From assembly GCA_047967505.1 (NCBI GenBank), contig CM106538.1: 64,000 nt of DNA, one strand, 5' to 3'. Within the stretch, counting starts at the first letter, position 1. The number at the start of each line of letters is the position of its first letter. The notes below the pieces were generated by a model. The model worked only from the letters and a program-made list of their open reading frames with translations, was not told where the DNA came from and did no database searches. Origin of the DNA: Dipteris shenzhenensis (lineage: Eukaryota). Both the position numbers and the translations under genes were made by a program. Of this stretch, positions 1 through 64,000 are shown piece after piece.

Positions 1-1240
1 TCTTTCAGCCACCGGGTCCTAGACCGCACCCTGGACAGCCATTGCTTAGGGAGTTCTGGAGATTGGGACCTTGGAATTATCTTGAGGTCCCTGATGCGTA
101 TCCTCTGTTGCTGGAGATGACTGTGCTGGTTTTACATCCCCTCGAACGAGGGTCTATCGGCTTGGTTGGCTCCCGTACCCGTCCTTTTTGGGGGTGCATT
201 TTGCCTCCACTAGAGAGGACGAGTGGACCCCGTCCTTGTTTGACTGTATGATGGGTGAGCAGATGTATCGCATGATGGAGCAGTGGATGGGTCCATAGGG
301 GATTGACTTATGGCTCAACCATGGGGACTCTGTCATTTATTAGCTTGGCTTTCCTGCATCGTGTCCGCGAGAGGGTTTGGCAGCTGTCGTGATCTGTCTG
401 CCCCCGGAGGTGGGGATCACGCATTTGACCTACTGGACGCTTCAGCTGCAGACTTGGGCAGATGGTAGATGGCTGGGACACTTCTCTAGGACAGCTATCC
501 CTCTACGGGTCATGATGCGGCATGATAGTGGTTGAGTCAATTTCTTCAGAGTAGGGACGGGGCGACTTCTCGAGTCACTGTTAGAGGGAGACCCAACGGT
601 GGATGGAAGCCTTGACTCATTACATTGGTAGTTGATCAGGATAGTGGGCCTTTTAGGCAAGTCATGGTTTATCGACCCCCCAACATCCTAGATCAGGAGA
701 CCCCTCGGTGGCGACTGGCTTTGGGAAGATCCTGAGGATGGTGTGTGGGAGATAGTGGCCAGCATCATGGCATGGAACATCTGGGTTGCACGATGCAGCC
801 TAGTATGGGAGGTCTTCAGGTTCCACTGGCAGCCACTCTGGTTGCTATTTAGCAGGATATCATCTATACTCAGCGCGCCATCTATTAGCGTGGGCCATCA
901 CATTCTATTTGGCAGGATATCATCTATACTCTGCGTGCCATCTAGGAGCTTGGGGCATCAGACTCTAGAGCTACCGCCGAAAGGTGGAAGAGTTTCTGCA
1001 AGGCATAGCCTGCAGGTATTTTTTACATTCTCACGCCACGAGGGATTCACTGGTGTATAGTCTCCCCCCCAAGGTTGCTAGTCCCTACCCTAGAGATACC
1101 CTAGGCAGTGAGTTTGGTTTTTAGGATGCAAGCTGGCTTGTGCCAAGCTTGAGGGTCTTTCGGTCGGCGCGTTTGGGATAGCTGACTTGTATTGTTTTTC
1201 AAGCATTGATAGAAAGCTATTTTTTCATGTTTAAAAAAAG
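1..1240 (+). mobile_element. Degraded non-LTR (L1-like) retrotransposon 3' remnant
   Basis: ORF 743-1060 contains WEIVASIMAWNIWVARCSLVW, resembling the W-x-IW-xx-R motif at the C-terminus of plant L1 ORF2. Broken Trp-rich frames lie upstream and an A-run near 1233. No RT motif is visible. Confidence 0.4.
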
Positions 1241-3479
1241 GTGTGCTTTGGCATACACCCACCATAAGAAAGGGATGTAAGTGCTCACTACCTACTCATA
1301 GGTTCCTATATGAGAACGATTCTCAAGTTTGAGGTCTAGATGAACACATGAGAATTATCTTAATTGTGAGCTATCTGCATTTCATACCATAAGAACCCTT
1401 GCCAGAAGTCAAAGACAAGATCCATCTTATGTGGGACATCAAGGAAAAGCAACCCAATTTACCCCTAGTTGTACATCAGGTCTACTCTTTGGAGAATTGC
1501 CACCCAAGAACACTAAACAATGAGCCCTTTGCTTAGATTCTTAGAATAGCCTTGCTTTGTAAAGAGTGCCCTTTTGATGGATCTAGACCTTATCCAATGC
1601 TAGCTGGCCCTAGGCTATTGCCAACACCCGGTCAGGGTACACTCCTACCCCCAATACAGAAATGATATTGAATATATCCGGCCTCTCTGTGGGGGCTCAC
1701 TTAGTGAGCATGTTTTCAGTAAGCAGAGACCCCAAAAGGTGCACTGCATTTATTATCATTGAAGATGCTAATTGAAGATGGGATACTAAGCGTCACATTA
1801 CTTGGTAGGAGTTGAAGTCCCCTCACTACTGATTTCTTACATTTTTCCAACTCCGATTGGGTAAGGTTTGCAAGAGTAGCCCTACACTCTAGGTCCATAG
1901 TTTTACACAGATATCAAGAATTTGAGGGGAGGATAAGGGAATTTGAGAGAGAAGTTCATTTTGTAGAGGGATAGTTAAAACTTTCAAAAGGCTTGAAGCT
2001 CCTTCACTATGGATTTGAGTTCTTGATCATTTCCAAGGAGTTTATGTGATAACACATGGAAGTCATAGGAAGAGATGAAGGGAATGATGGATCTTGGCTA
2101 ACAAGTTGCCACTAGTCCTCACAAACTCTTCCAAATCCTTGGCATCCTTAGCTAAGATTTATTCTAATTCATTTAGGATATCCACCAAGTGGACTCGTCA
2201 CTCAACACATCTTTGCAAAAAAGTAGACTCAACACAAAAGACTCTGAATCCTTTCTGTCAAGCTGATCTAGTCATTTATCCCAAGTGTGGATACTAGTGT
2301 ACGGGTGATGGATGATTTTTAATGCTCCAGGGGGTGTATCTATCACCTGTCACCATTCAACGAAAAACCATTGTTGATTTCTTGGTGGGAAGAAATTCGA
2401 GGATGATGCATCATACTTGTTAAGATGAGATAATAATGACGCTGTACAACGTGGACACAATTCTACAGTTAAGCTGGGAGTATCATGTAGATAAAACAAA
2501 ATGAACCTAAAAGATGTTCTCAATTTTTCAGCCACTGGAAAAGGAGTAACACCTTATATCAATGCTTGCATCATCATAACCTTGTTGCAACCTACAAGTA
2601 GACCATAAGACAGCTCACATAGGTAACACTAATTGCATTATTGCTGGAGCTAGAGATAATCAACAGTGCTTTTTGTAACTGAGGTATACTAGTGGTAAGC
2701 AACCCTATAATCTATTAATATTCCCTTAGGTTAACAAACCAAAGACAACTAGGAAAGTGGTAGATTGGAGATAGACTGAAACAATCTCCAAATAGAAGAG
2801 TTTTTTATAAAGCCGTCTAAGCTACAGTGCAAGACAGTAAAGTAATGCATGTACAATACTAGCCGGCATCTTTTACTAGACTGCAATAAAAGATGGGTAA
2901 AGCATAATAGCTAATGTCAACATTTGACCCCCTTCATTGGGCATCTTCAACATACAAATGTAACTGTTAATTTCAAGAAAACGTCTGTCATAGTAATAGG
3001 AACATCCAAATTTTTAGGACATAGATAGGTCCTTAATGAGAATATGGGCTAACACAAAAGCACAGCTATAAGGGAAGCCTCATGATTATACAGACTACAG
3101 GAAGAAAATCGCATGTTTTGAGCATTGTCATGATTAGTCAAGCAATATTCTTGTTCCCAAGCAAGAGCATAAATGCATATCCCTTTCTAACTAGGCATAA
3201 AGGGTAAGCCTATAAACATAAAATCCACTCTATAGGTTGTGTATCTGTAGCAGCATAGCAAAAATCTCTTTATACCTGTTATAAAAACACTATCACTGGC
3301 GGATCCCGTCAAAACAACCCAAAAGGAAACACATTACCAAAATTTGTGGCTTTTAAAGAGCTGTCCATACAAAAATCCATCCAAAAGTGGACTGCAGCTC
3401 ATATTAAAGTAGAAAAGAGCCATAGATTTAAAGTTTAGTGCTGTTAAGTCAAGAATTAGAATGCAGGGGCAACAGAGTA

Positions 3480-4990
3480 TAACCAATCCCCTGGATCACC
3501 TGTAGAAAGTCACAGACTAGAAAGCTTGCATCCAAAGGGAATTACACGATGTGTTTTAATCTACAAGATAGTGTCCTCATGCATTCAAGAAAGACAACTT
3601 GCGAAGAACATGCCAAAGCTATTTGGTATATCGGTGGTTATGAGAAGATAAACATGTCATTTGTTCCCATAGCTTTCCATCGGCTCTTTTCTATTGGGCA
3701 TGTGTGATTGATAGATGTACCAAATGAAAACACACTCAATCTTAGGTTGGTAGCCCAATATTTCCTGACAGGCCATGTAACAGGCATCCATGAAACACTT
3801 AGTAACAGCAGGCGTATGAGGGATTCTCCTTGTGCACCTTCTCATCCAACCAGTCACAAAAGGATCACATAAGCTTGTAGATCATTTTTGCAATGTTTCC
3901 ATGAGCCAATGGCCATTTCCCAGAAACGTACTCAAGAAATGTTACTCAACCGACAGAGAGAAATCAGCAGACATGGTGTTTTCACAACATGTGAATGACA
4001 AGCGTTGGATTCCCTGAAAAATATTCCACATTTGAGGGAAGCATATGCTCCTTATCCAAATGAGATCGGGCGAAACGGCAGGGTAAGCATGATAATTGGT
4101 TTGCCAGGGGGATAGCAACTGACATTGAGACATCATCTACCCAAATGCAAATGAGTAGTCCAAATGGAAAGAAATTCAAGGAAGAATCCACTTGAGCGTG
4201 GATATGAAGATTAAATGTTCCTATTCAAACCACAAATAAGCAAGATAAATGGAATATGGGAAGGGAAAAACCTGTTGATTGATGAGGACAGAGACAGAGG
4301 AAGTGTTAAGACTATTGCCATGCCATCCAATAGGAGCTCTTAATTCTTGTCAATGGGGTGTGTATGTTGCAAGGGTGAGATTACCTTGTCTGTTAGCAAA
4401 TATAAAGGACCACGTACCCATGAAATGGCAGGAATCTGGTGCATTGCCATCTCCCTGGATACATGCAGTGATCTATGTTCCAAAATGTGATCCTACATCA
4501 AAGATCGATGCGGCACCATCAAAGCCTATATACAAAACAAATCCACAGATTATATAGGTAGGATAAAGCTCCATGTGTGATGTGGTCTTCTATCCAAGGG
4601 AATCTCTCCATGAGGTCTCTTCCATAAACATAGAATGTATTTTCCATAGGCTGGAATCTCTTTGCAATAGAAGCTACAAGAAAAGTCTAAGATTACTTCA
4701 AGGGATTGCCCAGAAAACAGCGCCCAAGTTTTTGTGTAGTTAAATACTATCTCACTCAATAGTGCTAGAATTGCACTTGGGAGGTGACGACATTGGGCAG
4801 GCAGAATAGATGAGATGGTCTATCTTTCCTTCTAGTTGCACTGACATTGCACCTATAGTGAAGCCTCATGCATCCACATGCACATGGAATAATAGGTCCC
4901 ATCTTGGATGGTGGATTATGGGAGAACACTTCAACTCTTGGAAAGATTAGCATATCTCATTGCTCCAGAAGAACCAACGTCAATTCCAAG
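3480..4990 (-). pseudogene. Possible heavily decayed DDE transposase remnant (CMC/Plavaka-like)
   Basis: Across frameshifts the minus strand gives ordered fragments: ICIWVDDVS, LPSNVEYF, FLGNGH..CDPF..RRC, HEDT..H..IPFGCK. These loosely follow the order xLxxDDxSG / NIxF / GDNP..CRxC / HxDTPVExLH..LG seen in some CMC-type transposases. The match is weak and by eye. Confidence 0.25.
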
Positions 4991-7882
4991 TGAATTTGTA
5001 CAAAGGCTCAACAGGTCGAGCAAGTTCTTTGGTGAACGCAAAAAGGTCACAAAATTAATGAATGACCTCAACTGATGGATGACCTAAATCTTGGACCTCT
5101 TAACCATGATGGTCCCATCTCTGGAGATGGTGCAACCTTGTAGAACTCCTGAATGATTATAAAAAATAATTAAAATTAAGTGTAGCAAGCTCACCACAGC
5201 CTAGGCCATGCAGCAGAAGGTTTCTTGCTCAAGATCCTACCTTGAGATGGATCACACATTCAACATAGAACTTAAGAGCACACATAAATCTAGCCATAAA
5301 TCTAGCTAGATGTATTGAACAACGATATTGACAACCCAGTAGAAGGAATATATCCGGCTCTAAAAGGACAACCTACATACAAAAGGTTACCCCCTCAGCC
5401 TGTGTGCTGCTCCACTGATTAAGAAAACATGGGCTCCAACTGCTGCACACTCTGGTGCTGTGTGTCCTAGTATAAGGGCTTCACTAGCTGCAAGATTAGA
5501 TGCCTTAATAAAGACTTAAGGCGCCCTTTTTATATGTGAGGAGCTGGCTACCCCCCACCCTGCAGATCTGGCGAACCTGCCAACCTGTAGTTATGCTAAC
5601 CTGCCTTTAATGGTTGACCCAATCGGCCCCATAGATTGGCTGACCAGTGTAAGGGTCTTTTAGTCCACTTCTCTACTCAAAGTTGGGCCTCATGCTTAGC
5701 CATGGCCTACTTGATCTCCCCAGATCTGCAACAGATCTGCCCTTGTCCAGGTCCAGAACTATGCCATTACATATGCAGCCCACGTGGCTGATCTTTCTCC
5801 TCCATATCTCGGCCAGAATGCTCCGCATCTTGCAGCCATTCCTGCTACCAAAGTGGCAGCCCACCATCTATTTGTAGATCCAGCACTATCAGCGTATCTG
5901 CTGACCACATGGCAGTCCAGATGTTGGGCCATTTCCACATTGATCTGTCCATATGGCACCAGAAGCTTGAGCTCACTTGGCAGCCCCATCCTATGCAAGT
6001 GTCGTTCCTATTTCTTATACGGGGGCTCACAATTGGGGCACTGATACTTCTATTCCAACAGAACATGCACTTGGTAAGATTCAATGATATGCTCTTAACT
6101 TAGCACCTCTAAAAGACCTTTTCTAGGCAACTTTGTAGTGTATATACTGAAATAATCCAATCCAAGTGCCAAAAACTTGATCAAACTAATCCCAAAAGGT
6201 TTCCACTGTAAAACTTGGGAAATTTGACAGTACATTTTTTAATAAATCCTAATGGCATGACTCTTTAGGCATATGCTCCCTATTTGTGATGACACCCATT
6301 TTCTATCGGTCTTCCTCTAGAATTGAAATTTAATTGTAGATTCTATGGCTATCCATGAAGAATAAGCCTCATACCATATATTTGATCCTGTATGCTACTT
6401 GTAAATGGTATCGAGAAGGAGTCAAGCAGTATTTCTGCACTTACCTTTTTGCATCTGTTCAAGCACCACAACACTATGAAACATAAATCAGTCTTATCCA
6501 CGTCGAATTTCTCCTTCGTGGTCCTCATGAAGAACTCATTGATTAGCATTGGGAAAGACCTTACTAGTTGTTCATTGCAAGGGGATTTTTGACCTGGCCG
6601 ATGATCCTTGTGGTGAGGGATTTCTCTATACGGTTTGCTAGTGGGTTTTATTAGTGATTTCCTAATTGTGGGTGGTGCAGTTCCAAATCCAACACTTTCC
6701 CATTAATTGTCATGAAAAGGTAACTAGCCAAGGATATTCTTCAACACTATCTCAATCAAAGCTAGTTGCCCTTTCCTATATGCCACTTAAGTGACCTATG
6801 TATAGTTATTTTAGGAATCCTTGTTTTGAGGTTTGATTCTTTCCTTAACCTCCCAGATCTATCATGCATTGTTTACCTTAGCCCAATGCATTGTTTTACT
6901 TAGCCTCCCAAATCTACCTTGTATTGTTTACCTACCTATGCACCCTATTTCACTCTCACTTGCCGGATGTTTTACTTGAGGCAATGTATATATGTTTTCA
7001 ATCCTATCTAGCTACTACCCAAGTCGCTCAAATTTTGATTCAGCCTCCTTTACGTGGATCATTTTTATTGACTATACATGGACTCTCACTTAACGTCCGT
7101 TATATGAACTCTTGGTGTACTAATGCTAGCTCCCTCGATGGATAGTGTGAGCAATTTGTTTAGATATTCAATTAGTTAGTAGTTTGTTTAGCTCTTCAAT
7201 TAGTGCTAGCTTGATTGAGTTGAGATAACTGGTTAACCACCCCCTCTAGTTGTTGATATAGCGCCCTTATTGCCTCCCTAGCTCTGTACAACTTGGCCTA
7301 CTTCATGCATGGTCTTCTAAGTATCTCTAGTTATGCTTCATGTAGGCCATATTTATAAAGTTGAATCCCAGATTAAACACACAAGCCACTAATGTCAAGA
7401 GGATCCCTATCCAACTCTAGATCTCCACATTTCTCTAGCTAAAGAAGACATACTGGCCTCGCTTTGTAATGCTTGGAGTGGAAGGATGCAAGGGCTCGAC
7501 ACAAATATTGAATCCTCAGGGGAACCCTTGTCCTAGAGAATTATCCATACCAGGCGGGGGAGCCAAGAACTTTTGCAAACAATCTCTCCGAGACTCAAGG
7601 ATGGTGGAGTCTATCTCCAAGACTTAGGGATGATAGAGTCTATTTCTAGCATCCGCATGCCTGTCCCCTCAAGTGAGAGAGGGCTTATGCACGTGCCTCT
7701 ATCTTAATGGGGAGATGACTATGTGCTTTGAAAGATCTTATTGGGCCACTTTCTCACTACACCTAACCAAAGTGTGTCTGTTGCCCTAGCATGAAGCCGT
7801 CTTGATTTGAGGTGTGCAGATGCAAGAGAAGGGGTTGGTGCTCAAACTCCTCATGATACTGAGGGCTAGATCAGATGGGTCC

Positions 7883-8372
7883 TGACACGACCCCGCAGGA
7901 TCTGACCCTATCGTTGACCTAGAATCTCGTCCTCAATCCAACCAGAATCATAGCGCAGGTGCCTCGATCCTCCCAACCACCCTCGAGCACAGGGGCTATA
8001 GCTCGCTCATCCATAGGCACATATCTAACCCAGGCGTCCCATACCACTTGAGCTTGTCCAGAGGACCTTCGATACACCACCTATGATCCGCCATGTAGAT
8101 GGCCAGAGTCTCGACCTGGGTCCAAGTCCCATCCATCAGTTGAGGAGCGCTCAACTGATCTATACAATAGCACTAGCCCTCCCTCTATATAGAAGGAAAC
8201 TTGCTATCGATAGCACAATGCTATGAATAGCTCCCTCCATATAAAGCGAGCACTATATATGAATCAATCTCTATATATAGCAATCTCGGCTAAAAATAGC
8301 CATCCAGCCCTATGCTATCCCGTAACCCACATTCACCTGCTATCCAACCCTAGGTACACCATGCACATGACA
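7883..8372 (-). repeat. 3' LTR of the non-autonomous element
   Basis: Near-identical to 11167-11634 and adjacent to the PPT. Confidence 0.9.
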
Positions 8373-11166
8373 TACTCCCCTTCCTCTAAAGAACTCACTC
8401 ATGAGTTCACCAGAAAGCCCGAAAACTCTCTGTGAAGATGAGTCAATGCCAATAACGATACTCTGATTATCAGTTTGAGTGTGCTATACTTTCCATGAGA
8501 TTCAAATCAAAGAGAATCTAAGGCCAAAGCCACAATCTATGATAACCAACCCAAGGAAAGTAAATCTCTCAATCTAAACAAGGGTACATATCATCGAGTA
8601 GTCTCCTCGAGAAATCAAGTAACGCCTGAATCCACAGAGTTAGTTCCGGTGACATATCCGTACACAAGCATGGTAAAATCCGTACGTGAAGGTAAATGAT
8701 TCTATCAACCTTATCTATTGAGTTCTAATTGGGAATTCGCGAAAAAATATTCATCATGCTGAATACCCTTGAACTAAAAAATCTTAGGTTGAGATCGAGG
8801 AATCATTGTTCAAACAACTGCATCAATTGAGCCCCTCGAGGTGAATTCTGGGGTTGCAATTCCTATCAGCCCTAATTCTTGAATTACTTAGTATTCAGAA
8901 AATCCCTCAATGGAATACCCTTCTAATTCAAATTCTTGGGTTGAAATACATGACAGACTTTCCATTGTGGAACAATTAGGTATCAGTTCATAACTCATGA
9001 TGGAAGAATCTTCATGGAAGTATCAATGGGCAAAATCCTGACCAAAGATATGGTCCCCCTGATCTATCCTCGAAATGCCCCTACATGAGGATAACTAGTA
9101 AAATTCAGTTGGTTATATCCAGTCAATGGTAATGTTCTAGACATGTATATAGTCAACCATCATAGGAATAACATCCTATGTGATCCAAAGACTATGGAAA
9201 CATACAATCCGAAATCTCTTAAAACAAGATCCACTATCGAATATCCTGTATAAACTTGTGCACAATAAACCGCTCCGATCACAGGATCATCCAGTTCTTA
9301 GGATCTCTTATCTAGGAACATCAAGTTCCAAACAAGGCACTGACAGACCATCAAAAGAGATGTGGTAACCCTCCCTAAGATTGAGTCTAGACTATGGAGC
9401 TCCAGGGTTGAACCCAAAAAATACATGGCTTCTCTCAGGGTAAAGAATCTTAGTCAGCCCTCGTAAAAAATCTAATCAGGTTGCCCCCAATTCAATTCAG
9501 CCTACTTGTACTTCACCCTAGAGGTCCTTGGGTATTATTTCACGCTGGATTATACCACCACATGAGAGAATCTTAAATGTACCAGACCTTGGTGTCCCAT
9601 ACCACCAAAGTATACTGCAAATAAAAACCTTAGTGGACAATGAGTGACTCAGGGTAGCCAATCCCTCTTCAACTCAGATGATCCCAGATTGAGTCAGGGT
9701 GGCAAATCCGTTCTCAATCCTTTTCTTAATGTGAGTATATCACTCCCTTGTGTTACAATACTCTAACCAATAGGTCAAAGAAGAAAACAAGGAGGTATCA
9801 TCGCTAACAACTCTTGAATCTTGACTATCCATGACCTTGGGCCAAAAGAGTGAGAATCACAATGACCCCGCTTTTGGACATGATACAAAGCAGGTATCCA
9901 ACAAGACGCATCGTGGTCTAATCAATAAGAACCTTCATATGTCCAACAGTAACTCGAAGGAACGTCATAACTCACAATCACATCGAGATCAAAACTTCAA
10001 ATAGAAACCAAACAAGAATCTACGCACCAAGGTTCGAGAAAGGGCAATTCAATTATCTTAGTTAAATCCAGTTTAAGATGTAACAAAGTCTCAGGCATCC
10101 TCAATGTACCACATATCTAAAAAACATCAAGATATATGGAACAAAAGTACATGTTATATAATTTGAAAAAAAAACCCCATCAAATTATAGATGCCACAAG
10201 TTGTATACAAATCATAACCAAATTAACCAAAACCTGGTCAATTTAATAACAAGATAGCTTATAATTCATACAAAATTGGGAAACATCTTGAACCAAACGT
10301 GGTTCAAAAGATCCAGTCGAGCCAAAAAATAATTGGGTGTCTGTCAAACTAAGAATTTCAACTTCTTCATCGCTTCTCAATGACTCGGAAGTGGTACGAA
10401 GACTGTAAAACAAGTTGTCTACATTTAGAACAATATGAGCCTTCTTCAATATATTTCTGGTATTAAGGGGTTTTATAGTAGTGAAGAGCTGCCCAGAGTT
10501 CATCCATCAAGGAATCCATCTCTTGTAGCAGGTCATGAGGTCTATGATTAATAGATCTGGTCTCGCTTTTCTCCAACCAGCCAAAAATAGCCAAAATGTG
10601 CTAAAATCAGGCCATACGCTCCTTCGCAAAGCCAAGCGCTTGCCCCCATCATATCGCCCCTATCTCTAATGCCCGAATTTCCTAGACAAGCCGTTCTCTG
10701 TTGGCTTATGAATGCCCTCTCTTTCCTCCTACTTCTCAACTGCAGCAAATCTAGGTCGCTAGGGTAGGAATCTCATCCTTGAGAACCTAGAGTGAATTCT
10801 TTCCCTAACCAGCCTACTCTTCCCCACACAGCCAATCACATAAACAACCCAGGCATGGGAAGTTATAGGTCAGAAACAACACATACTTATATCTCTTGCT
10901 GAAACATCAAGTCTTCTCATCGCCTATCCTTCGTAGGGAATCTCAATTTCCAAATACGTAGCAACTGAGAGAGCACATAGCCTATGGACTTCTATTTCTT
11001 CCATAACTCTCCCAATCATGAGCGCACATCATCAGCCAACGTTTCAGCCCATACATGAGCGGAAATTCAGATTTGCAAGAGCAATCTCAAAAAGCATACC
11101 TGGAAGACATCTTTTCTACATACCTCGCGTTGAATTCCATCGTCATAGGACAGCTCTGATATTAAG

Positions 11167-11634
11167 TGACACGACCCCGCAGGATCTAATCCTATCACTG
11201 ACCTAGAATCTCATCCTTAATCCAACCAAAATCATAGCGCAGGTGCCTCGATCCTCCCGACCACCCCCGAGCATGTGGGCTACAGCTCGACTCATCCATA
11301 GGCACGTATCTAACCCAGGCGTCCCATACCACCTGAGCCCACCTATGATCCGCCATGTAGATGGCCAGAGTCTCGGCCTGGGTCCAAGTCCCATCCATTA
11401 GTTGAGGAGTGCTTAACTAATCTATACAATAGCATTGGCCCTCCCTCTATATAGAAGAAAACCCGCTATAGATAGCACAATGCTATGAATAGCTCCCTCC
11501 ATATAAAGCGAGCACTATATAGGAATCAATCTCTATATATAGCAATCTCAGCTAAAAATAGCCATCTAGCCCTATGCTATCCTGTAACCCACGTTCACCT
11601 GCTATCCAACCCTAGGTACACCATGCACATGACA
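11167..11634 (-). repeat. 5' LTR of the non-autonomous element
   Basis: Near-identical to 7883-8372 but lacks a ~22-bp segment. Adjacent to the PBS remnant. Confidence 0.9.
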
Positions 11635-13029
11635 GGTCCCCCAAAAAACGTTGCCAAATTCTAGGTAGACTCTTCATCAACAATAATCCCTTCTGAGAGG
11701 GGGAGTCTCTGAGAAGATCCACCTATAAGACTATTATCACTAGCCTCTTGTGTGAGGGGGTGATCCTGAGAAGCCCTCTTTGAAGCAAGAGCTACTAGGG
11801 TTCTGAGCTTGGGTGAGACCTCATAGTATTGGCTTGCCCAAATGGGCTCTACTCTCCATCTTTAGGTCTTTCATGGCAAGTCCTCCCTCTTTCCAGGTCA
11901 GGATCACCGTCTGCTAGGCGATTGTGGTTGTAGTGTTCGTCATGCCATTTGATCCTACCCATAAGAAGTTGCACACCAAGGGCTTGAGCTATCCCATGAA
12001 ATCCTCATGAAAGCACTAGCATGAGGAAATGTACCAGACTACGGCTAAGAGGACTATTTGGCCATGAGGGCCTATCTTGCAAGGTAGAGTTTGGCTAAGC
12101 TCATCTGCAAAAGCTTGTGCCATAAACTCTCTAGTAGAGGGACAATCTTTTGCACTGTTGAAATGTTAATGCCGCCATGGATGCCTAAGCACCTTGCTAT
12201 CTAACCGCGTAGAATCCAACAAAAGCAAGATCACCCCCCAATTTAGGATCTTCTTACCTCCTCAATCGCCATGTGAAGGCTAACTGATTTGGTCTAGTTG
12301 ATCTAGCCATAGTTTAGGACTTCTCTCGGTCCCAATCCATGGCCTCCCACAATGTGAAGATATTTCCCATGATACAACAAAATCTAAGAGGACTGCTATA
12401 GTTTAGGACTTCTCTTGGTCCCAATCCATGGCCTCCCACAATGTGAAGATATTTCCCATGATACTCGTTATGTGAGAAAACCTACTTGCATGTCATGAAT
12501 GATGTCAGTAAGATGAGGCGATAACTCTAGACTCAAGATATTGGCTAGGATTTTGTAGGTGATATCTAGCACGATGATTGGTGCCACTGCTGAATGTCTG
12601 ATTGATCCCCCCCTTTTAAGATCAAATAAATCCACCCTTGACTCAATATTGTAGATTGAGATGAAGTAAAAAGTTATAGAGAATTAAGAGACCGTTCAAA
12701 GTCATGTTATTGATTACATACAAATTCAACACTATTTGGGAGAATGGGTCTCCAAAGATGGCTAATCTTTTAGTTTTTATTTTTGAAAAGCAAGACAAGA
12801 TTAGAAATTATGTGACTTGATTTTAAACAATAGATTTTTGGAGGAGAACAATTCCCCTCTACTGATTTGCAAAGAAGCTTCATCCATGTTGATTTCGAGG
12901 TAAATTGAGAGAAACTCAGATTCAAGAAATGGATCGAGATCAAGACTAAGGTTCCATGTGTAGATTTTGAGAGGGCAATAATTGGAACTAAGATTGTGAT
13001 TTAGTATCATCTTCTACCTCCAACTAAGA

Positions 13030-13300
13030 TTGAGATCAAGATTAAGATTGAGCTTGTGATTGTGATCGTGATCGTGATCATGATGGTGATTGTGATCGTG
13101 ATCGAGGTCGAGGTCGTGGTTGTGGTTGTGGTCGTGGTCGTGGTCATGGTTGTGGTCACCATGGCCATTGCCATTGCCATTGCCATTGCCATTGTCATTG
13201 CCATTGTCATTGTCATTGTCATTGTCATTGTCATTGTCAGTGTCAGTGTTTGATATTGTGATTAAGATATGAGATACTAGATTGTGATTGTGATTGTTAT
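13030..13300. repeat. Compound hexamer microsatellite (GATTGT/GATCGT/GGTCGT/GCCATT/GTCATT)n
   Basis: Visible 6-bp periodicity with a unit sequence that drifts gradually along the array. Confidence 0.9.
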
Positions 13301-16023
13301 TAGGATACTAGATACTTCTCTCTTTCCACCTAAAAAGAAATCTTTGTAAAGGATTATTTTTCAATTTAAAAAAATCATACAAAAATTGGCCTCATTAATG
13401 AGGGAATGTGCTAACAACAAGTGCAATTTTTTTAATGCAAAAAAAAAAAAGGCAAGTACATATTGCTTTAGACAAAGAGACATGGCAACCGTTTTTTGCT
13501 TGGAAAGGATTACTTGCTCACCACTTGGTAGTTTGTTTTTTGGAAAAGGAAAAAGACAAGTATAAATTGCTTTAGGTTGGGTTCAAACAAAGAGGCACCT
13601 ACTTCACCCCTTGGCAACCCTTTTTGCCTAGAAAGGGTTACCTGCTACTTCCTTCAACACAAGAGGGGTACATAAGATACAAAAAAAATGGTTAAAGAGG
13701 GGTTTCTTTCATACCCTTCAAACACATGCCATATATATGGCCTGCACAAGGGGCACCCCCTAAGGAGTATGATTTGCAAATGTTACGAATGATGCTCCAA
13801 TTCTACACATTATTAAAACCACCTATTTTATGGCCAAAACATGGCATTTAATTGACCAATAATAAACTGTTTTAATGTCTCATTTCATTATGTAATATAC
13901 TCTAAAAGTAATATTTTATCAAAAGGTATTAAAACAAGCATGCTATGATGGGAATCAACCAATCCACCAAGCACCAAAGAATAGAACCCTTGATCATAGG
14001 TTTTTAAACCCTTGATCAAACTAATATTAAAACAAGCATGTTATGATGGGAATCGACCATTCTACCAAGCACCAAAGAACATAACCCTTGACCATAGGTT
14101 TTTAAAGATTTTCATTTTTTTAATTGATTAAGTTGATGTAAGTCATCATTTTAAACCAAATCATTTAAATCCCTTAAAAATCCTTAGGTGGGATAGTTTT
14201 TAGACCAAAAGTTTCTCCTCTAGTCTTTAAGGTCAACTACAATCATACAACCCAACTCCTCTTCTGGTCCACATATTGAACAACCCATATCTCCAAGTAG
14301 TCTAGGGCTATGATTTTCAATTAAAAATAAGCAAAGTACCTCTTTCCTTCATATCCTAATCTCTATCTGGTTAGTTTTTCTTTTCTTTTACTTACTTAAT
14401 TGATATGAAGCAAAGAATTACTATGCTTGTAGCTAGAGGAAAGCCAATACCCATGGACCTTTTGGAGGTAGGGTTTGTTGAGTATGTAGGACCAAACGAT
14501 GAGTAAAGTTATATGATGGCAATTGATCTCAAAGACCTGAGGAGAAACATCTAGTCTAAAAAATTCAGTCACTATGAGCTACACCCTCTGAATATGTATG
14601 GGATTAGAGCGCTAGTGACAAAATCTAGGTGTTTGGTTGTGGAGTGGGGGTGTTTGTATGTTAGTAGCCCAATCTCTGGCCTTAGACGTGTATGATCAAG
14701 GAGAGATCATAGGAGGATGGGTGGTCTAGATGGGTTTGAGAATGGGAGACTCCAGGATTTTATGCCCCTAGTTGTCGACAAGAGCAACCCTTCTTCTAGA
14801 GACAGATTTCTAGAAATGGCTAACAAAGAGCCTCGCAGATGTCACACTCTTGGATTGTTGGAGGAGACTTCATCAATCTAAAGTTTAAGGAGGACAAGCA
14901 AGGCGGAGCCTTCTTCTCAGCAATGCCTTGTATCGAGTACAATTCTTGGGAGTAATTCATCTTCACAATCGATTCTACCTATAGGGTTGCACTATTCACT
15001 AAAGGGGGAGTTACGGGTATTTTGGTAAGGGAGACAATATCAGATCATTACCCAATGTGATGCACATAGAGCTACTTCGTCGTCTTAGATCCATACTGGA
15101 AGGGGGTATGCATTCTCGATACCTTGTTATACTAGAGATGGGGGTGGAACATGCCATAAGAAGAGGTCTGGCAACAACTAGATACCCCCCCCCTTCGATC
15201 ACCCCCCGCACCCCCTTTGAAGGATAGTTGGGCCAATTGGATAGCAAATGTGATCTACAGGAGCAGTGAGGAGCACTTTAGCATTGGCACTCTTTAGGAG
15301 CAGGAGAGAGCATTGTGATGGGATTTGTCTTCCATAGAGAATATGAAGGAGGAGTTGGCCTCTCAATGGCTCATAGGCTAGCATGAAAGTGCACAGCTCT
15401 CAATGGCTAATAGATTAGAAGTGTCTCAGGGAGTAGGACCCAACCTCTCAGTGGTTCAAAAATTGGCATGAAAGCATGAATCTTGATCTCCACACCATTG
15501 AGGTCCACCAAGCCAAGTTTGCCTATCACTCCTCTAGGGTAGACTAGTCTAGAAGGGGAACAAGATGACCAAGCAAGACTAGTGACCCTTGCTCAACAAT
15601 TTCAAGATGAGATTAGCCAAATGCACTCAAACCCTCAAGAGATTCTAGAGATGATCACTTCATTCTATTGCTAGTTGTTTGAATCTAAGGAGTCGTCCCC
15701 CTAGATTCTTATAGCCCAAAAGTCAGTCTAGACACAAACTCCTTTAGTGGTCTCCCATAGCATGAGTAGAAAGGTTAAGGCCTCATTCAATGATGGCAAG
15801 CTCTTGGTTCTCCCTCCATAGAAGTGCCATCGCAACAACACATTAACGACATCTCTCTTTAGATCCTTCTAGGAGTGCATACTTACAAGCTCGCATGTGG
15901 CCTTCCATGAGAACTTTGAACCTAGCTCACTTTCCTACTAATATTTTCCATTCTAAGGCTCAATCTACAAATATGTGATAACAAAACATAGAAATAACAT
16001 AAAGTGTAGTGAGCTGAGACCTC

Positions 16024-16700
16024 ATACACCCCCCCCTTCAAAACACTCTATCCATGGAGCCAAAGTCCAAAATTTTTGCACATAGAACATCCCAAGGTTC
16101 CCACGTTCCATCCTAAGTAGTCAAAGATTGCACTTTACCAACATCTCTTGGATAGTCTTATTCTTGAGTTCCTTCACTTGCTTATCCAAAATGGCTTGCA
16201 AAACCACTCTTAGAATTTCATCATCCCCAATTGATGTAAATCTTGTAAGACATGATGAGGATTGACCACATACTTTTTCAACAAGATAACATGGAAAATA
16301 GGGACGACTTTAATTGCCTTGGGAAGTTCTAGTTTTGTAAGCTAAGTTTTCAAATCTTTTCACAATCTTAAATGGACCCTCGTATGTATGAGAAAGTCTT
16401 TATCTTGTCCCAACCTCAAGTTACTCTTCTTATGTTAGATCCTAAAAAGGACTAACACCCTTTCTTTGATTTCTCACGCCATCCTCTTTTTGTCATAGTA
16501 CTTATTTTGTCTATTCTCGACTTTCTCATACATTATTTGCTCATCTTGAAGTCTTTTTCCATACTTTCAAGCATTTCCCTTCAGACTTGTGCTCGATTTG
16601 GGGGATTAGAGAAATTAACCAATACACTTATAATATTGTGTTTACACTGAAGTATAATCCCTACATGGTTTTGAATGGAGACATTTTATAGACAAATGCC
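16024..16700 (-). mobile_element. Ty3/Gypsy integrase C-terminal remnant with PPT
   Basis: Minus frames give LSHTYEGPFKIVKRFENLAY and PIFHVILLKK-like GPF-motif fragments. A purine tract (rc of acccccccttc) lies at ~16028-16040. Confidence 0.65.
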
Positions 16701-19139
16701 ATGAACACACACACTTCCCCTTACCTTGACCTCCCTTGAGAGAACTAGTCATTTACTTGTATATCGTAATATGGACATTCTAATAGTCCAAGAAAAAGGA
16801 GTTGATAATAGTGCATGGTTATATTAGATAGGTATTAAAGAAATACTTATAACTAGAGGAAATATAAGTGAGAAATCCTCGCAAATCTTTGGACTGCGTC
16901 CTACTATGAATATACATACTCTACATATAATTATTTGAGATAGACCCCACATGGATTATTTGGATTTCCTCCCCCTAATACATGCATTGGTTACGAGGAG
17001 TATTTAGAGAGGACCCTTTGGACATCACTGGATATAAAGCCACTAACCTAGGGAGGAGATATTAGGAGCATAGTTAATTTGCCCTAAACAATCCCTAGTT
17101 TGTCTCTCGATAATGATTAAGAGAAGGGAAATCAAGATGATAGCCCTTATATCTAATCACTCCAAGTAGCGACGTTCATCCATCTAGATAGAAGTAGCCA
17201 CTGACACCTTGTTATAAGCTAAGGGCCTACTATATTAAGTGATAGCACATACCTCCCTTTTAAATCCCTGTGACAATACATAGAATAAGGAATGAATAAT
17301 ATACTGCATACACAAGAGGGGCATTTCTATAAAATAATGGAAGGGATCATGTATGATTAGACCCATATTCAAGTTTAGAACTATATATTACTAAGAATAA
17401 TCCTAAGAAATTTAGGCCTAGCCTACTATCCCGTGAAGTAATAATGCCACCACTAGGCCCATTGATAAGGGTCTCCATAAGGGAAATAGGACTCTGGTTG
17501 CTCGGAGATATGGACTCCACGTGCCCTCATGTATGTAAAGCTACTAATTCTTAGATACATTTTATATTGAAGTTGTTTGGGTTATATTTCTAAGCTCATG
17601 GGTGAGAAGTCCTCATTATTTTTTAGCATAGGATACAAAATATGGCATAAAGAGTGTTAGCATGACCAAAATTAATTTAATTTTCTATACACTTTATGTG
17701 ACATACATCATTATTTTAATTTCTCACTTTAAGATTTATCCTATGATAAATCACTCAGAGTCATGGCGGCTATACATGGACCACTAGATTCACCTAAATT
17801 CAGGGGGGATAATACATAAGGGAGAATGTGCATATTGGTATTGGACCAATACATCTACATACCAGTAGATATGAACAAGGGACCCCCATGTATTCAAGGA
17901 AAATTCTATTGATGCAATGGATTAACCGATGAATAAGTAACATACCCCTAGTGGACAAAGATAGGTTCTCTTATAAGGCACCAAAACGGGATTGACACCA
18001 ATACCAAGAAAAGAGAAAGAGAGCCCTGGATTGCAGGCATAAGGTAATGGTACTAACTTTATTATGATGAATGCTGCCATTATTTTGTAAGGGTATATGA
18101 AGATCCTTGGCCTTTCCTACCTTGAGAGAAACAATCCAACTCGAGTTACAAGGAGAGAAGGAAATTTTAGGGAATTCACATTCTGAGGAGAAGGTTATGA
18201 TAGAAAGAATGACTACCACACGAGGCTTGAGGATCTGATAGCTTGAACACCTTGTTGAAAAGCAATGAGGGAGCCAACGAGTAGCTCCATGGGAGATACC
18301 CACGACTTATTTCCTTCCACCCTCCATTGCACTCAATCTCACTTTGTCAATTCCCAATTGAGACACTCTTGACCATGGACGTTAAGGATTGGTGCCAATA
18401 CACCAATAGTATTTGATGGGAAGGTGGTGGCTCTGAGTAGCAACAAGTAGAGCTATTTGGCCTTAAACCACATAAACACAATATTATTTGAGATTAGTAC
18501 TTACAAATTGGGCCTCCCATGATGCAATACCCCCTGCTTTGAAATGCGAGGATCGATTTTGCTCCATTTGGATCCATCTGGATCCGTCGTGCCTCTTTGT
18601 GCTGTAGATTGGGGTCCTCTTTAGCTAGCTTCAAGGCTTGCTTCCACTTGTGCTTATGAGCAATGTGTGGCTAGCCCCTTGGCAGTTGTCCACCCTCTAT
18701 CCTAGCAATCTCGACCTTTTCCTGCCTCTTTAGCAAAGACCTCTTATTGGCAAGGGTGTTTGAAATAATTTTTCTTGCCCATTTGTCAGTGAACTCCTGG
18801 TATTATCGATTGGGATACCTCTTTTGTAGACTTTTGATGGTATTCGTAGCTACACTTTCTTTCAGATCTTTGAATTTTGTAAAACAATCTCTATAGTTCT
18901 TATGAACTACAAAGCGCATTAAGGACATGATTTCCTTCCCCCGTTCATCCTCTAAGTTGCCGTTCGTCTCAGTGATATCATAGTATAACATATCGTCACC
19001 CGCTGGCACATCTACATTTGAATCATCCCCGCCACCAAAGCACTGTGCCATGCATCCTGTGTGGCCACTCTCCCTGCTACTATGCCTATTGCTACATCGT
19101 GTGACGAGCTACTGCGATGGGCACTCACTGCTGGAGAAG

Positions 19140-19320
19140 GGGCTCTCGACTACATGGAAATAGGCGTGCAGCTTTGTGATCTGGAAGGGGCTTCTGACTA
19201 CACGAGAGTAGGCTGGTGGCTCTGTGATATGAAAGAGACTGCTGATTGCATGGGAGTAGGTTGGCAGATCTGTGATATGAAAGAGACTGCTGATTGCACG
19301 AGAGTAGGCTGGTGGCTCTG
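19140..19320. repeat. 48-bp tandem repeat (~3.5 copies)
   Basis: The unit ctgtgatatgaaagagactgctgattgca... recurs at 48-bp spacing. Confidence 0.8.
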
Positions 19321-20345
19321 CCTTCTTTTGGGTTGTCTTGACTCCACAGGGGTGACCATAGTGGTGTGGGGTGGGTAGGAGTTAGTACTCTTGACTCTTG
19401 TAGGGTGTTTTGAGTGTTTGTCATGTAGTTAGATAGATCGTGGACTAGGAGGGTGCCCCAAAAGGTTATATAACTATTGCAAGAATGCATCTCGAGGATC
19501 AGGCAAACCTCCTTAAGAGCTTCCTGGTCACATGATGAATTGCAAATACACAAAGACACAAAGGCATATACACAAATACACATGATGATACACAATACAT
19601 AAATACATAAAGACATAAAAACACATACACAATTACACATGCTTTCCCTCAAGCTCTTTTTCCTCACATGCTTTCCCTTACTTTCATCCCTCTTCCCCTA
19701 TCTACATGTTCTATTGCATGTCTATCAGCGCATTTACTAGTGCATCTACACTAGTTCAAAACAACATAGATGCACTCTTGTTCCCAAATTCTGACAAAAA
19801 ATAGACAGCGACTGACATTCCAACCTGATGACATGCAAAAAAGGCAAAAGAATCTTCCAAGTTGTTGGTAACGAGGACAAAACTGGAGACCAAAGATCCT
19901 GGAACAAGTACAAGATCTAGCAAGAAAAGAGACTCACTTGGAGAGGTATGGAAAGCTTCTTGTCCTCCTTCTTGTCCTTCTTCTCTTGTGGTTGGAGTGC
20001 TTGGAGATGAGGCCTCTTTCTTGTCCTTCTTGTTACAGAGATGAGTTTAGGGGGAGATTTTGTAGGTGATGGACTGGAAAAGGATGGAAAAGCAAAGTGG
20101 CAAAGTGACGATTTGCTATTCTTAGTGTAGGTTTTAAAGAAGTTGAGCGTCTAAAAATGTGTCTAAAAGCGCGTTTGACTATGCTATAGACGCATTGATA
20201 GACGCTTATGTAGATGCATTTTCGCACAATGTAGACGTGCTTTAAGATGCATTTCCAGATAGTGTAGAGGTGGTAATAGAAACATTTAGAAGCGTTTAGT
20301 AAAAAGTTTCAAGTCATTTTGAGCTGTGATTGTTTTTATTTGTAG

Positions 20346-23300
20346 GATGTCTTCAACAAGCACCTCCAGCAGTGACGATGAATCCCTCCATCTCCACAAT
20401 CGAGAAATGTAGTTGGAGCAAAAAGTCAAATGTATGTGTGATTGATGTCAAGGGAACATGTACCGTTCATGAAGAATTACATTCAGTCACATCTTAAAGT
20501 ATAGAGAATGGGATGTGATCATATCCATGGTAAGTGTTTAAATGTTAAGGTTAATTGAGATACCTATGTTTGTTCAAGTGTTTGATATATGCTCCTTTTC
20601 TATTTGATATAGGATACATTGCCACACCCGCATATGTTGCCCTATGCTTGTTGTGAAGAGATGATGCGTTGGTGATACAAGGTGGTATCTTTAGAAGGGA
20701 CCGTTACAGATGCATGGAGTGATGGTGATAGTAGCCCTCCACCATTACCTCATGAGGCCATGGAGGAGGAGGTGTTTGATGATATGGTGCGACATCTATT
20801 TGCCCATGAGTCCTCAGGGAGGGATGATAGCATGGAGTAGGACCATCTTTTTATTGCATCATCGACACCAGTATTTAAGAGGTGCACATTCTCTGTTCTA
20901 CATGCGTTCCTTGAGTTACTAAACTTGCAAACCATTTATGGATGTAGCAATGCAAGTTGAATGACTCAAGTAAACTTTCTATTTTACAAACACGGTGAAT
21001 TATGCTAATGGATCAACTGGAATATTTTTTCTCATTTATGGTCTTCATGTGTAGGCTATTGTCTAACATGCTTCCAAGGGAGTATAAATTACTGACCTCA
21101 AGAGATATGGTGAGGCACTATGTGACATCTCTTGGAGGGTTGGATTATAAGTACATCCATGCATGCGTCAGTGATTGCATTCTATTTCGTGGAGCACATA
21201 AGGAGGATCGAGAGTGTCCTATTGGTGCAAGGCAAGATATAGAGTAGATCTCAAAAATTTAGATGTGCCTCGTAAGGTTCTATGTCATTTTCCCATAATC
21301 CCTCACATCCAACATATGTTCAAATGCAAATCCATTACAGAGCTCATGTCATGGCATTCCCCCCATCGATCAATGGATGGCAAGTGGAGAACTCCCGTAG
21401 ACACTCCTGTGTGGAAGCACATTGAAGACACATGGCAAAGCTTCAAGGAAGAACCCAGGAACTTGAAACTTGGATTGGGTATGGATGGTGTGAACTCATT
21501 TGGTCTCAAAAGCACCTCCTTTAGTGTATGGCTAGTGATATTGGTGAATTATAATCTTCCACCCTCTATGGTGATTAAGAAAGGGCATGTTATGTTATCC
21601 TTCTAGTTCCAAGGAAATATAAAGTCAAAAACATGGATTTTTATTCAGAGCCTTTGATGAGCTGGAGATATTTTGGAGAGGTATCGAGGTGCATGACATG
21701 AGTAGGCCTCCCTCGACGGAACTTCATGTACAAGGCAGTGGTGATGTGGACAATGCATGATTTCCCAGGCTATGGCGAGTGTTCACGTAAGCATTGAAAT
21801 TTTAATTATGAGTATTTGCAATTGATGTGGCATTGAGAACCCACCTTACTTACGCAATTGCATCTATTGTTTATGTCTCACTACATCGGGTTACCATGCA
21901 TGTCGTGTTTATGGTCCTTCGCTAGTTGCTTCATGGCGAGAGGACTTGAAGAAGCTCATTTATGAGAATCTCCATCAACCTCTCCCACTTGATCATCCTA
22001 GATATGTCGCCCCTTGGAATGAAGTCCCTCAATAGTCACTCACTGCAAGAGATTGAAAGAAAAGTCGAGACCTTTCCATGACTCTTCCACATGGCATGAG
22101 CTGATAAGGGTTTGTAGCTATTGTGTGCTATATTGAATGGAAATAAAGATTACACGCTAATACCATATTTATTTAGATAGTCCATCTTTTATTGGCTACC
22201 ATATTGGTCCCACCTCAAGATTAATCACTTGCTTGATCCCATTCATATCTTCAAGACTGTGGCATCTACCATTTGGGATCATTTGATTGGGACACGAGAT
22301 TCCTTGAGCATAAGGGAGGATTTGTGTACCACAAGGACGATGCATGAAGCTTGGCCACAAGAGTAACGAAATGGGTGTGTATTTTTACCCCATGCATCAT
22401 GGATGTTATCAAAGAAAGAGATGGTGGTGGTGAAGCAGGCTATCACTACAATTCATACTCCCACTAGATGCATGACGTGTTTGAAGGGAACCTTCAAAAA
22501 GAGCAAGAAAAGAGGTGTAGAGAAATTATACAACTTGAAATCTCATGATTGGCACAAGATGCTCCAAGTAAGTATGACTTGGCGTAATCTCTTTTTCCTT
22601 CTAAATTTGTGAGTCTAGAAGCAACTAATCAACCATCGCTCATGTGTTCAGTTCATACTACCTTCGAGCATTTCTCATTGTGCATCAAAGGACATGAAGG
22701 ATTGTATTTACAAGATGGGTGAGCTTGTGAGGTACTTCACACAATACAAAATGTAAAGCGTATCCATGCTTGATGCAAGGTTTTCATATTGCTAATATGG
22801 TGCACTTTTTTCTTTTTAGGTGTGTGAGCTCAAAGGAAATAAATCCCATTATGCTTGAGGATGATCGAGCTATGTCAGTGGAGGTGGTTTGTTTAGTGGA
22901 GGAGACCTTTCCGTGTTCTATTCTCACAAGCCAACTACATCTCATAGTGCATTTGGTGGATGAGATTGCTATATGCGGCACTATACATGCACAATGGTTG
23001 TTCTTCCTCGAGTGCTTCATGAAGACCTTGAAGGGTTTTGTGAAGAAAAATACAAGGCCCAAAGGTAGCATGGCCGAGGGTTGGTTGGTACAAGAGTCAA
23101 TTGCATATGACCTCTATTATGCCTCAAGGGAAAGGATGGAGCAAAGTAATGGACAAGGAGTCGCTTAATAATCTAAACATCTATTGCATGGTTAATAGTG
23201 ATGTGATGAGAAGATGGGTGACAAGATATGAGGATGCAAAGGCAAGAAGATAAGGAGAAACAACCCTCTTTTGTACACACCATGAATCTTGTCTGCCATA

Positions 23301-23960
23301 CCTTGAGCATCTAAGAGCACTTCCAAATGATATTCATGTCAATTGGCTACTTGAGGAAATGGAGAGAGTAGAGGGAGACAAGGGGATGCATATCACAATG
23401 GAAGAATGGGAGTATGCTAGAGAATGCATGCAAAAGGTTGGTATATATAATGTTTTGCATAAGTTAGGAGCTTTCAACAATTTAGATTGCTTATTCAATT
23501 GATTTGGTCTTGGTGTAGTGTACTATGTTCAATGCTATATGGTGTGAGGGCAAGCATTTTTGGACACAACGGATTAAGTGATAAGAGAAACACACAAGAT
23601 TGCAGTGTCATTGCTAGATTTGAGGGAGTCAATGGAGCCATGGATGATTATTGTGGCATAATCCAAGATATTATTAAGCTTGACTTTTGGCGCTTCTTTG
23701 TATATGTTTTGGATGTTAAGTCGTTTAAGGACATGGTGGAAAGAAGCCCTAATGCAACAATCAAATGCCATGCAAGTGGCTTGGTAACTATTGACTCCAC
23801 AAAGTTTTGGCAAAGCAAGGACACACTAGTACTACCAAAACAATGTGAACAGGCACTCTACACATATATAAAAATGCTCACTTATATATATTTGATACCT
23901 TTAATGCAAGGAAATTAATATGTTTGTATTTGTGTTTGAATAGGTTGTCTATCAACCAAT
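20346..23960 (+). pseudogene. CACTA/EnSpm TnpD-type transposase pseudogene (multi-exon, decayed)
   Basis: YKYIHACVSDCILFRG and VPRKVLCHFPIIP...WKHIE.TWQSFKEEPRNLKLGLGMDGVNSF...WLVILVNYNLPP (Transposase_21-like). LKSHDWH and QLHLIVHLVDEIAICG...FLECFMKTLKGFVK..RPKGSMAEG (DUF4218-like). DYCGIIQDIIKLDF (DUF4216-like). Many stops and frameshifts; TIRs not located. Confidence 0.9.
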
Positions 23961-25563
23961 CATGGATAATAGAACCGCCTAGCTAGCCAACTTGTCAAAA
24001 GCAGGCATTCTTTGATATCTTATATTAAGAAACCAATAAAAGCTATGATTAATGGCTTTTAAAAAAAATGATGACAAATTTTATCTAGCATGCATACAGT
24101 CAAGTTTTCTTTGGTAATATTATGACTGATCTTAGATGCAGAAGTTAAAATCTTTCCCTCTGAAGCTAGGCAACTCTTTTTGTACTTTTTCACACTTTAT
24201 TAAAGCTAACCTCTAATTATTAAAGTTTTTTTCCCTTAAGAATATGGGAAGCACTATTAGCTCTATATATCTATTTATGATATTGGTTTTATTAGGATGT
24301 TTATATAACTAAAAACATCCTTTAGTACATTAAGCAAAAACTCCTCAATTTAAAGGGCTAGCATAGTTTTCCCATGTTACATTTTCCTTGATTGCCTTGG
24401 TTCTAACATTTTGCTTTTATATATATAATAAATGACAAAGCACAAGGAGAAAAGGCCTTTAAGGTCAAATAAGAAGAATTTATTTAGTTCATGTTGAAAA
24501 ATTGAAATTGCCAACATTTGTTCTGTATAAGAAGTGTATATTGTTTATTATTACAATACTAGATTGAGTGATATGGATAACAACTCGGTCTCAGCATTGA
24601 AGCATGGCTTCCATCACAAGAATGAATTGTTCTAACTTTCATTCCATTGTGATGGTGCTAGGTGACTTGGTGCACTTCTCAGTCAGGTATGCAAAGTAAT
24701 TTCATTGGCATAATAGTATTGGAGATGTGATTGATGTTGGTAACTAAACAACTTACTTTTGGATGCACTGACCATACCAACCTTTATGAGGACCCTTTTT
24801 GCAATAGTTTTCAGACACTTGAAGGGATTCATTTTCTCAGATGGAAATCCCAACCACTTGGACAAAACCATAGGAGATAGTGGGATACCCTCATTGGTCA
24901 TTTTGCCTTGAATTTTAATGTATATGACCTATATTTCCTCTATAAAAAAAAATTACGGTTATGAATGACATAGTAATATAGCCTTTAGAAGTTGACCCAT
25001 AAAAGCTCACTAGACTAGCTTGCCAAGGTAAAAACTGAAAGGATAGCTGGAATGCATGGGAGATTTTGTGTCATTAGAAAACTTGGATCAGTTTGTTATA
25101 ATACTGATAATTCAAAGATGGGAAGGTTCCTTTGATATAGAAAAGTATTTTGACTATGACAATCTCGGACACAAGGTAGCTTTTGACCTGAACAATCAGA
25201 GTTTACATCATGATGGTTCGTTATTTATGGGACACCAATACCATGGAAATATTGGAAGATGTATTTGGAAAAGACTTGCAATAATAGAATCCTTTTATCA
25301 ATGCAATATGGGCTCTTTTGAATTATTTTTGTATGGACTTGGACTGCTTTCATGAAGTGTAATTAACTTGAAATGAGAAAAGTAAGGGTAGAGATCTAGG
25401 TACACTAATGTTAAGTTTATTACCATGGGAAAAAGAAGTGGGAAAAACGATGTTTAATTATATTATCAGCAAAAGCGAGGTTTATTATATTATATGCTAG
25501 TTGGATGGGGAGGAGCTAAAAGTGGTGCTCGGGCATCCTCGCTTTGCGTTGTGCCGGCTTCTT

Positions 25564-26113
25564 TTACCAGCCAGCTTTCTTCTTCTCGCGATGCTCATAC
25601 AGTGCGTAACCCGCAGATCCCAGAGCTGCTACTCCAGCCAGCTCTGCTTCTGTCTTATGCCTCCCAGCATCCGCTACATCGGTCTTTGCTTTGTGGCCTT
25701 CATACTGCACACAATTAACCACGAAACATCGGTATTAGAATCCTCTCCTTCCTCATCGCATCGACTTTCCCCGCACATACTAGAAAAGGAAAAACGCTAG
25801 CGTCCGGGAGGACGTCCCACAGCGACGTCTGTAATGATCTTACCAAAGCGAATGCTCCTGCCGCAACGGCACCCAGCTCACCGAGGTGCTCGTTGCGCTG
25901 ATAGGCGCCCTTCTCCTGGCGGCGAGAGTAATCGACTTCCTCCTCTCTTACACGCTCGTAGGTCTCTCCGTAAGGACGGCTGGCGTAGCGGTCGCCATAA
26001 ACGTAAGATCCTTCGTGGCAACGAGGGGGCGGAGCTTCCACGTAGGAAGTCCTTTCGTAGGAGTCATCATAGTAGACTTCTTCGGGCTGGTGGTGGTGGT
26101 GGTGGTGCGACAT
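25564..26113 (-). CDS. ASR: ABA/WDS-induced (ASR-like) protein, copy 1; exons 26113-25844 and 25704-25564; 136 aa
   Basis: N-terminal His run. EHLGELGAVAAGAFAL|YEGHKAKTD...HKTEAELAGVAALGSAGYALYEHREKKK matches the ABA_WDS family pattern. Phase-0 GT-AG intron; in-frame stop at 25564. Confidence 0.92.
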
Positions 26114-27834
26114 GTTGAATGAGGTGATGAAGAACAAGAGGGGGAGCTGTGAGCCTGCTGCAAGTTGGAAAGACTGGCTTTCCGAGTTCCTATTTATCAT
26201 AGAAAAGCGGCAGTAATCAAAGATGCGAAAGGGCTCACAGGGTGGAGGCGTGACGAATCCGATTCGTTCCCGTTACGTCAAAAACTATTGCGCCAGAAAA
26301 AGTCGTGATTCGGTGACACTTCACAGAAGCACTCCGGCCAATATCTGCTTGATTTCGATATCTCGAGATGACAAAATATCGTGAGGTTTTTATGATTATA
26401 GACACCTGGTTTTTGAAATTCATTGCACACAACTTAGTACAACAATGGAATGTTGAGGGGTGTCGTGCTTGAATCTCCACTTTCATTTCCATGGTGGGAA
26501 ATCAAATCACTTTAACTATACGAACTAAAAACTCGTTTTGGAGCCAATTGCTCCAGTAGTAAACCCCTCAAACTCCAAAATTACATCTTTGAAATACCTA
26601 TACTTTTCTGAGGAAAAGGAGATAAGGGAGGAGATCATTATTCAACACATCATAGTCTCGTCTATTGTAAAAGAATCTGGATATATACAAATTTTTTGTA
26701 GGATCTACATACCCCTTAAATAGACTATCATCGATAAGCGAGGTGTTATTGCTAGTGAATAATAAATCATTTGCTCAAATAGCAAGCAAAGTTTTAAGCA
26801 TGCATTCAACACCTGGCTTGTCGAGTTTATATATTTTATTTAAGTAATGTGAGTGGTATTACTATTAGCCCCTATTTTCATAAAACAGAAGCTCCTCAAA
26901 AATTCTTCTCAACTTACACAGCCCCTCGAGGGCATTTTCCCAGGTGGCTCTCCATGCTCCTCAAGCTCTCTTGGAAGTTGTTGGAACGTGGACAAGTTTT
27001 GATTCTTGTGTCACGAAGCTTTCAAGTGAGTCCCTATTCCTCTTCACAAGCTAGCTAACTAATAACATAAATCATTTCTTGTTTCTTTGTTTGCTTTCTT
27101 AATTTAAACCAAGGAACCACATGGTACAATGAAGTTTGTCATGAGTTGTAAGAGAACTAGACAAAGGCTGTGAGATAGGAAAGTTGATATACCCGATCAA
27201 GGTATGAGGAGGAGGTTGAAAGCCATGGAAGTTGATGATATGATATCTAAACAACGATGGAAGACACATTTGCAATGAATGCCGAGGGAGAGACAAATGC
27301 TACTCTCATAGGTAGTAAAGAGGGAGAGACAAATGCTACTCTCGAAGGCTACTAGTAGATGCACCCATTTGAGCAGTGCCATCAAAATGAAGAACACGAG
27401 ATGTGGTTTCAAATCTATAAGGAGCATTTGAGGTAGCAACATTAGGTCAGTTAGTTGGCGATGAGGCTCGTATCCTTAGAAGGTTTACCCTATACCCAAG
27501 AATTCATTGAGTTTCCACTCTTCCAATGCCCCAAGACTAGAGTTACATGCCCAAGAGGTCATACTCTCTAACTCTAGGGATGGCCTCGACAATGTGAAAG
27601 GGCTGAATAGCTTAGATCAACTAGCTGCAAAGAGGGAAATATTAGTTATGTTATTTTCATCTGAAACAAACATGAAACAGCTTGGGTGCACAATGTCAAA
27701 GATGTTGTCCATTAGAAGGACCAATGCAATTCTAGTAATTAGTGTCAATCGGAAGCGATGTAGCTCGATGTGAGAATCTTGAGGGTATGTATTACCTAAT
27801 TGCAAGAAAAGAAGCGACTACCTAAGTGAGGAAG

Positions 27835-28983
27835 TGTGACGCTCCAATTTTGTATATGAAATATTTTGGAGTATATATCACAGATAGTGTTCAAAAAGGA
27901 TGGTTTTGATGTTTTAAAGGTTTTGGGAAAGTTTGGTGTTGGTCGAAAAATTTTGGTTTTTGTCCATTATGGTGTCGGCTGGATTTTGCGGCTTGATTTG
28001 AGTTGGTTAGAGAAATAATTTGAAGAAACTCTATATGAGAGAGTTTTAGATTTTGTTGAGTAGAAAAACTTTGTCCTGGTGAAAAATTTGTGGTTCACTC
28101 GTTTGCATGCCTGTATGGAGGTCAGAAGTTGCTAACAAAGTGGTTTTGAGCTAAAAGTGCATCTAGATTTCCGTGTCAAGAGTTGCAGGCATTAGACGGA
28201 GGTCGAGATGGAAGAGTTAGCCATGAAAGGTCAAATGCAAAAGGGAAAGAAGAGGGTCCGATCTTCGAGATGAGCTATTGAGCTTGTCCATTGGATCTAC
28301 GAGGCAGGCGTGGTGATGCTCCGAACAGGGCTGTTTTCATGCCTTTAAAAAACAAAAAGAAAAAAAGAAAAAAAGAGACACGTCGAGATTCCGTACGCGT
28401 TTGCTATCATAAGCGCACGCTAAAAGAAGGTGAAAAGCACACGCACGCTTTTGGAGAAAAGCTATTTTTGGCCGATTTTGGAGGCTTTTGGCCGCTTATT
28501 TTGGAGTCGTGAAAGGCTATAAAAGAAGAGGAGATCGTGAGAAGGAGAACACACAATCCAACGCATGCATATCGAGGCTGAGCGAAAGAGAAGAGAAGGC
28601 ACACATCTCGAGGTTGCTCGAGCGAAGAGAAGGCATGCATATCGAGGTGCTGCGAAAGTGACAATAGCGCACGCGAATCGAGGCAGTGCAAAGAAGAAGA
28701 TAAGATCAAGATATTTTGAGAGAGAGAGTGAGAGTGAGAGTGAGTGTGATTGAGATTTGATCATTGGATCATCTAATTTGAACATCTTCATGCGAGTGGG
28801 AGTGAGAGTGAGATATCTCGGGGGTGGACGGGTGGTATCGAGCTCCTTCACGGAGTGATTCTTCTCCAAAATTATTGTAAATACTCATCAGTTTGATTCA
28901 TACTGCAATCTTTCTTCTTGTTCATTCGTGATTATTATCTTGCTACAATTTTGATTGTGATTGTGAAAGAACGATGCGTGACA
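27835..28983 (+). repeat. 5' LTR (1149 bp)
   Basis: Direct repeat of 48265-49408 with scattered substitutions. Contains the TATA-like ctataaaag. Confidence 0.97.
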
Positions 28984-28985
28984 AG

Positions 28986-28997
28986 TGGTATCAGAGC
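28986..28997 (+). promoter_or_regulatory. Primer-binding site (initiator Met tRNA)
   Basis: TGGTATCAGAGC 2 nt after the LTR end. Confidence 0.95.
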
Positions 28998-29072
28998 ACG
29001 GTTTCGATGGTAGACAACGAGGGAATTATGAAGAAACTAGAAGAATAAGATTCTTTGATTCGAAGGCTAACC

Positions 29073-32000
29073 ATGGAATTAAATAGATTGTCCAAAGGAA
29101 AAGGCGTAGCGGATGATGGAGCTAGTGGTGGTGATGCTGGCAGAAATTTAGAAGATGAAGAGGTCTATGTCGAGCTTGCTGCCGGGGTACCGAGCCGAAG
29201 GTGACAAAGAGGTGAGGAAGATGTTGCCGAATCTGCTCTTTTGCAAGTTTTAAGAAAGCGAAACTCTCTGAATTTGATGGTGAGAAGAAGACCGGGGAAG
29301 ATTTGGAAGCGTGGCTCGAAGAACTTGAAGATTTCTTTGCTCTACGAGAGTTTGATGAAGCGGGAAAGACTAAGATCGCGGTACTACAGTTACGTGGAGT
29401 TGCAAAACTATGGTGGAAGTCGCATGTGCAAATCCGACAACATCAAGATCAACCCATCACATGGGCTGAATTCAAAACTGCAGCTGAAAAGTGGTATTGT
29501 TCTCCACATTATTATATGGAAAAGAAGATGGAGTTCTATAATTTTAAGCAAGTACAAGAGGGAAAACATAATCTTTCTATGGATGAGTATAAAGAGAAGT
29601 TCCTGCGATTACATAAGTACGCACCTGAGGTCACAGGTGAAGCTCTTACTCACAAATTTGTGGAAGGGCTTAAGGAAGATCTTTTATATATGATGAAAGG
29701 AATAGGATCAAGTGATTTCTTGGATGCTATGGCTAAGGCTGAAAACTTTGAAAAGATGGAAGAATATAACCTAAGAAAGATAGAAAAATCAAAGTTCATT
29801 CCAACAGGTCATCGTTTTTAAGGGTCACAAGGTTCAGGTATGCCTCAACGAAAACCTGATTATTCGAATATGCCTAGATTTCAAGAGAGGAGTAGCCAAC
29901 CTGGGTACAACCAAGTGGGAAGGCCAAACTTCAATAACCGAAATTAGAATCAGAATCAAAATCAAAATCAAAGAAATAAAGGAGTTTTAAATCAGAAAAC
30001 CCGAGAAAACGCACCTTGGAAAAGTGATCGAGAGTTTATTGAATGGGCAAGAAGATTGGGATTATGTTTTAGATGTGGTGAGCAAGGTCATCAAACATTT
30101 GAGTGCGTGAATAAAGAAAAATTTAATTTTATGAAAGGACCAATGATGGGAGCAAAGACAAATCAGACGAATCCAACCATCGACGAAGCGGGGGACAAAG
30201 GTAAGTGCTTGGAACCTATGAAATGTATGGCATCTTCCACAACTCATATGCATGCGTCTGTGATTAAAACAAAACATAAGTTTTCTTATTGACTCCAGTA
30301 GCACTCATTGTTTTATATCCACGAAATTCCTCAAGACTCTAAACCTAGAAATTAGGGATCAAGTCAGAAGACTAGTCCAACTTGCTAATGGAAAATTAAA
30401 TTATACTCAAGGGCTTCTAGAAAATCTTTTAGTTTAGCACAGAGGAAGAGTAAGGGAGATTTTTATGTTATTGAGATGGGGAAGTGTGACGCTATTATTG
30501 GAATGGATTGGTTAAATGTAAACAAAGCAGTTATTGATTGTGGAGAGAGGACCGTTAGTTTTCTTAATGAAGATGGTAAAGATAAAATTATTCAAGGAGA
30601 AGAAAGAGATAGTAAACCTTCTCTCATATCAGCCATGAAATTGCTGTGAGGAGTAAGGCAGGGCTGTGACACATTCCTCGTCTTTGCTGATAAGTTAAAG
30701 GAGGGAAGTGAAGATGAGACAATACCACACTATGTTACAAAACTCCTTGAAGAATTTTCCGATGTGTTTCCTGATGATTTACCTAGGATGCCACCGCCTA
30801 GACATCTTCACCATGCTATAGAGTTAAAACCAGGCACAAGTCCTTATTGTCGGGCTCCCTATAGATTTAATGTGGATGAACTAAAGGAGTTAAATCTTCA
30901 ACTGAATGACTTGTTAAAGAAAGGGTTTATAAAACCTAGCGTTTCTCCTTGGGGTGCTCCAGCCTTATTTCAAAAGAAAAAGGATGGAACTTATAGGCTT
31001 TGCATTGACTATAGAGGATTGAATCGGCATACTATAAAGAATAAGTACCCTCTACCTCACATTGATGAATTGTTGACTCAATTGAATGGTGCCACAGTGT
31101 TCTCTAAAATTGATTTGCGATCTGGTTACCATCAGATTCGTATTAAGGAGGAGGACATTCCTAAAACTGCTTTTAGAACTCGCTATGGCCATTATGAATT
31201 TACTGTGCTTGCTTTTGGCTTGACCAATGCACCCGCTACCTTCATGTGTCTAATGAATGATGTATTCCGTGAGTATTTAGATGAATTCATTCTAGTTTTT
31301 TTGGACGACATTTTTGTATATTCCAAGAATGGGGAACAACATGAACAACATTTAAGGAAAACACTTGAAAAGTTACGGGAGCATAAACTTTATGGGAAAA
31401 AGAGCAAATGTTTCTTCGCTAAAGACAAGCTTGTGTATTTGGGTCGTGTGATTTCAAAAGATGGTATTCATATTGATCCTGACAAAGCAAGCTTATTTCA
31501 GAGTGGCCTAGACCGAAAAATATAAGGGAGGTAAAAGGCTTTATTGGCTTAGCACAATATGAGAGAAAACATATCAAAGATTTCTAAAAAATAGCCTCTC
31601 CACTTACTGATTTGACAAAACTTGACAAGCAGTTTATATGGACGGAGAAATGTCAACAAGCTTTTGATACTATGAAAGACAAAGTGGCTGAAAATTGTGT
31701 TCTCAAGATACCCCAGATGGGTAAACCTTTTGTAGTGACATGTGATGCTAGTGGTACCCAACTTGGATGTGTACTTTCTCAAGATGGTCGTGTAGTGGAA
31801 TATGAGTCTCGAAAATTAAGGAAGCATGAAGAGAACTATCCCACGCATGATCTCGAATTGGCTGCTGTTGTTCATGCATTGAAACATTGGAGACACTTTC
31901 TACTTGGTGTAAAGTTCGAACTTCGAACGGATCATGAAAGTTTGAAGTACCTCTTCACTCAACCATTATTGAATAATAGGCAAAGAGGATGGATGAATCT

Positions 32001-33544
32001 TCTTTCCGAGTATGACTTTGAGATTAAGTACATTGAGGGAAAGGAGAATAGGGTGGCTGATGCTTTAAGTAGAAGACCTTTCGTGAATGCCATCACCCTT
32101 ATTCGTTCCGATCTTGGAGAAAACATTAGAAATGAACTTGAACATGATGTTTCTTATGCACCTATTCTTCAAAAGATTGCTCAAACACCTTGTGAAAAGA
32201 TTGAAGGAAAGTCTCATTTGGTGAATGGTAATTTATATTGCCATGATAGACTTTGTGTACCATGTGATTCACCTTTGAGATGGAAAATCTTGTATGATTG
32301 TCACGATGCTCCATTTTCGGGACATGTTGGATATAACAAAACATACAGCAAGGTTCGAAAATCATTTTATTGGCCTACACTAAAGCATGGTGTTCATCGT
32401 TATGTCCAAGAATGCTTACAATGTCAACAAGTGAAGGTGGAACAACATAAGATGCCTGGTAAGATGCAACCTTTGGATATACCTTTCAGGAAGTGGGAAT
32501 CAATATCCATGGATTTTATTACTAAACTACCTACAGCTCGAGGGGGATATGATACCATTTTTGTCATCGTTGATCGTCTTACTAAAATGGCACATTTCTT
32601 TCCTATGAAAAAGACTGATGGTGCTCTTGAGGTAGCTAAGTTGTTTGTGAAAGAAATTTTCCGATTGCATGGGATGCCTAATAGTATTGTGTCAGATAGG
32701 GATTCCAAATTTACTTCTAATTTTTTGGAAGGTCACATTCAAAGCAATTGGGACGGAGCTTAAGATGAGTACAGCTTTTCACCCACAAACAGATGGAGAA
32801 ACTAAAAGGGTTAATCGCGTACTTGAGGATATGCTTCGAATGTATGTTAATGAGAAGCAAACAAATTGGACTGAATTCCTATCCTTAGCTGAGTTTGCTT
32901 ATAATAGTTCATGGCATAGCTCCATTCAAATGACTCCATTTGAAGCCATGTATGGTCAGAATTTCCACACTCTTGTGAATTTTGCAGATCCTCAAAATAG
33001 AGTCGAAGTGTCTAGACAAATGCTTGAGAGGATGGATGAGGAAGTGAAACTGATTCGGGAGAGCATTCAAAGAGCACAAGACATGCAAAAGCATTACTAT
33101 GATAAGAAGCGGTCTTTCCATGAATTTCAGATTGGGGAGATGGTATCTCTGAAAGTAATACCTAAACGCAGTAATCTAATCCTTGGGAAGGATAGAAGAC
33201 TCTCACCTCATTTCGTAGGACCTTTTCAAATCTTAAAGAGGGTGGGAACGCTTGCATATCAACTTGAACTGCATGAGAACATAAAAGTGCATCCTGTTTT
33301 CCATGTCTGTTTATTGAAATCTTATGTTGCCAACCCAACTCATATTTTTCAGGACAAGTCTAGGATCATGGAGGATGGGACTTTGAAAGTCGAACCTGAA
33401 TATATATTAGATAGGAACACGAAGCGGCTTAGGAATAGAACAATAGAAGAAGTTTTGGTTAAGTGGGATGCTTATCCTGTAGAAGATGCTTCCTGGGTAG
33501 ACTTAGATGCCTTACTTAATGAGTTTCCTTCATTTAAACTCTGA
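29073..33544 (+). pseudogene. Gypsy gag-pol (gag, CCHC knuckle, protease, RT, RNase H, integrase, chromodomain), disrupted by stops and frameshifts
   Basis: gag 29303-29821; CFRCGEQGHQTFEC knuckle; protease remnant near 30285; RT with [11 protein letters not shown] and FLDD (30764-31525); RH/INT with HHCC and SISMDFITKLP (31612-32763); GPF motif and chromodomain EVLVKWDAYPVEDASW (to 33544). Confidence 0.95.
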
Positions 33545-33546
33545 GG

Positions 33547-33573
33547 AACACACTATTCAAAATTTTTGGACTT
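33547..33573 (+). repeat. Left TIR AACACACTATTCAAAATTTTTGGACTT
   Basis: Exact reverse complement of 48209-48235. Confidence 0.95.
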
Positions 33574-33898
33574 TCTCTCTTGGTTTGGACTTTTTTTTGG
33601 AGCATATCCTTTCCACTCAACTTCACTTAGTGAGCTAAAAAATTGGGTTTTTTGAGCACTTAATGGGTCACTTATATACAAATATGGCCTTATTAAGCTA
33701 GTAAAAAGTCAAGTGGTAACCTCTAATTTTAAAAAAAATGGCTCGCTGAAGCTATAATTCCCAAACTCATGCATGGTGCCTCCATCCAATAACTATAATA
33801 ATAATAATAGTAGTCTCCTAACTCAAGTTCAATTTTAACACTATGAAGTGAAAATATGACACCATATGAAAAGAGTTTGTTGAATTCAACATATAAGT

Positions 33899-34158
33899 GG
33901 TGTATAGATACACCATTTAAAAAAAAAAAAAGAGTTTGTTGAATTCAATACATAAGTGGTGTATAGATACACCCTTTTTTAAAAAACAAACCATACAATA
34001 AATTATCTTATTGGTGGTGTATAGATACACCATTTGTATGGAAAAAAGCATACAAAACATTATCTTATGCATCTGAATCTCGTTATTGGTGGTGTATAGA
34101 TACACCATTTGTATGGAAAAAAGCATACAAAACATTATCTTATGCATCTGAATCTCGT
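33899..34158. repeat. Left subterminal repeats carrying the palindrome GGTGTATAGATACACC (4 copies)
   Basis: Copies at 33899, 33958, 34016 and 34091. Includes a ~75-bp tandem duplication overlapping the transposase stop. Confidence 0.85.
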
Positions 34159-37100
34159 TCAGAGTCATCAGACTCATGTAATGTATTTGAGCTTGATGGG
34201 TCAAGTCTTGCCAAATGATGTTTAATATGGACACGACTTGGATCAGGGATTGTGATACATTTTTCAACATTGTATCCATGCTTCTTTTTAAAACTTCGTG
34301 TCCTCGATTTCCAACAATGAATAATGCTACTGACTTCCACCTCTGTTAATCCCTCATTATTTGGAACCCATTCACGTTTCTTTTGCAAGCATCCCTCATA
34401 GAGTTGTTTTATTGTATATCTTCTCGGGAGATTTTTTAATGGCTTTGGTTCATACCATAAAGCTGTAAATGTTATAGGAGTTCCCTTGTCATCCCTTTCT
34501 ATCTTAGTAACCTTTGCAACCCAAATTGGGCCACCTTGGTCATCCAACTCTGAACCCGGATCACATGCCCAAACTGCAACAAATAGACCCTCTTCAATCT
34601 CATTACATGGTATAAACTCTGGTAAGGGTTTGTCTCCCTTCCTGCCACAATATTTTCGAGGTAAAAGGCATTCCTCTGCTTCCTCCATATCTACTAACAT
34701 ATTTATATCCAAAGGAAAACTTGGTGACCTAGCTTGTTCCGGCCAAAAGGATTCAGAGTATTCAATGCTCATTAAGTTTTCTTGTCTTTCTAAAGATTGG
34801 ATAAGTGCTTTAGTTGATTTAATTGTCTCCAAATTCTTAGTTGATTGCTCAGGATATTTCTGCATCATACTTTGAAGATGTTTAATGAAGGCTTTCAAGC
34901 CTTTCATTTCATCTATGTCAAGTGATTTGTTTTTTGCAAGAACAAATCTAGTTTCCTCCAATGGAATTATTCGTTGTAACAAAGCATATGACTCACTCCA
35001 TAAATGATCTCCATCTACTGAGTAGTGCTTCCATTGCATCACTGGAATATTGTTATGCATGTGAAACTGAAAGTAGTGTGGATTTGTGTGTCCTATTAGG
35101 GCATCATCTCCTGTTTGTAAATGTGGCTCTATAAATGCTCTCCAATCTACCATCCTCTCTAAGATAGCCACTTCTGATTCTTCCTTACGAGAACCTCCAA
35201 TTTTTTTCCCAATTCGAAATAGCATATCCTCCATTGTCAAAACATCCATTGCCTTCAACTCACCAGAGATAACACTGAAGATTTGATCTATGTCTTCATG
35301 TGTATGGCCGACAAGAAGAAAGCCAACTTCCACTTCTTCAAATATTTTCAGACCAACCAACATAGAGCATAAAGCAAATATATATTTATTCTTGTTCTCT
35401 CTCCAATAATTATCAGCTTGTATTCGCAATGTGTTAGGCAAACATCCGCGAGCATCTCTGACCTTTCTTATTGCTTTCATGATTGATGTAACAACCTGGT
35501 TACTATCATGGTCATGCAAACTATCAATCCATACATCACAAAATATTCGGTATCCATGTACTAATACTCCACACAAGTGTGTTTTTAGTCCACGTTTGCC
35601 CTCCAATGCCGGTGGGATACGTCTATATCGTGGCAAAGTGGTTGTATTCTGGTCCATGCCATCAATGGTGATGCACATGGACTTATTGACATGTGAAATA
35701 GCTTCCTCTCTCCAAGAAGCATACAACTTTCGAGCATCCTGCACATGACGTAAATGGATTGATCGCCATTTAATATATCTTCCTCGCTGCTGCTCACATT
35801 TACTATGTTCAATGGCATTTTTTAATTCATCACATGTCTTACATTTTGACATCCTTTGCTTTGATGGTGTCTTGACATGGCAAAAATCTCTACGCCAAAT
35901 TTTGTACAAGGTTGATCGTGAAATCATGCTCTCGTCTCTGTCTTGTAAAGTTTTATTGACAGTCTCTAGGACGACCTTCTTTGGCATTGGCATTCGACAC
36001 GTCCATCTAGCATTGTTTGTTGAAGATGAGGCTGTGGTAATGCATGGTCTTCGAGAACTTGCTTTAATGTTGCGGTTGCATTTATAGTGCTTCCATGGCA
36101 TTTAAGCTTGTACGTATTTCCATGAATTGTATGAATAACTTTTTCTTTCACCTCTGCCCAGATGGTCCAATATGTGCCATGTGATAGTCCAGTTAACCAT
36201 TGATATCCTCGATTGCAAATGGGTCTCCCATTAACCATGGGTTTCAATCTAGGTTTACAGTGTCCTGTGCTCAAATCTTGATTAGTGCCTTGATGAAGAA
36301 AGCATGAAAACTCTTGAAGAAGATAGTTATGTCTATTAGGCGCTGTCTTACTCCAAATACCAAGGCGTATGGCTGCACAATCATCTTTCCCAACTTTTCT
36401 AATGCAAAGTCTCTTGCAACAAACTCGCATAAGCATCCTTTCCATATTCTCCTCGGATAGCATCACATGTCTCTTTGGTTCTGGAATTGATGCCATGATT
36501 CTTCGCCTCTTCACACTCACATACTTTCTTTTTGTAAATAGTGTCTTGCGTTTTCTAGTTGTAAGACCATCAAACCTCGAATCCATTTCCCTTGAATCTT
36601 CATCTTTATAATCAAATGCTGTGTAGGCTTGAGAATTATTTGATACCTTATAATATCTTGGAAATGGCAATCTGGTCGACATGTTCATTGATGTCAATTT
36701 GTTGCTAATGCCTCTTGAATTTTGTGGTTGAACTGTTTCTCCTTCGTAACTCAAGATTCTCCCATCTATATTCTCTGGCATGCTAGCAACAATATTCTCA
36801 GATTCTCTGCCCCTTTTGCCTTGTATTGGAGTGGTAACATCATGATCATTGTCACTAATATCATCAATTCCTGTTATTGCATCACTTATCCCATTGATCT
36901 TTGCGTGTATTTTTCTTTGTGGTCCCATCTTATTATTTTCAACACATCTTCTGTCTTTTATATCAATAAGCATGTTTGAGTCACTTGCAGCACAAGACAA
37001 GTCTTCTATACCAGTGAGCCTGTTTGAGTCACTTGCAACACAGGATAAATCTTCTATACCAGTGAGCCTGTTCGAGTCACTTGCAACACATGACAAGTCT

Positions 37101-40100
37101 TCTATACCAGTGAGCCTGTTCGAGTCACTTGCAACACAAGACAAGTCTTCTATACCAGTGAGTATATTTGAGTCACTTGCAACACAAGAAACCTTTTCTG
37201 CATCAACATCTGTTACTATAATGTCCTCGATACCTGTGAGCATGCCACTATGATACTCTTGATTACTACTATAGCTTCTTATCAATTTGGATCCCATTTG
37301 TGTTATAGTCTTTTTCTTCTGATAATATTCTGTTGTGTCTTCCATGACATTGAAGGAAACTGTCTTGGGCAAACTTGATTTCAAGAAAGCTAACCCCCAT
37401 TTACAAGTACTATGAACTTGTAGTTGAGACGTAGTATTATGGACGTCTAATTGTGAAGTACTATCCATTGCATTTTGAATGACACCTGCACTAGTCAACT
37501 TAATTATCTCCACTATACAGAGAAAACTCTGAGCATAGCCCTTAAAGTTGCCAATTGCTAAAACTTCTCCGAAGCGAGATAACATCTGTACTTTTTCCCC
37601 CTGGATATAAGTTTTCTTGATATCTTGAAAGTATGTCTTTGGAACAATTTCGTCTTGGTCCCAGAGTGTTCTGTGTGCTTGCATATCAAATATATCACAT
37701 TGTAAGATATCTCCCAATGTTTCAAAGTCTCCATGTGGATATTTTAAATGTACTTCAGGATTTACAACGTTGGTGATTATCACTACACATCTTCTCTCAC
37801 CACAACGTTGAAAATGACACACATTCATAGGATCAAGACTATGAATTCGTCCAAAAGCCACCACTTCATTCTTCTCATATAACACCACATCCATACCCTC
37901 TGTTAGGGTGAATACCTGTTTTATGTATAAAAGTAAATTAGCAACTCAAAATGAACATTTAATAAATAACCATTGAGCTTATTATTACTTAATAACTTCT
38001 ATATCAAAACTAGCAGAGAAGGCATTAACCTAAACCCTACATCCTAAACTTTAAATAATTAATACCAAAACATCTTAACCACCGTAAATCCTAAACTTTA
38101 AACATTTAATTCTTAAACCCTAAATCCTAAACCCTAAAAATATAATCATAAACACTAAACCCTAAACACTAAATCTTAAATCCTAAGCCCTAAATCCTTA
38201 ACCCTAAATACTAAACCCTAAACCCTAACCTAAAATACAATCAAAATTTTATGATTTTTCTCGATTTGTACAACATGTTAGATATACCCCCAACTCAAGC
38301 AACACGTTGGGGGGTATATCCGACCTGTTGCACAAATCTAGAATTTTCTCGATTTGTGCAACAGGTCGGATATACCCCCCAACCTGTTGCTCAAGCAACA
38401 GGTTGGGGGATATACCTGCAACCTGTTGCTTAAGCAACAGGTTGGGGGGTATATCCAACCTGTAGCACAAATCGAGAATTTTCTCGATTTGTGCAATAGG
38501 TTGGATATACCCCCAACCTTGTTGCTCAAGGTTGGGGGGTATATCCTACCTGTTGCACAAATCGAGAATTTTTTCGATTTGTGCAACAGGTTGGATGTAC
38601 CCCCCAACCTGTTGCTCAAGCAACAGGTTGGGGGATATACCCACAACCTGTTGCTTAAGCAACAGGTTGGGGGGTATATCCAACCTGTTGCACAAATCGA
38701 GAATTTTCTCGATTTGTGCAAGAGGTTGGATATACCCCCAACCTTGTTGCTCAAGGTTGGGGGGTATATCCTACCTGTTGCACAAATCGAGAATTTTCTC
38801 GATTTGTGCAACAGATTGGATATACCCCCCAACCTGTTGCTTGAGCAACAGGTTGGGGTATATCCAACTTGTTGCATGAATCAAGTTGGATATACTCCAA
38901 CATGTTGCACAAATCGAGAATTTTCTTGATTTGTGCAACAGGTTGGATATACCCCCAACCTGTTGCACAAATCAAGAAAATTCTCGATTTGTGCAACATG
39001 TTGGAGTTACTCCCCAACCTGTTGCTTGAGCAACAGGTTGGGGGGTATATCCGACCTGTTGCACAAATCAAGAATTTTCTGGATTTGTGCAACATGTTGG
39101 ATATACCCCCCAACCTGTTGCTTGAGCAACAGGTTGCGGGTATATCCCCCAACCTGTTGCTTGAGCAACAGGTTGGGGGGTATATCCGACCTGTTGCATA
39201 AATCGAGAAAATTTTCGATTTGTGCAGCAGGTCGGATATACCCCCAACCTGTTGCTTAAGCAACAGGTTGGGGGTATATCTAACATGTTGCACAAATCGA
39301 GAAAAATCATAAAATTTTGATTGTATTTTAGGGTTAGGGTTTAGGGTTTAGTATTTAGGGTTAAGGATTTAGGGCTTAGGATTTAAGATTTAGTGTTTAT
39401 GATTATATTTTTAGGGTTTAGGGTTTAGGATTTAGGGTTAAAAATATAGGGTTTAGGGTTTAGATTTTAGGGTTTATGATTATTGTTTTAGGGTTTAGGA
39501 TTTAGGTTTTAAGGTTTAGTATATAAGATCATGAGCTTAGAGTGTAGAATCTAGGGTTTAGAATTGAGAATTAGGTTTTAGAATTTAAGTTATAGGGATT
39601 AGGATTTAAGGTTTAGGAATTATAACTATTATATAAGTTTAAGAGCTTAGATTATATAACCTAAGATTTAGGAAACTTTAGGATTTAAGATTTAGGGTGT
39701 AAGATTTAAGATATATAGACTATATAAAATATGCATTCTAAAGTATTTAGTTTAGATATATATAGACTATATGTTATATGCTTTCCAAAGTGTTTTGTTT
39801 ATAGGTATGATACATTGCAAAGGCTTTACTTTAAGTAAGTATAAGTCTACCTAGTCAAAGTAGGATCAAAGTATCCTACTGATTAGGGACAAGCACATAG
39901 GCTAAAAGCACACCGATTCATATTTTTTTACATTCATGCTGCATGGTGTATCAAAAGGTACGATCCTTTGCAAAGGCTTTACTTTAAGTAGTTACAAGCC
40001 TACCTACTCAAAGTATCCTACTGATTAGGAACAAGTACATAGGCTAAAAGCACACCGATTCGAAGAAGTGATGTATGCACACTGATTAGGAAGAAGTGCA

Positions 40101-41693
40101 TGGTGTATGAGAAGAAATGAAAAAGTATTTGATAAGAAATATTCGAAGAAATATATATTCCATATCATGGACATTCTAAGAAATATGTATTCCATATCAT
40201 GGATACCATGGATATCTGGTGCTTGCTAAAGTAAAAAAAAATGATATGGATGCAATGATAATGTAGTCTTCTAGATTCTATGGTTTTAAATACCTACCTT
40301 ACAAATACATTATCTAATTTTGCATTCTTTCGACTAACCAACAAGTATTATACACATGGAATCATGGATATCTGATGGTTACTAAAGTAAAAAAATGATA
40401 TGGATGCAATGATAGTGTAGTCTTCTAGATTCTATGGTTTTAAATAACTACCTTACAAATACATTATCTAATTTTTCATTTTTTGACTAACTAACAAGTA
40501 TTATACATATGGAATAAAAGCATACATGCTAAAAGTAAGTGTGTAAATTTTAATATTTTCTAAATTTTAAAATTAATTTAATTCTTTTATTGACTACTTT
40601 TTAAAATTGAAAGGTTATTAGTATATAATCTACATAATTTTAAATGTTATTAATGTATAATATTAATTATTTATATATTTATTTAAATTTATATAATAAT
40701 TAATTTATATTTATATTAGTTTTTAAGTTAATAATGTATAGAAGAGCAATATATTCACTAATTCTTCATTGTTTTAAGACTAAGTATTATATAAAGCACA
40801 TATGCTAGAAGATCTCCTTTCAATTTTTTTCTTAAATTAATGTATTTATATATTTATTTATATAATAATTATATAATATTTATATTAATTTATAGATTAA
40901 TAATATATATTTTTAGTAAAATTATATTTTAACATTAGTTAATAAAAATTTAATTAATTATATTATGGGGTAAAAATATTATAAATGGATTTCTTATATT
41001 AATAAAGTGTAGTGAGAAGAGTTTTTTGAAAAGATTTATGATTGAATTTTGTTTTGAAGTTGTTGCGTACGCAATAGGTAGGACATTTGAGTGGTTTTGA
41101 GATTGATAGAGATATTTGTAATAACGTGTAGTGAGAAGAGTTTTTTGGAGGATTTGTGGTAAAATTTTGTTTTGAAGTTGTTGCGTACGCAATAGGTAGG
41201 GAGGTTTGAGTGCTTTTGAGGTTGAGAGAGAAATGTGTTATAGATTTTTTTTTTTTTAAAAGGAGTTTTTTGGAGAGATTTATGATTGAATTTTGTTTTG
41301 GAGTTGTTGCGTACGCAATAGGTAGGGAGGTTTGAGTGGCTTTGAGGTTGAGAGAGAAATTTGTAATAGATTTTTTTTTTTGGTTGATGAGTTTTTTTGA
41401 GAGATTTATGATTAAATTTTGTTTTGAAGTTGTTGCGTACGCAATAGGTAGGGTTTGAGTGTTAAATTTTGTTTTGAAGTTATTGCGTATGCAATAGGTA
41501 GGGAGGGGTTGTGAGAGTTTGAGTTAAAGAGGAAAATTTATGGAAAAAAAGATTTAATGCTAAAATGGTTTTTTAAGTTGTTGCGTACACACAAGTTTTT
41601 TAGAAAAAAATCGGATTTGAAAAAAAATTCAAATTTATAAAAACTTGATTCTTAGAAGTTCTTGCGTACGCAACAACTCACCTCTTGCATCAT
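34140..41693 (-). CDS. DDE/DDD transposase gene (Sola-like/DUF7869-like core). Predicted exon 1 41693-41682 (MMQE), exon 2 from 37915; one frameshift near 35990
   Basis: Core motifs: CKTC, ITIDGMDQ, LRIQADNYWRENKN, FLLVGHTHEDIDQIFS. The N-terminal ORF (37894-35966) has Tnp1/EnSpm-like VAFGRIHSLDP domains and a CCKRLC...PICNR Cys region. Splice signals: AG|GTGAGT donor at 41681, CTAAT branch and CAG acceptor at 37916; the splice is in frame. Confidence 0.85.
36975..37190 (-). repeat. Coding 48-bp (16-aa) tandem repeat LTGIEDLSCVASDSNR, ~4.5 copies
   Basis: gagtcacttgca recurs every 48 bp and stays in frame in ORF 35966-37894. Confidence 0.92.
38027..38233 (+). repeat. Degenerate plant telomere-type repeats (CCCTAAA)n
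   Basis: Runs of taaaccc/taaatcc/taaacac. Confidence 0.85.
38113..39440. repeat. ~1.3-kb fold-back (inverted-repeat arms) filled with nested palindromic units
   Basis: Arm ~38113-38290 is the reverse complement of ~39270-39440. The interior is built from ACCTGTTGCTYRAGCAACAGGT and TGTTGCACAAATCGAGAATTTTCTCGATTTGTGCAACA units joined by GGGGGTATATCC/GGATATACCCCC. Confidence 0.92.
39327..39710 (+). repeat. Degenerate plant telomere-type repeats (TTTAGGG)n
   Basis: Runs of tttaggg/tttagga that decay with distance from the fold-back. Confidence 0.85.
39800..40510. repeat. Two local tandem duplications (~120-150 bp each)
   Basis: ~39805-39920 repeats at ~39957-40060; ~40207-40360 repeats at ~40362-40514. 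Confidence 0.75.
41010..41680. repeat. AT-rich ~120-bp tandem array, each unit with TGTTGCGTACGCAATA
   Basis: Motif at 41061, 41179, 41305 and 41431, with variants at 41481, 41579 and 41660. Confidence 0.9.
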
Positions 41694-41789
41694 TTTGAAA
41701 ATTTTTGCGAATCCTGCAACAGGTTGATGAGAGAAGAGAAGCGTGGAGTGTAAACGAATGATCTTTGAATGAAAGAGAGAATGAAGAAT

Positions 41790-41885
41790 GTTCTACTTAT
41801 AGTGAACCTAAAAGAACTAAAAAAACCTTAAAAACTAAAAAAAGCGGACTTGACCTAAAAGCTATCCATTTCCTATAAAACTCTA
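41790..41885. promoter_or_regulatory. Candidate bidirectional promoter of the DNA transposon
   Basis: Plus-strand TATAAAA at 41874-41880 and minus-strand TATAAG at ~41796-41801. Each is followed by a pyrimidine-rich leader and a splice donor (41964 plus; 41681 minus). Confidence 0.65.
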
Positions 41886-41963
41886 CTTCTCCTCATTCTG
41901 TCTCACAACTCTCTTATTCTCTTTCACAACTCTCTCCTGGAGCTCCACCACCTCTCCACTCAG

Positions 41964-43832
41964 GTACTCCCTCCCTCCCTCTTCTCCAACTTCCTCTCTC
42001 CCCTCCCCTTCCCGTCCCTTCCCCTCTCCTCCCGCTTCTCCCCTCCCTTCCCTTCCCCCTTCTCCTCTCCTCCCTCCCCAAGGCCCCTTCCCTTCCCATT
42101 GCCTGCTCCCTCCTCCTTCCGTCCCCTTCCTTCCCTTCCCCCTGTCGTCGCTACCCCGCTCCCACCCCCCTCCGCCCCCCTTCCCTCTTCTCCGCCCTTC
42201 CCACTCCCCTCCCTCCCTCCGTCCCGCCCTCCGCCGCACCCCCCTCCTGCCCTGTCGTTGACCCTTTGCCCCCCCTTCCCTTCGCCCTCCCCTCCGTCCC
42301 TCCCTCCCTGCCGCCCTCCCCCCCTCCGCCTCCCCCTTTCCTCCCCTCCGCCCCCAAGCCCCCCCTTCCCTTCGCCCTCACCCCCGTCCCTCCCTCCCTG
42401 CCGCCCACCCACCCTCCCCCCCTCCGCCTCCCCCTTTCCTCCCTCCGCCCCCAACCCCCCGCCCCCTCCCGCCCTCCCCACGCCCCCCCCCGCCGGCGCG
42501 CCCGCCCCCTTCCGTCGTCGGAAGGGGACGGGCGCACCGGGGGGGGGGCGTGGGGAGGGCGGGAGGGGAGGGGAGGGGGGCGGGCGTGCCGGGAGGGGGG
42601 GTTGGGGGCGTGGCGAGGGCGGGGCGGGCGCGCCGGGAGGGGGGCTGGGGGCTGAGGGAGGGGGGGGTGTGGGGAAGGGGAGGGGGGGCAAGGGCGCCCC
42701 CCCCCCACCTGTTGCGCACGCAACAGGTGGGGGGGGGGCGCCCTTGCCCCCCCTCCCCTTCCCCTCGCGCCCGCCCCCCCTCCCCTCCCGCCCTCCCCAC
42801 GCCCCCCACCGCGCACGGGGGGGGGCGTGGGGAGGGGGGGAGGGTCGGGCGTGGGGGGGGCGGGAGGGGAGGGGGGGCGTGGGTGGGGCGGGGGGCGTCG
42901 CGAGGGCGGAGGGGGGGCGGGCGCGCCGGGAGGGGGGGCTGCGGGGGGTGGGGAAGGGGAGGGGGGCGAGGGCGCCCCCCAACCTGTTGCGTGCGCAACA
43001 GGTGGGGGGGTCAATCCCCCCCACCTGTTGCGCACGCAACAGGTGGGGGGGCGGCCCCCCCCACCTGTTGCGTGCGCAACAGGTGGGGGCTTCCCCCTCC
43101 CCTCCCGCCCTCCCCACGCCCCCCACCGCGCGCCCGCCCCCCTTCCGGACGGAAGGGGGCCCGCCCCCCCCTTCCGAACGGAAGGGGGGGCGTGGCGTGG
43201 GGGGCGCGGGAGGGGAGGGGGGGCGTGGGTGGGGCGCGGGGGGGCGTGGCGAGGGCGGAGGGGGGGCGGGCACGCCGGGAGAGGGGGCTGTGGGAGGCGG
43301 GGTGTGGGGAAGGGGAGGGGGGCGAGGCGCCCCCCAACCTGTTGCAACAGGTGGGGAGCTTCACCCCACCCGCCCCCCTTCCCTCCCATCCGCCCATCCC
43401 TCCCGCCTTCCCCTTCCCTCCCCCAACCCCTCCTTCCCGCCCCCCGCGCGCCTGTCCCTCTCCCCTCCGCCCCCACGTGCCCTCCCCTCCGCCCCGTTCC
43501 CTCCCCTCCAACCCTCGCACACCCCCGTCCTCCCCACGCCCCCGCGCGCGCGTTGAGAGGGGGGTTGGGGGCGGAGGGAAGGGGGGGTGGGGGAGCGCGA
43601 GAAAGGGAGGGGGGCATCGATGCCCCCACCTGTTGCGCACGCAACAGGTACCCCTCGCCCCCCTCCGCTTCCCTCCGCCCGCCCGACCCCCGCTCCTTCC
43701 TTCCCTTGCCCCTCCCCTTCCCTCACCACATGCACACACACGTGTGGAGAGGGAAGGGGAGGGGCAAGGGAAGGGGTGTGGGGAAGGAGCAAGGGGGAGG
43801 AGGGCGGGCGGAGGGAAGAGGTGGGCGTGGGT
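41964..43832. repeat. Extremely GC-rich low-complexity tract with G/C runs and embedded palindromes (predicted 5'-UTR intron)
   Basis: Alternating C-rich and G-rich blocks. ACCTGTTGCGYRCGCAACAGGT cores at 42710, 42985, 43026, 43066 and 43631. CCCTTCCG..CGGAAGGG hairpins near 42516, 43150 and 43178. Confidence 0.9.
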
Positions 43833-44012
43833 GATTAAAATAAACTAACTAATTAAAATAAAATAATTTAAAAAAATATTTTATTTTAAAAATTAAAAAT
43901 AAATAAAACTTAAAAAATATTTAATTAAAAATTTATTTAATATTTTGAGTTTGAAAATCATTGTATTTCTCATTTTTTATTTTTGATTGTTTTTCAGAAA
44001 ACTATAGCTTTC

Positions 44013-47000
44013 ATGGCTTCCAGTTTTGGTTCCAAGGTGTCTTTCAAATACCTTGAACATGCTTGGTATTTTATGGAGCGGAAATCAAAGTATTTTTTGG
44101 TGATCACTTCAGAGAACATATCAAGCCCGAAATATTCTGCAGAGGCAGTAAGAAATGGTGGCATGGTATCAAACATCAATATTAAAGAAAACAATTTAAT
44201 AGAAATTGTGTGCCAAGGAAAGAATGACGAGGTGGTTTACAAGTTACGAGTTACTCCGAAGCACTTCTTGAAACCGTTACCAGATTCAATTGAGGGATCC
44301 CAAGAATTACTTAATGCCTTAGAAGCATTGAAGAAAATGTGGGATGCATTTCCAAGTGGTGGTGTTGAACCTTCAGGGGCATTAATTATGCCATCTATTC
44401 AAGTACCGTCAATATCTGTGGCGGTAACTCCGATAACTCCAACAAGTGTAACTACAGTATCTCCAACTGTACCTATGCCATCGACTGCTGCAACTACAGG
44501 AACAAGAAGGAGTGATCGTGGAGTAGACTCAAGTGCTATAGCTATTCCTAGAAAGAGAGCAAAAATAACTCCTACTCCACGTGGAGATCGCTCAAGTGCA
44601 GGCTATTTAAAACCTGGCGAAAAATTGGATAGCGATGAAGAGAAAGATCAGCAAGAAGAAGATACAAGTCTCGAAGACTTTTCTATAAGTGTGGCGGACT
44701 TACATCCTCCAGAGGATGAGGGATACATTTGGGGATTTTCACAATTCAGCGTGGCCACAATGCTTATTGATCGAGCTTCATTGTTCACAAATCAAAGAAA
44801 GCTCGATAAGATATTTGCACGCAAATTGTATGAAGATACAAGGAAAACAAGAACTCCCGTTGCCACTAATATCACTCTTCGTCCTATGGCGTTTAAGAGA
44901 CTTCAAGAAGATGATCCCACATTGCCTGATGTCACATTTCAAAAGCGCGTGGACTTTCTTGATGCTTTTGAGAACTTTAGAAAGAGTGACTTTGTTCGTG
45001 GAGAGGCTTTGTATCAAAGCCGATATGGGAGTGACATCGAGAAGAGATACATGCTGGCAAAGAATAGATTCTTAGAAAGATGTAGGTTTGAGCCCATTGA
45101 TGGGCAACACTTTTGTGAGGCTTGCAGGATCGCCCTTGATGAGGGAAGAAAAGGAAACTTGCCACAGATTGAGTGGATGGAAAAGTTTCAACGGGTCATT
45201 TGTCATATATGCATATTTAATGATGACTCGAAGTACATTCTAGAATCAGAGAGGCTGAACTCTGCTCCATTTAGGTTGAAAAAAAGCTCTTCTCTTTCTG
45301 AGATCTTGATAAAGGCAAGGGAGTTATGGATGGGCTGTGGAAAGCCACAAACAGTGAAGGGCAGGAGACCTACATCAGAGTACATGACAAAGAGGACTCG
45401 GTTCTATAGATGCTTGAAAGGTGTTGTAAGCAATACGCAAGGCATACCAGGTAACAAGGTTGAGGCAAAGGATTTGAACACCGCTGTTGCAAGATATAGG
45501 GATGTTACCTGCATTGTCTTCCGTGAGGAATCAGTGTTTCAGAGCATCGTGGATGTTTGCCAAGCATATGAAACAGGAAAGATATCCTTTGAGGCACCAG
45601 AGCACATTGCAACTCAGAGGAAAGAAATAAAGAAACCGATGTCTATTGTTTGGTGGAGAGCTTTAAGGTTTGTTCCAGATGCAATAACAGAAGAAGTATG
45701 CAAGAAGATCCTAAGTGGTGACTGCTTCTTTGGAAAGAAGAGCAAGCATAGCAACTTAGATGAAGTGGTCACCCGAATGATTCAAAGTGAGGCTGCTCTC
45801 TCGGCACTATTATTTTTATTGAAATCTGATGATGAGTTAGCTGGCAAGTCAATTGATGTGGATAAGAAGAAAGCACTTAGCCTAGGTCAACTCCTTGATA
45901 AAACATGGGCTAGAAAGTGGTTGGCTTCAATGGATGCAGATGCCACACCAACAAAGGATCTAAGAGCTAAAATGCCAAAGGTTGTTGAGACAGAATATAT
46001 GGACATTAAGAAAAAGGCCTTGCAGTCCAGTACGCAAGGTAGAGCAATTGGTGGTTTAGATGATGGTTCTTCATTCAGCTTCTCTTATGATATCCTGCTA
46101 TCAGAGAATGATACAAAATTTGCACACATCAATGGCATTGATACGGAGCATTTCATAACAATGAGCGGTCATGCTTGGGAGAAGCCATGCGTATTTTTCA
46201 TAAATGAATTGCAAGACCTTGCAGTGTCACAGATAGTTGAACTTGTGCGGTTTATTGTTGAAGGTCCTATGGCAGATAAGAAAAGATCAACGTTGGTCCT
46301 GTTCGTGACAGAATCACAAAGGGATGCCCTATATGCGAGTTTGACATCTTCATTTGGGTATTTACTTTCAAAAGTATACCATGGTATAGTCCTGCGTAAT
46401 CATATGACTGTCTTGGAAGGCACTGCCATTCAAGTCTTGCAGCCTTTCTTGATGTGCTTCTTATCGAGGGGTGGTGGTAATCTAATCCAAACTCCTTTAA
46501 GGACTCTCGAGCTTCATTACTTTGAGGACCATAAGGTTAAGCTTGATGCAGCAATGGTGGATTACAGAAAGCCGATGGATCCTGATGTGATACTAGAGAT
46601 GACAAAGAATTTATTGAATGATGGGTGGGAAGTAGCATTGTATCGAATGGGTTTTGCTGCTGAGAAATTGCTACGGCAAGGTAAAAATGTAAATGTTATT
46701 GATACCCCCCATCAAATTGAGTTCTTTGACACATATTACAGTTGCACTACTTTCTTTGAGGAGGAAAATGTCAAAGAAGAGGGTAGTGAGTCTGAGGGTG
46801 ATGATTCTAGCTCAGGTGATGATGAGGATGAAAGCTCTGCATCCGATGACTTACGGCAAGAAGAAATCCGCACAAAGAATAAGGGTGATCAATTGTCAAC
46901 TAGAGTCAAGGAGGTTCCACTCATCATACGGGAAGGTTCACGGCAACAAGAAGTTACAGTAGTACAGCACGTCACAGGTAAAGGTAAGGCTAAAGAGGTG

Positions 47001-47417
47001 GAAGCACTTCCCTTAAAATTAAAAGTGAGAAAGGCACCCTTGATCTTGGATGAAGGACAGGCAAGTGGATCGATCTTGGGTGAAGGACAGGCAAGTGGAT
47101 CAAGCAAGGAAGCCTTACTCAAAGAAGGTATGGACGAGGCAAAGCATGACCAGGAGGAGTTACCAGGAGGCATAGATGGTTCTTCAACCATGACCTTACA
47201 GACTCCAGAGCAGCCTACTAGTCAGGAACCTAGTAGCCAGGTCCCTACTTACCAAGAACTTGGTCATGAGACTCTAGAGCAGCCTACTAGTCAGGTGCTT
47301 GGAACTGAAGAGCAAACTAGTAAGGACCTTGCTACTGAGACTCCAGTCTTAGAGCAGCCTATTAGTCAGGACCCTGGTAGTCAAGGGCCTGGCATTGAGG
47401 ACATTGGTACTGAGTAA
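44013..47417 (+). CDS. Intact ~1134-aa transposon-borne protein: ParB/Sulfiredoxin-like domain, degenerate N4/N6 DNA-MTase-like domain and acidic repetitive tail
   Basis: Uninterrupted 3.4-kb ORF; first ATG at 44013 just after a polypyrimidine-CAG acceptor (43997). NQRKLD..FARKLYE..NITLRP..FEPIDGQHFCEA (DGQH at 45099-45110). The MTase-like pattern spans ~46119-46730. Domain calls are by eye. Confidence 0.85.
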   Translation: MASSFGSKVSFKYLEHAWYFMERKSKYFLVITSENISSPKYSAEAVRNGGMVSNINIKENNLIEIVCQGKNDEVVYKLRVTPKHFLKPLPDSIEGSQELLNALEALKKMWDAFPSGGVEPSGALIMPSIQVPSISVAVTPITPTSVTTVSPTVPMPSTAATTGTRRSDRGVDSSAIAIPRKRAKITPTPRGDRSSAGYLKPGEKLDSDEEKDQQEEDTSLEDFSISVADLHPPEDEGYIWGFSQFSVATMLIDRASLFTNQRKLDKIFARKLYEDTRKTRTPVATNITLRPMAFKRLQEDDPTLPDVTFQKRVDFLDAFENFRKSDFVRGEALYQSRYGSDIEKRYMLAKNRFLERCRFEPIDGQHFCEACRIALDEGRKGNLPQIEWMEKFQRVICHICIFNDDSKYILESERLNSAPFRLKKSSSLSEILIKARELWMGCGKPQTVKGRRPTSEYMTKRTRFYRCLKGVVSNTQGIPGNKVEAKDLNTAVARYRDVTCIVFREESVFQSIVDVCQAYETGKISFEAPEHIATQRKEIKKPMSIVWWRALRFVPDAITEEVCKKILSGDCFFGKKSKHSNLDEVVTRMIQSEAALSALLFLLKSDDELAGKSIDVDKKKALSLGQLLDKTWARKWLASMDADATPTKDLRAKMPKVVETEYMDIKKKALQSSTQGRAIGGLDDGSSFSFSYDILLSENDTKFAHINGIDTEHFITMSGHAWEKPCVFFINELQDLAVSQIVELVRFIVEGPMADKKRSTLVLFVTESQRDALYASLTSSFGYLLSKVYHGIVLRNHMTVLEGTAIQVLQPFLMCFLSRGGGNLIQTPLRTLELHYFEDHKVKLDAAMVDYRKPMDPDVILEMTKNLLNDGWEVALYRMGFAAEKLLRQGKNVNVIDTPHQIEFFDTYYSCTTFFEEENVKEEGSESEGDDSSSGDDEDESSASDDLRQEEIRTKNKGDQLSTRVKEVPLIIREGSRQQEVTVVQHVTGKGKAKEVEALPLKLKVRKAPLILDEGQASGSILGEGQASGSSKEALLKEGMDEAKHDQEELPGGIDGSSTMTLQTPEQPTSQEPSSQVPTYQELGHETLEQPTSQVLGTEEQTSKDLATETPVLEQPISQDPGSQGPGIEDIGTE

Positions 47418-47559
47418 CATGTTGGCTAACGGCTTTGTAATCACAAGTTTTGAACTTCTATGTAAAGCTAATATCTAATGAAAAGTTTACTACTTTTTTT
47501 ATTTCTTTACTCTCATTATTATGTATAAAGATTGTTTATGAGGGCCATTTTATACTTAA

Positions 47560-48135
47560 CGGTGTTTTTTAATACCAAGTGTGGTGTATATGTACACTAC
47601 TTACACATAAAAGGATTTATCTACACTACCTTTCTAAGGGCTTTATGTACACCACCTTTCTAAAAGAAATGGTGATAAAGGTGTGTGCACACCACTTATA
47701 CATAAAGGTGTTTATTTACACCACCTTTCCAAGAGAATTGGTCATGTATTGGTCATCTATTGATGTTCTTACGTGATTATGAAGATGTTTATGTAGACCA
47801 CTTTGTAAGAGAATTGGTCATCTATTATTGGTCATGTATTGATGTTCTTAGGTGATAGTTGCTCAATTCACAAGAAGTTATAAAGATGTTTATGTAGACC
47901 ACTTTGCAAGAGATTTTTGTGAAGTTATGAAAATGTTTATGTAGACCCCTTTGTAAGAGATTTGGTTATGCATTGATTTTTGTGAAGTTATGAAAATGTT
48001 TATGTAGACCCCTTTGTAAGAGATTTGGTTATGCATTGATGTTCTTAGTACTTAATTATTAAATCTTTTGTTTTGAGTTGGCAAATCTAGTTCAAAATCA
48101 TTAAATCTTTTGTTTTGAGTTGGCAAATCTAGTTA
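47560..48135. repeat. Right subterminal tandem repeats of the DNA transposon
   Basis: Repeated atgtttatgtagacc.cttt units, a duplicated aaatcttttgttttgagttggcaaatctagtt, and GGTGT-N6-ACAC[C/T] palindromes at 47583 and 47707. Confidence 0.75.
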
Positions 48136-48208
48136 AAAAACAACATTACTAGTATATTCAAAATTTTTGGACTGTTTTTTAGTCCATTTCTCAAATTGGA
48201 CTTTACAC

Positions 48209-48235
48209 AAGTCCAAAAATTTTGAATAGTGTGTT
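48209..48235 (-). repeat. Right TIR
   Basis: Reverse complement of 33547-33573. A 19-bp internal inverted copy lies at 48155-48173. Confidence 0.95.
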
Positions 48236-48250
48236 GAGGATAGAGTTCCT

Positions 48251-48264
48251 GAAGAGGGAACGGA
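48251..48264 (+). promoter_or_regulatory. Polypurine tract of the Gypsy element
   Basis: GAAGAGGGAACGGA immediately before the 3' LTR TG. Confidence 0.9.
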
Positions 48265-49408
48265 TGTGACGCTCCAATTTTGTATATGAAATATTTTGGA
48301 ATATATATCACATATAGTGTTCAAAAAGGATGGTTTTGATGTTTTGAAGGTTTTGGGAAAGTTTGGTGTTGGTCGAAAAATTTTGGTTTTTGTCCATTTT
48401 GGTGTCGGCTGGATTTTGCGGCTTGATTTGAGTTGGTTAGAGAAATAATTTGAAGAAACTCTGTATGAGAGAGTTTTAGATCTTGTTGAGTAGAAAAACT
48501 TTGTCCTAGTGAAAAATTTGTGGTTCACTCGTTTGCATGCCTGTATGGAGGTTAGAAGTTGCTTACAAAGTGGTTTTGAGCTAAAAGTGCATCTAGATTT
48601 CCGTGTCAAGAGTTGCAGGCATTAGACGGAGGTCGAGATGGAAGAGTTAGCCATGAAAGGTCAAATGCAAAGGGAAGGAAGAGGGTCCAATCTTCGAGAT
48701 GAGCTATTGAGCTTGTCCATTGGATCTACGAGGTAGGAGTGGTGATGCTCCGAACAGGGCCGTTTTCATGCCTTTAAAAAAAAAGAAAAAAAAAAGAAAA
48801 AAAGAGACACGTCGAGATTCCGTACGCATTTGCTATCCTAAGTGCACGCTAAAAGAAGATGAAAAGCACATGCACGCTTTTCGAGAAAAGCTGTTTTTGG
48901 CCGATTTTGGAGGCTTTTGGCTGCTTATTTTGGAGTCGTGAAAGGCTATAAAAGAAGAGGAGATCGTGAGAAGGAGAACACACAATCCAACGCACGCATA
49001 TCGAGGCTGAGCGAAAGAGAAGAGAAGGCATGCATCTCGAGGTTGCTTGAGCGAAGAGAAGGCACGCATATCGAGGCACTGTGAAAGTGACAATAGCGTA
49101 GGCGAATCGAGGCAGCGCAAAGAAGAAGATAAGATCAAGATATTTTGAGAGTGAGAGTGAGAGTGTGATTGAGATTTGATGATTGGATCATCTGATTTGA
49201 ACATCTTCATGCGAGTGAGAGTGAGAGTGAGAGTGAGATAGCTCGGGGGTGGACGGGTGGTATCGAGCTCCTTCACAGAGTGATTCTTCTCCAAAATTAT
49301 TCTAAAGACTCATCAGTTTGATTCATACTACAATCTCTCTTCTTGTTCATTCGTGATTATTATCTTGCTACAATTTTGATCGTGATTGTGAAAGAACGGT
49401 GCGTGACA
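48265..49408 (+). repeat. 3' LTR (1144 bp)
   Basis: Direct repeat of 27835-28983, followed by TSD GGAAG. Confidence 0.97.
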
Positions 49409-49615
49409 GGAAGTCATGGTTGCCTTGACATTGTTCTAGCACAATAATATGAGAGTTTCTCTAAATAATAAGAACATTTGTGGGCTACAGATTGGATGCA
49501 ATACACATGGTTGACACAATGTAGGTCAATCAAAATTTCAAAGCTGTCTTGGCCTATCTTTTTTCCTCGCAAATCATTATGTTGGTACATTTACAGTTGC
49601 ATCTTATGAAATTTG

Positions 49616-49641
<26 letters not shown>
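49616..49641. repeat. (GA)n microsatellite
   Basis: Visible dinucleotide run. Confidence 0.9.
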
Positions 49642-49647
<6 letters not shown>

Positions 49648-50197
49648 ATTCTCTTACAAGCTTGGTGTTGAAATAACAATCATCGTGCTGGTTCTAGTTG
49701 AGTGTAACCATTTTTTGTGAAGTTCAAGGTGATGATGGAGTGCCAATATTTAAACATCATGCTGGGTGTGTCGGTTTGGAGAGGAAGATTTTCTATTGAA
49801 TTCATGAGTCTGCAACTTGTTGGGGAGGGTTGTTAGCGAGAGAGAGGGAGCTACTTGCCAAGGAGGGGAGAAATAACAATGGTTGCAACCACTATGCTAG
49901 TTGTCTATTGGTATTATGATGGTCAATTTTCATTTGCATTTTCTGAAATTTGGGGGGCCAAGCCCAATTTGAGCTCCTTGTCTTTAAGATCTTTTGCCCA
50001 AATGGAAAATTGAGCTGCAACATCTACTTTCTTGTCGTGGATAGTTGTAGTTGGCAGGCACATTTGATTTGTCCATGACTTGGGAATGCCAAATGGCATT
50101 CTCTACGTAGTGATTTTGTATGCACAAACACTCCAAAGCAAAAAACGTGCACAGAGTGGTAGAATGCAGGCCATCAGAAACAGCAGTCGTCTATGAT

Positions 50198-51115
50198 GGG
50201 GGTGTTGGAGGTAATGGCCTTCACCCTCATGTGCATGTGTGGAAAAATACAAGAAAAAGAGGGGGAATACCCTGTGTTGTTGACACGTGTACAAAAAGGG
50301 GGATGACCATCCCATAATCACTTGTGGCCCTTGGAGAACCTTGTATATAATGCCTTGATTGAGCCCCTCTCTCTCATTCCTCCTGGGACATTTTGGGAGA
50401 AGAGAGAGGCTTCTTGCATGTGGCTATGGGGTGGGGCTTGGGACCCCTACACCCGATGTGTTTCCCAAGGTGACACATGGCATTTGCTACATGTCCCTTT
50501 AGTTGGTACCAGAGCCTTCTTTGGCGATGTTTTTGCAAGCTGTGGCAACACGTGGTAGTGTGATGCATTTTTCAGATAGGTCCTTGGCTGCAGAGTGTCA
50601 TGATCTATGGCGGATATTGAAAGTGTGACATTATTATGGTAGGGTGGCTATTGCTAGCACCGGCGGTTGTTTGTTTATCAACTAGTTTGGTTTGACACGT
50701 GGGATTTGAATGCAATTTGGGGCAGCTTTGATTTGTGCATATCTCGGTGTTGTTTGTGATGCATGAACCTTTGTGTATGGTTGGATTTAATGCTTTGGGT
50801 TCGTCCATGGGGGGGTGTTGGAGGTAATGGCCTTCACCCTCATGTGCATGTGTGGAAAAATACAAGAAAAAGAGGGGGAATACCCCGCGTTGTTGACACG
50901 TGTACAAGAAGGGGGATGACCATCCCATAATCACTTATGGCCCTCAGAGAACCTTATATATAATGCCTTGATTGAGCCCCTCTCTCTCATCCCTCCCGGG
51001 ACTTTTTGGGAGGAGAGAGAGGCTTCTTGCACATGGCTATGGGGTGGGGTTTGGGACCCCTCACTCGGCATGTTTCTCAGGGTGACATGACGTGGCGTTT
51101 GCTGTGTGTCCCTTC
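50198..51115. repeat. ~300-bp direct duplication (50198-~50500 and 50811-~51115)
   Basis: gggggtgttggaggtaatggccttcaccctcatg... occurs twice with high identity. Confidence 0.85.
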
Positions 51116-52504
51116 AGGGGGTATGGTAGACCATGCATTTTGGACCTTGCTGCATAGAAGGATATGCATCTGATTTAACTATTGTGACCGTCAATACCAC
51201 AGTCTTTCTCTGTACATGACAAAGTTGCTTCTTGATTCCTTCCTCCCTCATCCTAAGGCTGCGAATGTTCACCTTCATCTCTGCCACTTTTTGCTCACTC
51301 TGTGCAACATCTTCATCTGAATCCCTCAGCATCTATTGAAGCTGCGTAAATTGCTGAAAAAAATCTTCATGGGCGGTTGACAAGACTTCCACTTTAGTTT
51401 GGAAATCTTGTAAGACGATAGACTTCTTTTCATAACTATCAAAAGCCACGACACGCTCGTGCAAACAACTATCCCGATCTTCTTTCAGGGTCTTGTAGCT
51501 TGCTCTTTGGACTTCCAATAGTGTTTCAAAAAAACAACCCTCACTGTGGTTACTGTAAAGTGCTCCACCGTAGTGACTGGAACTTGCTTCACCATGCTGG
51601 CTGGAACTTGCTCCATCATGGTGGCTGGAACTTGCTCCACCATGGCTTCTCTCTGCATCCTTCCTGGCCTAGGGAGCTGTCTCATTGTAAGGCTTCTAAA
51701 AAGATTTTTTTGAGGAAGAGAAAGAGGGGACTTCTAAGAGAATTTCAAGGGAAGCTCCAATATAATGACAATTTGGTGATCACAAGTTGGCATCGTGAGA
51801 AGTGCAAAGCCAAACCAATAAAGTATCGTCATAACAAAGACTGAAGCAGCCATAGTTGCATGATGTTCCAACCATCGAGTTGGTTTAGTAAAATGACAAT
51901 ATATTGCGAAATATATTGCTGTTAATTTCTGCTCAACCATGCGACTGGGTTGGACAACTAATGTCTGTTCAACCACACTAGTTCAGGACAATCACATAAC
52001 TGGTGATTGGGCTGAAATATTGACTCCACCATATTTACTAATATGAGCGTTGGGGTATATGTCTAGAATGTCCTGTCTCTTCCACTTCTTCTCAAAAAAG
52101 TGTGCTTGCAAACTGCCTCCAGAAATTCCTAGAGCATTTTCAATCATGCTTTCATTGATGGTAATCTTCTGACCTTGACAGACTAGTTGCCCCTCCTTCA
52201 CGTTCACCTCATGTACCATCCTGGTGAAGTTTTGGAGAGCATCCAAATTGGGCTTTTGAAGAGCAAGAGAGGAGCTCCCATATGTCACGATTTCAAGATT
52301 AGGGGAGGAGGGGCTCTCGAACTGTGCTGCAGAGGGGGAGGAAAGATTGTGTGAGGAGCTCTTGGACTGTGCAAGGTCCATTACAAGAGGGGATAGAGAT
52401 TTGAAAGAAGAGTGAAAGGGAGATAGAAATGGTCGAGAGGGATAAAAGATGAAATAGTGAAGGAAATGGAATAGTCGAGGCTTGAGTTTGTAGTCTGATT
52501 GCAA
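51114..52504 (-). pseudogene. Decayed TE accessory ORF (coiled-coil and plant-transposon-protein-like fragments)
   Basis: Collinear minus ORF fragments, including GQKITINESMIENALGI and coiled-coil-like stretches, with 21-bp internal repeats. Family not identifiable. Confidence 0.3.
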
Positions 52505-53833
52505 GGGAGAAAGAAATGGTTGAGAGGGATAGAAGATGAAGCAATGAAGGAAATGGAATAGTGGAGGCTTGAGATTGCAAGGGAGAACAAAACGCTCGAG
52601 AGGGATAGAAGAGGAAATGGTTAAGGGAATGGAATAGCGGTTTGTAGCCCGACTACACTGTCAAGGTGAGAGCCACCACGGTGGCTCTAGTGGAGGCTTG
52701 AGATTGCAAGGGAGAATGAAACATTCGAGAGGGATAGAAGAGGAAATGATTAAGGGAATGGAATAGCAGTTTGTAGCCCAACTACACTGTCAAGGTGAGA
52801 GCCACCGTGGTGGTTGTAGCCCAACTATTGTCAAGGTGAGAGCCATTGTGGTGGTTGGCCCAAATCTTGAATAATTCAAGGCGGCAGTACTAACTTGCAT
52901 GGTAATGAATGGTTAGAGGTGGTGGCATCTAAGATTCCCAGCCACGTCTGTGGTGGTGGCTAAGACCCACCCTCGACCCACCAGGCTAGCAGTTAATTAC
53001 TAGCCACTGCAGTGGCCCGCAATTACTGAGCTTCCAGGTACCACCACCGGGCTTATTACTATGAGTGTAGTAAATTATGGTAATGAGGGATTAGAGGTGA
53101 TTAGGCTTCATGATTTACATTTGTGGGAATTACTGCCCAATGGTGGTGGTTCTCATCAGCCATGTCTATCATGGTTACGATTCCACCGTGCCACCGCTCA
53201 CCCACCACCGCACTTTAGCATGCATGATCACTATGGGTGCAGTAAAAATTACCAGTCAGTGGGATCACATGATCAATAGAGAACTAGAGTGCATGGTCAT
53301 GAGTGATTAGACATGGTAATGAGAATAACTGCCCAATGGTGGTGGCTCTCATCAATCACGTCTGTCATGGCTAAGATTCCATCAAGCTGGTAGTTAATTA
53401 CCAGCCACCAGAGTGGCACCACATGGCGTCTTCTTCATGATTACTAGCTCGTTTGGGGGATTCCACCATGGTGGCTTGCAATTAATATGCATGGAACCCT
53501 AGGCTCCAGCCACTGCGGTGGCTTGAACTTTATAATATATATAAGATCCATGGCTTTTGGCATTTTACTATGTTGCTCTGATCCACCCATGCTCCACACC
53601 CCTCCTCTAGCTCTTTTCCGCCCCTACTCTACTTTGCTCGATGCTCCCTCCTCCAACTCTCATCCACTGCATCTGCTCCCTTGCTCATCTGCTGCTCATA
53701 CACTCATCTTCAGCATGCCTAGTACCACCCCCCCTTGATGCTTTGTGATGCCAATAATATCTGCTTTCTCATATAAGGTGATTGCGTTGCACTCACCTGG
53801 AGTAGAAATGCTAGCACTAGTGGAGACCCTTCG

Positions 53834-54269
53834 TTCCCACAGGTGATTCCCCACACATTTGAATGTCATTACCTTAAATAACATGCTCATAGAGGTCCTC
53901 TTTATGGCTATGCTATATGGGTTTCCCCTAGATGTCAATGAAGGCCTCAATATTTTTTGATTAGAGTACTCTCAACTTGTTGGGGGGGCTGTAATCTGTC
54001 CTGGCAATGTGCATAGTCTTTAGCCTCTCCATCATATCCTCCTTTGGCTCATTCCCACAAGTGATTCCCCACACATTTGAATGTCATCACCTTAAATAAC
54101 ATGCTCATATAGGGCCTCTTTATGGCTATGCTATACAGGTTTCCCCTAGATGTCGATGAAGGCCTCAATATTTTAGATAAGAGTACCCTCGACTTGCTGG
54201 GGGGCCTGTAATTTGAGTCCTGGCAATGTGCATGGTCTTCAGCCTCTCCATCATATCCTCCTTTGGCTC
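53834..54269. repeat. ~218-bp tandem duplication
   Basis: ttcccaca.gtgattccccacacatttgaatgtc... at 53834 and 54052. Confidence 0.85.
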
Positions 54270-54818
54270 CCTAAATTTTTTTAATGCAACAAGCTAGATT
54301 GGTGGAAAATTGAGTTGTACAAATTTTCTCTTTCTCAGACGAGGCTCTCAGCAATGGTTGGATGTAATCTTTTGGGCTCTCATTGATCTTTTGGCTCACT
54401 GGATGTAATGTTTTGGTCTCTGAGGCATTTATGTAATCTCTTTTTGTTCAATTTGAGGCTCTCAGTATGCATAGTTGTTAACTTTATATTTGTATTTGAA
54501 TGGTTATGGCTGCTACCTGTAATCTTTTGGCCTTTAAGGCTCTGAGCAATTACTGAGTTTTTATAAATGTAAGATCCTCTGTTCAATTTTTGCTCGGTAT
54601 AAGTTGATAATTTTTATGTAACCTGTTATTGGACACAGATGTACATTGTAATCTCTTTTTCTCAAATTTTCCTCATTTATATTTACTACAACAAGGACTA
54701 CAATTTCCTTGGTTTATGACCAAAATAGCGCTAAAATAACTCCAATGACCCCACCATTGTGGTTGCATGGAGATACTTCTAGAAAAATACAAATAAACTT
54801 TCAAAAAATGAAATTGAT

Positions 54819-54956
54819 GATATGGCCCTTGAGGGGTCCCCTCTAGGGGCAAGGGCCATATCGACGTGCATTATATAATATCTAGGATGCCACTGGATAG
54901 AAATGGAATGTCGATATGGCCCTTGCCCCTAAAGGGGACCCCTCAAGGGCCATATC
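54819..54956. repeat. Double hairpin: 47-bp inverted repeat whose arms are themselves palindromic
   Basis: 54819-54865 versus 54910-54956 (1 mismatch). Each arm is bounded by GATATGGCCCTTG...CAAGGGCCATATC. Confidence 0.85.
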
Positions 54957-55559
54957 TTCAATTACATTTTGCTTGGTTGCACAACGGAATACATTTTCCT
55001 TGGCACACAAATATATACTTCCAAGAACCAGCGCTGTGGCTTTCATAGATCTCGTTCTATTTGCGAGTGCACTGGTCATCATAGACCTCCTCCTATAATA
55101 CGTAAAAATAGGTAATGGAGCTATAACTCCAAGAACTAGTGCGGTGGTCTCTCCAAGACAACCTTAAGTTTTGGGCGATGACATGTGGTCAGCTGTGCTG
55201 AGGCAATGCTCAGAATGATAGATTGCATCTCATTATTATGCCAAAAACCAGCGCAGTGGTCTCTCCAAGCCAACCTATGATTTGCATGGTTTGCAAGAAA
55301 AGAAGCGGCAAAAGGCTACACGATGACAAGTGGTCAGGACAGAGACTGTGCTGTAGCGGTGTTTAGAATGATAGATTGCTTCTAATTATTACAGCAAGAA
55401 CCAGCACGGTGGTCTCTCTAATCCAACCTTCAATTTTAATGATTTGCATGGGTGTGTGCCCAGTGACAGGTGGAAAAGTTACAGCAAAAGGATGCATGAT
55501 GATAACTGATCAGGCGGCGTAGGCCAGAGACTGCACTGTGCGAAGTAGTGCAGAGCTCA

Positions 55560-55799
55560 GGGGGGTCACTATGTATAAACCCTCTATATCACGTGCGTTC
55601 AAGGCCTATATTTAAAGTCCCTTATCTGTAAAAAATTTCATTAATAAAATGTACCCCTTTTCTATACAAATCTGTAAATTTTTTCCAAAACTATTTTAAA
55701 TAGTCCCTTATGTATATTTATTTTTGTAAATTTTAGAAATAAAAAAAATCCTTCTGTTGAACTCACGTGATAGGGTTACATATGATGAGTGACCCCCCC
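55560..55799. mobile_element. Putative MITE (~240 bp), copy 1
   Basis: Termini GGGGGTCACT...AGTGACCCCC with an AT-rich interior. A related copy lies at 57129-57357. TSD not clear. Confidence 0.55.
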
Positions 55800-56034
55800 A
55801 AGGTGCAGAGATGCCATGTGTCAAGCTATGTGGTGTTCTAAACAAATAGACTGCGTCTCATTATTACACCAATGTGCCTTCATGACATCGGGGAAATTTC
55901 CAATGAGAGAGTGGGTCCACGCAAAATTTAAATATTCACCTAGGAGCGCATCGTGTCGCAACCCCAAAATGGCCCCGAAAATAGTTCTGCGATTGGCTAC
56001 ACCCAAGCAAACGTTGACCCAAAAAGTACAAGGC

Positions 56035-56300
56035 ATGCGAGCATTGTGAAAAGACCAATCATCTTGAAAAAGATTGCTACAAGATCAATCCTTGCACTTA
56101 TTGTGGTAAGAACAATCATTCAGAGAAGTTTTACAATGAGAAGAAGAAAAACATGGCAAATCTGGTTGAAGTGAGAACTTCATCAGCAAATGAAGAATCA
56201 AACATTGTGGTAGAATATAAAGACTTTGTCTTTTGAGCTTTTTTAATCATCACTTGGTGAATTTTGAGGTTCTCTACCTGGAATAGTACTCCAAAAAGAA
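56035..56300 (+). mobile_element. Copia-type gag zinc-knuckle remnant
   Basis: CEHCEKTNHLEKDC followed by CTYCGKNNHSEKF (tandem CX2CX4HX4C-type knuckles), read from 56036. Confidence 0.6.
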
Positions 56301-57128
56301 TGATATGTGTTTTGTGTTTTGTGTTTTGTAAATCACCTTTGGTCACCATATGATATAGGCCATGTGATATGTGTTTGCCTCCATGGTACCTCTTGTAGAC
56401 ATGAGAAACTAGGTTCACACAAAGGCCTAAGATTAATCCTTATACATGCAAGGGAGATAACCATTGGGGGGGGGGTCCATTGCATTTTTGTAAACCTTGA
56501 CCCTTGGGCACCCTTGCTAGCATGAGATCCTAGCCATATATTTATCCTTGACCACCATGAGATGGCTTGTGAAACTATGTGACTAGATGTATCCTTGACA
56601 TAGCAAGAGGCAAACCCTTGAGGGGGGGGTATGTTGGGATATGTGTGATCAAGGGCTTGCTAGGTGCATGTGTGCATCCACTAGCAGTCATATGGTTGTG
56701 TGTGTGTGTGTGTGTAGAAGAGGCATACTTAGTGCCATATTCCATGACATAGGTGATGATGTAATGCAAGGCCCCCCACATGGGGTGGTACCTATGATTG
56801 TGGAGTTCCTATGATTTAGGAGTTACCTCCTTTGATGTAGGAGAGGTGCCATTGATTTAGGCCACCCTCTCTCCCATTCTATAAAAGAGAGGACTTCCTC
56901 TCAACTCAATGGAACATTTTGCCATTTGGTTCCCACACTCTTCTCCATGATGTCCATCTTCTCTCCCACGCCCCAACAAAAGATCAAACTAAAATAAGCT
57001 AAAACTAAAACTACCACTAGAAAACTAAGAAAAGCTAAAACACTAAAACTAAGACAAACACTAACAAAAACTAATCTATGTTTTATAACCAAAAACTAAA
57101 CCAAACATTTATACTTAAAAACTAAGAC

Positions 57129-57357
57129 GGGGGGGGCACTATGTAAAATCCCATATGGCACAAGTGATCAAGGGGTATTCAACCTATACATACCCCTTTT
57201 GTAAAATTTGAGATGATCAAAGTATCTCTTATGTATGAAAACTTTTAATTTTTGAATTAAGAAATCCTTTATGTATGTATATTTTCTGTCACTCCATAAA
57301 AGTATAAAACCCCTTCTGTTGATCGCGACGTGCTATCTTACATGTCTCAGTGACCCC
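57129..57357. mobile_element. Putative MITE, copy 2 (diverged)
   Basis: GGGGGGCACTATGTAA...CAGTGACCCC; the interior resembles 55560-55799. Confidence 0.5.
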
Positions 57358-59815
57358 TCGAGAACTAACACTAATATCATCAAAAGATAATCTAAGATTT
57401 TTTCTAAGTACCTTCAAATATTTAACTGAGTCATCCAAAAGGTGTTGAAAAGTTTCTATGCAAAGTGCATGGCTTTGAAAGTAGAAATGAAAGAGCTGGA
57501 GAAGAGGCATGAGAGAGGCATGGTGTCCAATTGCAAAAACTGGTAGGGTGAAAGAGGAGAGAGGAATTATATGATGTGCAAAAGGTTACAAGGCGTTTGC
57601 CACCTAATCACCTCATGAAGACTTAATTGTTCATCACACATATTGACAAATGAACCTCGTGGGTTGGTACATTGAGTCCCTATTTTCCTGTCCAAGGAAT
57701 AATGACTATAATTATCAAATCCCTATCTTCCTAGTCATCAAATCCCTATCGCCCTTTCTATGCATATGATTATCTCTCTCACACAATGCACAATTTATTT
57801 AACACTAGTTTGGTAGAAGGACATAAAAATGTCCTAGGATACTTTTATGTCCTCTTAACTTAGCCACTTCCTAGAATTATTCAAAAGCATCCATAAGCTA
57901 TTTTGAGGTTTTTATTATTTGCCATAATAGCTTATATGCTGAAAAAAACTTGAAATTATGATGGATTAGAACTTGCACCTATTACTTTGAGTTCTACCGA
58001 GTCAACCTAACACCAAAATCTCAAGCTGTTTCTCAGGTTTTAGATAAAATGACCATACTTCTTCATTAGAATGAGTTTTTTTAGATTTTGTAAGTTCTAG
58101 AGTCTAAGGATAACTATAACACATATGCTTAGATTGCTTTGGAGCTAGATAATTATATTTATTATGATTTATGGCCTCAACGATCATTTTAGAGAATCCT
58201 GACAGCGAGGCAAAATTTGATCTTTTGCAAACTCTTTGACATGTATAACAAGTTATACCATACTTTGCATATGTCTTGAATGGGATATTATGGAGGATCC
58301 AATAGGCCTAAAACTAAAGTTGTAGAGGACTTATCTAGAAAAATAATTGGATGTTTTTAAAAAAGAAATTTAATGTGTACTTTTTCTAATTCATTAGTAA
58401 TGCTAGGTTGATCTAAGCTTAGTTTCAAAATTGATGGAGTATAAATGTGTCATACCCTCTTTTTGATATATCCCTTTTATGAAATGTGTGGAACTTTCTT
58501 GACAGAGTGCATATATCCTTTAGAGCGATGTATAATTCAAAATATGTTCACATGAGCATGACTTTGGATGACCTTTTTGCACAATGGATTGATAACATGA
58601 ATAGATATGTACAAGGAAATTTTCCAAATGCAAAGGGAGAATTGTTACTCAAGAAGATGACAAGCACAAAGCTTCTCACCTATGGAGAAGTGGGAGAAAT
58701 TTCCCAAGCGAAGGGAATAAGGTTGGGACCGATAATTTTTTGGTGTATATTAGGGAATATGGAATATTTCATGATCTTCTATTTGAAAAATGAGAGGGAA
58801 GCACACTGTGGATCATGCTCTACAATCAATGTGTTTAATTCTTGGATATATTAGCACTTTCATGTGGGCATGTTCAGTCAATTGCATGACATAAGAATAT
58901 GCGTAAGATGAGAAGAATTGTTAAGGAGTTTCATAAAAAAATTTCCATAAAACTAAGGGCCATAGGAATGCTACTCACATTACGTAAATAAATTATATAG
59001 ATTGGACAAGCGAGGCATTGAATGCATGCTTCAAACCTTACTTGCAATTTAAGCAAATGATAAAGAATTCACTACTACTAACACCTTTCTTATTGATGAT
59101 AGTCTATTTAAGGGGGTGTGTAGCCTTTAAAAAATTGTATTATATCCATTTTGTTTTATGGTAGATGAGACTAGTGATAATGATCTTCTCCCTTATGTGC
59201 TTTTATTGCTCGAAAAGTGTAGACATAAGGAACATTAACAAGATTGATGATTATGAAAATGAGCCAATACATGTCACTCATCATTTGTATAGGTATTTCA
59301 AAGATGTAATTTTGGAACGGGAGAACTTTACTACTAAGTACCTTGGACCAATTGGCTCAAAATGAGTATTTAGTTCATGTAGTTCCACAATGAACAATCA
59401 ACAAAATCTCGAGACTCTCATGTTGCGTTTGTATGTCGTCAAGGTCGTCACTCGTCAGGAATACAGTTGCAATCAACCTTTCTTGACAGACGAAAAAGTA
59501 CCAAGGTCGACCTGCAGGCTCCCTGCAGGCCTCCCTAGGTACTTTCCCTTGAGATTTTGAAATCAAGCAGATATTGCCATTGAATGACCGGAGTGCTCCT
59601 GTGAAGTGTCACCAAATCACTACTTTTTCTGATCGCGCAATAGTTTTTGACGTAACGGGAAGAGAATCGGATTCGTCACGCCTGCCCCCGTAACCCCCTT
59701 TCGCATCTTTGATTACTGCCACTTTTCTGTATAAATAGGAACTTAGGAAGCCAGTCTTTCAAACTTGTAGCAACCTACACAGCTCCCCATCTTGTTCTTC
59801 GTCACAGCATTCAAC

Positions 59816-60352
59816 ATGTCGCACCACCACCACCACCCCGAAGAAGTGTACTATGATGAATCCTACGAAAGGACTTCCTATGAGGAAGCTCCGCCCCCTC
59901 GCTGCCATGAAGGATCTTACGACCGCTACGCCAGCCGTCCTTACGGAGAGACCTACGAGCGTGTAACAGAGGAGGAAGCCGATTACTCTCGCCGCCAGGA
60001 GAAGGGCGCGCCCTATCAGCGCAACGAGCGCCTCGGTGAGCTGGGTGCCGTTGCAGCAGGAGCATTCGCTTTGGTAAGACGATTCCAGACGTCCCTGTGG
60101 GTCGTCGTGGACGTTAGTATTTTTCCACCCTGGTTTTTAGGGGGTGATTGCGGGAAAGTCGATGAGTAATAGACGATTCTAAAACGATGTGTCGTGGTTG
60201 ATTGTGTGCAGTATGAAGGCCACAAAGCAAAGACAGATGTGGCGGATGCTGGGAAGCACAAGACAGAGGCAGAGCTGGCTGGAGTAGCAGCTCTGGGATC
60301 TGGAGGTTATGCACTGTATGAGCATCGCGAGAAGAAGAAAGCTGGCTGGTAA
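59816..60352 (+). CDS. ASR: ABA/WDS-induced (ASR-like) protein, copy 2; exons 59816-60073 and 60212-60352; 132 aa
   Basis: Same structure as copy 1. TATAAATA at ~59730, phase-0 GT-AG intron, intact frame. Confidence 0.93.
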
Positions 60353-60820
60353 AAGAAGCTGGCAGTATGCAAAGCGAGGATGCACGAGCACCACTTTTAG
60401 CTGTCCCCATGTACTTCATCCAACTAATATAATATAATAAACCTCGCTTTTGTGACATACTAAGATTTTCCCAATTCCTTTTCGAGTAACTTTTTGGCAT
60501 GCCAAAGTAGAGTTTATGGTTTTCAATCGTATGATGACTCTCGTGAGATTGAAATTGCACTATGTTGTGTTTTTAGAGGATGAGTTTGGGAATGTTCGTG
60601 GATTCATCTTGGTATATGCCAAAGTAGCGTTTGTTTTGGTCTCTCTTATTATGGGACTTGTGTGATAGAAGGGTAATGTGAGAGGGGCTTTAGGTGTTAT
60701 CATAATCTAAGGGTGAGAGGGGCTTTAAGGGTTACCATAATCTCATTTGGCAGGCCTAGTGAAATTTTTACGTTATTAAACTTAACATAAGTGTTGAAGT
60801 TATTTAAAGACAAAGCCATA

Positions 60821-62385
60821 TGATTTTATTGGCAGTATGATAATGGAACAAGTGCCAATGCACATGTGAGTTTAGGATTCCTAGTGCCATTTTTCAAGTC
60901 TTGGTATGAGATAGGCAACACTGCCATTCTCTGCAAAGTGACATGAAGATTGACATGAATCCATATGATTTCTATCCAAGAAAGACTATGATCACTACAT
61001 AGGAGGAAGGTTGAATTTCCCTATTCTACCCTATACATTTCAAAGATGAATTTACTCTATACTTAGAGATTGGCATCTGAAAGATGAGTATCTTGCCATA
61101 ATCTACCCTATACATTTTGTGCCACTATAGTAGTCGGAGAATGGCATTTAGAAGCTGAATTTCACATTTTTTGCTATATTGTGCGCTATGTATTGATCAT
61201 ATATATTTAAGAGAATGGAATATCAAAGATTAGTTTCTTATTTCTTGCAAGCCCACCAATGTGCAGTGTCATGTGATCAATAGGGTAGTGGCATTCCAAT
61301 GAATATTGGCACTGGGAGAGTGGCATCGGTGCCAATCTATATGTAAGTTTAGGGTTCATAGTGCTACTTTCCAGGTTCCAGCTTGAGATTGGCACCACTG
61401 CCATTCTCCATTGGTGTTTTGGAGGATGGCACCACTGCCATTGTCCACCAGTGGAACATAGAAGAATGCACATGGGACTTTAGGCTTCTCAGTCCCATTT
61501 TCTAGGGCCCAATAAGAGACCAGCACCACTCTCATTCTCTAGTGGTAGAAATGTTTACCGTAATATTCTAGGTTGGGTATTCCAGTGATCATAGGAGAGT
61601 GGCACTAGGTTCCAATTGACATGTGAGTTTGGGGTTCTCAGTGCCATTTTCTAGGTCCCAGCATCAGATTGGCATCACTGCCATTCTCCATTGGTGGCAA
61701 TCTGCACAAACTCAACATGTAGATTGGCATTCCACTGATTTTATTGGCAGTAGGATAATGGCACAACTGCCAATGCACATGTGAGTTTAGGATTCCTAGT
61801 GCCATTTTTCAAGTCTTGGTATGAGATTGGCAACACTTCCGTTCTCTACTGGTGGCATCTGCAGAAAGTGACATGGAGATTGACACAAAACCATATGATC
61901 TCTACAAAGGAGAGACTATGATCACTACATAGGAGGAAAGTTGAATATCCCTAATCTACTCTATATATTTCAAAGATGAATTTACTGTATAGTTGTTGGA
62001 AACTGGCATCTGAAAGATGAGTATCTTGCCATAATCTACCCTATACATTTTGTGGCAGTATAGCAGTGGGAGAATGGCATTGAAAAGCTGAATGTCACAT
62101 TTTTGGCTATATTATGCCTTATGTATATCATTGAGAGAATGGAATTTCAAAGATGAATTTCACATTTCTTGCAAGTCTCCAATGTGCAGTGTCATGTGAT
62201 TAGTAGGGTAGTGGCATTCATATTGGCACTATGAGAATGGCACATGTGCCAATCTACATGTAAGTTTAGGGTTCATAGTGCTACTTTCTAGGTTCCACCA
62301 CTGCCATTTTCCATTGGTGTTTTAGAGGATGGCACCTTTGCCATTCTCCACTAGTGGAAAATAGAAGAATGCACATGTGAGTAGG
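60821..62385. repeat. TGGCA/TGCCA-rich repeat block with ~915-bp higher-order duplication
   Basis: 60821-~61478 is repeated at 61736-~62385. Dense short units such as cactgccattctcc. Confidence 0.8.
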
Positions 62386-63102
62386 TCAAACATTTGGGAT
62401 ACCATTTGATCGCGTAAAAAAATTGAGCTTGCATGGGCATGGATTTCTTCAATGAATGGGTGTGTAGTGATCTAGTGCATGCAACAATTGTTTTGTAAGA
62501 ACTCAAATTTGAAAATAAAGAGCATCCGAAATACACATGGAAATTTTCAATGTTGGTGAAACTAAACCACTCAAAAGCAATGTGCAAGATGCAACATCAT
62601 TAAAATTTCTAAATAACTTTCACATGAGTCACGACTTCCGATCCTTAGAATGAATTACTAACTTTCCAAGGCAATGGTATATTACGTCAACTAATTCGTA
62701 TCTCACACTACTATCGCAATCAGTCATGATCTACTATTATAAAGTGAATTTTGTGAAGTCACTATCGAAAAAAGTACGTACCTTTATTTAAAAAAACATA
62801 CTTTTTAAATCCCTGATAAAATAGTACTTTTGTTTGGCTCTATAACCCAAAAATGTCTAAACTTTTGAATTACAAAAAGATTTCTATTATTCAAATTGGA
62901 AAACATGACAAATAACAAAGAATAAGAATCTATTCCATTGAACTAGGAGAGTCCTTTAATCTTTTGATTTAAAATATCAATGTTTTTTTGGTGCAAATGT
63001 CAAGAACTTTTGACTCAAATCCCCATACACATGAATTTCTACATCTTGCAAATTAAGAATGTCCACACAGTGATGGCTCTCACTTTTCTTTTTTTTTTCC
63101 CT

Positions 63103-63357
63103 CTATTTTGTCATCTTTGGATCATACTTTCCCTTGAGTTTATCAATTGAATGAATTCTATACCAATGTACTTCCACAAAAGTAATAACATTGCCCTCAT
63201 AAATAAGCTTTGTGACTTTTACCAACCAAAATGGATGATTTTTTCCATCATCATTAGCAAGAACTGCTGTCATTGTGCCCTCATTTAGCTCATTAACATT
63301 ACCCTCCCATATTTCCTTCTCTTGTAGACAAAGTTTGACTATTGCACTACAATCCAT
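63103..63357 (-). pseudogene. Relic C-terminal domain related to the Sola-like transposase C-terminus
   Basis: LNEGTMTAVLA..HPFWLVKVTKLI..ITFVEVHWY aligns by eye with IEEGLFVAVWA..GPIWVAKVTKIE..ITFTALWY in ORF 34140-36101. Confidence 0.55.
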
Positions 63358-63572
63358 GTTGCTTAGCTCGAACTATTGCACATGCTGTAATGGGTAATAA
63401 GAGCTTGAGTCCCTCCTATGGGATCCAACTTTTAGAGTTGGAATATTATTTGCTCCACTCCATGAGAGTATTTTCATCCTATTTCTCTATTTTAAATTGA
63501 TGTTGAAAGCTATATCATTGAGCTGCACATGTCATAGATACCGTCTCTAGTTCCATATGATCTAAAATCACA

Positions 63573-64000
63573 TGTTGTTGAGAGGAAGAGAAAGAGGAGA
63601 GAGACGGATACAAGAGTTGTGTTGAGAGGAAGAGACAAAGAAGAGAGACCAACACAAGAGTTGCTCCCAACAAAATGATTCTATTCATAGATCATAGGCA
63701 TATATATAGTTGAGGACTAGGTTGAGTTAGGGCAAGCTATATATAGCTCTAACACCCCCACTCAAACTAGGCCCTCTAGCTACGGATGAAAAAACCCTTG
63801 GGGAGTACAAGGGAAAAACCCGAGCCACTATATATATCTATGTGAAAATATATATACAAAGGATGGCCATATGCCAATTTGAATGATACAGTGTAATGCT
63901 GGATGATACAATGCAAATTGCATGTGGATAGTACAAGGAAATAAGACAAGCACTTGTCCATAGTATAGTGCAAAGTACAGGCACTATGTTTGGTGCATGA
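63573..64000 (-). mobile_element. Probable 3' end of a Copia-like LTR element (short LTR ~63573-63754 and PPT), running off the window
   Basis: TGTT...AACA-bounded segment followed by cccccactcaa (rc TTGAGTGGGGG, a Copia-like PPT). Confidence 0.45.

What the first reader, a model, noticed from the sequence alone, without database searches (positions are those of the whole stretch)
33547..48235. Large two-gene DNA transposon pairing a Sola-like transposase with a ParB/MTase-like protein and ~20 parS-like palindromes
Seen: a 14.7-kb element with perfect 27-bp TIRs and a TSD, two divergent genes, and one 16-bp palindrome class repeated between them. Established: the DGxH/GxxR motif marks the ParB/Sulfiredoxin superfamily. 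ParB proteins load at 16-bp parS palindromes, and ParB-MTase fusions occur in prokaryotic mobile elements. Sola elements make 4-bp TSDs. Inference: this may be an undescribed plant transposon system in which an element-encoded ParB-like protein binds its own clustered sites, for anti-silencing, self-marking, pairing of ends or handling of excised copies. It would be a self-targeting accessory module, analogous in logic to VANC proteins of VANDAL transposons.
Basis: partly seen in the sequence, partly recalled or inferred. Interest (0 to 1): 0.93.

Follow-up and report, generated by a model that had tools for sequence, protein, structure and literature searches.

The report
Plant transposon carrying ParB-like accessory gene
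This is a real 14.7-kb cut-and-paste transposon in a plant-type genome that carries a second gene for a protein with a bacterial ParB-like fold and about 20 matching DNA palindromes, a design reported in 2025 for brown and red algal transposons and not yet tested at the bench.

Summary
There are perfect 27-bp TIRs (33547-33573 / 48209-48235), a GAGG target-site duplication and two divergent genes. Between the genes lie 14 exact and 6 near-exact TGTTGC-N4-GCAACA palindromes (0.01 exact expected by chance).

The minus-strand gene encodes a DUF7869 transposase (E 7e-52) with invariant D/D/D positions. In this copy it is broken by one frameshift. Assignment to Sola is plausible but untested.

The 1134-aa ORF2 matches no sequence family. 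Its residues 235-520 fold (pLDDT 84) as a ParB N-terminal domain, with Z 10.6 to ParB-CTPγS, 10.3 to Noc and 9.0 to KorB. The ten best entries are all ParB/Srx fold, and the next scores Z 4.2. An MTase domain is not supported.

The palindromes are cores of longer palindromes. They share a 16-nt half-site (CCCCCCAACCTGTTGC) across an AT-type block and an 80%-GC block, each lying next to one gene.

Binding of ORF2 to these sites is inferred, not shown.

The design is not undescribed. Ectocarpus Sola1-1_Ec32 carries a 1104-aa ParB+MTase gene opposite its transposase. Red-algal Plavaka PAG3 (ParB+2OG) sits beside inverted-repeat arrays.

Verdict: a new variant of a known kind, of moderate interest.

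The parts
33543..33546 (.). left target-site duplication GAGG
   Evidence: the same 4 bases flank both ends
33547..33573 (+). left terminal inverted repeat, 27 bp
   Evidence: 27/27 complementary to the right end; the only two matches in the window
34140..37894 (-). transposase gene in two frames (35966-37945 upstream frame, 34140-36101 downstream frame; the first ATG of the upstream frame is at 37894); DUF7869 catalytic core; frameshift near 35987-36000
   Evidence: PF25273, E 6.9e-52; homologues align across both frames; the closest homologue P0053 switches frame at about 35987; invariant D147/D150, D230, D270, near-invariant D272
36953..37189 (-). 48-bp x 4.9 tandem repeat inside the transposase ORF (16-aa peptide repeat)
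38020..38235 (.). degenerate telomere-like array (CCCTAAA)n, left arm of a large inverted structure
38256..39310 (.). palindrome block A (about 43% GC): 9 exact 16-bp cores inside 50-bp palindromes, alternating with palindromes that have a 26-bp spacer; 225-bp period
39327..39700 (.). degenerate telomere-like array (TTTAGGG)n, inverted relative to 38020-38235
41013..41675 (.). 126-bp tandem repeat (x3.6, 41013-41453) and nearby units carrying 6 near-exact cores (TGTTGCGTACGCAATA type)
41850..43835 (.). GC-rich block (400-bp windows 55% at the left edge, then 74-84% GC) of alternating C-rich and G-rich arms; 5 exact cores, one at the centre of an 83-nt-arm palindrome (42634-42716 / 42719-42801); ends about 180 bp upstream of the ORF2 ATG
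44013..47417 (+). ORF2, 1134 aa, no intron needed; accessory protein of an unnamed eukaryotic family
44718..45575 (+). ParB N-terminal-domain-like fold plus following helical region (P0003 residues 235-520; DGQH at 362-365)
47613..48139 (.). 3' subterminal tandem repeats (26-, 79-, 63- and 42-bp units)
48209..48235 (-). right terminal inverted repeat, 27 bp
48236..48239 (.). right target-site duplication GAGG

Best explanation
This is a large cut-and-paste DNA transposon of the DUF7869 (probably Sola-type, DDD) transposase group. It inserted into a chromovirus after that retroelement had integrated.

Besides the transposase, which is frameshifted in this copy, it carries a divergently oriented accessory gene. 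The product of that gene has a ParB/Noc/KorB-type N-terminal domain followed by a helical region, a poorly modelled alpha/beta region and an acidic tail.

The mechanism I think most likely is inferred, not shown. ORF2 recognises, as a dimer, the element's own arrays of palindromes (half-site CCCCCCAACCTGTTGC). These arrays lie directly upstream of both genes. ORF2 thereby marks or regulates its own element, either by controlling the two divergent promoters or by countering host silencing. It may use a nucleotide-dependent clamp-and-spread step as ParB and KorB do.

Shown here: the element and its ends, the transposase family, the ParB fold, and the specificity and placement of the palindromes.

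Inferred: DNA binding, which protein binds, nucleotide use, and the consequence for the element.
For: Element: TIRs and TSD; insertion into a chromovirus.

Transposase: PF25273 at E 6.9e-52. All 109 homologues listed carry PF25273. D147/D150, D230 and D270 are invariant and D272 near-invariant in 11 sequences.

ORF2 fold: the model of residues 235-520 has pLDDT 84.2.
- VIA over 48,161 chains: all 8 chains with Z>=5 are ParB/Srx fold (PadC 9.2, KorB 8.9, pNOB8 ParB-N 7.7, AtSrx 7.5, SerK 7.0, hSrx 6.0, SbnI 5.6, Atu1540 5.5). The next row is Z 4.7.
- Second look at Foldseek's best 988 chains: ParB-CTPγS 7bnr Z 10.6 (rmsd 1.8 A, 96 residues), ParB-CDP 6sdk 10.3, Noc 7ng0 10.3, ParB 7bm8 9.8. KorB 8qa9 scores 9.0 with 140 residues aligned, reaching model residue 260. 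pNOB8 scores 8.6 with 161 residues aligned, reaching residue 284. The next entry is Z 4.2.
- BFVD: 9 of the top 12 rows are named ParB, Spo0J, Noc or GmrSD-N.

Conserved residues across 26 aligned relatives fall in three stretches that I place, by eye and from recall of the ParB layout, at ParB boxes I-III. They are N259 (15/15) and R261 (12/15); E359 (17/18), G363 (15/18), Q364 (16/18) and H365 (17/18); Y407 (18/19) and N415 (18/18).

Palindromes: 14 exact against 0.01 expected. CCTGTTGC occurs 22 of 22 times, and GCAACAGG 19 of 19 times, inside the element. Identical stretches of 13 nt and more, giving the 16-nt half-site by eye, occur in the 43%-GC block and the 80%-GC block 4.5 kb away. 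One array lies next to each gene.

No nested-element TIRs flank ORF2.

Precedent, from passages read: Bostrychia PAG3 (ParB+2OG) has inverted-repeat arrays adjacent to it. Ectocarpus Sola1-1_Ec32 has a ParB+MTase gene opposite its transposase.
Against: There is no evidence of binding and no expression data. No other copy of the element could be examined, so co-occurrence and co-variation of ORF2 and the palindromes are untested.

The ParB box II arginines (GERR, recalled) are replaced by DGQH followed by a hydrophobic residue. CTP use is therefore doubtful.

The sites are much longer than a parS: 36-50 bp, with arms up to 83 nt. They sit at the centres of hairpin-forming palindromes, which fits a structural or RNA-hairpin role as well as a binding role.

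An HTH after the ParB domain is suggested only by the longer KorB and pNOB8 alignments.

No sequence-level match to any ParB family was found. No Foldseek match reaches E<=1e-3.

The transposase is frameshifted, so this copy may be decaying.
Confidence: 0.4

Rival explanations
1. The palindrome arrays are functional cis-elements, but not for ORF2. They could be internal binding sites for the transposase's N-terminal zinc-finger region, or host transcription-factor sites. In that case they would form enhancer or promoter arrays for the two divergent genes. ORF2 would act elsewhere, for example as a nucleotide-dependent enzyme or a non-specific DNA clamp.
For: One array lies upstream of each gene. 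The half-site contains CAACAG and, in the GC block, CACCTG. From recall these resemble MYB and E-box cores. Telomere-repeat (telo-box-like) arrays flank block A. ORF2 lacks the ParB GERR arginines and has no clear HTH.
Against: The TIRs and subterminal regions do not carry the motif. The transposase's end-binding specificity is therefore probably different. A 16-nt conserved half-site is long for a plant transcription-factor site. ParB-domain accessory genes next to inverted-repeat arrays recur in unrelated red-algal transposon families.
Confidence: 0.25
2. The internal repeats are non-functional or structure-driven DNA. They would be foldback or satellite sequences that expanded by slippage and palindrome amplification inside a large element. 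They might yield hairpin RNAs and small RNAs that the host uses to silence the family.
For: The cores sit at the centres of long palindromes (83-nt arms at 83% complementarity; 221-nt arms at 92%). There are tandem periods of 225, 126 and about 40 bp. Block A is flanked by inverted degenerate telomere-like arrays. The composition is extreme, up to 84% GC in 400-bp windows.
Against: The same extended half-site is kept in three arrays of very different base composition. Simple local amplification does not predict this. The motif is absent from the other 49 kb of the window apart from chance-level near-matches.
Confidence: 0.2
3. ORF2 is a passenger. It would be a captured gene, or part of a different mobile element nested here, with no role in this transposon.
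For: ORF2 relatives are found mostly as isolated fragments or on short contigs without visible transposase neighbours. Three related transposase loci fetched from metagenomes are too short (1.6-4.4 kb) to show a neighbouring gene.
Against: No inverted repeats of 13 nt or more bracket ORF2, other than the palindrome motif itself. ORF2 is a fully open 1134-codon frame inside an element with perfect ends. A gene of the same size class, orientation and N-terminal domain type is reported in an Ectocarpus Sola1 family.
Confidence: 0.1

Closest known systems
Sola1-1_Ec32 of Ectocarpus (giant Sola1 transposon with a ParB+DNA-MTase accessory gene; PMC12477816, passages read)
   Same: It is a large (21.5 kb against 14.7 kb) TIR element. 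Its accessory gene lies on the strand opposite the transposase. The product is of similar size (1104 against 1134 aa) and has a ParB-like domain. The published proposal is that the protein binds and modifies its own transposon.
   Different: The Ectocarpus protein is reported to have a recognisable N4C/N6A DNA methyltransferase domain, and none was detectable here. The host here is a green-lineage plant, not a brown alga. The passages I read do not mention palindrome arrays in the Ectocarpus element. Sequence homology between the two proteins and between the two transposases could not be tested. The TSD here is GAGG, not AWWT.
Plavaka PAG3 of red algae (ParB N-domain + 2OG oxygenase; bioRxiv 10.1101/2025.02.11.637652, passages read)
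   Same: It is a ParB-like N-terminal domain detectable only by remote methods (their HHpred best hit 7BNR_B; my best VIA hit 7bnr_A). Tandem arrays of inverted repeats lie adjacent to the gene. The self-binding hypothesis and the analogy to VANDAL are the same.
   Different: The transposase superfamily differs (EnSpm/Plavaka against DUF7869). The C-terminal domain there is 2OG oxygenase-like, whereas here it is unassigned. Plavaka carries three accessory genes, and this element carries one.
Bacterial ParB / Noc / KorB CTP-dependent DNA clamps
   Same: The N-terminal domain fold matches (Z 9-10.6, rmsd 1.8-2.2 A over 96-99 residues). Conserved residues fall in three stretches that I place by eye at boxes I-III. 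Clustered palindromic sites lie next to the gene. From recall, parS is also a 16-bp palindrome beginning TGTT and ending AACA.
   Different: There is no sequence-level similarity. DGQH replaces GERR. A roughly 45-residue helical insert interrupts the domain. No ParA partner is present. The protein is about 4 times longer. The sites are far longer palindromes.
VANC of VANDAL (Mutator-like) transposons in Arabidopsis
   Same: The logic is the same: an element-encoded accessory protein that targets short motifs clustered in its own family and changes its epigenetic state (as summarised in the Bostrychia preprint).
   Different: The protein fold and the transposon superfamily are unrelated. The function is shown for VANC and not shown here.
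DUF3723 (PF12520), conserved accessory gene of fungal Starship elements (PMC9156397, passages read)
   Same: It is the nearest language-model feature neighbour of ORF2 residues 240-940 (score 0.94, 170 of 256 shared features). It is also an accessory gene of unknown function on large eukaryotic transposons.
   Different: There is no HMM support: 0 of 35 family members match PF12520 even at E<=10. No paper in the library mentions DUF3723 together with ParB. This is a lead only.

Membership tests
ParB/Sulfiredoxin superfamily (ParB N-terminal domain) | ParB/Srx alpha/beta fold | tested here: met
   all 8 chains with Z>=5 are ParB/Srx fold, and the next row is Z 4.7. Z 10.6, 10.3, 10.3 and 9.8 to ParB, ParB, Noc and ParB, with rmsd 1.8-2.2 A over 96-99 residues; the next unrelated entry is Z 4.2. 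The model has pLDDT 84.2.
ParB/Sulfiredoxin superfamily (ParB N-terminal domain) | Sequence match to a curated ParB family model (e.g. Pfam ParBc) | tested here: not met
   There was no ParB-type hit for ORF2 or for any of the 35 aligned members at E<=10. PHROGs, PADLOC and NCBIfam gave none. PDB sequence and profile searches gave none.
CTP-dependent ParB/Noc/KorB clamps | Box II GERRxRA arginine motif and CTP binding/hydrolysis | tested here: inconclusive
   The equivalent strand-helix junction carries the conserved E-P-x-D-G-Q-H, with no arginines. The placement is by topology, and the GERR motif is recalled. Nucleotide binding cannot be tested with these tools.
CTP-dependent ParB/Noc/KorB clamps | HTH DNA-binding domain directly after the N-domain, binding a palindromic site | tested here: inconclusive
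   The KorB alignment extends to model residue 260 (140 aligned) and the pNOB8 ParB-N alignment to residue 284 (161 aligned). No independent HTH hit stands above Z 4.7. Binding was not tested.
Sola superfamily of DNA transposons | 4-bp target-site duplication | tested here: met
   GAGG lies on both sides, from a single insertion only.
Sola superfamily of DNA transposons | DDD catalytic triad (recalled from Bao et al. 2009, not seen here) | tested here: inconclusive
   D147/D150, D230 and D270 are invariant and D272 near-invariant in 11 DUF7869 proteins, which is compatible with DDD. Which residues are catalytic was not established.
Sola superfamily of DNA transposons | Sequence similarity of the transposase to reference Sola1/2/3 transposases | not testable with these tools
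   No Repbase or Dfam sequences or profiles were available. Pfam names the domain only DUF7869. No paper in the library mentions DUF7869.
Sola1 subgroup | AWWT target preference (stated as the Sola1 hallmark in PMC3845634) | tested here: not met
   The TSD is GAGG. One insertion cannot define a preference.
ParB+DNA-methyltransferase transposon accessory proteins (Ectocarpus Sola1-1_Ec32 type; chlorophyte ParB-HTH+Dam) | Recognisable N6A/N4C DNA methyltransferase domain | tested here: inconclusive
   There was no MTase family hit in ORF2 or in the 35 relatives. The C-terminal profile gave none against the PDB. In the 731-residue model the C-terminal alpha/beta part has low confidence (many 10-residue blocks below pLDDT 60) and gives scattered hits (SAM-MTase 1m6e Z 5.3 among SRP receptor, gephyrin and BglII). 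The language-model search gave no usable hit.
ParB+DNA-methyltransferase transposon accessory proteins (Ectocarpus Sola1-1_Ec32 type; chlorophyte ParB-HTH+Dam) | Encoded on the strand opposite the transposase within the element | tested here: met
DUF3723 (PF12520, Starship accessory gene) | Match to the PF12520 model | tested here: not met
   0 of 35 members match at E<=10. Only a language-model neighbour score of 0.94 points this way. Remote homology is not excluded.

The most novel reading that the evidence does not exclude
ORF2 may represent a eukaryote-wide, so far unnamed family of transposon-borne ParB-type nucleotide-gated DNA clamps. Relatives of 1100-1500 aa with the same N-terminal, ParB-like and C-terminal layout occur in unnamed microbial-eukaryote contigs, and one is in a lycophyte. 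On this reading the clamp loads at element-internal palindromes and spreads over the element to protect it from silencing or to handle the excised copy. The family would also be remotely related to DUF3723 of fungal Starships. That would make a ParB-like 'self-recognition' module a recurrent accessory of large eukaryotic transposons with unrelated transposition enzymes.
Probability: 0.12. Interest if true: 0.85.

Novelty: new variant of a known kind. Interest (0 to 1): 0.55.

Why it matters
Accessory proteins that let a transposon recognise its own DNA are known experimentally only for VANDAL/VANC. ParB-domain accessory genes in algal giant transposons were proposed in 2025 to do the same, but no case has been tested.

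This element offers a compact and well-defined test case in the green plant lineage. It has one intact 1134-codon gene, a confidently modelled ParB-type domain and about 20 sites with a long, precisely defined half-site.

It also shows that the C-terminal 'effector' part of such proteins is variable: MTase in brown algae, 2OG oxygenase in red algae, and unassigned here. The ParB-like head and the adjacent inverted repeats recur in all three.

Tried and rejected
Searches for relatives and other copies that gave nothing usable:
- Own-genome search: no genome is held. Family copies, TSD consensus and ORF-palindrome co-variation therefore could not be examined.
- Word-indexed homologue search with ORF2 and with alignment A1: no hits, because the candidate lists were swamped. 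The exhaustive search did find 47 relatives.
- Metagenome locus scans. The transposase alignment gave 3 short loci of 1.6-4.4 kb with no room for a neighbouring gene.
- Viral contig scan with the ORF2 alignment: none.
- Cluster look-ups: no names except one Diphasiastrum complanatum fragment.

Expression and reads:
- Sequencing runs: only two DNA holders with small shares (0.16 and 0.14), and no RNA holder listed.
No expression, splicing or copy-number data were obtained.

Structure and domain attempts:
- Homodimer prediction of the ParB-like domain: no verdict (score 0.05).
- Language-model search of the C-terminal part: no usable hit.
- Weak chromo-shadow-domain hits of profile A1 (E 0.09-0.5): dismissed as below significance.
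- Weak Transposase_23 (TNP1) hit at the N-terminus of the transposase ORF (E 0.032, below the curated cut-off): not relied on.

Other checks:
- A CACTA reading of the termini (CACTA lies 4 nt inside the TIR): rejected, because the inverted repeat extends 4 nt further out and the flanks would then not be direct repeats.
- Rfam: no family in 33000-48800.
- DUF3723 via control genomes: not possible.
- Papers not held: Bao et al. 2009 and Yuan & Wessler 2011. Sola features from them are recalled or taken second-hand.
- Supplements of the Ectocarpus and Bostrychia papers could not be seen. They may hold the accessory protein sequences and the repeat motifs.


Full report
OBSERVATION

The element is real and its limits are exact. 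The 27-nt sequence AACACACTATTCAAAATTTTTGGACTT lies at 33547-33573. Its perfect reverse complement lies at 48209-48235. These are the only two matches in the 64-kb window, even at 3 mismatches. GAGG flanks both ends (33543-33546 and 48236-48239).

The insertion sits at the very end of the chromodomain ORF of a Ty3/chromovirus retroelement. Pfam finds gag, RT, RNase H, integrase, SH3_Tf2-1 and Chromo upstream. The sequence just right of the element (48265-48539) matches 27835-28109 at 97.5% over 275 bp, which I read as that retroelement's LTR pair. No part of the element has a second copy in the window.

A weak ABA/WDS hit, TTTAGGG-type repeats and a lycophyte homologue place the window in the green plant lineage. 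I did not pursue the species.

THE TRANSPOSASE

On the minus strand two long frames overlap, 35966-37945 and 34140-36101. The downstream frame matches Pfam DUF7869 (PF25273) at E 6.9e-52.

All 109 homologues listed in the large protein collection carry that domain. Where they are named, they come from echinoderms, bivalves, amphioxus, a hemichordate, a sea anemone, Chara braunii and the liverwort Riccia. None is annotated as a transposase.

Homologues align continuously through both frames. The closest one (P0053, 61% identity) changes frame at about 35987-36000, with about six residues missing. This copy therefore carries a frameshifting lesion, unless it is an assembly error.

In an alignment of 11 proteins D147/D150, D230 and D270 are invariant and D272 is nearly so. 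That fits the DDD chemistry I recall for Sola, as does the 4-bp TSD.

I could not compare with reference Sola transposases. The one Sola1 hallmark I could read, an AWWT target (PMC3845634, passages), is not met by GAGG. 'Sola-like' therefore stays plausible, not shown.

ORF2

ATG 44013 to stop 47417 is one open frame of 1134 codons. It has no match in any sequence library tried:
- Pfam, PHROGs, PADLOC and NCBIfam;
- PDB sequences, by single sequence or by profile.

An exhaustive HMMER scan of 1.84 billion representatives found 47 relatives at E<=1e-3 (22 at <=1e-10, 4 at <=1e-30). Only 5 of these are 500 aa or longer. A 1199-aa cluster member was added. Several fragments at 88-93% identity are probably other copies of the same family. 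One 44%-identical fragment is from Diphasiastrum complanatum.

The long relatives (1097-1488 aa, unnamed contigs) share the whole layout. This includes a small N-terminal domain, an acidic tail and the motifs GYxWG, TN(H/Q)R, LTLRPI, WEPVDGQH..AC and VVYDD..FY..S.R.N.

FOLD

Residues 235-520 of P0003 (the translation from the second codon), folded with 25 relatives, gave pLDDT 84.2. Three searches of this model agree.

1. VIA-align against 48,161 PDB representatives. All 8 chains with Z>=5 have the ParB/Srx fold: PadC 9.2, KorB 8.9, pNOB8 ParB-N 7.7, Arabidopsis sulfiredoxin 7.5, serine kinase SerK 7.0, human Srx 6.0, SbnI 5.6 and Atu1540 5.5. The next row drops to Z 4.7.

2. Re-aligning Foldseek's best 988 chains:
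- Myxococcus ParB-CTPγS, Z 10.6 (rmsd 1.8 A over 96 residues);
- Bacillus ParB-CDP, Z 10.3;
- Noc, Z 10.3;
- Caulobacter ParB, Z 9.8;
- KorB, Z 9.0 with 140 residues aligned, reaching model residue 260;
- pNOB8 ParB-N, Z 8.6 with 161 residues aligned, reaching residue 284.
The next unrelated entry is at Z 4.2.

3. Foldseek itself ranks ParB and KorB first, but with no E<=1e-3 (best 0.035, probability 0.95). In the viral library 9 of the top 12 rows are named ParB, Spo0J, Noc or GmrSD-N (best E 3.8e-3).

The larger 731-residue model gives the same set at lower Z.

The family-conserved residues fall in three stretches that I place, by eye and from recall of the ParB layout, at ParB boxes I, II and III. 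Here DGQH stands where ParB has GERR, and a helical insert of about 45 residues interrupts the domain.

The best matches are the nucleotide-binding ParB/Noc/KorB domains rather than sulfiredoxin.

The 'MTase-like' half is not supported. The C-terminal alpha/beta region models poorly and gives scattered hits. Its profile finds nothing in the PDB. The language-model search finds nothing.

THE PALINDROMES

TGTTGC-N4-GCAACA occurs exactly 14 times, all between 38385 and 43646 (0.01 expected). With up to 2 mismatches there are 23 in the window. Of these, 20 lie in that interval, 1 in ORF2 and 2 outside the element (2.73 expected). CCTGTTGC (22 of 22) and GCAACAGG (19 of 19) occur only inside the element.

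The sites fall in three arrays.

(a) 38256-39310, about 43% GC. Here 50-bp palindromes GGATATACCCCCCAACCTGTTGC-N4-GCAACAGGTTGGGGGGTATATCC alternate with palindromes of the same half-site around a 26-bp spacer. The block is flanked by inverted degenerate telomere-like arrays, (CCCTAAA)n at 38020-38235 and (TTTAGGG)n from 39327.

(b) A 126-bp tandem repeat at 41013-41453, with nearby units, carrying TGTTGCGTACGCAATA.

(c) A 2-kb block at 41850-43835, 74-84% GC over most of its length, made of alternating C-rich and G-rich arms. One core lies at the centre of a palindrome with 83-nt arms.

The extended half-site CCCCCCAACCTGTTGC is identical in arrays (a) and (c), 4.5 kb apart and in quite different sequence contexts. 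Array (a) begins about 360 bp from the first ATG of the transposase frame. Array (c) ends about 180 bp from the ORF2 ATG. The TIRs and subterminal regions lack the motif. No inverted repeat brackets ORF2 as a nested element would require. Rfam finds nothing.

MECHANISM

What is shown is a ParB-fold protein encoded next to clustered, element-specific, long palindromes whose half-site is held constant while the surrounding sequence is not.

My best reading, at 0.4, is that ORF2 binds these sites as a dimer and acts on its own element, by promoter control or by countering silencing. The ParB/KorB-like load-and-spread step is the boldest part and the least supported, because the arginine motif is missing.

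The rivals are:
- another binder, the transposase or a host factor (0.25);
- structure-driven or hairpin-RNA DNA without a protein partner (0.2);
- ORF2 as a passenger (0.1).

I could not test co-variation, expression or binding.

COMPARISON WITH WHAT IS KNOWN

The design is in print. The Ectocarpus transposon survey (PMC12477816, passages read) describes a 21.5-kb Sola1 family. [quoted passage not shown] The paper calls such proteins a possible new class of accessory proteins that bind and modify their own transposon, citing green- and red-algal cases.

The Bostrychia genome preprint (passages read) describes Plavaka PAG3. [quoted passage not shown] It makes the same comparison to VANDAL.

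Iyer et al. (PMC4738411, passages read) list ParB-HTH+Dam fusions in chlorophytes and chytrids.

In my searches no paper describes such an element in land plants or their close relatives. None mentions DUF7869.

The ESM neighbour DUF3723, the Starship accessory gene, has no HMM support and no literature link to ParB. I keep it only as a lead.

VERDICT

It is a new variant of a recently described kind, not a categorically new system.

It differs from the described cases in four ways:
- host lineage;
- the orphan sequence family of the accessory protein;
- the unassigned C-terminal domain;
- the unusually explicit cis-array architecture, with a 16-nt half-site kept in three arrays of contrasting composition.

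That makes it a good experimental entry point.

Noticed in passing
27835-33546 and 48240-48539 (continuing right): This is the host of the insertion: a Ty3/chromovirus LTR retroelement with gag, RT, RNase H, integrase and chromodomain. Its pol is in several frames. I read a 275-bp repeat pair at 97.5% identity as its LTRs.
   Followed up: partly
38020-38235 and 39327-39700: Inverted arrays of degenerate plant telomere-type repeats (CCCTAAA / TTTAGGG) bracket palindrome block A. Together with the block they form a foldback structure of about 1.7 kb. From recall, these repeats resemble telo-box promoter elements. Their role is unknown.
   Followed up: no
41850-43835: This is a 2-kb stretch of up to 84% GC in a region otherwise 25-45% GC. 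It is built of C-rich and G-rich runs (GGGGAGGGG type). From the sequence I would expect G-quadruplex and i-motif potential on opposite strands, lying directly upstream of ORF2.
   Followed up: no
36953-37189 (minus-strand ORF): A 48-bp tandem repeat (4.9 copies, 90% matches) encodes a 16-residue peptide repeat (LTGIEDLSCVASDSNR) in the N-terminal half of the transposase frame.
   Followed up: no
37700-37894 (minus strand; N-terminus of the upstream transposase frame): There is a weak similarity to the TNP1/En/Spm domain Transposase_23 (E 0.032, below Pfam's cut-off). It hints at a domain shared with CACTA accessory proteins.
   Followed up: no
25715-26272 (minus strand): An ORF with a short ABA/WDS-induced-protein match (PF02496, E 3.4e-5, just under the curated cut-off). 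It may be a plant stress-gene fragment upstream of the retroelement.
   Followed up: no
P0003 residues 1-110 (window 44016-44345): The N-terminal region of ORF2 resembles the N-termini of the long non-plant relatives (the HGWW-type motif region in P0024, P0027 and P0051). The family therefore shares a further small domain of unknown fold.
   Followed up: no

Follow-up and report, generated by a model that had tools for sequence, protein, structure and literature searches.

En/Spm (CACTA) transposons carry subterminal motif arrays and a GC-rich control region, with multiple direct and inverted short protein-binding motifs, and in Mu killer an inverted duplication of MuDR produces a hairpin RNA that silences the family. 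Fold-back (FB)-like transposons such as Drosophila FB, Galileo and Tetris have inverted arms of tandem subrepeats and little or no middle domain, and the arm tandem repeats of Galileo bear extra transposase-binding sites, as described in the available part of PMC4079207. In Oxytricha, the TBE elements are DNA transposons that hold the host telomeric repeat, inverted, inside their TIRs (from the sections available of PMC4724952), and the Tetrahymena rDNA minichromosome is a palindromic linear molecule of 21 kb that exists free, replicates and ends in outward-facing, functional telomeres; it arises when a single-copy segment is duplicated in inverted orientation, according to excerpts of PMC9967165. 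The Arabidopsis ATREP18 blocks (ITR-1R and ITR-4L) consist of degenerate TTTAGGG-type arrays with clustered teloboxes at non-terminal positions, and the accessible text of bioRxiv 10.1101/2020.11.28.402172 describes them as large, tandem and single-stranded in orientation, and as lacking ORFs or TE features. Scattered telomere-like repeats have been reported in pine clones (PMC3762812), and carriage by mobile elements is one possible origin of interstitial telomeric repeats, a source that the consulted part of a review (PMC6410037) presents as proposed and poorly documented. In our literature search, no plant transposon was described as containing a palindrome armed with telomere repeats.

At the locus analysed here, a palindrome with decayed telomere-type repeats at its arm ends lies inside the non-coding spacer of a DNA transposon, and its presence was confirmed. 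This module is an imperfect palindrome at 38027-39516, centred on 38749/38750, 1.5 kb long or 1.7 kb counting a right-hand extension, and all results for it come from a single copy of the host transposon in the window (the whole 64-kb stretch of DNA that was analysed). Gapped local alignment to its own reverse complement gave 91.8% identity over 1394 aligned columns around this centre, equivalent to 697 columns arm against arm, and blastn of 38027-39516 against its own reverse complement gave 80% over 1581 columns. From left to right, the module comprises the outer part of the left arm, a degenerate (CCCTAAA)n-like array with the C strand on the plus strand (38027-38231); a non-telomeric junction, AAAATACAATCAAAATTTTATGATTTTT (38232-38259), with an exact mirror at about 39301-39328; a core made up of a tandem array of nested palindromes (38260-39300), with a period of 225 nt divided into 90 + 135 nt; the right junction and mirrored (TTTAGGG)n-like array (39301-39516), with the G strand on the plus strand and a 77-nt higher-order repeat in 2.5 copies; and an extension of more degenerate telomere-like repeats (39517-39712) that has no left counterpart. 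The first-pass annotation had described a fold-back with a ~1.1-kb palindromic core, and this description holds, the core measuring about 1.07 kb. The arms are about 720-770 nt long, with tandem subrepeat periods of 7, 21, 77 and 225 nt. As a single strand, the module is predicted to fold into one global hairpin (-713.9 kcal/mol with DNA parameters, a value that carries no shuffle control at this length of >1000 nt), that is, a long near-perfect self-folding inverted repeat like those of hairpin-RNA siRNA loci. Rfam and tRNA scans of the window returned no matches.

Palindromes and tandem arrays are prone to assembly error, and a structure of this kind might result from a fold-back read that is chimeric or from tandem repeats joined incorrectly. 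A fold-back chimera would have near-identical arms, however, whereas the arms observed here differ by 57 substitutions (30 transitions and 27 transversions) and 22 indel or gap events in the 697 aligned columns, and are unlike in length and higher-order structure. This divergence disfavours a trivial assembly fold-back, and we consider an artefact very unlikely. Identity is also uneven along the arms: it reaches 100% beside the core, where 38150-38249 and 39312-39399 are identical over 87 aligned columns including the non-telomeric junction, falls to 86-98% inside the core, and is 75-85% distally, a pattern that a single old duplication does not explain.

The host DNA transposon (33548-48234; 14,687 bp) has perfect 26-bp TIRs and is bordered on both sides by TGAGGA, a 6-bp TSD; four copies of a subterminal palindrome, GGTGTATAGATACACC, occur at 33899-34106. 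It is nested in a Ty3/gypsy chromovirus-type LTR retrotransposon on the plus strand (27835-49408; LTRs 27835-28983 and 48265-49408; TSD GGAAG), directly after the pol stop codon, and the primer-binding site of this enclosing element follows its 5' LTR. The two LTRs are 96.0% identical over 1138 columns; the arms of the palindrome are thus about twice as diverged as the LTRs, which suggests that the palindrome was probably inherited by the copy examined. Gene conversion or register ambiguity in the tandem repeats may distort this age argument. Elsewhere in the window, an inverted pair (25470-26920 and 58900-60452) was considered as giant TIRs and rejected, with ASR-like ORFs present in both arms.

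Two divergent ORFs of the host transposon are separated by a 6-kb spacer made up of repeats only, in which the module lies. On the minus strand, a transposase-like gene (34140-37945) combines an ORF with a DUF7869 domain (34140-36101) and an N-terminal ORF (35966-37945; first ATG 37894-37892), and its reading frame changes near 36020-36065 in the copy examined. The Pfam match to DUF7869 is strong (E 6.9e-52), acidic residues at D147/D150, D230 and E269/D270/D272 are nearly invariant in 35 sequences, and the structural model (pLDDT 81.8) suggests an RNase H-like fold. The best PDB fold matches were RNase H-fold transposases and nucleases, all of them weak (best E 4.3e-3, Mos1; none at E <= 0.001), and a profile search against PDB sequences gave a single match at E 0.68. 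No mention of DUF7869, a domain of unknown function, was found in our literature search. On the plus strand, and divergent from the transposase gene, ORF2 (44013-47417; 1134 aa) has no known domain: Pfam and NCBIfam scans gave no match, and neither did a comparison with 8000 candidates of near length. An exhaustive search returned 47 matches, mostly short fragments, with no Pfam domain in the 7 of these 47 that were scanned, and the ESM Atlas gave weak leads only, to fungal hypothetical proteins (score 0.90, with recognition below the stated level). The AF2 model of ORF2, built from 24 sequences, had a pLDDT of 48.5, too low for a fold search.

The module had earlier been placed in an intron of the transposase gene, and this placement was not upheld. 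The 13 DUF7869 homologues match 34200-36577 on the minus strand only, plus one weak match at 63350-63511, so that no transposase exon was seen beyond the module, and no plausible minus-strand exon was present in 39710-43900 apart from frames through tandem repeats. The open frame of the transposase ends at 37945, and its in-frame ATG (37894-37892) is 133 nt from the module. Judged from the sequence, an intronic position may still apply, by way of an acceptor-like AG near 37916 or of a non-coding first exon.

The telomere-like character of the arm ends was evident from several properties. TRF detected a 7-nt period in both arrays, with 16.4 copies at 73% matches in the left array (38114-38228 within 38027-38235) and 27.7 copies at 69% matches in the right array (39327-39519 within 39327-39710), where additional higher-order periods of 21 and 77 nt were found. 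The left array contains six exact CCCTAAA heptamers, with 4 G and 59 C, and the right array 11 exact TTTAGGG heptamers, with 101 G and 10 C; 3 of the 9 CCCTAAA and 5 of the 16 TTTAGGG lie outside the arrays, in the rest of the window. TRF, exact heptamers and base composition agree in this way with the earlier account of a (CCCTAAA)n-like array on the left, a (TTTAGGG)n-like array on the right and an outward polarity, the G strand running 5' to 3' away from the palindrome centre on both sides as at two chromosome ends. The telomeric variants had further been described as mirrored, and hence as part of the arms, which both the 87 fully identical columns and a mirror score of 79 corroborate; left-array heptamers shuffled in order scored 55.3 +/- 5.1 (maximum 74), and 0 of 300 shuffles reached 79. 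Since this idiosyncratic order of variants is mirrored, the arrays appear to have been copied along with the arms rather than gained separately at each end. The arrays contain no canonical G4 motifs (loops <= 7), and a G-quadruplex role of the arms was dropped for this reason.

Outward G-strand polarity on both sides of a palindromic body would be expected of a relic of linear extrachromosomal palindromic DNA, its ends healed by telomerase, that was later captured in the transposon, and the layout matches that of the palindromic 21-kb Tetrahymena rDNA minichromosome as presented in excerpts of PMC9967165. However, both arrays are most canonical beside the core, and their match to (TTTAGGG)3 drops outward, the reverse of a telomerase-maintained end; the longest perfect telomeric runs measure 18 nt on the left and 20 nt on the right, and the unit found in the core belongs to the spacer itself. 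Such a captured relic is extremely improbable. The mini-chromosome-like interpretation of the first-pass annotation, which polarity alone supports, did not survive the short runs (<= 20 nt), the outward decay and the continuation of the same transposon on both sides. Related telomere readings were also rejected: the G strand points outward as in a functional telomere, but uninterrupted canonical and distally regular repeats are lacking, and the arrays have decayed too far for telomere function; they do not mark a physical DNA end, as the transposon continues on both sides to its TIRs at 33548 and 48234; and a telomere-telomere fusion relic needs (TTTAGGG)n followed by (CCCTAAA)n, whereas the order here is the opposite and the arrays are a 1.07-kb core apart.

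The core is linked to the rest of the spacer by a shared unit. Within it, TGTTGC and GCAACA half-sites follow one another in alternating orientation, 4, 19-21 or 26 nt apart, and form nine short (N4) and seven long (N26) palindromes. The unit CCTGTTGC-N4-GCAACAGG has 14 matches in the window, nine in the core, five in a GC block (42708-43648) and none elsewhere; not one of 100 shuffles gave a match. For the half-site GCAAYAGGT there are 25 plus-strand and 22 minus-strand occurrences, every one of them at 38.2-43.7 kb, and the rest of the 64 kb has none. The GC block itself (41900-43850), 3.4 kb from the core and 76% GC, consists of nested palindromes whose arms are by turns C-rich and G-rich; it shares the flanking C-run and G-run with the core, and contains five copies of the core's C-run/ACCTGTTGC-N4-GCAACAGGT/G-run unit. 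A third set of relatives, AT-rich 126-nt tandem repeats with nearby copies (41013-41725, plus strand), carries a related half-site, GCAATAGGT(N)GGG, always in the same orientation, and accounts for 6 of the 25 plus-strand half-sites. These AT-rich repeats retain the half-site and have lost the hairpin pairing, which favours a constraint on sequence (binding or homology) rather than on structure alone. Nowhere else in the window did the long-loop and spacer parts of the core occur. No protein was found with a recognisable domain for binding the motif, and neither ORF2 nor the N-terminus of the transposase gave a significant family match.

Long inverted arms of tandem subrepeats whose periods grow inward (7, 21, 77 and 225 nt), with no middle domain, are also what would be expected of a nested, non-autonomous FB-like transposon inserted in the spacer, its arms made of outer telomere-like subrepeats and inner palindromic repeats. 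The first-pass annotation had offered a nested fold-back element among its candidates. A scan of left ends at 37960-38109 against right ends at 39440-39759 nevertheless gave only 3-4-nt matches in AT-rich sequence, so that no candidate pair of termini has a TSD of >4 nt, and the ends are not sharp; together these observations give no sign of an independent insertion. The core unit, moreover, recurs in the GC block and the AT-rich repeats of the same spacer, which argues that the module is an integral part of it, and no second copy of the module was found in the 64-kb window. We regard an FB-like insertion as unlikely, although several related hairpin or fold-back elements inserted in the spacer could be an alternative source of the common unit. 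What is upheld of the overall first-pass interpretation is the fold-back, the placement of the arrays within its arms and their polarity; the mini-chromosome, the nested element and the intron are not supported.

Our preferred explanation, held with moderate confidence, is that the module arose by inverted duplication of a motif array belonging to the transposon itself, along with an adjoining telomere-like minisatellite, and is an integral part of the spacer; it would then be neither an independent insertion nor a telomere-capped replicon. The ancestral spacer would have contained hairpin-prone units (C-run/ACCTGTTGC-N4-GCAACAGGT/G-run) beside a degenerate telomere-like minisatellite, and fold-back or template switching at a self-complementary unit may have produced an inverted copy of the segment. 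Inverted duplications can result from fold-back repair at short inverted repeats, according to available portions of PMC11724301 and PMC10164571. The right array would have been enlarged later by tandem duplication of a 77-nt block. The half-site array most likely represents candidate binding sites for a protein, encoded by the element or the host, and these putative sites would lie in a control region common to both genes. The palindrome may permit cruciform extrusion; if transcribed through, it would yield a hairpin RNA of roughly 700 bp that could lead to siRNA silencing of the spacer; and the 15 teloboxes might recruit TRB proteins. Hairpin-RNA, cruciform, origin and TRB roles could all be envisaged from the sequence alone.

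The teloboxes, six AAACCCTA on the left and nine TAGGGTTT on the right, form a motif cluster, and would be central to a selected chromatin module in which they attract TRB-type Myb proteins, either activating TRBs or ones that bring in PRC2 or JMJ14, and present the same orientation to both divergent genes. On each side, the neighbouring gene has the G strand as its sense strand, the left array is 133 nt from the transposase ATG, and TRB binds telobox clusters and interstitial telomeric repeats and recruits PRC2, as reported in the accessible text of bioRxiv 10.1101/2020.11.28.402172 and PMC11287191. However, the arrays are decayed and share the general CpG depletion of the window (observed/expected 0.37 in the module versus 0.43 in the window, a depletion no different from that of the window), the distance from the right array to the start of ORF2 is 4.3 kb, and the transposase gene of the copy examined has a frame change. 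A module maintained by selection for this function therefore seems doubtful, well on the improbable side.

The significance of an inverted duplication of spacer repeats depends on its recurrence. Recurrence in the family would make the element a plant DNA transposon that carries and spreads telomere-type repeats, and a defined, testable case of a transposon that equips its own control region with telobox clusters and with a palindrome able to form a hairpin; a one-off inverted duplication would be an ordinary by-product of hairpin-prone repeats. As a proxy for recurrence, a 198-aa frame across the right junction and core was used as a protein query and gave 40 candidates, none at E <= 0.001, an outcome that carries no weight for or against recurrence. 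A broader and quite speculative proposal, to which we give little credence, is that DUF7869-type plant transposons carry a palindromic control module with host-telomere-type arm ends as standard, either borrowing TRB/Myb chromatin machinery symmetrically for two divergent genes or allowing a linear transposition intermediate to be tethered or healed, with the CCTGTTGC-N4-GCAACAGG array as the operator of an element-encoded protein; such elements would be the plant counterpart of the ciliate telomere-bearing transposons. The host element, a complete DNA transposon with TIRs and TSD built around DUF7869, may be the more useful lead.

The module resembles each of the described systems in part. 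It shares with En/Spm the presence of a motif array, but this array is central and not subterminal, and unlike the inverted duplication in Mu killer, that of the module consists entirely of spacer repeats and includes neither transposase nor TIR sequence. On the protein side, the family scan gave only a weak, sub-threshold match to Transposase_23 (TNP1/En/Spm; E 0.032). Like the FB-like transposons, as far as these are covered in the portions consulted of PMC4079207, it has inverted arms of tandem subrepeats with little or no middle domain; it differs from them in the absence of a TSD and of discrete termini, in its telomere-like outer subrepeats, and in its position within another transposon with which it has a motif in common. 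The inverted telomeric repeat within a DNA transposon recalls the Oxytricha TBE, but in TBE the repeat is inside the TIRs, in the description available from PMC4724952, whereas the 26-bp TIR of the host transposon contains no telomere repeat and the arrays are internal, >4 kb from either transposon end. The palindromic body with outward telomeric ends is that of the Tetrahymena minichromosome; the module, however, is integrated, 1.5 kb long and without a gene, and its arrays are decayed with mirrored variants. It has degenerate, non-terminal TTTAGGG-type arrays with clustered teloboxes in common with ATREP18, but its arrays are short, two in number and opposite in polarity, and the palindrome that they flank lies inside a bona fide transposon.

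The module, a palindrome at 38027-39516 with a right-hand telomere-like extension to ~39712, is best interpreted as an inverted duplication inside the repeat-rich control spacer of its own host DNA transposon, and is unusual in having telomere-like arms. The palindrome is real and statistically solid. Compared by blastn with its own reverse complement, 38027-39516 aligned as a full segment (80% over 1581 columns), and gapped local self-alignment gave 91.8% identity over 1394 aligned columns with the centre at 38749/38750. The core (38260-39300) lies between a (CCCTAAA)-like left array starting at 38027 and a (TTTAGGG)-like right array at 39327-39710. TRF reported period-7 arrays at 38114-38228 on the left (16.4 copies, 73% matches) and 39327-39519 on the right (27.7 copies, 69% matches), the right array having superimposed periods of 21 and 77 nt (the latter 2.5 copies, 85%). 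Six of the nine exact CCCTAAA copies in the 64-kb window fall in the left array and 11 of the 16 TTTAGGG copies in the right, and base skew between strands is extreme (left array G 4 / C 59; right array G 101 / C 10). Re-reading of the region, TRF and self-alignment bear out the arrays and palindromic core described in the first-pass annotation. The predicted single-stranded DNA fold of the segment is a single global hairpin of -713.9 kcal/mol, a value that at lengths >1000 nt comes without a shuffle control.

The mirror symmetry extends into the telomere-like repeats: 38150-38249 and 39312-39399, comprising the core-proximal repeats and the non-telomeric junction, align with zero mismatches over 87 columns. 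When the left array's heptamers were retained and their order shuffled (n = 300), mirror scores averaged 55.3 +/- 5.1 (maximum 74) and none equalled the observed 79. Together, the mismatch-free mirror and the shuffle result indicate that the arrays belong to the arms, the two inverted halves of the palindrome, in agreement with the initial claim of mirrored telomeric variants. Its claim of telomere-end polarity also holds, with the G strand directed outward from the centre on both sides, like two chromosome ends.

The further reading of this geometry as a mini-chromosome in an intron is not supported. Perfect telomeric runs reach at most 18 nt (left array) and 20 nt (right array), and the match to (TTTAGGG)3 peaks beside the core and drops outward in both arrays, the opposite of a telomerase-maintained end. 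The mirrored idiosyncratic variants imply that the arrays were copied along with the arms, which argues against independent repeat addition at the two ends of a telomere-capped replicon. Telomere fusion would require the reverse array polarity, and an assembly artefact is countered by the divergence of the arms: their 697 aligned columns contain 57 substitutions (30 transitions, 27 transversions) plus 22 indel events, and their higher-order repeat structure is not the same. As to the suggested nested fold-back element, no candidate end pair scanned had a direct repeat >4 nt, and the arms fade out, lacking sharp termini.

The host transposon (33548-48234; 14,687 bp) looks complete, with perfect 26-bp TIRs, TGAGGA on both flanks (6-bp TSD) and a subterminal palindrome, GGTGTATAGATACACC, present four times. 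It carries a transposase-like gene (34140-37945, minus strand), the C-terminal part of which is a DUF7869 domain (E 6.9e-52). Of 3873 candidate relatives of this domain, 109 proteins reached E <= 0.001, every one listed with PF25273; those named came from echinoderms, bivalves, amphioxus, a hemichordate, a sea anemone, Chara braunii and a liverwort, and our literature search found no mention of DUF7869. Residues D147/D150, D230 and E269/D270/D272 were almost invariant among 35 aligned sequences. The AF2 model of the protein was confident (pLDDT 81.8), and its top PDB fold matches were RNase H-fold transposases and nucleases (Mos1, TnsB, IstA, P element, Argonaute PIWI), all weak (best E 4.3e-3, 0 at E <= 0.001) and falling short of a superfamily assignment. 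The reading frame switches near 36020-36065 with no obvious intron; alignments to homologues overlap at this point, which makes a defective copy or an indel in the assembly the probable explanation. The open N-terminal frame includes a 48-nt tandem repeat (36953-37189; 4.9 copies, 90% matches) that codes for a repeated 16-residue peptide; residues 23-80 of this ORF (37706-37877, minus strand) weakly match Pfam Transposase_23 (TNP1/En/Spm) below threshold (E 0.032; 14.5 bits vs a cut-off of 21). The divergent ORF2 (44013-47417, plus strand; 1134 aa) is an orphan in which domain searches found no known domain; an exhaustive search gave 47 relatives, mostly short fragments, the best 91% identical over 256 residues.

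The placement of the module in a transposase intron, as first proposed, is not borne out by these genes. With 13 DUF7869 homologues, tblastn matched 34200-36577 only, plus a weak match at 63350-63511; the upstream frame stays open as far as 37945 and includes an in-frame ATG (37894-37892) that lies 133 nt from the module; and the only minus-strand frames in 39710-43900 run through tandem repeats. An acceptor-like AG near 37916 would fit an intronic module, which may hold if a non-coding first exon lay beyond it. Given the extent of the homologue matches, the ATG position and the repeat-only frames, we place the module provisionally in the 6-kb spacer separating the two divergent ORFs.

This spacer consists of repeats almost throughout (37.95-43.85 kb): the module comes first, followed by several short duplications in tandem, then an AT-rich repeat of 126 nt and last a GC block. 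In the core, TRF detected a period-225 array (38256-38970; 3.2 copies, 90%), and 37 half-sites (TGTTGC / GCAACA) are strung regularly with alternating orientation and gaps of 4, 19-21 and 26 nt. Nested palindromes of two types result from this alternation: the short type (C-run/AACCTGTTGC-N4-GCAACAGGTT/G-run; nine copies) and the long type, which has a self-complementary insert of 26 nt (seven copies). Between them lie GGTATATCC / GGATATACC; the long insert and these separating sequences had no other occurrence in the window. The AT-rich repeat (41013-41453, 3.6 copies; also 41483, 41662 and 41716) bears in each unit GTTGTTGCGTACGCAATAGGTAGGG, a variant of the core half-site, retaining half-site and G-run in a single orientation with the hairpin pairing gone. 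The GC block (41900-43850; 76% GC vs 41% for the window; CpG o/e 0.53) ends ~170 nt 5' of the ORF2 start codon and is built of nested palindromes in which C-rich/polypyrimidine arms alternate with G-rich/polypurine arms. It contains 42 canonical G4 motifs (18 on +, 24 on -) vs none in the telomere-like arrays, which argues against a G-quadruplex role for the module's arms.

The unit CCTGTTGC-N4-GCAACAGG occurs 14 times (nine in the core, five in the GC block, where C-run and G-run flanks are as in the core) vs 0 in 100 shuffles, and the half-site GCAAYAGGT (25 on the plus and 22 on the minus strand) is confined to 38.2-43.7 kb, being absent from the rest of the window. The arms of the unit are invariant in 14/14 copies, and its 4-nt loops vary, occurring in both orientations (TCAA/TTGA, GCAC/GTGC). 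This pattern of sharing, invariance and loop variation points to sequence-specific constraint or common descent, and a unit common to the core and the rest of the spacer would make the core native to the host transposon, not foreign.

The host transposon is nested immediately 3' of the pol stop codon of a 21.6-kb Ty3/gypsy chromovirus-type LTR retrotransposon (27835-49408; TSD GGAAG), with a primer-binding site 3' of its 5' LTR, gag, RT, RNase H, integrase and a chromodomain. Its ~1.15-kb LTRs, 96.0% identical over 1138 aligned columns, bracket the insertion site. The palindrome arms are ~2x as diverged as these LTRs (91.8% vs 96.0% identity), a comparison weakened by uneven arm identity (100% adjoining the core, 75-85% distally) and ambiguous tandem-repeat register; at face value, the palindrome would predate the insertion here and have been inherited from the donor copy. 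Beyond the retrotransposon, an inverted duplication (25470-26920 / 58900-60452; 34 kb apart, two blocks at 85% and 76% identity) has in both arms a His-rich ORF that matches ABA/WDS (ASR-like) slightly below the Pfam cut-off (24.7 / 23.4 bits vs 25), and looks like a host gene pair flanking the nested transposons. The segment 63124-63297 (minus strand) weakly matches C-terminal residues 499-562 of the transposase-like protein (35% identity, E 1.8e-4), close to the 63350-63511 match, that of a Riccia homologue, and may represent what is left of another, related element. Direct repeats of ~490 nt (7883-8372 / 11167-11634; 88.8% identity, 3.3 kb apart) may be the LTR pair of a small element.

Inverted duplication appears the most economical origin. 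A break or stalled fork within an array of self-complementary units could have led to fold-back or template switching, by which the array and an adjoining telomere-like minisatellite would have been copied in reverse; the right array would later have grown as a 77-nt stretch was duplicated in tandem. That inverted duplications can arise by fold-back repair at short inverted repeats has been documented (PMC11724301, PMC10164571). For the role of the module we favour three elements. One is a candidate binding-site array in a control region shared by both genes, and the second is the hairpin RNA or cruciform that the palindrome is predicted to form. In Arabidopsis, according to one preprint, TRB proteins recruit PRC2 and have telobox clusters and interstitial telomeric repeats as binding sites (bioRxiv 10.1101/2020.11.28.402172). 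Recruitment of such proteins through the 15 teloboxes of both arrays together is the third, possible element.

En/Spm control regions and Mu killer were among the systems compared. The literature search found no plant transposon described as containing a palindrome with telomere-repeat arms. Mobile-element carriage is named in a review among the possible origins of interstitial telomeric repeats (PMC6410037). Fold-back transposons such as Tetris, as described, have a similar layout (PMC4079207), but the module lacks the TSD expected of them. The telomere-bearing elements of Oxytricha are reported to have the telomeric repeat within their TIRs (PMC4724952), whereas the repeats of the module are internal to its transposon. 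The geometry of the module is that described for the palindromic rDNA minichromosome of Tetrahymena (PMC9967165), from which it differs in being integrated and decayed.

Follow-up and report, generated by a model that had tools for sequence, protein, structure and literature searches.

The region examined here is the central 6 kb of a DNA transposon of 14.7 kb, itself nested in a retrotransposon, in a stretch of 64,000 nucleotides from Dipteris shenzhenensis (contig CM106538.1) that we call the window. The transposon is of the cut-and-paste type and occupies positions 33547-48235 (14,689 bp). The region under study is its internal spacer, packed with palindromes, and two genes diverge outward from it: a transposase on the minus strand and a second gene, ORF2, on the plus strand. 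Table 1 lists the features; the labels "intron," "leader," and "promoter" are our reading of the sequence and were not observed as such.

Table 1. Features of the transposon, its spacer, and its host element (positions in the window)
Feature	Position	Strand	Evidence or remarks
Host element, complete Ty3/gypsy chromovirus	27835-49408	+	LTRs, duplication, PBS, PPT, domains
Left target-site duplication GAGG	33543-33546		Flank comparison
Left TIR, 27 bp	33547-33573	+	27/27 match to reverse complement of 48209-48235
Left subterminal repeats, 4 copies of palindrome GGTGTATAGATACACC	33899-34159		Units of 57 and 75 bp
Transposase, catalytic part, 653-aa ORF	34140-36101	-	Pfam DUF7869, fold, homologues
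Frame break	35966-36000	-	Homologue alignment
Transposase, N-terminal part, 642-aa ORF	35966-37894	-	ORF, domains, repeats
In-frame stop-free stretch before ATG 37894 (VFTLTEG), proposed 5' end of exon 2	37895-37915	-	Frame, alignment
Proposed transposase first intron, 3766 nt	37916-41681	-	GTGAGT ... CTAAT ... CAG; signals only
Degenerate telomere-like array, CCCTAAA type	38020-38250		Left arm of 1.7-kb foldback
Palindrome array A, units 225 bp and 96 bp	38256-39310		Repeat and palindrome search
Degenerate TTTAGGG-type array	39310-39710		Right arm of 1.7-kb foldback
Array F, 3.6 copies of a 126-bp unit, each with GTTGCGTACGCAAT-AGGTAGG	41013-41453		Repeat search
Proposed transposase exon 1	41682-41770	-	Start ~41770 guessed from TATA position
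Proposed bidirectional core	41796-41880		TATAAG minus (41801-41796), TATAAAA plus (41874-41880)
Proposed non-coding exon 1 of ORF2	41881-41963	+	77% pyrimidine, without ATG
Proposed ORF2 5'UTR intron, 2034 nt	41964-43997	+	GTACTC ... T-rich tract ... CAG; signals only
GC-rich block (array C), 65-80% GC vs ~40% around	41965-43830		Composition, palindromes
ORF2, 1134 aa, ATG at 44013	44013-47417	+	ORF; 47 relatives
Right subterminal repeats, motifs TACACCAC / TGTAGACC	47580-48140		Units of 26 to 79 bp
Right TIR, 27 bp	48209-48235	-	Pairs with left TIR
Right target-site duplication GAGG	48236-48239		Flank comparison

The TIR has no further matches within the window, even with up to 3 mismatches allowed. 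The target duplication can be read as 4 bp or, if the TIR is one base shorter, as the 6-bp TGAGGA (33542-33547 and 48235-48240); the TIRs start with AACAC or ACACAC. The host is a chromovirus LTR retrotransposon: the insertion point is exactly its pol stop codon, TGA (33542-33544), which the left duplication overlaps. With the transposon excised in silico, the pol stop is followed by about 27 nt holding the polypurine tract (GAAGAGGGAACGGA), and then by the 3′ LTR. The LTRs of the chromovirus (27835-28983 and 48265-49408) have TG..CA ends and are 94.5% identical (1092/1155 columns). A 5-bp duplication, GGAAG, is present at 27830 and 49409, the primer-binding site is TGGTATCAGAGC, and the coding order up to 33544 is gag, RT, RNase H, integrase, and chromodomain.

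Because both transposon genes end near the termini (their ORFs terminate 0.6-0.8 kb from the transposon ends), the promoters of both must lie inside the 6.1-kb spacer. A single set of TIRs and a single target duplication surround the two ORFs, which supports their being a functionally linked divergent pair. An earlier note on this DNA had proposed two co-regulated genes reading away from a shared promoter. The linkage and the orientation stand, but neither is an ordinary host gene: both belong to a DNA transposon inside an LTR retrotransposon, as its transposase and its second ORF.

The minus-strand gene encodes a DDE transposase with an integrase fold (RNase H fold), of the uncharacterised DUF7869 family. 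The DDE core falls at residues 167-361 of the 653-aa ORF (Pfam E-value 6.9e-52), which also has a helical region and a C-terminal beta-rich domain. We found 109 homologues, and DUF7869 matches include Riccia, Chara, bivalves, echinoderms, amphioxus, and one sea anemone. The 17 top structural matches of its AF2 model (pLDDT 81.9) are retroviral integrases and the transposases Mos1/Metnase, IstA, and TnsB, with Z-scores of 7.7-8.9, and they span residues ~80-455 with a core at ~125-308. The acidic residues D147, D230, E269, D270, and D272 are nearly invariant, and the spacing from the first D to the second is 83 residues. The N-terminal part, the 642-aa ORF, has a beta domain at residues 3-68, a Cys-rich region at ~490-570, and a 48-nt coding repeat in 4.9 copies (36953-37189).

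Judged by the alignment to homologues, the frame is broken by one frameshift near 35987 in the present copy: the nearest homologues cross without a break from the 642-aa frame (to 35987) into the 653-aa frame (from 35987), and the stop of the 642-aa frame at 35966 comes past the break. An intron at this point is excluded since the homologues carry more residues there than the window has codons. With its transposase frame broken, the present copy may therefore be free of any selection.

ORF2 is harder to place. Its conserved portion covers residues ~200-1010, and its tail is acidic and of low complexity. It has no match in Pfam or NCBIfam, the AF2 model has a pLDDT of 48.5, and the top fold match a Z-score of 6.4; by these searches, ORF2 belongs to no known family or fold. 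Most of its 47 relatives are fragments, six of the relatives share 88-93% identity with it, and the presence of near-identical ORF2 fragments in other public assemblies suggests a multicopy family.

What sets the spacer apart is its palindromes, which exceed chance very strongly. All 14 matches of the long palindrome CCTGTTGCNNNNGCAACAGG are in the spacer (nine in 38383-39267 and five in 42708-43648; 0.00 expected) and, as the earlier note had claimed of full-length copies, within the two proposed introns. The shorter core GTTGCNNNNGCAAY (GTTGC-N4-GCAAY) has 32 strand matches that make up 18 sites, all in 38386-43645 (0.22 expected), and all 41 copies of the half-site GCAACAGG fall in 38324-43648. 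The core is common to three arrays: one of ~40% GC, one built of 126-bp units, and a block of ~80% GC. Array A holds nine full 36-bp palindromes (C-run/AACCTGTTGC-N4-GCAACAGGTT/G-run), as well as palindromes of ~64 bp on the half-site of the 36-bp ones. Array F has outliers, namely a degenerate copy at 41472-41485, a remnant at ~41578, and an inverted copy at 41661-41674 that adjoins the proposed minus donor. In the GC-rich block, five palindromes (C-run/ACCTGTTGC-GYRC-GCAACAGGT/G-run) are the centres of nested hairpins made of C/T-rich and G/A-rich arms, and one spacer-less copy lies at 43338-43351. Two of the three arrays would fold as almost perfect kilobase hairpins: array A as RNA (1071 nt) is predicted at -871 kcal/mol with nearly all bases paired, and 42440-43420 (981 nt) at -866 kcal/mol with z = -35.

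We consider it somewhat probable that the 18 sites are bound by a dimeric DNA-binding protein encoded by the element, with an operator or enhancer role. The core sites would have been kept in three arrays of widely different units and base composition. The candidate binder would be ORF2 or the N-terminal region of the transposase; profile and fold searches recognised no DNA-binding domain in either. Since array A is homologous to array C (77-bp matches, ~81%), their shared core could reflect common descent and palindrome-driven homogenisation, not selection for binding.

Where do the two genes start? The proposal made in the earlier note, which to us stands at an even balance, is that transcription would start from the two TATA boxes in the centre (41801 on the minus strand, 41874 on the plus strand), and that splicing would take out the arrays within a first intron of 3.77 kb and a 5′UTR intron of 2.03 kb. 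Re-reading both strands, we found every feature of this arrangement in its place. On the minus strand, the putative leader has no ATG, is 61% pyrimidine, and includes one GCAACAGG half-site at 41716; then come ATGATGCAAGAG (41693-41682) and GTGAGT (41681-41676). The minus acceptor would be the CAG at 37918-37916, about 25 nt after a branch-like CTAAT, and exon 2 would begin at 37915. The joined reading, MMQE / VFTLTEG / MDVVLY, is indeed in frame with the 642-aa ORF. On the plus strand, the donor would be the CAG/GT at 41961-41965, and the acceptor CAG, ending at 43997, is preceded by pyrimidines at 20 of 25 positions (19 T). The mirror image that the note had seen holds only loosely: the minus donor is ~8 nt from the nearest array motif (41661-41674) and ~230 nt from the 126-bp array itself, versus ~740 nt from the arrays for the plus donor.

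A possible but less probable alternative is that each gene has its own promoter in the AT-rich DNA at 37900-38020 and 43840-44010, that the central signals are chance matches, and that the 6-kb spacer is untranscribed intergenic DNA filled with satellite-like repeats. AT-rich, TATA-like sequence does directly precede both ORFs, and neither proximal region has an upstream ATG. TATAAAA (14+12 on the two strands) and CAGGTA (9+11) are common in the window, and neither exceeds chance on its own. The CT-rich plus leader is no discrete feature, being the first 85 nt of an unbroken pyrimidine-rich block that reaches ~42520. In addition, the full-length relatives (~1050-1070 aa) are single ORFs on contigs of 3.8-10.5 kb, four of five under 5 kb. 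Against this, canonical TATAAA on the correct strand is absent within 1.9 kb upstream of the transposase (minus strand, 37900-39797), and the central one is the only one within 2.1 kb upstream of ORF2 (none on the plus strand in 41875-44013). Strong acceptors lie 16 and 21 nt ahead of the ATGs of ORF2 and the transposase, and the N-terminal domain homology continues upstream of ATG 37894: the alignment to the relative P0002, in which 74 residues precede the homologous domain, begins six codons upstream of it (reaching 37912). The minus donor exceeds chance: it is a perfect AGGTGAGT, one of four AGGTRAGT sites on both strands of the window (128 kb), exactly at the end of a possible in-frame first exon and 12 nt past the first ATG after the ATG-free leader. 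On the other hand, the inverted array F motif supplies its AGT, and thus the donor may be a repeat by-product. All these splice and TATA signals have to be discounted for multiple testing, because they were found by a reader looking for them. Moreover, a 2-kb intron of 65-80% GC built of hairpins would be unusual for a plant-type spliceosome. The signals are compatible with the central promoter and the two introns without proving them.

It is unlikely that the palindrome and telomere-like blocks are secondary foldback or MITE-type insertions, or local amplifications, with no role for the transposon. Large plant transposons commonly hold internal tandem arrays, and the block 38020-39710 makes up a complete foldback of 1.7 kb on its own, whose outer arms are telomere-like. 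But no target duplication is visible by eye at the foldback borders, and one 14-bp core is shared by three distinct arrays on both sides of the centre, with a half-site in the minus leader, which is not expected of one foreign insertion. Finally, two ordinary host genes sharing a bidirectional promoter, which the divergent orientation and the long open ORFs might suggest, are highly improbable, since the structure of TIRs and target-site duplication contradicts them, one of the genes is a DDE transposase, and an LTR retrotransposon flanks the unit, with its pol stop on one side and its polypurine tract on the other.

Among known systems, maize En/Spm (CACTA) is a large plant TIR transposon with a long first intron and two proteins. 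Short motif repeats by its promoter are bound by an element protein that regulates transcription and aids transposition. The transposase N-terminus here weakly resembles PF03017 (TNP1/En/Spm), with an E-value of 0.0035, below the cut-off. En/Spm has CACTA termini, a 3-bp duplication, a transposase of family PF02992, and one promoter at the element end that gives two products by alternative splicing; we see none of these here. MuDR and PIF/Harbinger are autonomous plant elements that need a second element-encoded protein besides the transposase. However, the MuDR genes are convergent and driven from the TIRs, and the second Harbinger protein is Myb-like, whereas the present genes run outward from a spacer inside the element, and no domain is recognised in ORF2. 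In phage Mu, the operator/internal activation sequence (IAS) is a repeated protein-binding region between divergent promoters that also enhances transposition by a DDE transposase. In this bacterial virus the region measures a few hundred bp and lacks introns, and the likeness to the present transposon is one of layout, with no homology implied.

GingerRoot elements (PMC6839031) are DNA transposons known from lycophytes, bryophytes, and marine animals. They share with the present transposon an integrase-like DDE core, with a motif order alike by eye (MD..DK / hHG / R.xD..E / G..TH...I-acid). The 6-bp GingerRoot duplication is one of the two readings here, and the host range, non-seed plants and marine invertebrates, is similar to that of the DUF7869 matches. 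The GingerRoot TIRs, on the other hand, are 100-150 bp and end in TA..TA or TG..CA, versus 27 bp here. The GingerRoot DDE domain, according to the paper, matches Ginger2 by BLAST, whereas the present transposase has no rve-type Pfam match; its first D-to-D spacing is longer, and the GingerRoot alignment in the paper lacks the strings HTHED and DGMDQ. The sections of the paper covered here describe neither a second gene nor internal palindrome arrays, both present in this transposon (PMC6839031).

The best overall explanation, to which we give about an even chance, would be that this transposon with its divergent genes has binding arrays in the spacer and a central promoter with introns. The spacer arrays would act as operator or enhancer arrays of the divergent pair, and could also serve as an internal transposition enhancer, as in the Mu operator/IAS. 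If the arrays are transcribed and spliced, each pre-mRNA would carry a near-perfect hairpin at the kilobase scale. Such a hairpin would draw the splice sites together, and it could also feed small-RNA silencing of the transposon.

The spacer between the two divergent genes lies inside a single mobile element. Terminal inverted repeats (TIRs) that are 27/27 identical as reverse complements are found at 33547-33573 and 48209-48235, and they are the only matches in the window even when up to 3 mismatches are allowed. The TIR starts with AACAC (or ACACAC), and beyond its 27 bp the two ends diverge. Both sides carry the target duplication GAGG, or TGAGGA if the TIR is read one base shorter, as seen in a single copy. 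Subterminal repeats are present at both ends, four copies of GGTGTATAGATACACC on the left and the related TACACC and TAGACC motifs on the right. The TIR pair, the duplication, and the subterminal repeats together make this region the middle of one 14,689-bp transposon, and both long ORFs its own. An earlier note had framed them as two co-regulated genes; given the TIRs, the target duplication, and the DUF7869 domain, we now read the region as the predicted internal control region of a DNA transposon of the DUF7869 kind, which has two genes and lies nested in a chromovirus. By its inverted repeats, its target duplication, and the predicted catalytic core of a DDE/D transposase, the element is a cut-and-paste TIR DNA transposon. 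An Rfam search of 33000-49500 found no family.

The host element is a complete Ty3/gypsy chromovirus with all the features of its class, and the transposon sits exactly at its pol stop. The left TIR begins directly after that stop codon, and removing the transposon in silico leaves an intact pol stop, followed by ~27 nt that include the polypurine tract and by the 3′ LTR. The LTRs (27835-28983 and 48265-49408), which appear as a direct repeat when the window is compared to itself, are 94.5% identical (1092/1155 columns) and have TG..CA ends, with a 5-bp duplication GGAAG and a primer-binding site TGGTATCAGAGC of the tRNA-Met type. The ORFs for gag, RT, RNase H, integrase, and chromodomain extend up to 33544, with gag-pol split over several frames. 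CACTA-type transposase fragments lie on the plus strand at 21202-23165 (PF02992, E 4.5e-23; DUF4218, E 3.4e-19). An inverted pair at 25470-26920 and 58900-60452, 76-85% identical, brackets the retrotransposon region, and each member has an ORF with a weak match to ABA/WDS-induced proteins (E 3e-5 to 9e-5). Direct repeats that are 83-89% identical occur outside the element at 50187-51123, 60821-62380, and 7883-11634.

The minus-strand gene encodes the transposase. Its 653-aa ORF (34140-36101) matches Pfam PF25273 (DUF7869) with an E-value of 6.9e-52 and 176.3 bits (cut-off 26), covering positions 4-190 of the 192 in the profile. Its 109 relatives come from metagenomes, bivalves, echinoderms, amphioxus, a hemichordate, a sea anemone, Chara braunii, and the liverwort Riccia. 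Using 42 sequences, an AF2 model reaches a pLDDT of 81.9. With this model Foldseek reports no match at E <= 0.001, and its top rows are mostly RNase H-like (Argonaute/PIWI, Mos1, IstA, TnsB, EndoV, RNase HI). A structure search over 48,161 chain representatives gives as its 17 best rows retroviral integrases and the Mos1/Metnase, IstA, and TnsB transposases, with Z 7.7-8.9 over model residues ~80-455 (core ~125-308). D147, D230, and E269/D270/D272 are nearly invariant in the 42 sequences, and in the model these acids fall at the end of strand 1, just past strand 4, and at the start of the next helix. This modeled placement is the DDE/D arrangement, that is, a predicted RNase H-like core with an acidic triad. 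Foldseek also lists DNMT1 (6w8w_B) and EBS (5z8n_B) at probability 1.00, with the aligned range unreported. Both proteins have BAH chromatin-reader domains, a hint that the transposase may have a BAH-like fold in its beta-rich C-terminal domain (34140-34700, residues ~505-615).

The N-terminal part of the transposase is in another frame, that of the 642-aa ORF (35966-37894). Full-length relatives have 1044-1070 aa with DUF7869 starting from ~residue 530, and what precedes DUF7869 in them aligns to the 642-aa ORF. The closest ones, P0001 and P0159 (61% identity), run uninterrupted over the ORF junction: 'HALPQPHLQ..DG.V.C' is found in the 642-aa frame up to 35987, 'M.K......VNK' in the 653-aa frame from 35987, and the 642-aa frame ends 7 codons past that point, at which the homologues change to the 653-aa frame. 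An intron joining the two ORFs is ruled out, as the homologues carry more residues there than the window has codons, and this surplus argues for a frameshifting indel. The copy as assembled is unable to yield a full-length transposase; the break near 35987 may be a sequencing error. The 642-aa ORF has no match in PDB sequences, in NCBIfam, or in a word-based search restricted to 'near' lengths. Its N-terminal 68 residues are a domain shared with residues 75-138 of another relative, P0002 (E 2e-4), and this domain matches PF03017 (TNP1/En/Spm) below threshold (E 0.0035, 17.6 bits for a cut-off of 21). A 48-nt in-frame repeat in the N-terminal region (36953-37189, 4.9 copies) translates into the 16-residue repeat LTGIEDLSCVASDSNR.

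On the plus strand, ORF2 (1134 aa) is the obvious candidate to encode a second protein of the element, one that may bind DNA. It has no sequence match in Pfam, NCBIfam, or PDB, and the word-based search over 'near' lengths is also empty. An exhaustive HMMER search finds 47 relatives, nearly all short fragments. Six fragments at 88-93% identity come from other public assemblies, which suggests that sister copies are present there. A few longer and more distant relatives have up to 1488 aa at 27-29% identity, and a Pfam domain is found in 0/9 of those tested. The ORF2 model is poor (pLDDT 48.5, with confident islands at ~290-360 and ~730-790), and the fold it matches best is that of a generic alpha/beta domain (Z 6.4). 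We suspected the string 'PIDGQHF' of marking a ParB/DGQHR-like domain, and rejected this after Pfam and NCBIfam searches at E <= 5 proved unsupportive. An Atlas comparison of ORF2 and the 642-aa ORF offers weak leads only, to DUF3723-type fungal clusters (0.89-0.90) and to arthropod clusters (0.82-0.83).

Searching prokaryote genome contigs with the transposase alignment results in 17 distant loci (L002-L018), with 25-64% identity over the best aligned segment. Their contigs are filed as bacterial metagenome-assembled genomes and are mostly 1.5-6 kb long, two of them (L003 and L005) being large, at 589 kb and 733 kb. The short ones are probably misbinned eukaryotic DNA. A single metagenome locus found with the 642-aa ORF (L001) is judged spurious because it has 46% identity over ~31 residues, on a contig of 60% GC and on a strand without an ORF. 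None of these 18 loci has an ORF2 relative. Viral contigs give 0 matches with either the protein or the alignment, and the TIR gives 0 matches in both the prokaryote genome contigs and the viral contigs.

To which known family does such an element belong? The literature we searched has no paper that uses the names DUF7869 or PF25273. Sola elements have a DDD transposase related to Sola1-3 and a 4-bp duplication, which is a possible reading here (GAGG). According to the part of the 2017 account available (PMC5751038), the Sola cores had no Pfam family match, so DUF7869 could be the Pfam face of one Sola group. The nearest described family is GingerRoot, for which motifs were compared by eye with the available part of PMC6839031. 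There GingerRoot is described as a DDE transposon related to integrases and found in lycophytes, bryophytes, and marine animals; its duplication has 6 bp, and its TIRs are 100-150 bp long and end in 5′-TA..TA-3′ or TG..CA (section 15). The element differs from that description in both TIR length and termini, two structural criteria, and its junctions, in one copy, allow a duplication of 4 bp (GAGG) or of 6 bp (TGAGGA). GingerRoot also has a DDE region similar in sequence to the Ginger2 or Gypsy integrase; our transposase has no rve-type Pfam match at E <= 0.01, and its fold matches retroviral integrases. The strings HTHED and DGMDQ are absent from the published GingerRoot DDE alignment (PMC6839031). 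CACTA/En-Spm (CMC) is excluded, as CACTA termini, a 3-bp duplication, and PF02992 are not seen in the element, the CACTA-related signal of the transposase being the sub-threshold PF03017 alone. Also excluded is Dada, described in the available text of PMC3706591 as lacking TIRs, targeting small RNA genes, and having a DxxH motif past the second D; the element has TIRs, and its target is a retrotransposon pol stop with no Rfam family at the site.

Blocks of the spacer, listed from the transposase side to ORF2
Feature	Coordinates	Description
Spacer	37895-44012	between the two ORFs, 6.1 kb apart
Degenerate CCCTAAA-type array	38020-38250	first block from the transposase side
Palindrome array		1.05 kb, 225-bp and 96-bp units; 36-bp and ~64-bp palindromes on half-site CAACAGGTTGG
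Mirror TTTAGGG-type array	39310-39710	forms a 1.7-kb foldback with the CCCTAAA array and the palindrome array
Short direct repeats and 21% GC stretch		after the foldback
126-bp unit, 3.6 copies		carries GTTGCGTACGCAAT-AGGTAGG
Unique central segment	41540-41965
GC block		1.85 kb, 65-80% GC (window otherwise ~40% GC)
AT-rich DNA		160 nt, last block before ORF2

The palindromes of the spacer exceed chance overwhelmingly. The sequence CCTGTTGCNNNNGCAACAGG has 14 matches, 9 at 38383-39267 and 5 at 42708-43648, for an expectation of 0.00 in the window. As the earlier note had claimed, all 14/14 lie within the two introns it proposed (minus strand 37916-41681 and plus strand 41964-43997). The shorter core GTTGCNNNNGCAAY has 32 strand matches that make 18 sites, all in 38386-43645 (expected 0.22), and the half-site GCAACAGG occurs 41 times in the window, 41/41 within 38324-43648, one of them at 41716 in the minus leader. 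Five further palindromes lie in the GC block, where C/T-rich arms pair with G/A-rich ones around them. When folded as RNA, 38250-39320 has -871 kcal/mol with nearly all bases paired, and 42440-43420 has -866 kcal/mol, with z = -35 relative to shuffles. The two outer arms of the 1.7-kb foldback, on either side of the palindrome array, consist of degenerate telomere repeats of the plant type (CCCTAAA / TTTAGGG); telobox-like motifs are regulatory sites in plants.

A 14-bp core remains constant across arrays of widely differing unit and base composition, which argues that it is kept for a reason, and most simply the core is a candidate site to which a dimeric protein would bind. Homology also links the AT-rich palindromes to the GC-rich ones, with 77-bp matches at ~81%, so common descent and homogenisation between palindrome arms could also preserve the likeness.

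Where are the two genes transcribed from? The distance from the end of gene 1 to the left TIR is 0.6 kb, and that from the end of gene 2 to the right TIR is 0.8 kb. Since both genes end near the TIRs and are transcribed outward, both promoters must lie within the spacer. By definition, a bidirectional promoter serves head-to-head genes with start sites < ~1 kb apart, and the earlier note put one in the central segment with a long first intron on either side. Its signals are there. On the minus strand we find TATAAG at 41801-41796, ATGATGCAAGAG at 41693-41682 followed by GTGAGT, and CTAAT ~25 nt ahead of a CAG whose last base is 37916. The plus strand has TATAAAA at 41874-41880, CAG/GT at 41961-41965, a CAG ending at 43997, and the ATG at 44013. 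The CT-rich plus leader, 41881-41963, is 77% pyrimidine and ATG-free, and is just the start of an unbroken pyrimidine-rich block that continues to ~42520. Of 10 sequencing runs listed for the stretch, six contain a small share of it (0.05-0.15), with no RNA run among them. Both proposed introns carry the sequence signals of the U2 GT..AG type. Intron 1 has AG/GTGAGT, CTAAT, and 14/25 pyrimidines before the CAG, and intron 2 has a weaker donor, AG/GTACTC, and 20/25 pyrimidines before the CAG at 43997.

We regard a central promoter with two introns as a reasonable model, with about an even chance of being right. In its favor, the minus strand is without ATG from TATAAG to 41694, and a rare perfect donor, one of 4 occurrences of AGGTRAGT on both strands of the 64-kb window, comes 12 nt past the first ATG of that leader. 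The splice would be in frame, with the proposed exon 2 contributing, from 37915, seven in-frame codons upstream of the ATG at 37894 of the 642-aa ORF. The frame is open upstream of this ATG, the P0002 alignment starts 6 codons upstream of it, and P0002 has 74 residues ahead of its N-terminal domain. The acceptors are 16 and 21 nt ahead of the two ATGs. Upstream of gene 2, the plus strand has no TATAAA within 2.1 kb other than the central TATAAAA, and no minus-strand TATAAA is found within 1.9 kb upstream of gene 1. Against it, the signals had been sought, which calls for a multiple-testing discount, and CAGGTA (9+11) and TATAAAA (14+12) are common in the window. The plus leader is not discrete, the AGT of the minus donor belongs to an inverted copy of the repeat motif AGTTGTTGCGTACGCAA, which has four more copies further along, and a hairpin-filled intron of 65-80% GC would be unusual. 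The alternative is two proximal promoters, one before each ORF. AT-rich, TATA-like DNA lies directly ahead of both ORFs, and the TATAAA counts upstream of the two genes speak for the central model. We rank this alternative second, as a serious possibility that falls short of even.

If the spacer does act as a control region, its closest parallels in mode of working may be En/Spm and phage Mu, as analogies and not as homologues. In En/Spm the first intron is long, and a protein of the element binds motif arrays close to the promoter; phage Mu has an operator/enhancer region between divergent promoters. A more speculative proposal, which we consider improbable, is that hairpin arrays of GTTGC-N4-GCAAC in the first introns couple expression, self-silencing, and mobility as a built-in circuit. 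A DUF7869 transposon lineage of plant-like genomes would then carry, in its first introns, kilobase near-perfect hairpin arrays of one palindromic operator. Each round of transcription would produce both mRNAs and long double-stranded RNA, and the operator sites, bound by the element's own protein, would act as bidirectional switch and transposition enhancer. To our knowledge, such a circuit is undescribed for any eukaryotic DNA transposon.

DUF7869 proteins are widespread, being found in marine invertebrates, a stonewort, a liverwort, and many environmental contigs. This locus provides a complete element for them, with clean ends, a target duplication, a second gene, and an integrase-like fold, and with these features the DUF7869 family can be treated as a transposon superfamily or lineage. 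For annotation, the locus shows that ORF pairs of this kind belong among the masked transposon genes and should stay out of the host gene set. The near-intact copy could also serve in a transposition assay. The element's palindrome arrays, which are real and unusual, offer a concrete candidate, open to testing, for the way in which a transposon with two genes may coordinate them.

Follow-up and report, generated by a model that had tools for sequence, protein, structure and literature searches.

The combination of a ParB-like gene and inverted-repeat arrays on a transposon is known already from the published descriptions of giant algal transposons. In giant red-algal Plavaka transposons, the passages on PAG3 describe a protein with a ParB-like N-terminal part and a putative 2OG oxygenase, whose gene is adjoined by tandem arrays of inverted repeats and whose best HHpred match is 7BNR_B, with an e-value of 0.29 (Petroll et al., bioRxiv 10.1101/2025.02.11.637652). 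The 21.5-kb element Sola1-1_Ec32 of Ectocarpus carries, opposite the transposase strand, an accessory gene described as ParB-like and DNA-methyltransferase (PMC12477816). VANDAL elements of eudicots are described as encoding an accessory protein that binds the element's own motifs and causes hypomethylation (cited in Petroll et al., bioRxiv 10.1101/2025.02.11.637652). In bacteria, parS is reported to be read through the HTH of the ParB central domain and not through the ParB/Srx N-domain, and ParB and Noc tell apart sites that differ by only two bases (PMC7383237).

We analysed a 64-kb stretch of DNA, which we call the window, and found arrays of a palindrome, S, carried by a 14.7-kb TIR transposon. 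We predict, at roughly even confidence, that S is a self-recognition site for a dimeric protein encoded by the element.

The transposon and its two genes

The TIR DNA transposon (33548-48234) is nested in a Ty3/chromovirus LTR retrotransposon. The 5' LTR of this host element (27835..28983, + strand) and its 3' LTR (48265..49408, + strand) form a 1155-bp direct repeat with 94.5% identity, and its ORFs (gag, RT, RNase H, integrase and chromo) occupy 29.2-33.5 kb. The transposon is bounded by 25-bp TIRs at 33548..33572 (+ strand) and 48210..48234 (- strand), which are exact inverted matches of one another. This sequence occurs twice in the window against 0.00 expected, as a perfect pair 14,687 bp apart. 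The putative TSD, read from the sequence beside the TIRs, can be taken in two ways for the one insertion: as the 6-bp TGAGGA (33542..33547 and 48235..48240) with a 25-bp TIR, or as the 4-bp GAGG with a 26-bp TIR. A search for related loci of the transposon found none, and the analysis covers one copy.

Only two long ORFs are present in the transposon, and they are divergently oriented. ORF1 (34143..37945, - strand) encodes a DUF7869-type putative DDE/DDD transposase (PF25273, E 6.9e-52, with 187 of 192 profile positions matched). It lies in two frames joined near 35972-36020 by a short intron or a frameshift; homologs extend over both frames, and PF25273 was found in every one of the 109 homologs. 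Six acidic residues (D147, D150, D230, E269, D270 and D272) are conserved in a 28-sequence alignment. DUF7869 elements possibly belong to the Sola superfamily, which is characterized by a 4-bp TSD and a DDD triad; the GAGG reading would suit Sola, if the TIR is 26 bp long. ORF2 (44013..47414, + strand) encodes a 1134-aa accessory protein.

Foldback-type elements contain long inverted structures made of short sub-repeats, and CACTA elements contain subterminal repeats with protein-binding motifs. The transposon resembles both, since its interior contains a long inverted structure composed of short sub-repeats as well as short motifs in repeated copies, but its fold-back is internal, ~4.7 kb from the nearest terminus, and its termini carry a 25-bp TIR unrelated to S and a different 16-bp palindrome, GGTGTATAGATACACC. 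Four exact copies of GGTGTATAGATACACC form a left subterminal array (33899..34106), and the right subterminal copies (47583..47722) have three mismatches each. In total there are 6 sites (12 strand matches), compared with an expectation of 0.34, and all are close to an end of the transposon, within ~560 bp on the left or 650 bp on the right.

The S palindrome and its arrays

The sequence TGTTGC-N4-GCAACA occurs exactly 14 times, all within 38385-43646 and nowhere else in the 64 kb (38385, 38424, 38610, 38649, 38835, 39020, 39116, 39155, 39250, 42710, 42985, 43026, 43066 and 43631). The chance expectation is 0.01, and 14 copies were reached in 0 of 100 shuffles. We defined S as the palindrome with the core ACCTGTTGC-N4-GCAACAGGT, which consists of two 9-bp half-sites. 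Allowing up to three mismatches, this 22-mer occurs 18 times against 0.02 expected, with every site in 38382-43649 (5.3 kb of the 64 kb). The copies in an AT-rich array, TGTTGCGTACGCAATA at 41061, 41179, 41305 and 41431, are matches with three mismatches. The positions given for the motif in a preliminary description of this DNA therefore all hold, the 14 as exact sites and these four as 3-mismatch matches.

Three arrays, which contain the S sites, fill the ~6-kb intergenic region between ORF1 and ORF2. Measured upstream from the ORF2 ATG, the sites range from 364 bp, the distance of the closest one (43628-43649), to 5.6 kb. The first array is a fold-back (38256..39320) with 9 intact S sites and TRF periods of 225, 96 and 39 bp. 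It is a regular mosaic of an S hairpin (CCTGTTGC-TYRA-GCAACAGG), an L hairpin with the same half-sites and a 26-nt palindromic spacer, and a linker, TTGGGGGGTATATCCAA or its reverse complement. The 1.7-kb fold-back is bordered by inverted, degenerate telomere-like arrays: (CCCTAAA)n at 38114..38228 (TRF period 7, 16.4 copies), the left arm of a large inverted repeat that pairs with 39326-39560, and (TTTAGGG)n at 39327..39617 (TRF period 7, 27.7 copies), the right arm.

The second array is AT-rich and consists of 126-bp direct repeats (41013..41680, + strand), four of which contain AGTTGTTGCGTACGCAATAGGT (at 41058, 41176, 41302 and 41428). Further copies near 41480, 41579 and 41658 are more degenerate, and GCAACAGGTTG occurs singly at 41716. 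A TATA-like sequence, TATAAAA (41874-41880), follows the AT-array sites at a distance of ~200-800 bp.

The third array is a GC-rich tract (41964..43997, + strand, 65-80% GC) of alternating C-rich and G-rich arms, with five intact S sites (42707, 42982, 43023, 43063 and 43628) and a variant without a spacer (43338). Judged by eye from CAG/GT at 41961-41965 and TTTTTCAG/ at 43990-43997 (slashes mark the boundaries), the tract may represent an intron in the 5' UTR of ORF2.

The length of the spacer, which had been described as constant, varies among pairs with the same half-sites. Perfect CCTGTTGC/GCAACAGG pairs have a 4-nt spacer in 14 cases and a 26-nt palindromic spacer in two, beside which there are eight imperfect L hairpins with the 26-nt palindromic spacer. 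In the variant at 43338, CCTGTTGCAACAGG, the half-sites overlap by 2 nt, and this form occurs once.

The location of the arrays and the content of the half-sites bear on a further explanation, that S is an enhancer or silencer module for a host transcription factor dimer, amplified for an expression benefit. The arrays lie in an upstream region common to two divergent genes, and TATAAAA follows the AT-array sites. Each half-site contains CAACAG/CTGTTG and the GC tract contains CACCTG, which we take to resemble plant sites of the MYB, RAV1 and E-box types. However, conservation over 36 bp, with C and G runs, exceeds the typical length of a transcription factor site, and five of the S sites are in the GC tract, which is probably intronic or transcribed. 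We consider a host-factor site improbable.

Conservation of the core and amplification of the arrays

When we compared the consensus of the fold-back with that of the GC tract, which are ~40 points apart in GC content, the core was identical at 18/18 positions, the next 7+7 flanking positions at 12/14, and the far flank at 9/40, which is the chance level. The near flank common to both consists of a C-run, A or C, and ACC on the left, and of GGT, T or G, and a G-run on the right. The copies are thus alike over ~36 bp, C-run and G-run flanks included, and their identity falls to chance beyond ~16 bp out. Within arrays, mean core identity was 1.00, whereas mean flank identity was 0.55 in the fold-back and 0.49 in the GC tract; because sites were not re-oriented in computing the flank identities of a palindrome, these values somewhat overstate flank divergence.

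The near-flank identity, together with site doublets 39-41 bp apart in both the fold-back and the GC tract, indicates that at least two of the sequence backgrounds descend from one repeat unit and have since diverged. The preliminary description had called these backgrounds unrelated and their flanks completely changed, and neither statement survives the comparison, since the flanks reach chance level only farther out. The palindrome that it had reported is real, but the conserved unit is 22-36 bp and not 16 bp.

According to TRF, the tandem units are 225 and 96 bp in the fold-back, 126 bp in the AT array and 40 bp in the GC tract, and the units of 225, 96, 39-40 and 126 bp together contain every S site. 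The 225-bp units of the fold-back are ~90-96% identical. Most S copies were clearly produced by tandem amplification. Because many of them arose by recent tandem duplication, the identity of S copies partly reflects shared ancestry, and gene conversion inside the palindromic arrays could have homogenised the core further. The site had also been read as that of a dimeric protein rather than a product of simple tandem expansion. We still find the dimeric site to be the best reading, but the opposition to tandem expansion was too strong, because most copies came from tandem amplification.

These observations bear on whether S is simply a neutral palindromic satellite. Under this explanation, a hairpin unit was amplified in tandem and kept uniform by duplication and gene conversion with no protein reader; tandem amplification yields the alternating dyad axes, and what looks like a conserved core would be the portion of the unit that has decayed least. 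The presence of all S sites within tandem units is consistent with this, as is the placement of S on the axes of longer palindromes, whose arms measure 11-73 nt and, at 42716, include a perfect one of 46 nt. Hairpins in the fold-back and GC arrays are also very stable, at -19 to -29 kcal/mol (z -6.4 to -8.3).

In contrast, a core identical at 18/18 positions between arrays so different in GC content, with far flanks at chance, argues against a neutral satellite. The L hairpins are in the same structural regime, yet their half-sites have uncompensated substitutions: all 18 half-sites of intact S pairs in the fold-back are perfect 9-mers, but beside the L hairpin this is true of only 10 of 20 (Fisher's test, p = 0.0005 per site and 0.001 per nucleotide). 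This contrast between S and L weakens, to the benefit of the neutral explanation, when four defective S-like half-sites are added (p = 0.049 per site and 0.21 per nucleotide). The AT-array copies also speak against a neutral satellite, because they keep 15/18 core positions in a direct-repeat context with no stable hairpin (-1.8 kcal/mol, z -0.35 and -1.5), and retention of the core under these conditions favours reading of the sequence over the structure. Taken together, we regard a neutral satellite as unlikely.

Dyad axes coincide exactly with the S sites, at whose centre is a YR step, and this would suit a role in DNA processing, in which S or its cruciforms are cut or resolved by a nuclease or recombinase of the element. 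Alternatively, the 1.7-kb fold-back between inverted telomere-like arrays could give rise to hairpin RNA for small-RNA pathways. The AT-array copies are off dyad axes, which argues against processing at S. Taking into account the nuclease-like matches of ORF2 described below, we judge either role improbable.

A ParB/Srx-fold domain in ORF2 and the possible reader of S

Residues 241-423 of ORF2 (44733-45281, + strand), which ~240 residues precede, gave an AF2 model with a pLDDT of 84.3 and a pTM of 0.77. The best 11 of the 50 structural matches listed for this model are N-domains of ParB, Noc, KorB, PadC and pNOB8-ParB (Z 7.9-9.2, rmsd 2.0-3.9 A, 95-116 residues aligned). In a Foldseek-independent search of 48,161 chains, the best five matches all belong to the ParB/Srx superfamily (Z 7.8-8.3). 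Foldseek alone gave no match for the domain at E <= 0.001, and its best hit was a ParB chain at E 0.21. The likeness is at the level of the fold only: ORF2 has no sequence-level ParB match and no Pfam match even at E <= 10. We conclude that the modelled structure of residues 241-423 has the ParB/Srx N-terminal fold.

The ParB-family alignments all end short of the ParB DNA-binding domain, at model residue ~198 and chain residue ~117-139. Searches of ORF2 with Pfam and structural matching found no HTH or other DNA-binding domain, and the downstream helices were unmatched to an HTH. A sequence alignment of the family revealed a conserved motif in the domain, EP(V/I)DGQH followed by F, I or V. 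Judged by eye, DGQH stands where CTP-binding ParBs carry an arginine-rich motif, and CTP-clamp behaviour therefore cannot be assumed.

ParB/Srx domains include nucleases, a point in favour of DNA processing at S. The C-terminal beta-rich domain of ORF2 weakly matched the type II restriction endonucleases BglII, BstYI and OkrAI at Z 4.8-5.1. These scores are within the noise range of the tool and below its meaningful level, and they come from a poor 801-residue model with a mean pLDDT of 52. An atlas search returned no usable match. Neither a 2OG-oxygenase nor a methyltransferase domain was detected in ORF2 by Pfam or among the weak, mixed structural matches of the poor 801-residue model.

As described, PAG3 and ORF2 are alike in several respects. 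Each is a ParB-like N-terminal accessory gene on a giant (>10 kb) TIR transposon with a transposase gene, each has inverted-repeat arrays nearby (here, 18 S sites upstream of ORF2), and each was detected by remote homology only (7BNR_B at e-value 0.29 for PAG3, 7bnr_A at Z 9.1 for ORF2). Self-binding is a proposal in both cases, and this comparison is one of descriptions. The red-algal element differs in having an EnSpm/Plavaka transposase, where ours has a DUF7869 transposase and a land-plant-like host, and in the putative 2OG oxygenase, a domain that we did not detect in ORF2. Sola1-1_Ec32 is likewise a giant TIR element with a ParB-like accessory gene divergent from the transposase gene, but its accessory protein is described with a DNA methyltransferase, and repeat arrays are unmentioned in the passage on this element (PMC12477816).

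S and the parS consensus that the preliminary description quoted share a 16-bp length and the ends TGTT.C and AACA, and in this respect the likeness noted there stands. It extends to only 9-11 of the 15 specified positions, and no variant has the same central 6 bp as the consensus; the probability that a random half-site agrees with a given one at 5 or more of 8 positions is 0.027. A true parS homolog, descended from bacterial parS or read like it by a canonical ParB in a partition system, would be consistent with the shared length and ends and with a ParB N-domain fold in the neighbouring gene. Against this, the conserved unit is 22-36 bp, the parS-reading HTH domain is unmatched in ORF2, and ParB and Noc are reported to discriminate two-base differences (PMC7383237). 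Pfam also detected no ParA-like gene in either of the two long ORFs, although a trans-acting partner elsewhere is possible. With only the N-domain matched and 9-11/15 positions shared, both descent from parS and the functional link to it once suggested are unsupported, and we consider them highly improbable.

We favour S as a dimeric self-recognition site because its core is invariant, the AT-array copies lack a hairpin, a gene with a ParB/Srx fold lies downstream, and red-algal Plavaka elements offer a precedent. A dimer of an element-encoded protein would bind the two 9-bp half-sites. The binder would most likely be the ORF2 product, which has a ParB/Srx-fold N-terminal domain, or else the ORF1 transposase with its N-terminal part. 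The binder would be concentrated by the arrays on its own element, both at the promoter region of ORF2 and in the sequence before it, as well as upstream of ORF1. Binding may regulate the transcription or chromatin state of the element, or mark the element as self. The arrays would have grown by tandem amplification of a palindromic unit, after which composition diverged around the conserved core. The proposal resembles VANDAL elements, in which an accessory protein is described as recognising short motifs repeated in its own element (cited in Petroll et al., bioRxiv 10.1101/2025.02.11.637652), but that protein family and its motifs are unrelated to ORF2 and S, and anti-silencing is a VANDAL feature.

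The arrangement of 16-bp-class palindrome arrays beside a gene with a ParB N-domain fold is like that of bacterial ParB-parS; it differs in belonging to a nuclear eukaryotic transposon without ParA, with DGQH seemingly in place of the arginine-rich CTP motif. A working ParB/parS-like module, in which ORF2 nucleates at S and spreads over or bridges the three arrays, forming a nucleoprotein domain on the regulatory region that shields the element from silencing or tethers its copies, is in our view unlikely. If true, a eukaryotic mobile element would possess a function like that of a centromere, the tethering of excised or replicated copies, and its array-type recognition sites would be a parallel development to plasmid centromeres, of which sopC is an example. 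The sopC site of the F plasmid is made up of arrayed ~43-bp repeats that each contain a 16-bp inverted repeat, and the S doublets, 39-41 bp apart, resemble such repeat-type plasmid centromeres.

Copies, flanks and arrays of the palindrome

A pattern scan for TGTTGC-N4-GCAACA found 14 exact copies in the window, all between 38385 and 43646, where 0.01 matches would be expected and where none of 100 shuffled sequences gave 14. A longer pattern of 22 bp, ACCTGTTGC-N4-GCAACAGGT, matched exactly at the same 14 places and, with three mismatches, at four sites in an AT-rich array (41058, 41176, 41302 and 41428). The 18 matches compare with 0.02 expected, and the remainder of the 64 kb has none; we therefore conclude that the motif is genuine and that its frequency far exceeds chance. 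The preliminary description had located a 16-bp motif correctly, and the enrichment inside relative to outside the 14.7-kb DNA transposon holds across the 64-kb window, as all 18 matches of the 22-mer lie within the element. Conservation extends beyond these 16 bp. We refer to the two 9-bp half-sites with a 4-nt spacer as S, and to the same half-sites around a 26-nt palindromic spacer as L.

Although the observation was real, it had been over-described with respect to the flanks, the spacer and the independence of the copies. The flanks had been said to change completely. We compared the consensus of nine sites in the fold-back with the consensus of five sites in the GC tract, and found that all 18 positions of the 9+9 core were identical, as were 12 of the next 14 flank positions, seven on each side. 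This near flank consists on the left of a C-run, then A or C, then ACC, and on the right of the mirror of the left; farther out, identity drops to chance level (9/40). Doublets of sites 39-41 bp apart occur in both arrays. Because core, near flanks and doublets are shared, we infer that the fold-back and the GC tract derive from a single ~40-bp repeat unit and have since diverged. The copies in the AT array keep 15 of the 18 core positions, with flank identity at chance level. Spacer length, described as constant, varies: perfect 8-bp half-sites are also found around a 26-nt palindromic spacer (two perfect pairs), and one pair, at 43338, overlaps and is spacerless. Simple tandem expansion had been set aside, yet tandem duplication is the source of most copies. 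Its units measure 225, 96 and 39 bp in the fold-back; those of the AT array and the GC tract are 126 and 40 bp long, respectively.

The fold-back (38256-39320) is a regular mosaic of three parts: S as a short hairpin (CCTGTTGC-TYRA-GCAACAGG), L as a long hairpin in which the S half-sites surround a 26-nt palindrome, and a 17-nt linker that alternates with its own reverse complement. Alternating dyad axes follow of themselves when a palindromic unit is repeated in tandem, so no special mechanism is required for this architecture. On either side of the fold-back lies a degenerate array of telomere-like heptamers, (CCCTAAA)n to the left at 38114-38228 and (TTTAGGG)n to the right at 39327-39617; the two arrays are inverted and face outward, as in a miniature linear chromosome. 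Between the fold-back and the AT array, an AT-rich spacer holds tandem and dispersed duplications at 40198-40515 and 39800-40060, with a 154-bp unit present twice and S absent. In the AT array, the motif sits within direct repeats and has no extended symmetry. The GC tract (about 41964-43830) is 65-80% GC compared with ~40% for the window. It consists of alternating long C-rich and G-rich arms, among them a perfect 46-nt arm centred at 42716, and S occupies every second dyad axis. Strong G-quadruplex and i-motif potential was also noted in this tract.

The ORF2 protein and the comparison with parS

ORF2 (44013-47414, plus strand) encodes an accessory protein of 1134 residues that had no match in Pfam even at E <= 10. 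A search of 1.8 billion representatives returned 47 relatives, mostly fragments, and the family alignment contains three conserved motifs, TNQR, LRPI and EP(V/I)DGQH. Ten ORF2 homologs yielded nothing meaningful for family assignment, an ORF2 profile searched against PDB sequences gave no matches, and neither did a word-based search with residues 225-600. Among named relatives, the closest comes from the lycophyte Diphasiastrum complanatum; this hypothetical protein shares 44% identity with ORF2 across residues 347-489.

We then turn to structure. Modelling residues 225-480 from the ORF2-family alignment gave a confident structure (pLDDT 84.3, pTM 0.77). When it was compared with 48,161 chains independently of Foldseek, the best five matches all belonged to the ParB/Srx superfamily: PadC (Z 8.3), KorB (7.8), pNOB8 ParB-N (7.8), sulfiredoxin (6.8) and a serine kinase (6.4). 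In a second structure comparison, the best 11 of 50 matches were N-domains of ParB, Noc, KorB or PadC, with Z of 7.9-9.2. Foldseek alone gave no match at E <= 0.001; a ParB chain came closest, at E 0.21. We accept that ORF2 carries a predicted ParB/Srx N-terminal fold. Given the lycophyte relative, this suggests that the ParB-like module may be present outside algae. A homodimer prediction for the ParB-like domain scored 0.00, which gives no verdict and is evidence for neither side.

The rest of the protein yielded leads of lower quality. An 801-residue model of ORF2 was poor (pLDDT 52), and its best matches, the acetyl-CoA carboxylase central domain and restriction enzymes, were discarded as within noise (Z <= 6.3). 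A beta-rich C-terminal domain at about residues 686-806 (46070-46430) gave weak matches, also within noise (Z 4.8-5.1), to the type II restriction endonucleases BglII, BstYI and OkrAI. In the ESM atlas, the nearest entries to residues 200-1000 were fungal DUF3723 clusters (0.92-0.93, 146-159 shared features); these fall below the guide value of 170 shared features and are a lead only. A second atlas query gave no usable match for ORF2. In Starship giant transposons, DUF3723 is described as a conserved accessory gene (PMC9156397), and a link between the two accessory families would be interesting if true.

The preliminary description had connected the palindrome with the bacterial partition site parS. 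The element encodes a predicted ParB-like fold, and the S variants match 9-11 of the 15 specified positions of the parS consensus quoted there; all of the central positions differ. The probability that a random half-site agrees with a given one at 5 or more of its 8 positions is 0.027, and for a post hoc comparison the resemblance is unimpressive. Every fold alignment of ORF2 stops at about model residue 198, ahead of the domain with which the ParB chains bind DNA, and the parS-reading part of ParB is therefore unmatched. That reader is the helix-turn-helix of the ParB central domain, and ParB and Noc are described as telling apart sites with only two base differences (PMC7383237). The ORF survey and Pfam search detected no ParA gene in the element. 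Taken together, the partial match, the helix-turn-helix reading, the ParB/Noc discrimination and the lack of ParA leave the parS link unsupported, and we consider it highly improbable that S descends from parS or is read in parS fashion.

S as a candidate protein-binding site

A dimeric protein-binding site had also been proposed for the palindrome, and this part of the proposal is plausible once separated from parS identity. The S core is invariant where its surroundings diverged between the fold-back and GC-tract consensuses. In the fold-back, all 18 half-sites of intact S pairs are perfect 9-mers compared with 10 of the 20 half-sites that flank L (p = 0.0005); with four defective S-like halves counted, the contrast weakens to p = 0.049 per site and 0.21 per nucleotide, and the duplicated copies entering these statistics are non-independent. 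A neutral palindromic satellite would have multiplied by the same tandem duplication; beside the invariant core and the contrast between S and L, we regard it as rather unlikely. Hairpin formation was considered through single-stranded DNA folding. Folding energies of the fold-back and GC sites are -19 to -29 kcal/mol (z -6.4 to -8.3), whereas the AT sites, at -1.8 kcal/mol (z -0.35 and -1.5), stay unfolded. The AT copies thus keep the sequence of S but not its hairpin structure. A processing site or a source of hairpin RNA has only a slim chance of being the explanation.

Published precedent also bears on the binding-site reading. ParB-like accessory genes in giant eukaryotic transposons have been noticed only recently, in red, brown and green algae. 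PAG3, whose product has an N-terminal ParB-like domain, is a gene of giant red-algal Plavaka transposons that lies beside arrays of inverted repeats and is proposed to bind its own element, and PAG genes are described on other transposon types too (Petroll et al., bioRxiv 10.1101/2025.02.11.637652). For Ectocarpus, a 21.5-kb Sola1 element is described in which a ParB-like plus methyltransferase gene and the transposase lie on opposite strands (PMC12477816). The layout here is as in these precedents, but on a DUF7869-type element. The element has two long genes, ORF1 and ORF2, directed outward from its centre; all S arrays lie in the 6 kb between them, and the S site nearest ORF2 is 364 bp upstream of its ATG. 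A site for a host factor we think improbable. From the invariant core, the contrast between S and L, the AT copies and the precedents, we conclude that S is a plausible candidate protein-binding site; we give this reading about an even chance, and it fits this recently described and so far only proposed class.

Binding of own-element repeats by ParB-like accessory proteins is so far a proposal that this locus allows to be tested directly. The candidate site is unusually clean, with an invariant 9+9-bp palindromic core in 18 copies, and there are ready-made control variants: the 26-nt spacer, the spacerless pair, the hairpin-incompetent AT copies and the mutated L half-sites. The locus is of value mainly as a well-delimited test case that combines one motif, natural controls and a single candidate binder, encoded 364 bp away.

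Public data contained MACCTGTTGC-N4-GCAACAGGTK at 34 metagenome loci and 1 viral locus, with one site each. We rejected these as related arrays: most are terminator-like hairpins with A/T flanks, C-run/G-run flanks occur at none of them, and tblastn with ORF1 or ORF2 gave no match.

The transposon and its surroundings

With fragments of CACTA transposase, repeats of the TTTAGGG type and a Ty3 chromovirus, the window resembles a nuclear genome of plant type. The LTRs of the Ty3/chromovirus (27835-28983 and 48265-49408) form a 1155-bp direct repeat that is 94.5% identical, and its gag-pol ORFs occupy 29.2-33.5 kb, with the pol stop at 33541. The retrotransposon harbours the DNA transposon downstream of its pol stop and ahead of its 3' LTR, and the LTR identity implies that both insertions are fairly young. 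The terminal inverted repeats of the DNA transposon (33548-33572 and 48210-48234) are perfect over 25 bp. TGAGGA stands on both sides; alternatively, a 4-bp GAGG duplication flanks a 26-bp repeat. A 16-bp subterminal palindrome, GGTGTATAGATACACC, occurs at both element ends (33899-34106 and 47583-47722), with six sites against 0.34 strand matches expected, confined to the two subterminal regions. These sites, rather than S, are more likely the putative transposase-binding sites. Kinship of S with the element termini was rejected, as the terminal repeats and the subterminal palindrome have nothing in common with it.

ORF1 (34143-37945, minus strand) carries the DUF7869 domain (E 6.9e-52) and has 109 detectable homologs, mostly in marine invertebrates, plus Chara and one liverwort. 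It lies in two frames with a single change near 35972-36020, either a short intron or a frameshift. At 36953-37189, in-frame tandem repeats of 48 bp encode about five copies of a 16-residue unit. The only PDB match of the DUF7869 profile was at chance level (E 0.9) and was dismissed, and for this transposase family no literature was found under the name DUF7869. A weak DUF7869-like fragment at 63124-63297 (35% identical over 65 residues to ORF1 499-562, E 1.8e-4) may be the remnant of a related element.

Upstream of ORF2, we noted by eye a TATA-like box (41874-41880), CAG/GT at 41961-41965 and TTTTTCAG/ ending at 43997, with slashes marking splice-like boundaries; from these signals, the GC tract may be a 5'-UTR intron of ORF2 spanning 41964-43997, with a putative transcription start near 41.9 kb. 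Rfam identified no family within the window. The CACTA/En-Spm transposase fragments (Transposase_21, DUF4218) lie at 21202-23165. An 896-bp inverted duplication, 86% identical, joins 25466-26340 with 59585-60455, and both copies overlap an ORF with a weak ABA/WDS-domain match at about the Pfam cut-off or just below it.

Follow-up and report, generated by a model that had tools for sequence, protein, structure and literature searches.

The stretch of DNA analysed here, referred to as the window, comprises 64,000 nucleotides of contig CM106538.1 in the Dipteris shenzhenensis assembly GCA_047967505.1. It contains a 6.9 kb Ty3/gypsy chromovirus (27835-49408) with gag, reverse transcriptase, RNase H, integrase and chromodomain, flanked by long terminal repeats (LTRs) with TG..CA ends and provided with a tRNA-Met-type primer site (Table 1). 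The 5' and 3' LTRs differ by 48 substitutions over 1138 aligned sites. A DNA transposon of 14,689 bp (33547-48235) is inserted in this chromovirus exactly at the pol stop codon. Its left end abuts the TGA; on the right, a 29-nt stretch that closes with the purine tract separates it from the 3' LTR. The 27-nt transposon end has just two matches in the window at three or fewer mismatches (expected, 0). Both ends begin AAC, and an equally possible reading of the target duplication makes it 6 bp long (TGAGGA) and shortens the ends to 26 nt.

The open reading frame (ORF) under study was originally predicted to belong to a transposon, and it does lie inside the 27-nt inverted ends and their duplication; that these delimit a DNA transposon nested in a retrotransposon had been overlooked. 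Given its position between two LTRs, with the 3' LTR 850 bp downstream, and its orientation, shared with gag-pol, it could be read as an extra retrotransposon ORF placed between pol and the 3' LTR. This is hardly credible, given that the perfect inverted-repeat pair and its duplication enclose everything from the pol stop to the purine tract, including an opposite-strand gene with the Pfam domain DUF7869. Furthermore, gag-pol is broken at least six times, into at least seven pieces, whereas the ORF has no internal stop, a contrast between an intact 3.4-kb frame and broken neighbouring genes that had been drawn correctly from the outset. The retrotransposon assignment was rejected because the ORF is bracketed by inverted ends and a duplication of its own, and the case serves as a warning for annotation, in that an ORF between two LTRs proved not to be a retrotransposon gene.

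The transposon genes are divergent, with the DUF7869 gene on the minus strand and the ORF on the plus strand. The DUF7869 gene is the presumed transposase; DUF7869 does not, to our knowledge, rank among the named transposase families. It gave a weak TNP1/En/Spm match under the cut-off (E 0.032) and a single match in a PDB sequence search (E=1), and no mention of DUF7869 was found in a literature search. Between this gene and the ORF lie all 30 exact palindrome half-sites (0.06 expected), which form 11 paired sites of 22-28 bp. Scanning the window with Rfam and for tRNAs gave no matches.

Table 1. Features of the nested elements and of the flagged ORF (window coordinates).
Feature	Position	Strand	Evidence
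5' LTR; target duplication GGAAG at 27830-27834; primer-binding site TGGTATCAGAGC at 28986-28997	27835..28983	+	LTR analysis
Left terminal inverted repeat, 27 nt; target duplication GAGG at 33543-33546	33547..33573	+	Repeat search
Left subterminal tandem repeats	33956..34159		Weak inverted similarity to right-end repeats
Opposite-strand gene read in two frames that overlap (a single frame break or an intron), Pfam DUF7869	34140..37945	-	Pfam E 6.9e-52
Six 28-bp palindromes CCAACCTGTTGC-N4-GCAACAGGTTGG in 225-nt tandem units	38379..39271		Repeat and motif search
Five palindromes sharing that core, of which four measure 28 bp and one, lacking a spacer, 22 bp; within a tract of 72% G+C that precedes the ORF	42704..43355		Motif search
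ParB-like plus methyltransferase-like accessory gene (candidate), single-exon intact ORF, 1134 aa and stop	44013..47417	+	43 homologues
Conserved N-terminal domain of ~110 aa with the motif H-[GA]-W-[WY]	44013..44345	+	Aligns with N-termini of P0020, P0023, P0047
Ser/Pro/Thr-rich linker with basic stretch PRKRAKITP (44547-44573)	44346..44720	+	Composition, motif position
Predicted ParB/Srx-like core, GYIWG to ESERLN	44721..45260	+	AF2 model, Foldseek, motif conservation
TNQR motif, 3' of the first strand's coding stretch	44787-44798	+	TN[QH]R in 11/12 rows truly covering the motif; INQR in P0030
ITLRP motif	44871-44885	+	Sequence
Three-helix insertion, ~62 residues, ITLRP strand to DGQH strand	44895..45080	+	Model helices 87-104, 106-113, 117-129
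DGQH (45099-45110), then Phe codon TTT (45111-45113) where DGQHR/GERR families have Arg	45099..45113	+	Arg in 0/16 homologues
Mostly helical middle region	45261..46082	+	Model helices 181-295
Predicted beta-class (circularly permuted) N6/N4 amino-methyltransferase-fold domain, residues ~690-920	46083..46775	+	Model, nine PDB matches at E<=0.001
NELQ at the site of catalytic motif IV, (D/N/S)PP(Y/F/W)	46203..46214	+	PP[YFW] in 0/13 aligned homologues
YRMGFAAE where SAM-binding motif I (FxGxG) would lie, a single Gly being retained	46641..46664	+	Alignment, model
Acidic low-complexity C-terminal tail	46776..47414	+	Sequence
Right subterminal tandem repeats	47613..48139		Repeat search
Right terminal inverted repeat, 27/27 complementary to left; GAGG at 48236-48239	48209..48235	-	Repeat search
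3' LTR; purine tract 48251-48264; target duplication GGAAG at 49409-49413	48265..49408	+	LTR analysis

The frame is open from stop to stop over 43941-47417, with its first Met at 44013. The encoded protein consists, in order, of an N-terminal domain, a linker, the ParB/Srx-like domain, helices, the methyltransferase fold and the acidic tail. The N-terminal domain had no match in a Pfam search, and the linker is disordered, its basic stretch forming a putative nuclear-localisation signal. Selection was considered as a requirement for the intactness of the ORF and rejected. A simulation of neutral change, run at the rate derived from the LTRs, gave P=0.005 (0.095 for stop codons only) and presumes an ORF as old as the LTRs, an assumption made unsafe by the nested insertion. 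Since that insertion is younger than the retrotransposon, the intactness of the ORF is at least partly explained without selection.

The original prediction placed a ParB/sulfiredoxin (Srx) fold in this ORF, with the motif order TNQR-ITLRP-DGQH, a long insertion and a Phe in place of the canonical Arg. All three motifs were located in that order at 44787-45113, and the insertion, which the alignment shows to be shorter in distant homologues, and the Phe are likewise present. The AlphaFold2 (AF2) model of this part (m436b96be6e43) has a core pLDDT of 84-97 and comprises a strand (residues 20-23), a helix (41-53), a strand (62-69), the three-helix insertion, a strand (132-138), a helix (140-155), a strand (169-176) and a helix (181-197), which is the order of the ParB/Srx core. 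Both this model and that of the methyltransferase-fold domain described below were built on shallow alignments (26 and 18 rows).

Foldseek searches of the PDB and of a viral structure library with the ParB-like model gave no match at E<=0.001. In the viral library the best E was 0.012, with probabilities of at most 0.94; 12 of the best 20 matches were named ParB, Spo0J, Noc, sulfiredoxin, GmrSD or DndB and the other eight bore no informative name, while the best 50 held 20 ParB/Srx-type names and seven others. Within the PDB, KorB, ParB and Noc had the highest probabilities but one (0.15-0.33), and in alignments of 274-325 columns to truncated ParB/KorB/Noc chains the first part of the helical middle region fell on their DNA-binding part. 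For the ParB-like part, the ESM Atlas listed a ParB_N (PF02195) cluster at 0.90. Pfam, NCBIfam and PADLOC searches (E<=10) and PDB sequence searches with the window protein and 26 family members returned nothing relevant. Comparison by hhalign with 40 P1-type ParB homologues (every third of 120) gave a probability of 0.1-0.2%, and with 114 DUF262 domains 2.3%, DGQH not being aligned to DGQQ. A control between two accepted superfamily members, DUF262 and P1-type ParB, itself reached only 1.4%; thus, hhalign is powerless at such distances and these negatives are uninformative. No ParA-type ATPase partner was present among the 15 scanned of the window's 30 ORFs of at least 150 aa.

The flagged stretch probably encodes a conserved ParB-like domain, its fold being assigned from consistent matches that each fall under the usual threshold. 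The predicted ParB/Srx fold is partly supported: the strand-helix order held, and the structural matches that appeared, as had been looked for, are ParB/Srx proteins below threshold, with no E<=0.001 and no match by sequence profile. The uniformly negative profile tests and the lack of any Foldseek E at or below 0.001 would also fit a lineage-specific alpha/beta domain with a chance DGQH, its resemblance to ParB being spurious. We judge this quite unlikely, given that the sub-threshold matches are named almost wholly from one superfamily, that the strand-helix order fits and that three motifs occur in the expected order. Moreover, fusion of ParB-like and methyltransferase domains is described as established both in bacteria (Bce_0392; PMC5512222) and in algal transposons (PMC12477816).

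The motifs are no chance occurrence, as an exhaustive HMMER search identified 43 related proteins. Conservation of DGQH among homologues, on which the original prediction had staked its claim, was counted over the 16 rows of alignment A1, window included, that truly cover the motif, the misaligned fragments P0013 and P0039 being excluded. The motif reads DGQH in 12 rows, DSQH in two, NGQH in one and YGQH in one, with QH in 16/16. It is followed in every row by F, I or V and, five residues further on, by Cys (16/16); TN[QH]R, [IL]TLRP and S/E-x-R-x-N are also conserved in the family. Iyer et al. (2017; PMC5512222) describe an Arg in the active-site pocket as needed in the superfamily. Such an Arg (GERR, DGQHR, DGQQR, GCHR) occurs in none of the 16 rows, and DGQHR versions, sought by alignment, are among the forms found in 0/16. 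As F, I or V occupies the position throughout, the absent Arg is a feature of the family and not a lesion of the window copy, and the domain may be the 'non-catalytic or altered' variant that had been suspected.

The C-terminal part of the protein contains a methyltransferase-fold domain, overlooked in the original prediction. Its model (mdec384151566) has a pLDDT of 66.9 and a pTM of 0.70, with residues 105-162 poorly modelled, and shows a Rossmann-like methyltransferase fold in which motif IV lies ahead of motif I (circular permutation). Nine PDB matches at E<=0.001 (probability 0.98-1.00) are all beta-class DNA methyltransferases (Mbo45V Mod, M1.HpyAVI, M.BceJIV, M.MboIIA), and CcrM, PvuII methylase, METTL3-14 and MTA1 rank after them. 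The DPPY-type catalytic motif IV is lacking: PP[YFW] occurs in 0/13 aligned rows, which have NELQ, DELQ or DCRR instead, the first residue of the motif being D or N in 12/13. The FxGxG of motif I is reduced to one glycine, kept in 7/8 rows, and an acidic residue after strand 2 (D in the window, 46701-46703) is likewise found in 7/8, these putative motif positions having been assigned by the secondary structure of the model and not by residue-level superposition. Neither Pfam N6_N4_Mtase (PF01555) nor MT-A70 (PF05063) matched the whole protein at E<=10. On the model, residues ~690-920 would represent a worn-down DNA-methylase-like domain which, with the motif-I Gly and the acidic residue kept, may still hold S-adenosylmethionine (SAM).

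These retained residues and the beta-class fold could also be read as signs of an active enzyme, whose ParB-like part targets the element while the methyltransferase deposits N6-methyladenine or N4-methylcytosine on transposon DNA, as proposed in the account of a transposon of Ectocarpus (PMC12477816). We regard this as unlikely, as PP(Y/F/W) is missing from every aligned row, FxGxG is down to one Gly and both Pfam methyltransferase families are without a match.

Homologues of the protein are multi-copy and fragmentary, with one cluster of 31 members and one protein present on 23 contigs. Among the relatives a single one is named, a protein of the lycophyte Diphasiastrum, and the protein searches gave no named algal match. 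A word-indexed protein search with the single window protein found no match, and with alignment A2 it found one only, an already-known fragment. Bacterial and archaeal genomes, scanned with a motif seed (alignment A5), gave 35 pattern matches, none of which was confirmed as a relative. With one complete copy examined, and giant DNA transposons described as often carrying unrelated genes (PMC12477816), the ORF might be a passenger, either captured from the host or left over from another element, that plays no part in the life cycle of the transposon. This we consider very unlikely, since the homologues behave like transposon genes in being multi-copy and fragmentary, the palindrome arrays are confined to the element and adjoin the gene, and the same two-domain architecture is described opposite the transposase in an unrelated lineage (PMC12477816).

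The explanation that we favour, with modest confidence, combines the nested-transposon anatomy with an ORF protein that serves as the element's DNA-binding accessory factor, its catalysis altered or lost. By analogy with ParB on parS, we conjecture that the ParB-like and helical parts of the 1134-aa protein would recognise the palindrome arrays of the element itself. The nucleotide-contacting Arg of the ParB/DndB motifs would have been swapped for a hydrophobic residue family-wide, and the methyltransferase-like domain, its PP(Y/F/W) catalytic motif gone, might continue to hold SAM. The protein could then be a scaffold that binds DNA, possibly senses SAM or nucleotides, and marks, shields or organises its own element, in assembly of the transposition complex or to counter silencing. 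Because the Arg is replaced and the PP(Y/F/W) motif is absent, a DNA-binding scaffold would be expected, with neither a canonical CTPase clamp nor an active N6A/N4C methylase. The loss of both catalytic signatures family-wide suggests that what the family has conserved is DNA recognition and not enzymology. The locus offers a compact test system, with one intact gene, a 28-bp palindrome, eleven sites beside the gene and perfect transposon ends.

Transposon accessory proteins that combine a ParB-like with a DNA-modifying domain have been newly noticed in brown, red and green algae. The ORF appears to be a land-plant version of this kind of helper gene, previously described only in algae. The Ectocarpus transposon Sola1-1_Ec32 is described as a 21.5 kb element with a 4-bp duplication, AACCG termini and an accessory protein that joins a ParB-like part to a DNA methyltransferase (Dinatale et al., 2025; PMC12477816). 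As reported there, it resembles the window's transposon in layout, with a protein of ~1100 aa (1104 in Ectocarpus, 1134 in the window) that has the ParB-like domain first and the methyltransferase later. Both are giant elements with inverted ends, AAC termini and the gene opposite the transposase (presumed in the window), and the window's duplication agrees with that of Sola1-1_Ec32 if read as 4 bp; the 6-bp reading would fit Sola1 less well. However, the domains of the window protein are undetected by Pfam, motif IV is non-canonical and the ends measure 27 nt against the 282 nt reported for Sola1-1_Ec32. A further parallel is PAG3 of the red-algal Plavaka, described as an accessory protein with an N-terminal ParB-like domain and tandem arrays of inverted repeats adjoining its gene, for which binding to its own element has been proposed (Petroll et al., 10.1101/2025.02.11.637652). 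PAG3 is unlike the window protein in that its partner domain is characterised as a 2-oxoglutarate oxygenase and its element as belonging to a different transposon superfamily.

Bacterial ParB-methylase fusion proteins are much shorter than 1134 aa. Bacterial and phage fusions of this kind, such as Bacillus cereus Bce_0392, share the two-domain pairing on mobile DNA with the window, but are described as keeping the catalytic motifs, and nicking activity is reported (Iyer et al., 2017; PMC5512222). The CTP-dependent clamps ParB, KorB and Noc, the best solved-structure matches by probability, likewise place a helical DNA-binding part after an N-domain, and palindromes that may be parS-like lie near the window's ORF, whereas the window protein is without the Arg-rich GERRxR patch and has the large three-helix insertion. 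The motif of DndB is DGQHR and that of DUF262/GmrS is DGQQR. Both families share with the window protein a D-G-Q-H/Q motif opening the second core helix, and viral DndB-like and GmrSD-N models are among the fold matches; however, their defining Arg is absent in the window protein.

A last comparison concerns DUF3723 (PF12520), described as a conserved cargo gene of the fungal Starship elements with function unknown (Gluck-Thaler et al., 2022; PMC9156397), which rides giant mobile elements as the window protein does. In a comparison of protein-language-model features the nearest clusters were those of DUF3723, at 0.94-0.95 and sharing 171-179 features; searched alone, the ParB-like part had DUF3723 as 16 of its 30 matches. 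HMMER found no match to PF12520 for 26 family members at E<=10, and a literature search found no paper joining 'DUF3723' and 'ParB'. The relationship is a lead suggested by language-model similarity, and it could link the window family to the Starship elements. We put forward, as a doubtful but broader idea, that the window family, DUF3723 and unnamed cnidarian clusters might form one ancient pan-eukaryotic family derived from ParB/Srx. Carried on giant DNA transposons and binding palindrome arrays of the element that carries them, such proteins would be a eukaryotic counterpart of ParB-parS in which the nucleotide-gating Arg was given up and the methylase fold was turned into a module without catalysis. 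If this were true, the function of DUF3723 would become directly testable.

The gene at the flagged locus encodes a ParB-like domain together with a degenerate methylase fold, and is best read as an accessory gene of a giant transposon nested in a chromovirus. The host is recognised from two direct copies of a 1.15-kb sequence (27835-28983 and 48265-49408), which differ by 48 substitutions and 3 indels in 1138 aligned sites and show all the features of LTRs: they run from TG to CA, GGAAG is duplicated on either side, and a TGGTATCAGAGC primer-binding site and a purine tract are present. The inter-LTR region contains gag, zinc knuckle, protease, RT, RNase H, integrase and chromodomain, split into at least seven pieces, and the element is a decayed Ty3/gypsy chromovirus. 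Inside it, the inverted ends listed in the table have GAGG on both sides (alternatively read as a TGAGGA duplication with 26-nt ends), and the 27-mer has no further match in the window with up to 3 mismatches. Given these perfect inverted ends and the flanking duplication, the ORF is a gene of a 14,689-bp DNA transposon nested in the retrotransposon. The original prediction of a transposon ORF thus stands, with the carrier now specified.

Coordinates and basis of features in the nested transposon and the flagged ORF
Feature	Position	Strand	Basis or remark
pol stop codon TGA	33542-33544	+	sequence
Left 27-nt end	33547-33573		starts right after pol stop
DUF7869 gene, two overlapping frames	34140-37945	-	Pfam DUF7869, E 6.9e-52
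ParB-like domain core	44721-45260	+	our placement
TNQR	44787-44798	+	sequence
ITLRP	44871-44885	+	sequence
DGQH	45099-45110	+	sequence
Phe after DGQH	45111-45113	+	sequence
NELQ, motif IV position	46203-46214	+	model strand order and family motifs
Right 27-nt end	48209-48235		perfect reverse complement of left end, 29 nt before 3' LTR

The transposon comprises, in order, left subterminal repeats, the DUF7869 gene, a palindrome array set between degenerate (CCCTAAA)n and (TTTAGGG)n, an A+T-rich stretch, 2 kb of sequence with 72% G+C, the ORF and right subterminal repeats. The DUF7869 gene contains D..D..E-like blocks (no named transposase family matched), a 48-nt tandem repeat (36953-37189, 4.9 copies) encoding a repeated peptide, and one frame change or intron near 35966-36101; a literature search found no mention of DUF7869. 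At the right end, an extra direct 19-nt copy of the terminal repeat (48155-48173) lies 35 nt inside the inverted copy, and the terminus (48155-48235) is therefore able to fold back on itself.

The ORF runs from 43941 to 47417 (+), with the first Met at 44013, and encodes 1134 residues with no internal stops, against the fragmented gag-pol of the host, as originally predicted. In neutral simulations at the LTR-derived rate, an ORF without a new stop codon was obtained with P=0.095, or P=0.005 when frameshifting indels were included, the latter estimate being based on just 3 observed indels. At face value, P=0.005 suggests constraint on the ORF. Perfect ends and a DUF7869 gene that is almost intact indicate a nested element younger than its host retrotransposon, which is a simpler reading of ORF intactness than constraint.

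Pfam, PDB sequence and word-indexed protein searches with the whole protein gave no match. Exhaustive searching of 1.84 billion representatives with HMMER identified 43 relatives at E<=0.001 (20 at E<=1e-10), for the most part short fragments. Four relatives are close to full length, among them P0020 (1488 aa), P0028 (1097 aa) and P0047 (1199 aa; cluster mate of P0027), and these share the whole layout of the flagged protein, from the H-G-W-W domain at the N-terminus to the C-terminal domain. Just one relative carries an organism name, a hypothetical protein from the lycophyte Diphasiastrum complanatum (44% identity), and it is from this relative that the host organism is taken to be a land plant. 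The homologues include a cluster of 31 members and a protein present on 23 contigs, which fits a repeated element.

The motif strings quoted in the original prediction are all present, and its interval of 44740-45260 covers the domain well. Conservation was counted over the 16 rows of the homologue alignment (A1) that truly cover the motif columns, window included, leaving out the misaligned fragments P0013 and P0039. QH is invariant, within DGQH in 12 rows, DSQH in 2, NGQH in 1 and YGQH in 1. The following position is F, I or V in every row, and the DGQHR versions looked for among relatives were found in none (Arg 0/16). The predicted replacement of Arg by Phe is thus a family trait and not a lesion of the window copy. 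A Cys five residues past the motif is likewise invariant (16/16), and other conserved motifs are TN[QH]R, [IL]TLRP, VVYDD..Y...S.R.N and a K.R..W..G.P helix.

An AlphaFold2 model of residues 225-560, built from a shallow 26-row alignment, reached a mean pLDDT of 75.9 (core blocks 84-97). Its order of strand, helix, strand, three inserted helices, strand (with DGQH at its end), helix, strand and helix is that of ParB/Srx, the three-helix insertion aside. Foldseek returned nothing at E<=0.001 from the PDB, where KorB (8qa9), ParB (7bm8) and Noc (7nfu, 7ng0) were highest but one at probability 0.15-0.33, amid chaperonin noise. A viral model library also gave nothing at E<=0.001 (best 0.012). Twelve of its top 20 matches were named ParB, Spo0J, Noc, ParB/sulfiredoxin, GmrSD N-terminal or DNA-sulfur-modification (DndB-like), the remaining 8 having no informative name; among the top 50, ParB/Srx-type names numbered 20 and other names 7 (probability up to 0.94). 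In the ESM Atlas (query residues 232-440), a ParB_N (PF02195) cluster (0.90) and DUF6551 (0.88) came behind DUF3723 clusters (0.95). The function of DUF3723 is listed as 'unknown' in PMC9156397, and a literature search for DUF3723 together with ParB found no mention; the connection is a lead.

Pfam, NCBIfam and PADLOC profiles matched none of the 26 family members, and a profile search of the PDB with the family gave no match. Using hhalign, the family scored 0.1-0.2% against P1-type ParB (profile from 40 of 120 homologues) and 2.3% against 114 DUF262 domains recovered by motif pattern from bacterial genomes. The control of ParB against DUF262 reached just 1.4%, so this test is blind at such distance. 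The finding itself is genuine, and to read it as ParB-like is probably correct: strand-helix order and fold-match names speak for it, and empty profiles and the lack of matches at E<=0.001 against it. A ParB/Srx-like fold is likely, though not proven.

A methyltransferase-like second domain, absent from the original prediction, was first suggested by C-terminal conserved blocks resembling the layout of permuted amino-methyltransferases. Residues 690-920 were aligned with 14 fragments and with P0020, P0047 and P0028, each trimmed to its C-terminus; the model from this shallow alignment had pLDDT 66.9 and pTM 0.70, with model residues 105-162 poor. All 9 PDB Foldseek matches at E<=0.001 (probability 0.98-1.00) were beta-class DNA methyltransferases (Mbo45V Mod subunit, M1.HpyAVI, M.BceJIV, M.MboIIA), followed by CcrM, TTHA0409, PvuII methylase, METTL3-METTL14 and MTA1. 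With motif positions taken from model strand order and family motifs, PP(Y/F/W) of motif IV is present in 0/13 aligned rows; that position reads NELQ in the window, DELQ, DELE, NQIK or YVLE in plant-type fragments and DCRR or DCRT in distant proteins. Motif I retains a single glycine (7/8 rows), and the acidic residue following strand 2 is kept in 7/8. SAM binding is therefore conceivable, and canonical amino-methyl transfer is unlikely.

The window has 30 copies of the half-site CAACAGGTKGG where 0.06 would be expected. All lie between the DUF7869 gene and the ORF (38379-39271 and 42704-43635), and they pair as 11 palindromes, CC[AC]ACCTGTTGC-N4-GCAACAGGT[TG]GG, one without the spacer. Allowing one mismatch, the element has 49 half-sites and the remaining 49 kb has 3. 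Through their common half-site, the array at 38-39 kb and the G+C-rich tract are linked as one system. These arrays are candidate binding sites, through which the element's protein would recognise its own element. The 1.1-kb array is bracketed by an inverted pair of degenerate plant-type telomere repeats, (CCCTAAA)n at 38114-38228 and (TTTAGGG)n at 39327-39519. The 72% G+C tract (41860-43850; ~40% in the window), immediately upstream of the ORF, is open in each of the six frames, with C-rich blocks preceding G-rich ones and GC-rich palindrome versions embedded; it may be a promoter island or structure-forming DNA.

Elsewhere in the window, an inverted pair ~33 kb apart (25466-26340 / 59585-60455, 86% identity; further 79% piece, 26614-26878 / 58949-59204) probably represents two copies of another repeat family. 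An ORF at 25715-26272 (-) falls just short of the cut-off for the plant ABA/WDS-induced protein family (24.7 bits, cut-off 25), which hints weakly at a plant origin of the window. Direct-repeat pairs at 7883-8372 / 11167-11634 (89%) and 60821-61474 / 61736-62377 (84%) may represent LTRs or tandem copies of other elements.

Accessory genes of this kind have recently been described in algae, the only cases found in a literature search on ParB, DNA transposons and accessory genes (PMC12477816; 10.1101/2025.02.11.637652). Sola1-1_Ec32 of Ectocarpus is 21.5 kb long with a 4-bp duplication and AACCG termini, and ParB-like accessory proteins are suggested to bind their own element and to modify it (Dinatale et al., 2025; PMC12477816); red-algal Plavaka accessory genes include PAG3, a ParB-like N-terminus with a 2OG oxygenase, adjoined by tandem arrays of inverted repeats (Petroll preprint; 10.1101/2025.02.11.637652). 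Iyer et al. (2017; PMC5512222) describe an active-site Arg conserved across the ParB/Srx superfamily and refer to Bce_0392, a ParB-methylase from bacteria that has nicking activity. None of the eukaryotic amino-methylase clades listed by Iyer et al. (2015; PMC4738411) has the architecture of the flagged protein. By its layout, the nested transposon is probably Sola1-like. Three things set the present copy apart from the algal cases: the loss of both catalytic signatures throughout its family, two domains that profile libraries fail to detect, and a host that is apparently a land plant.
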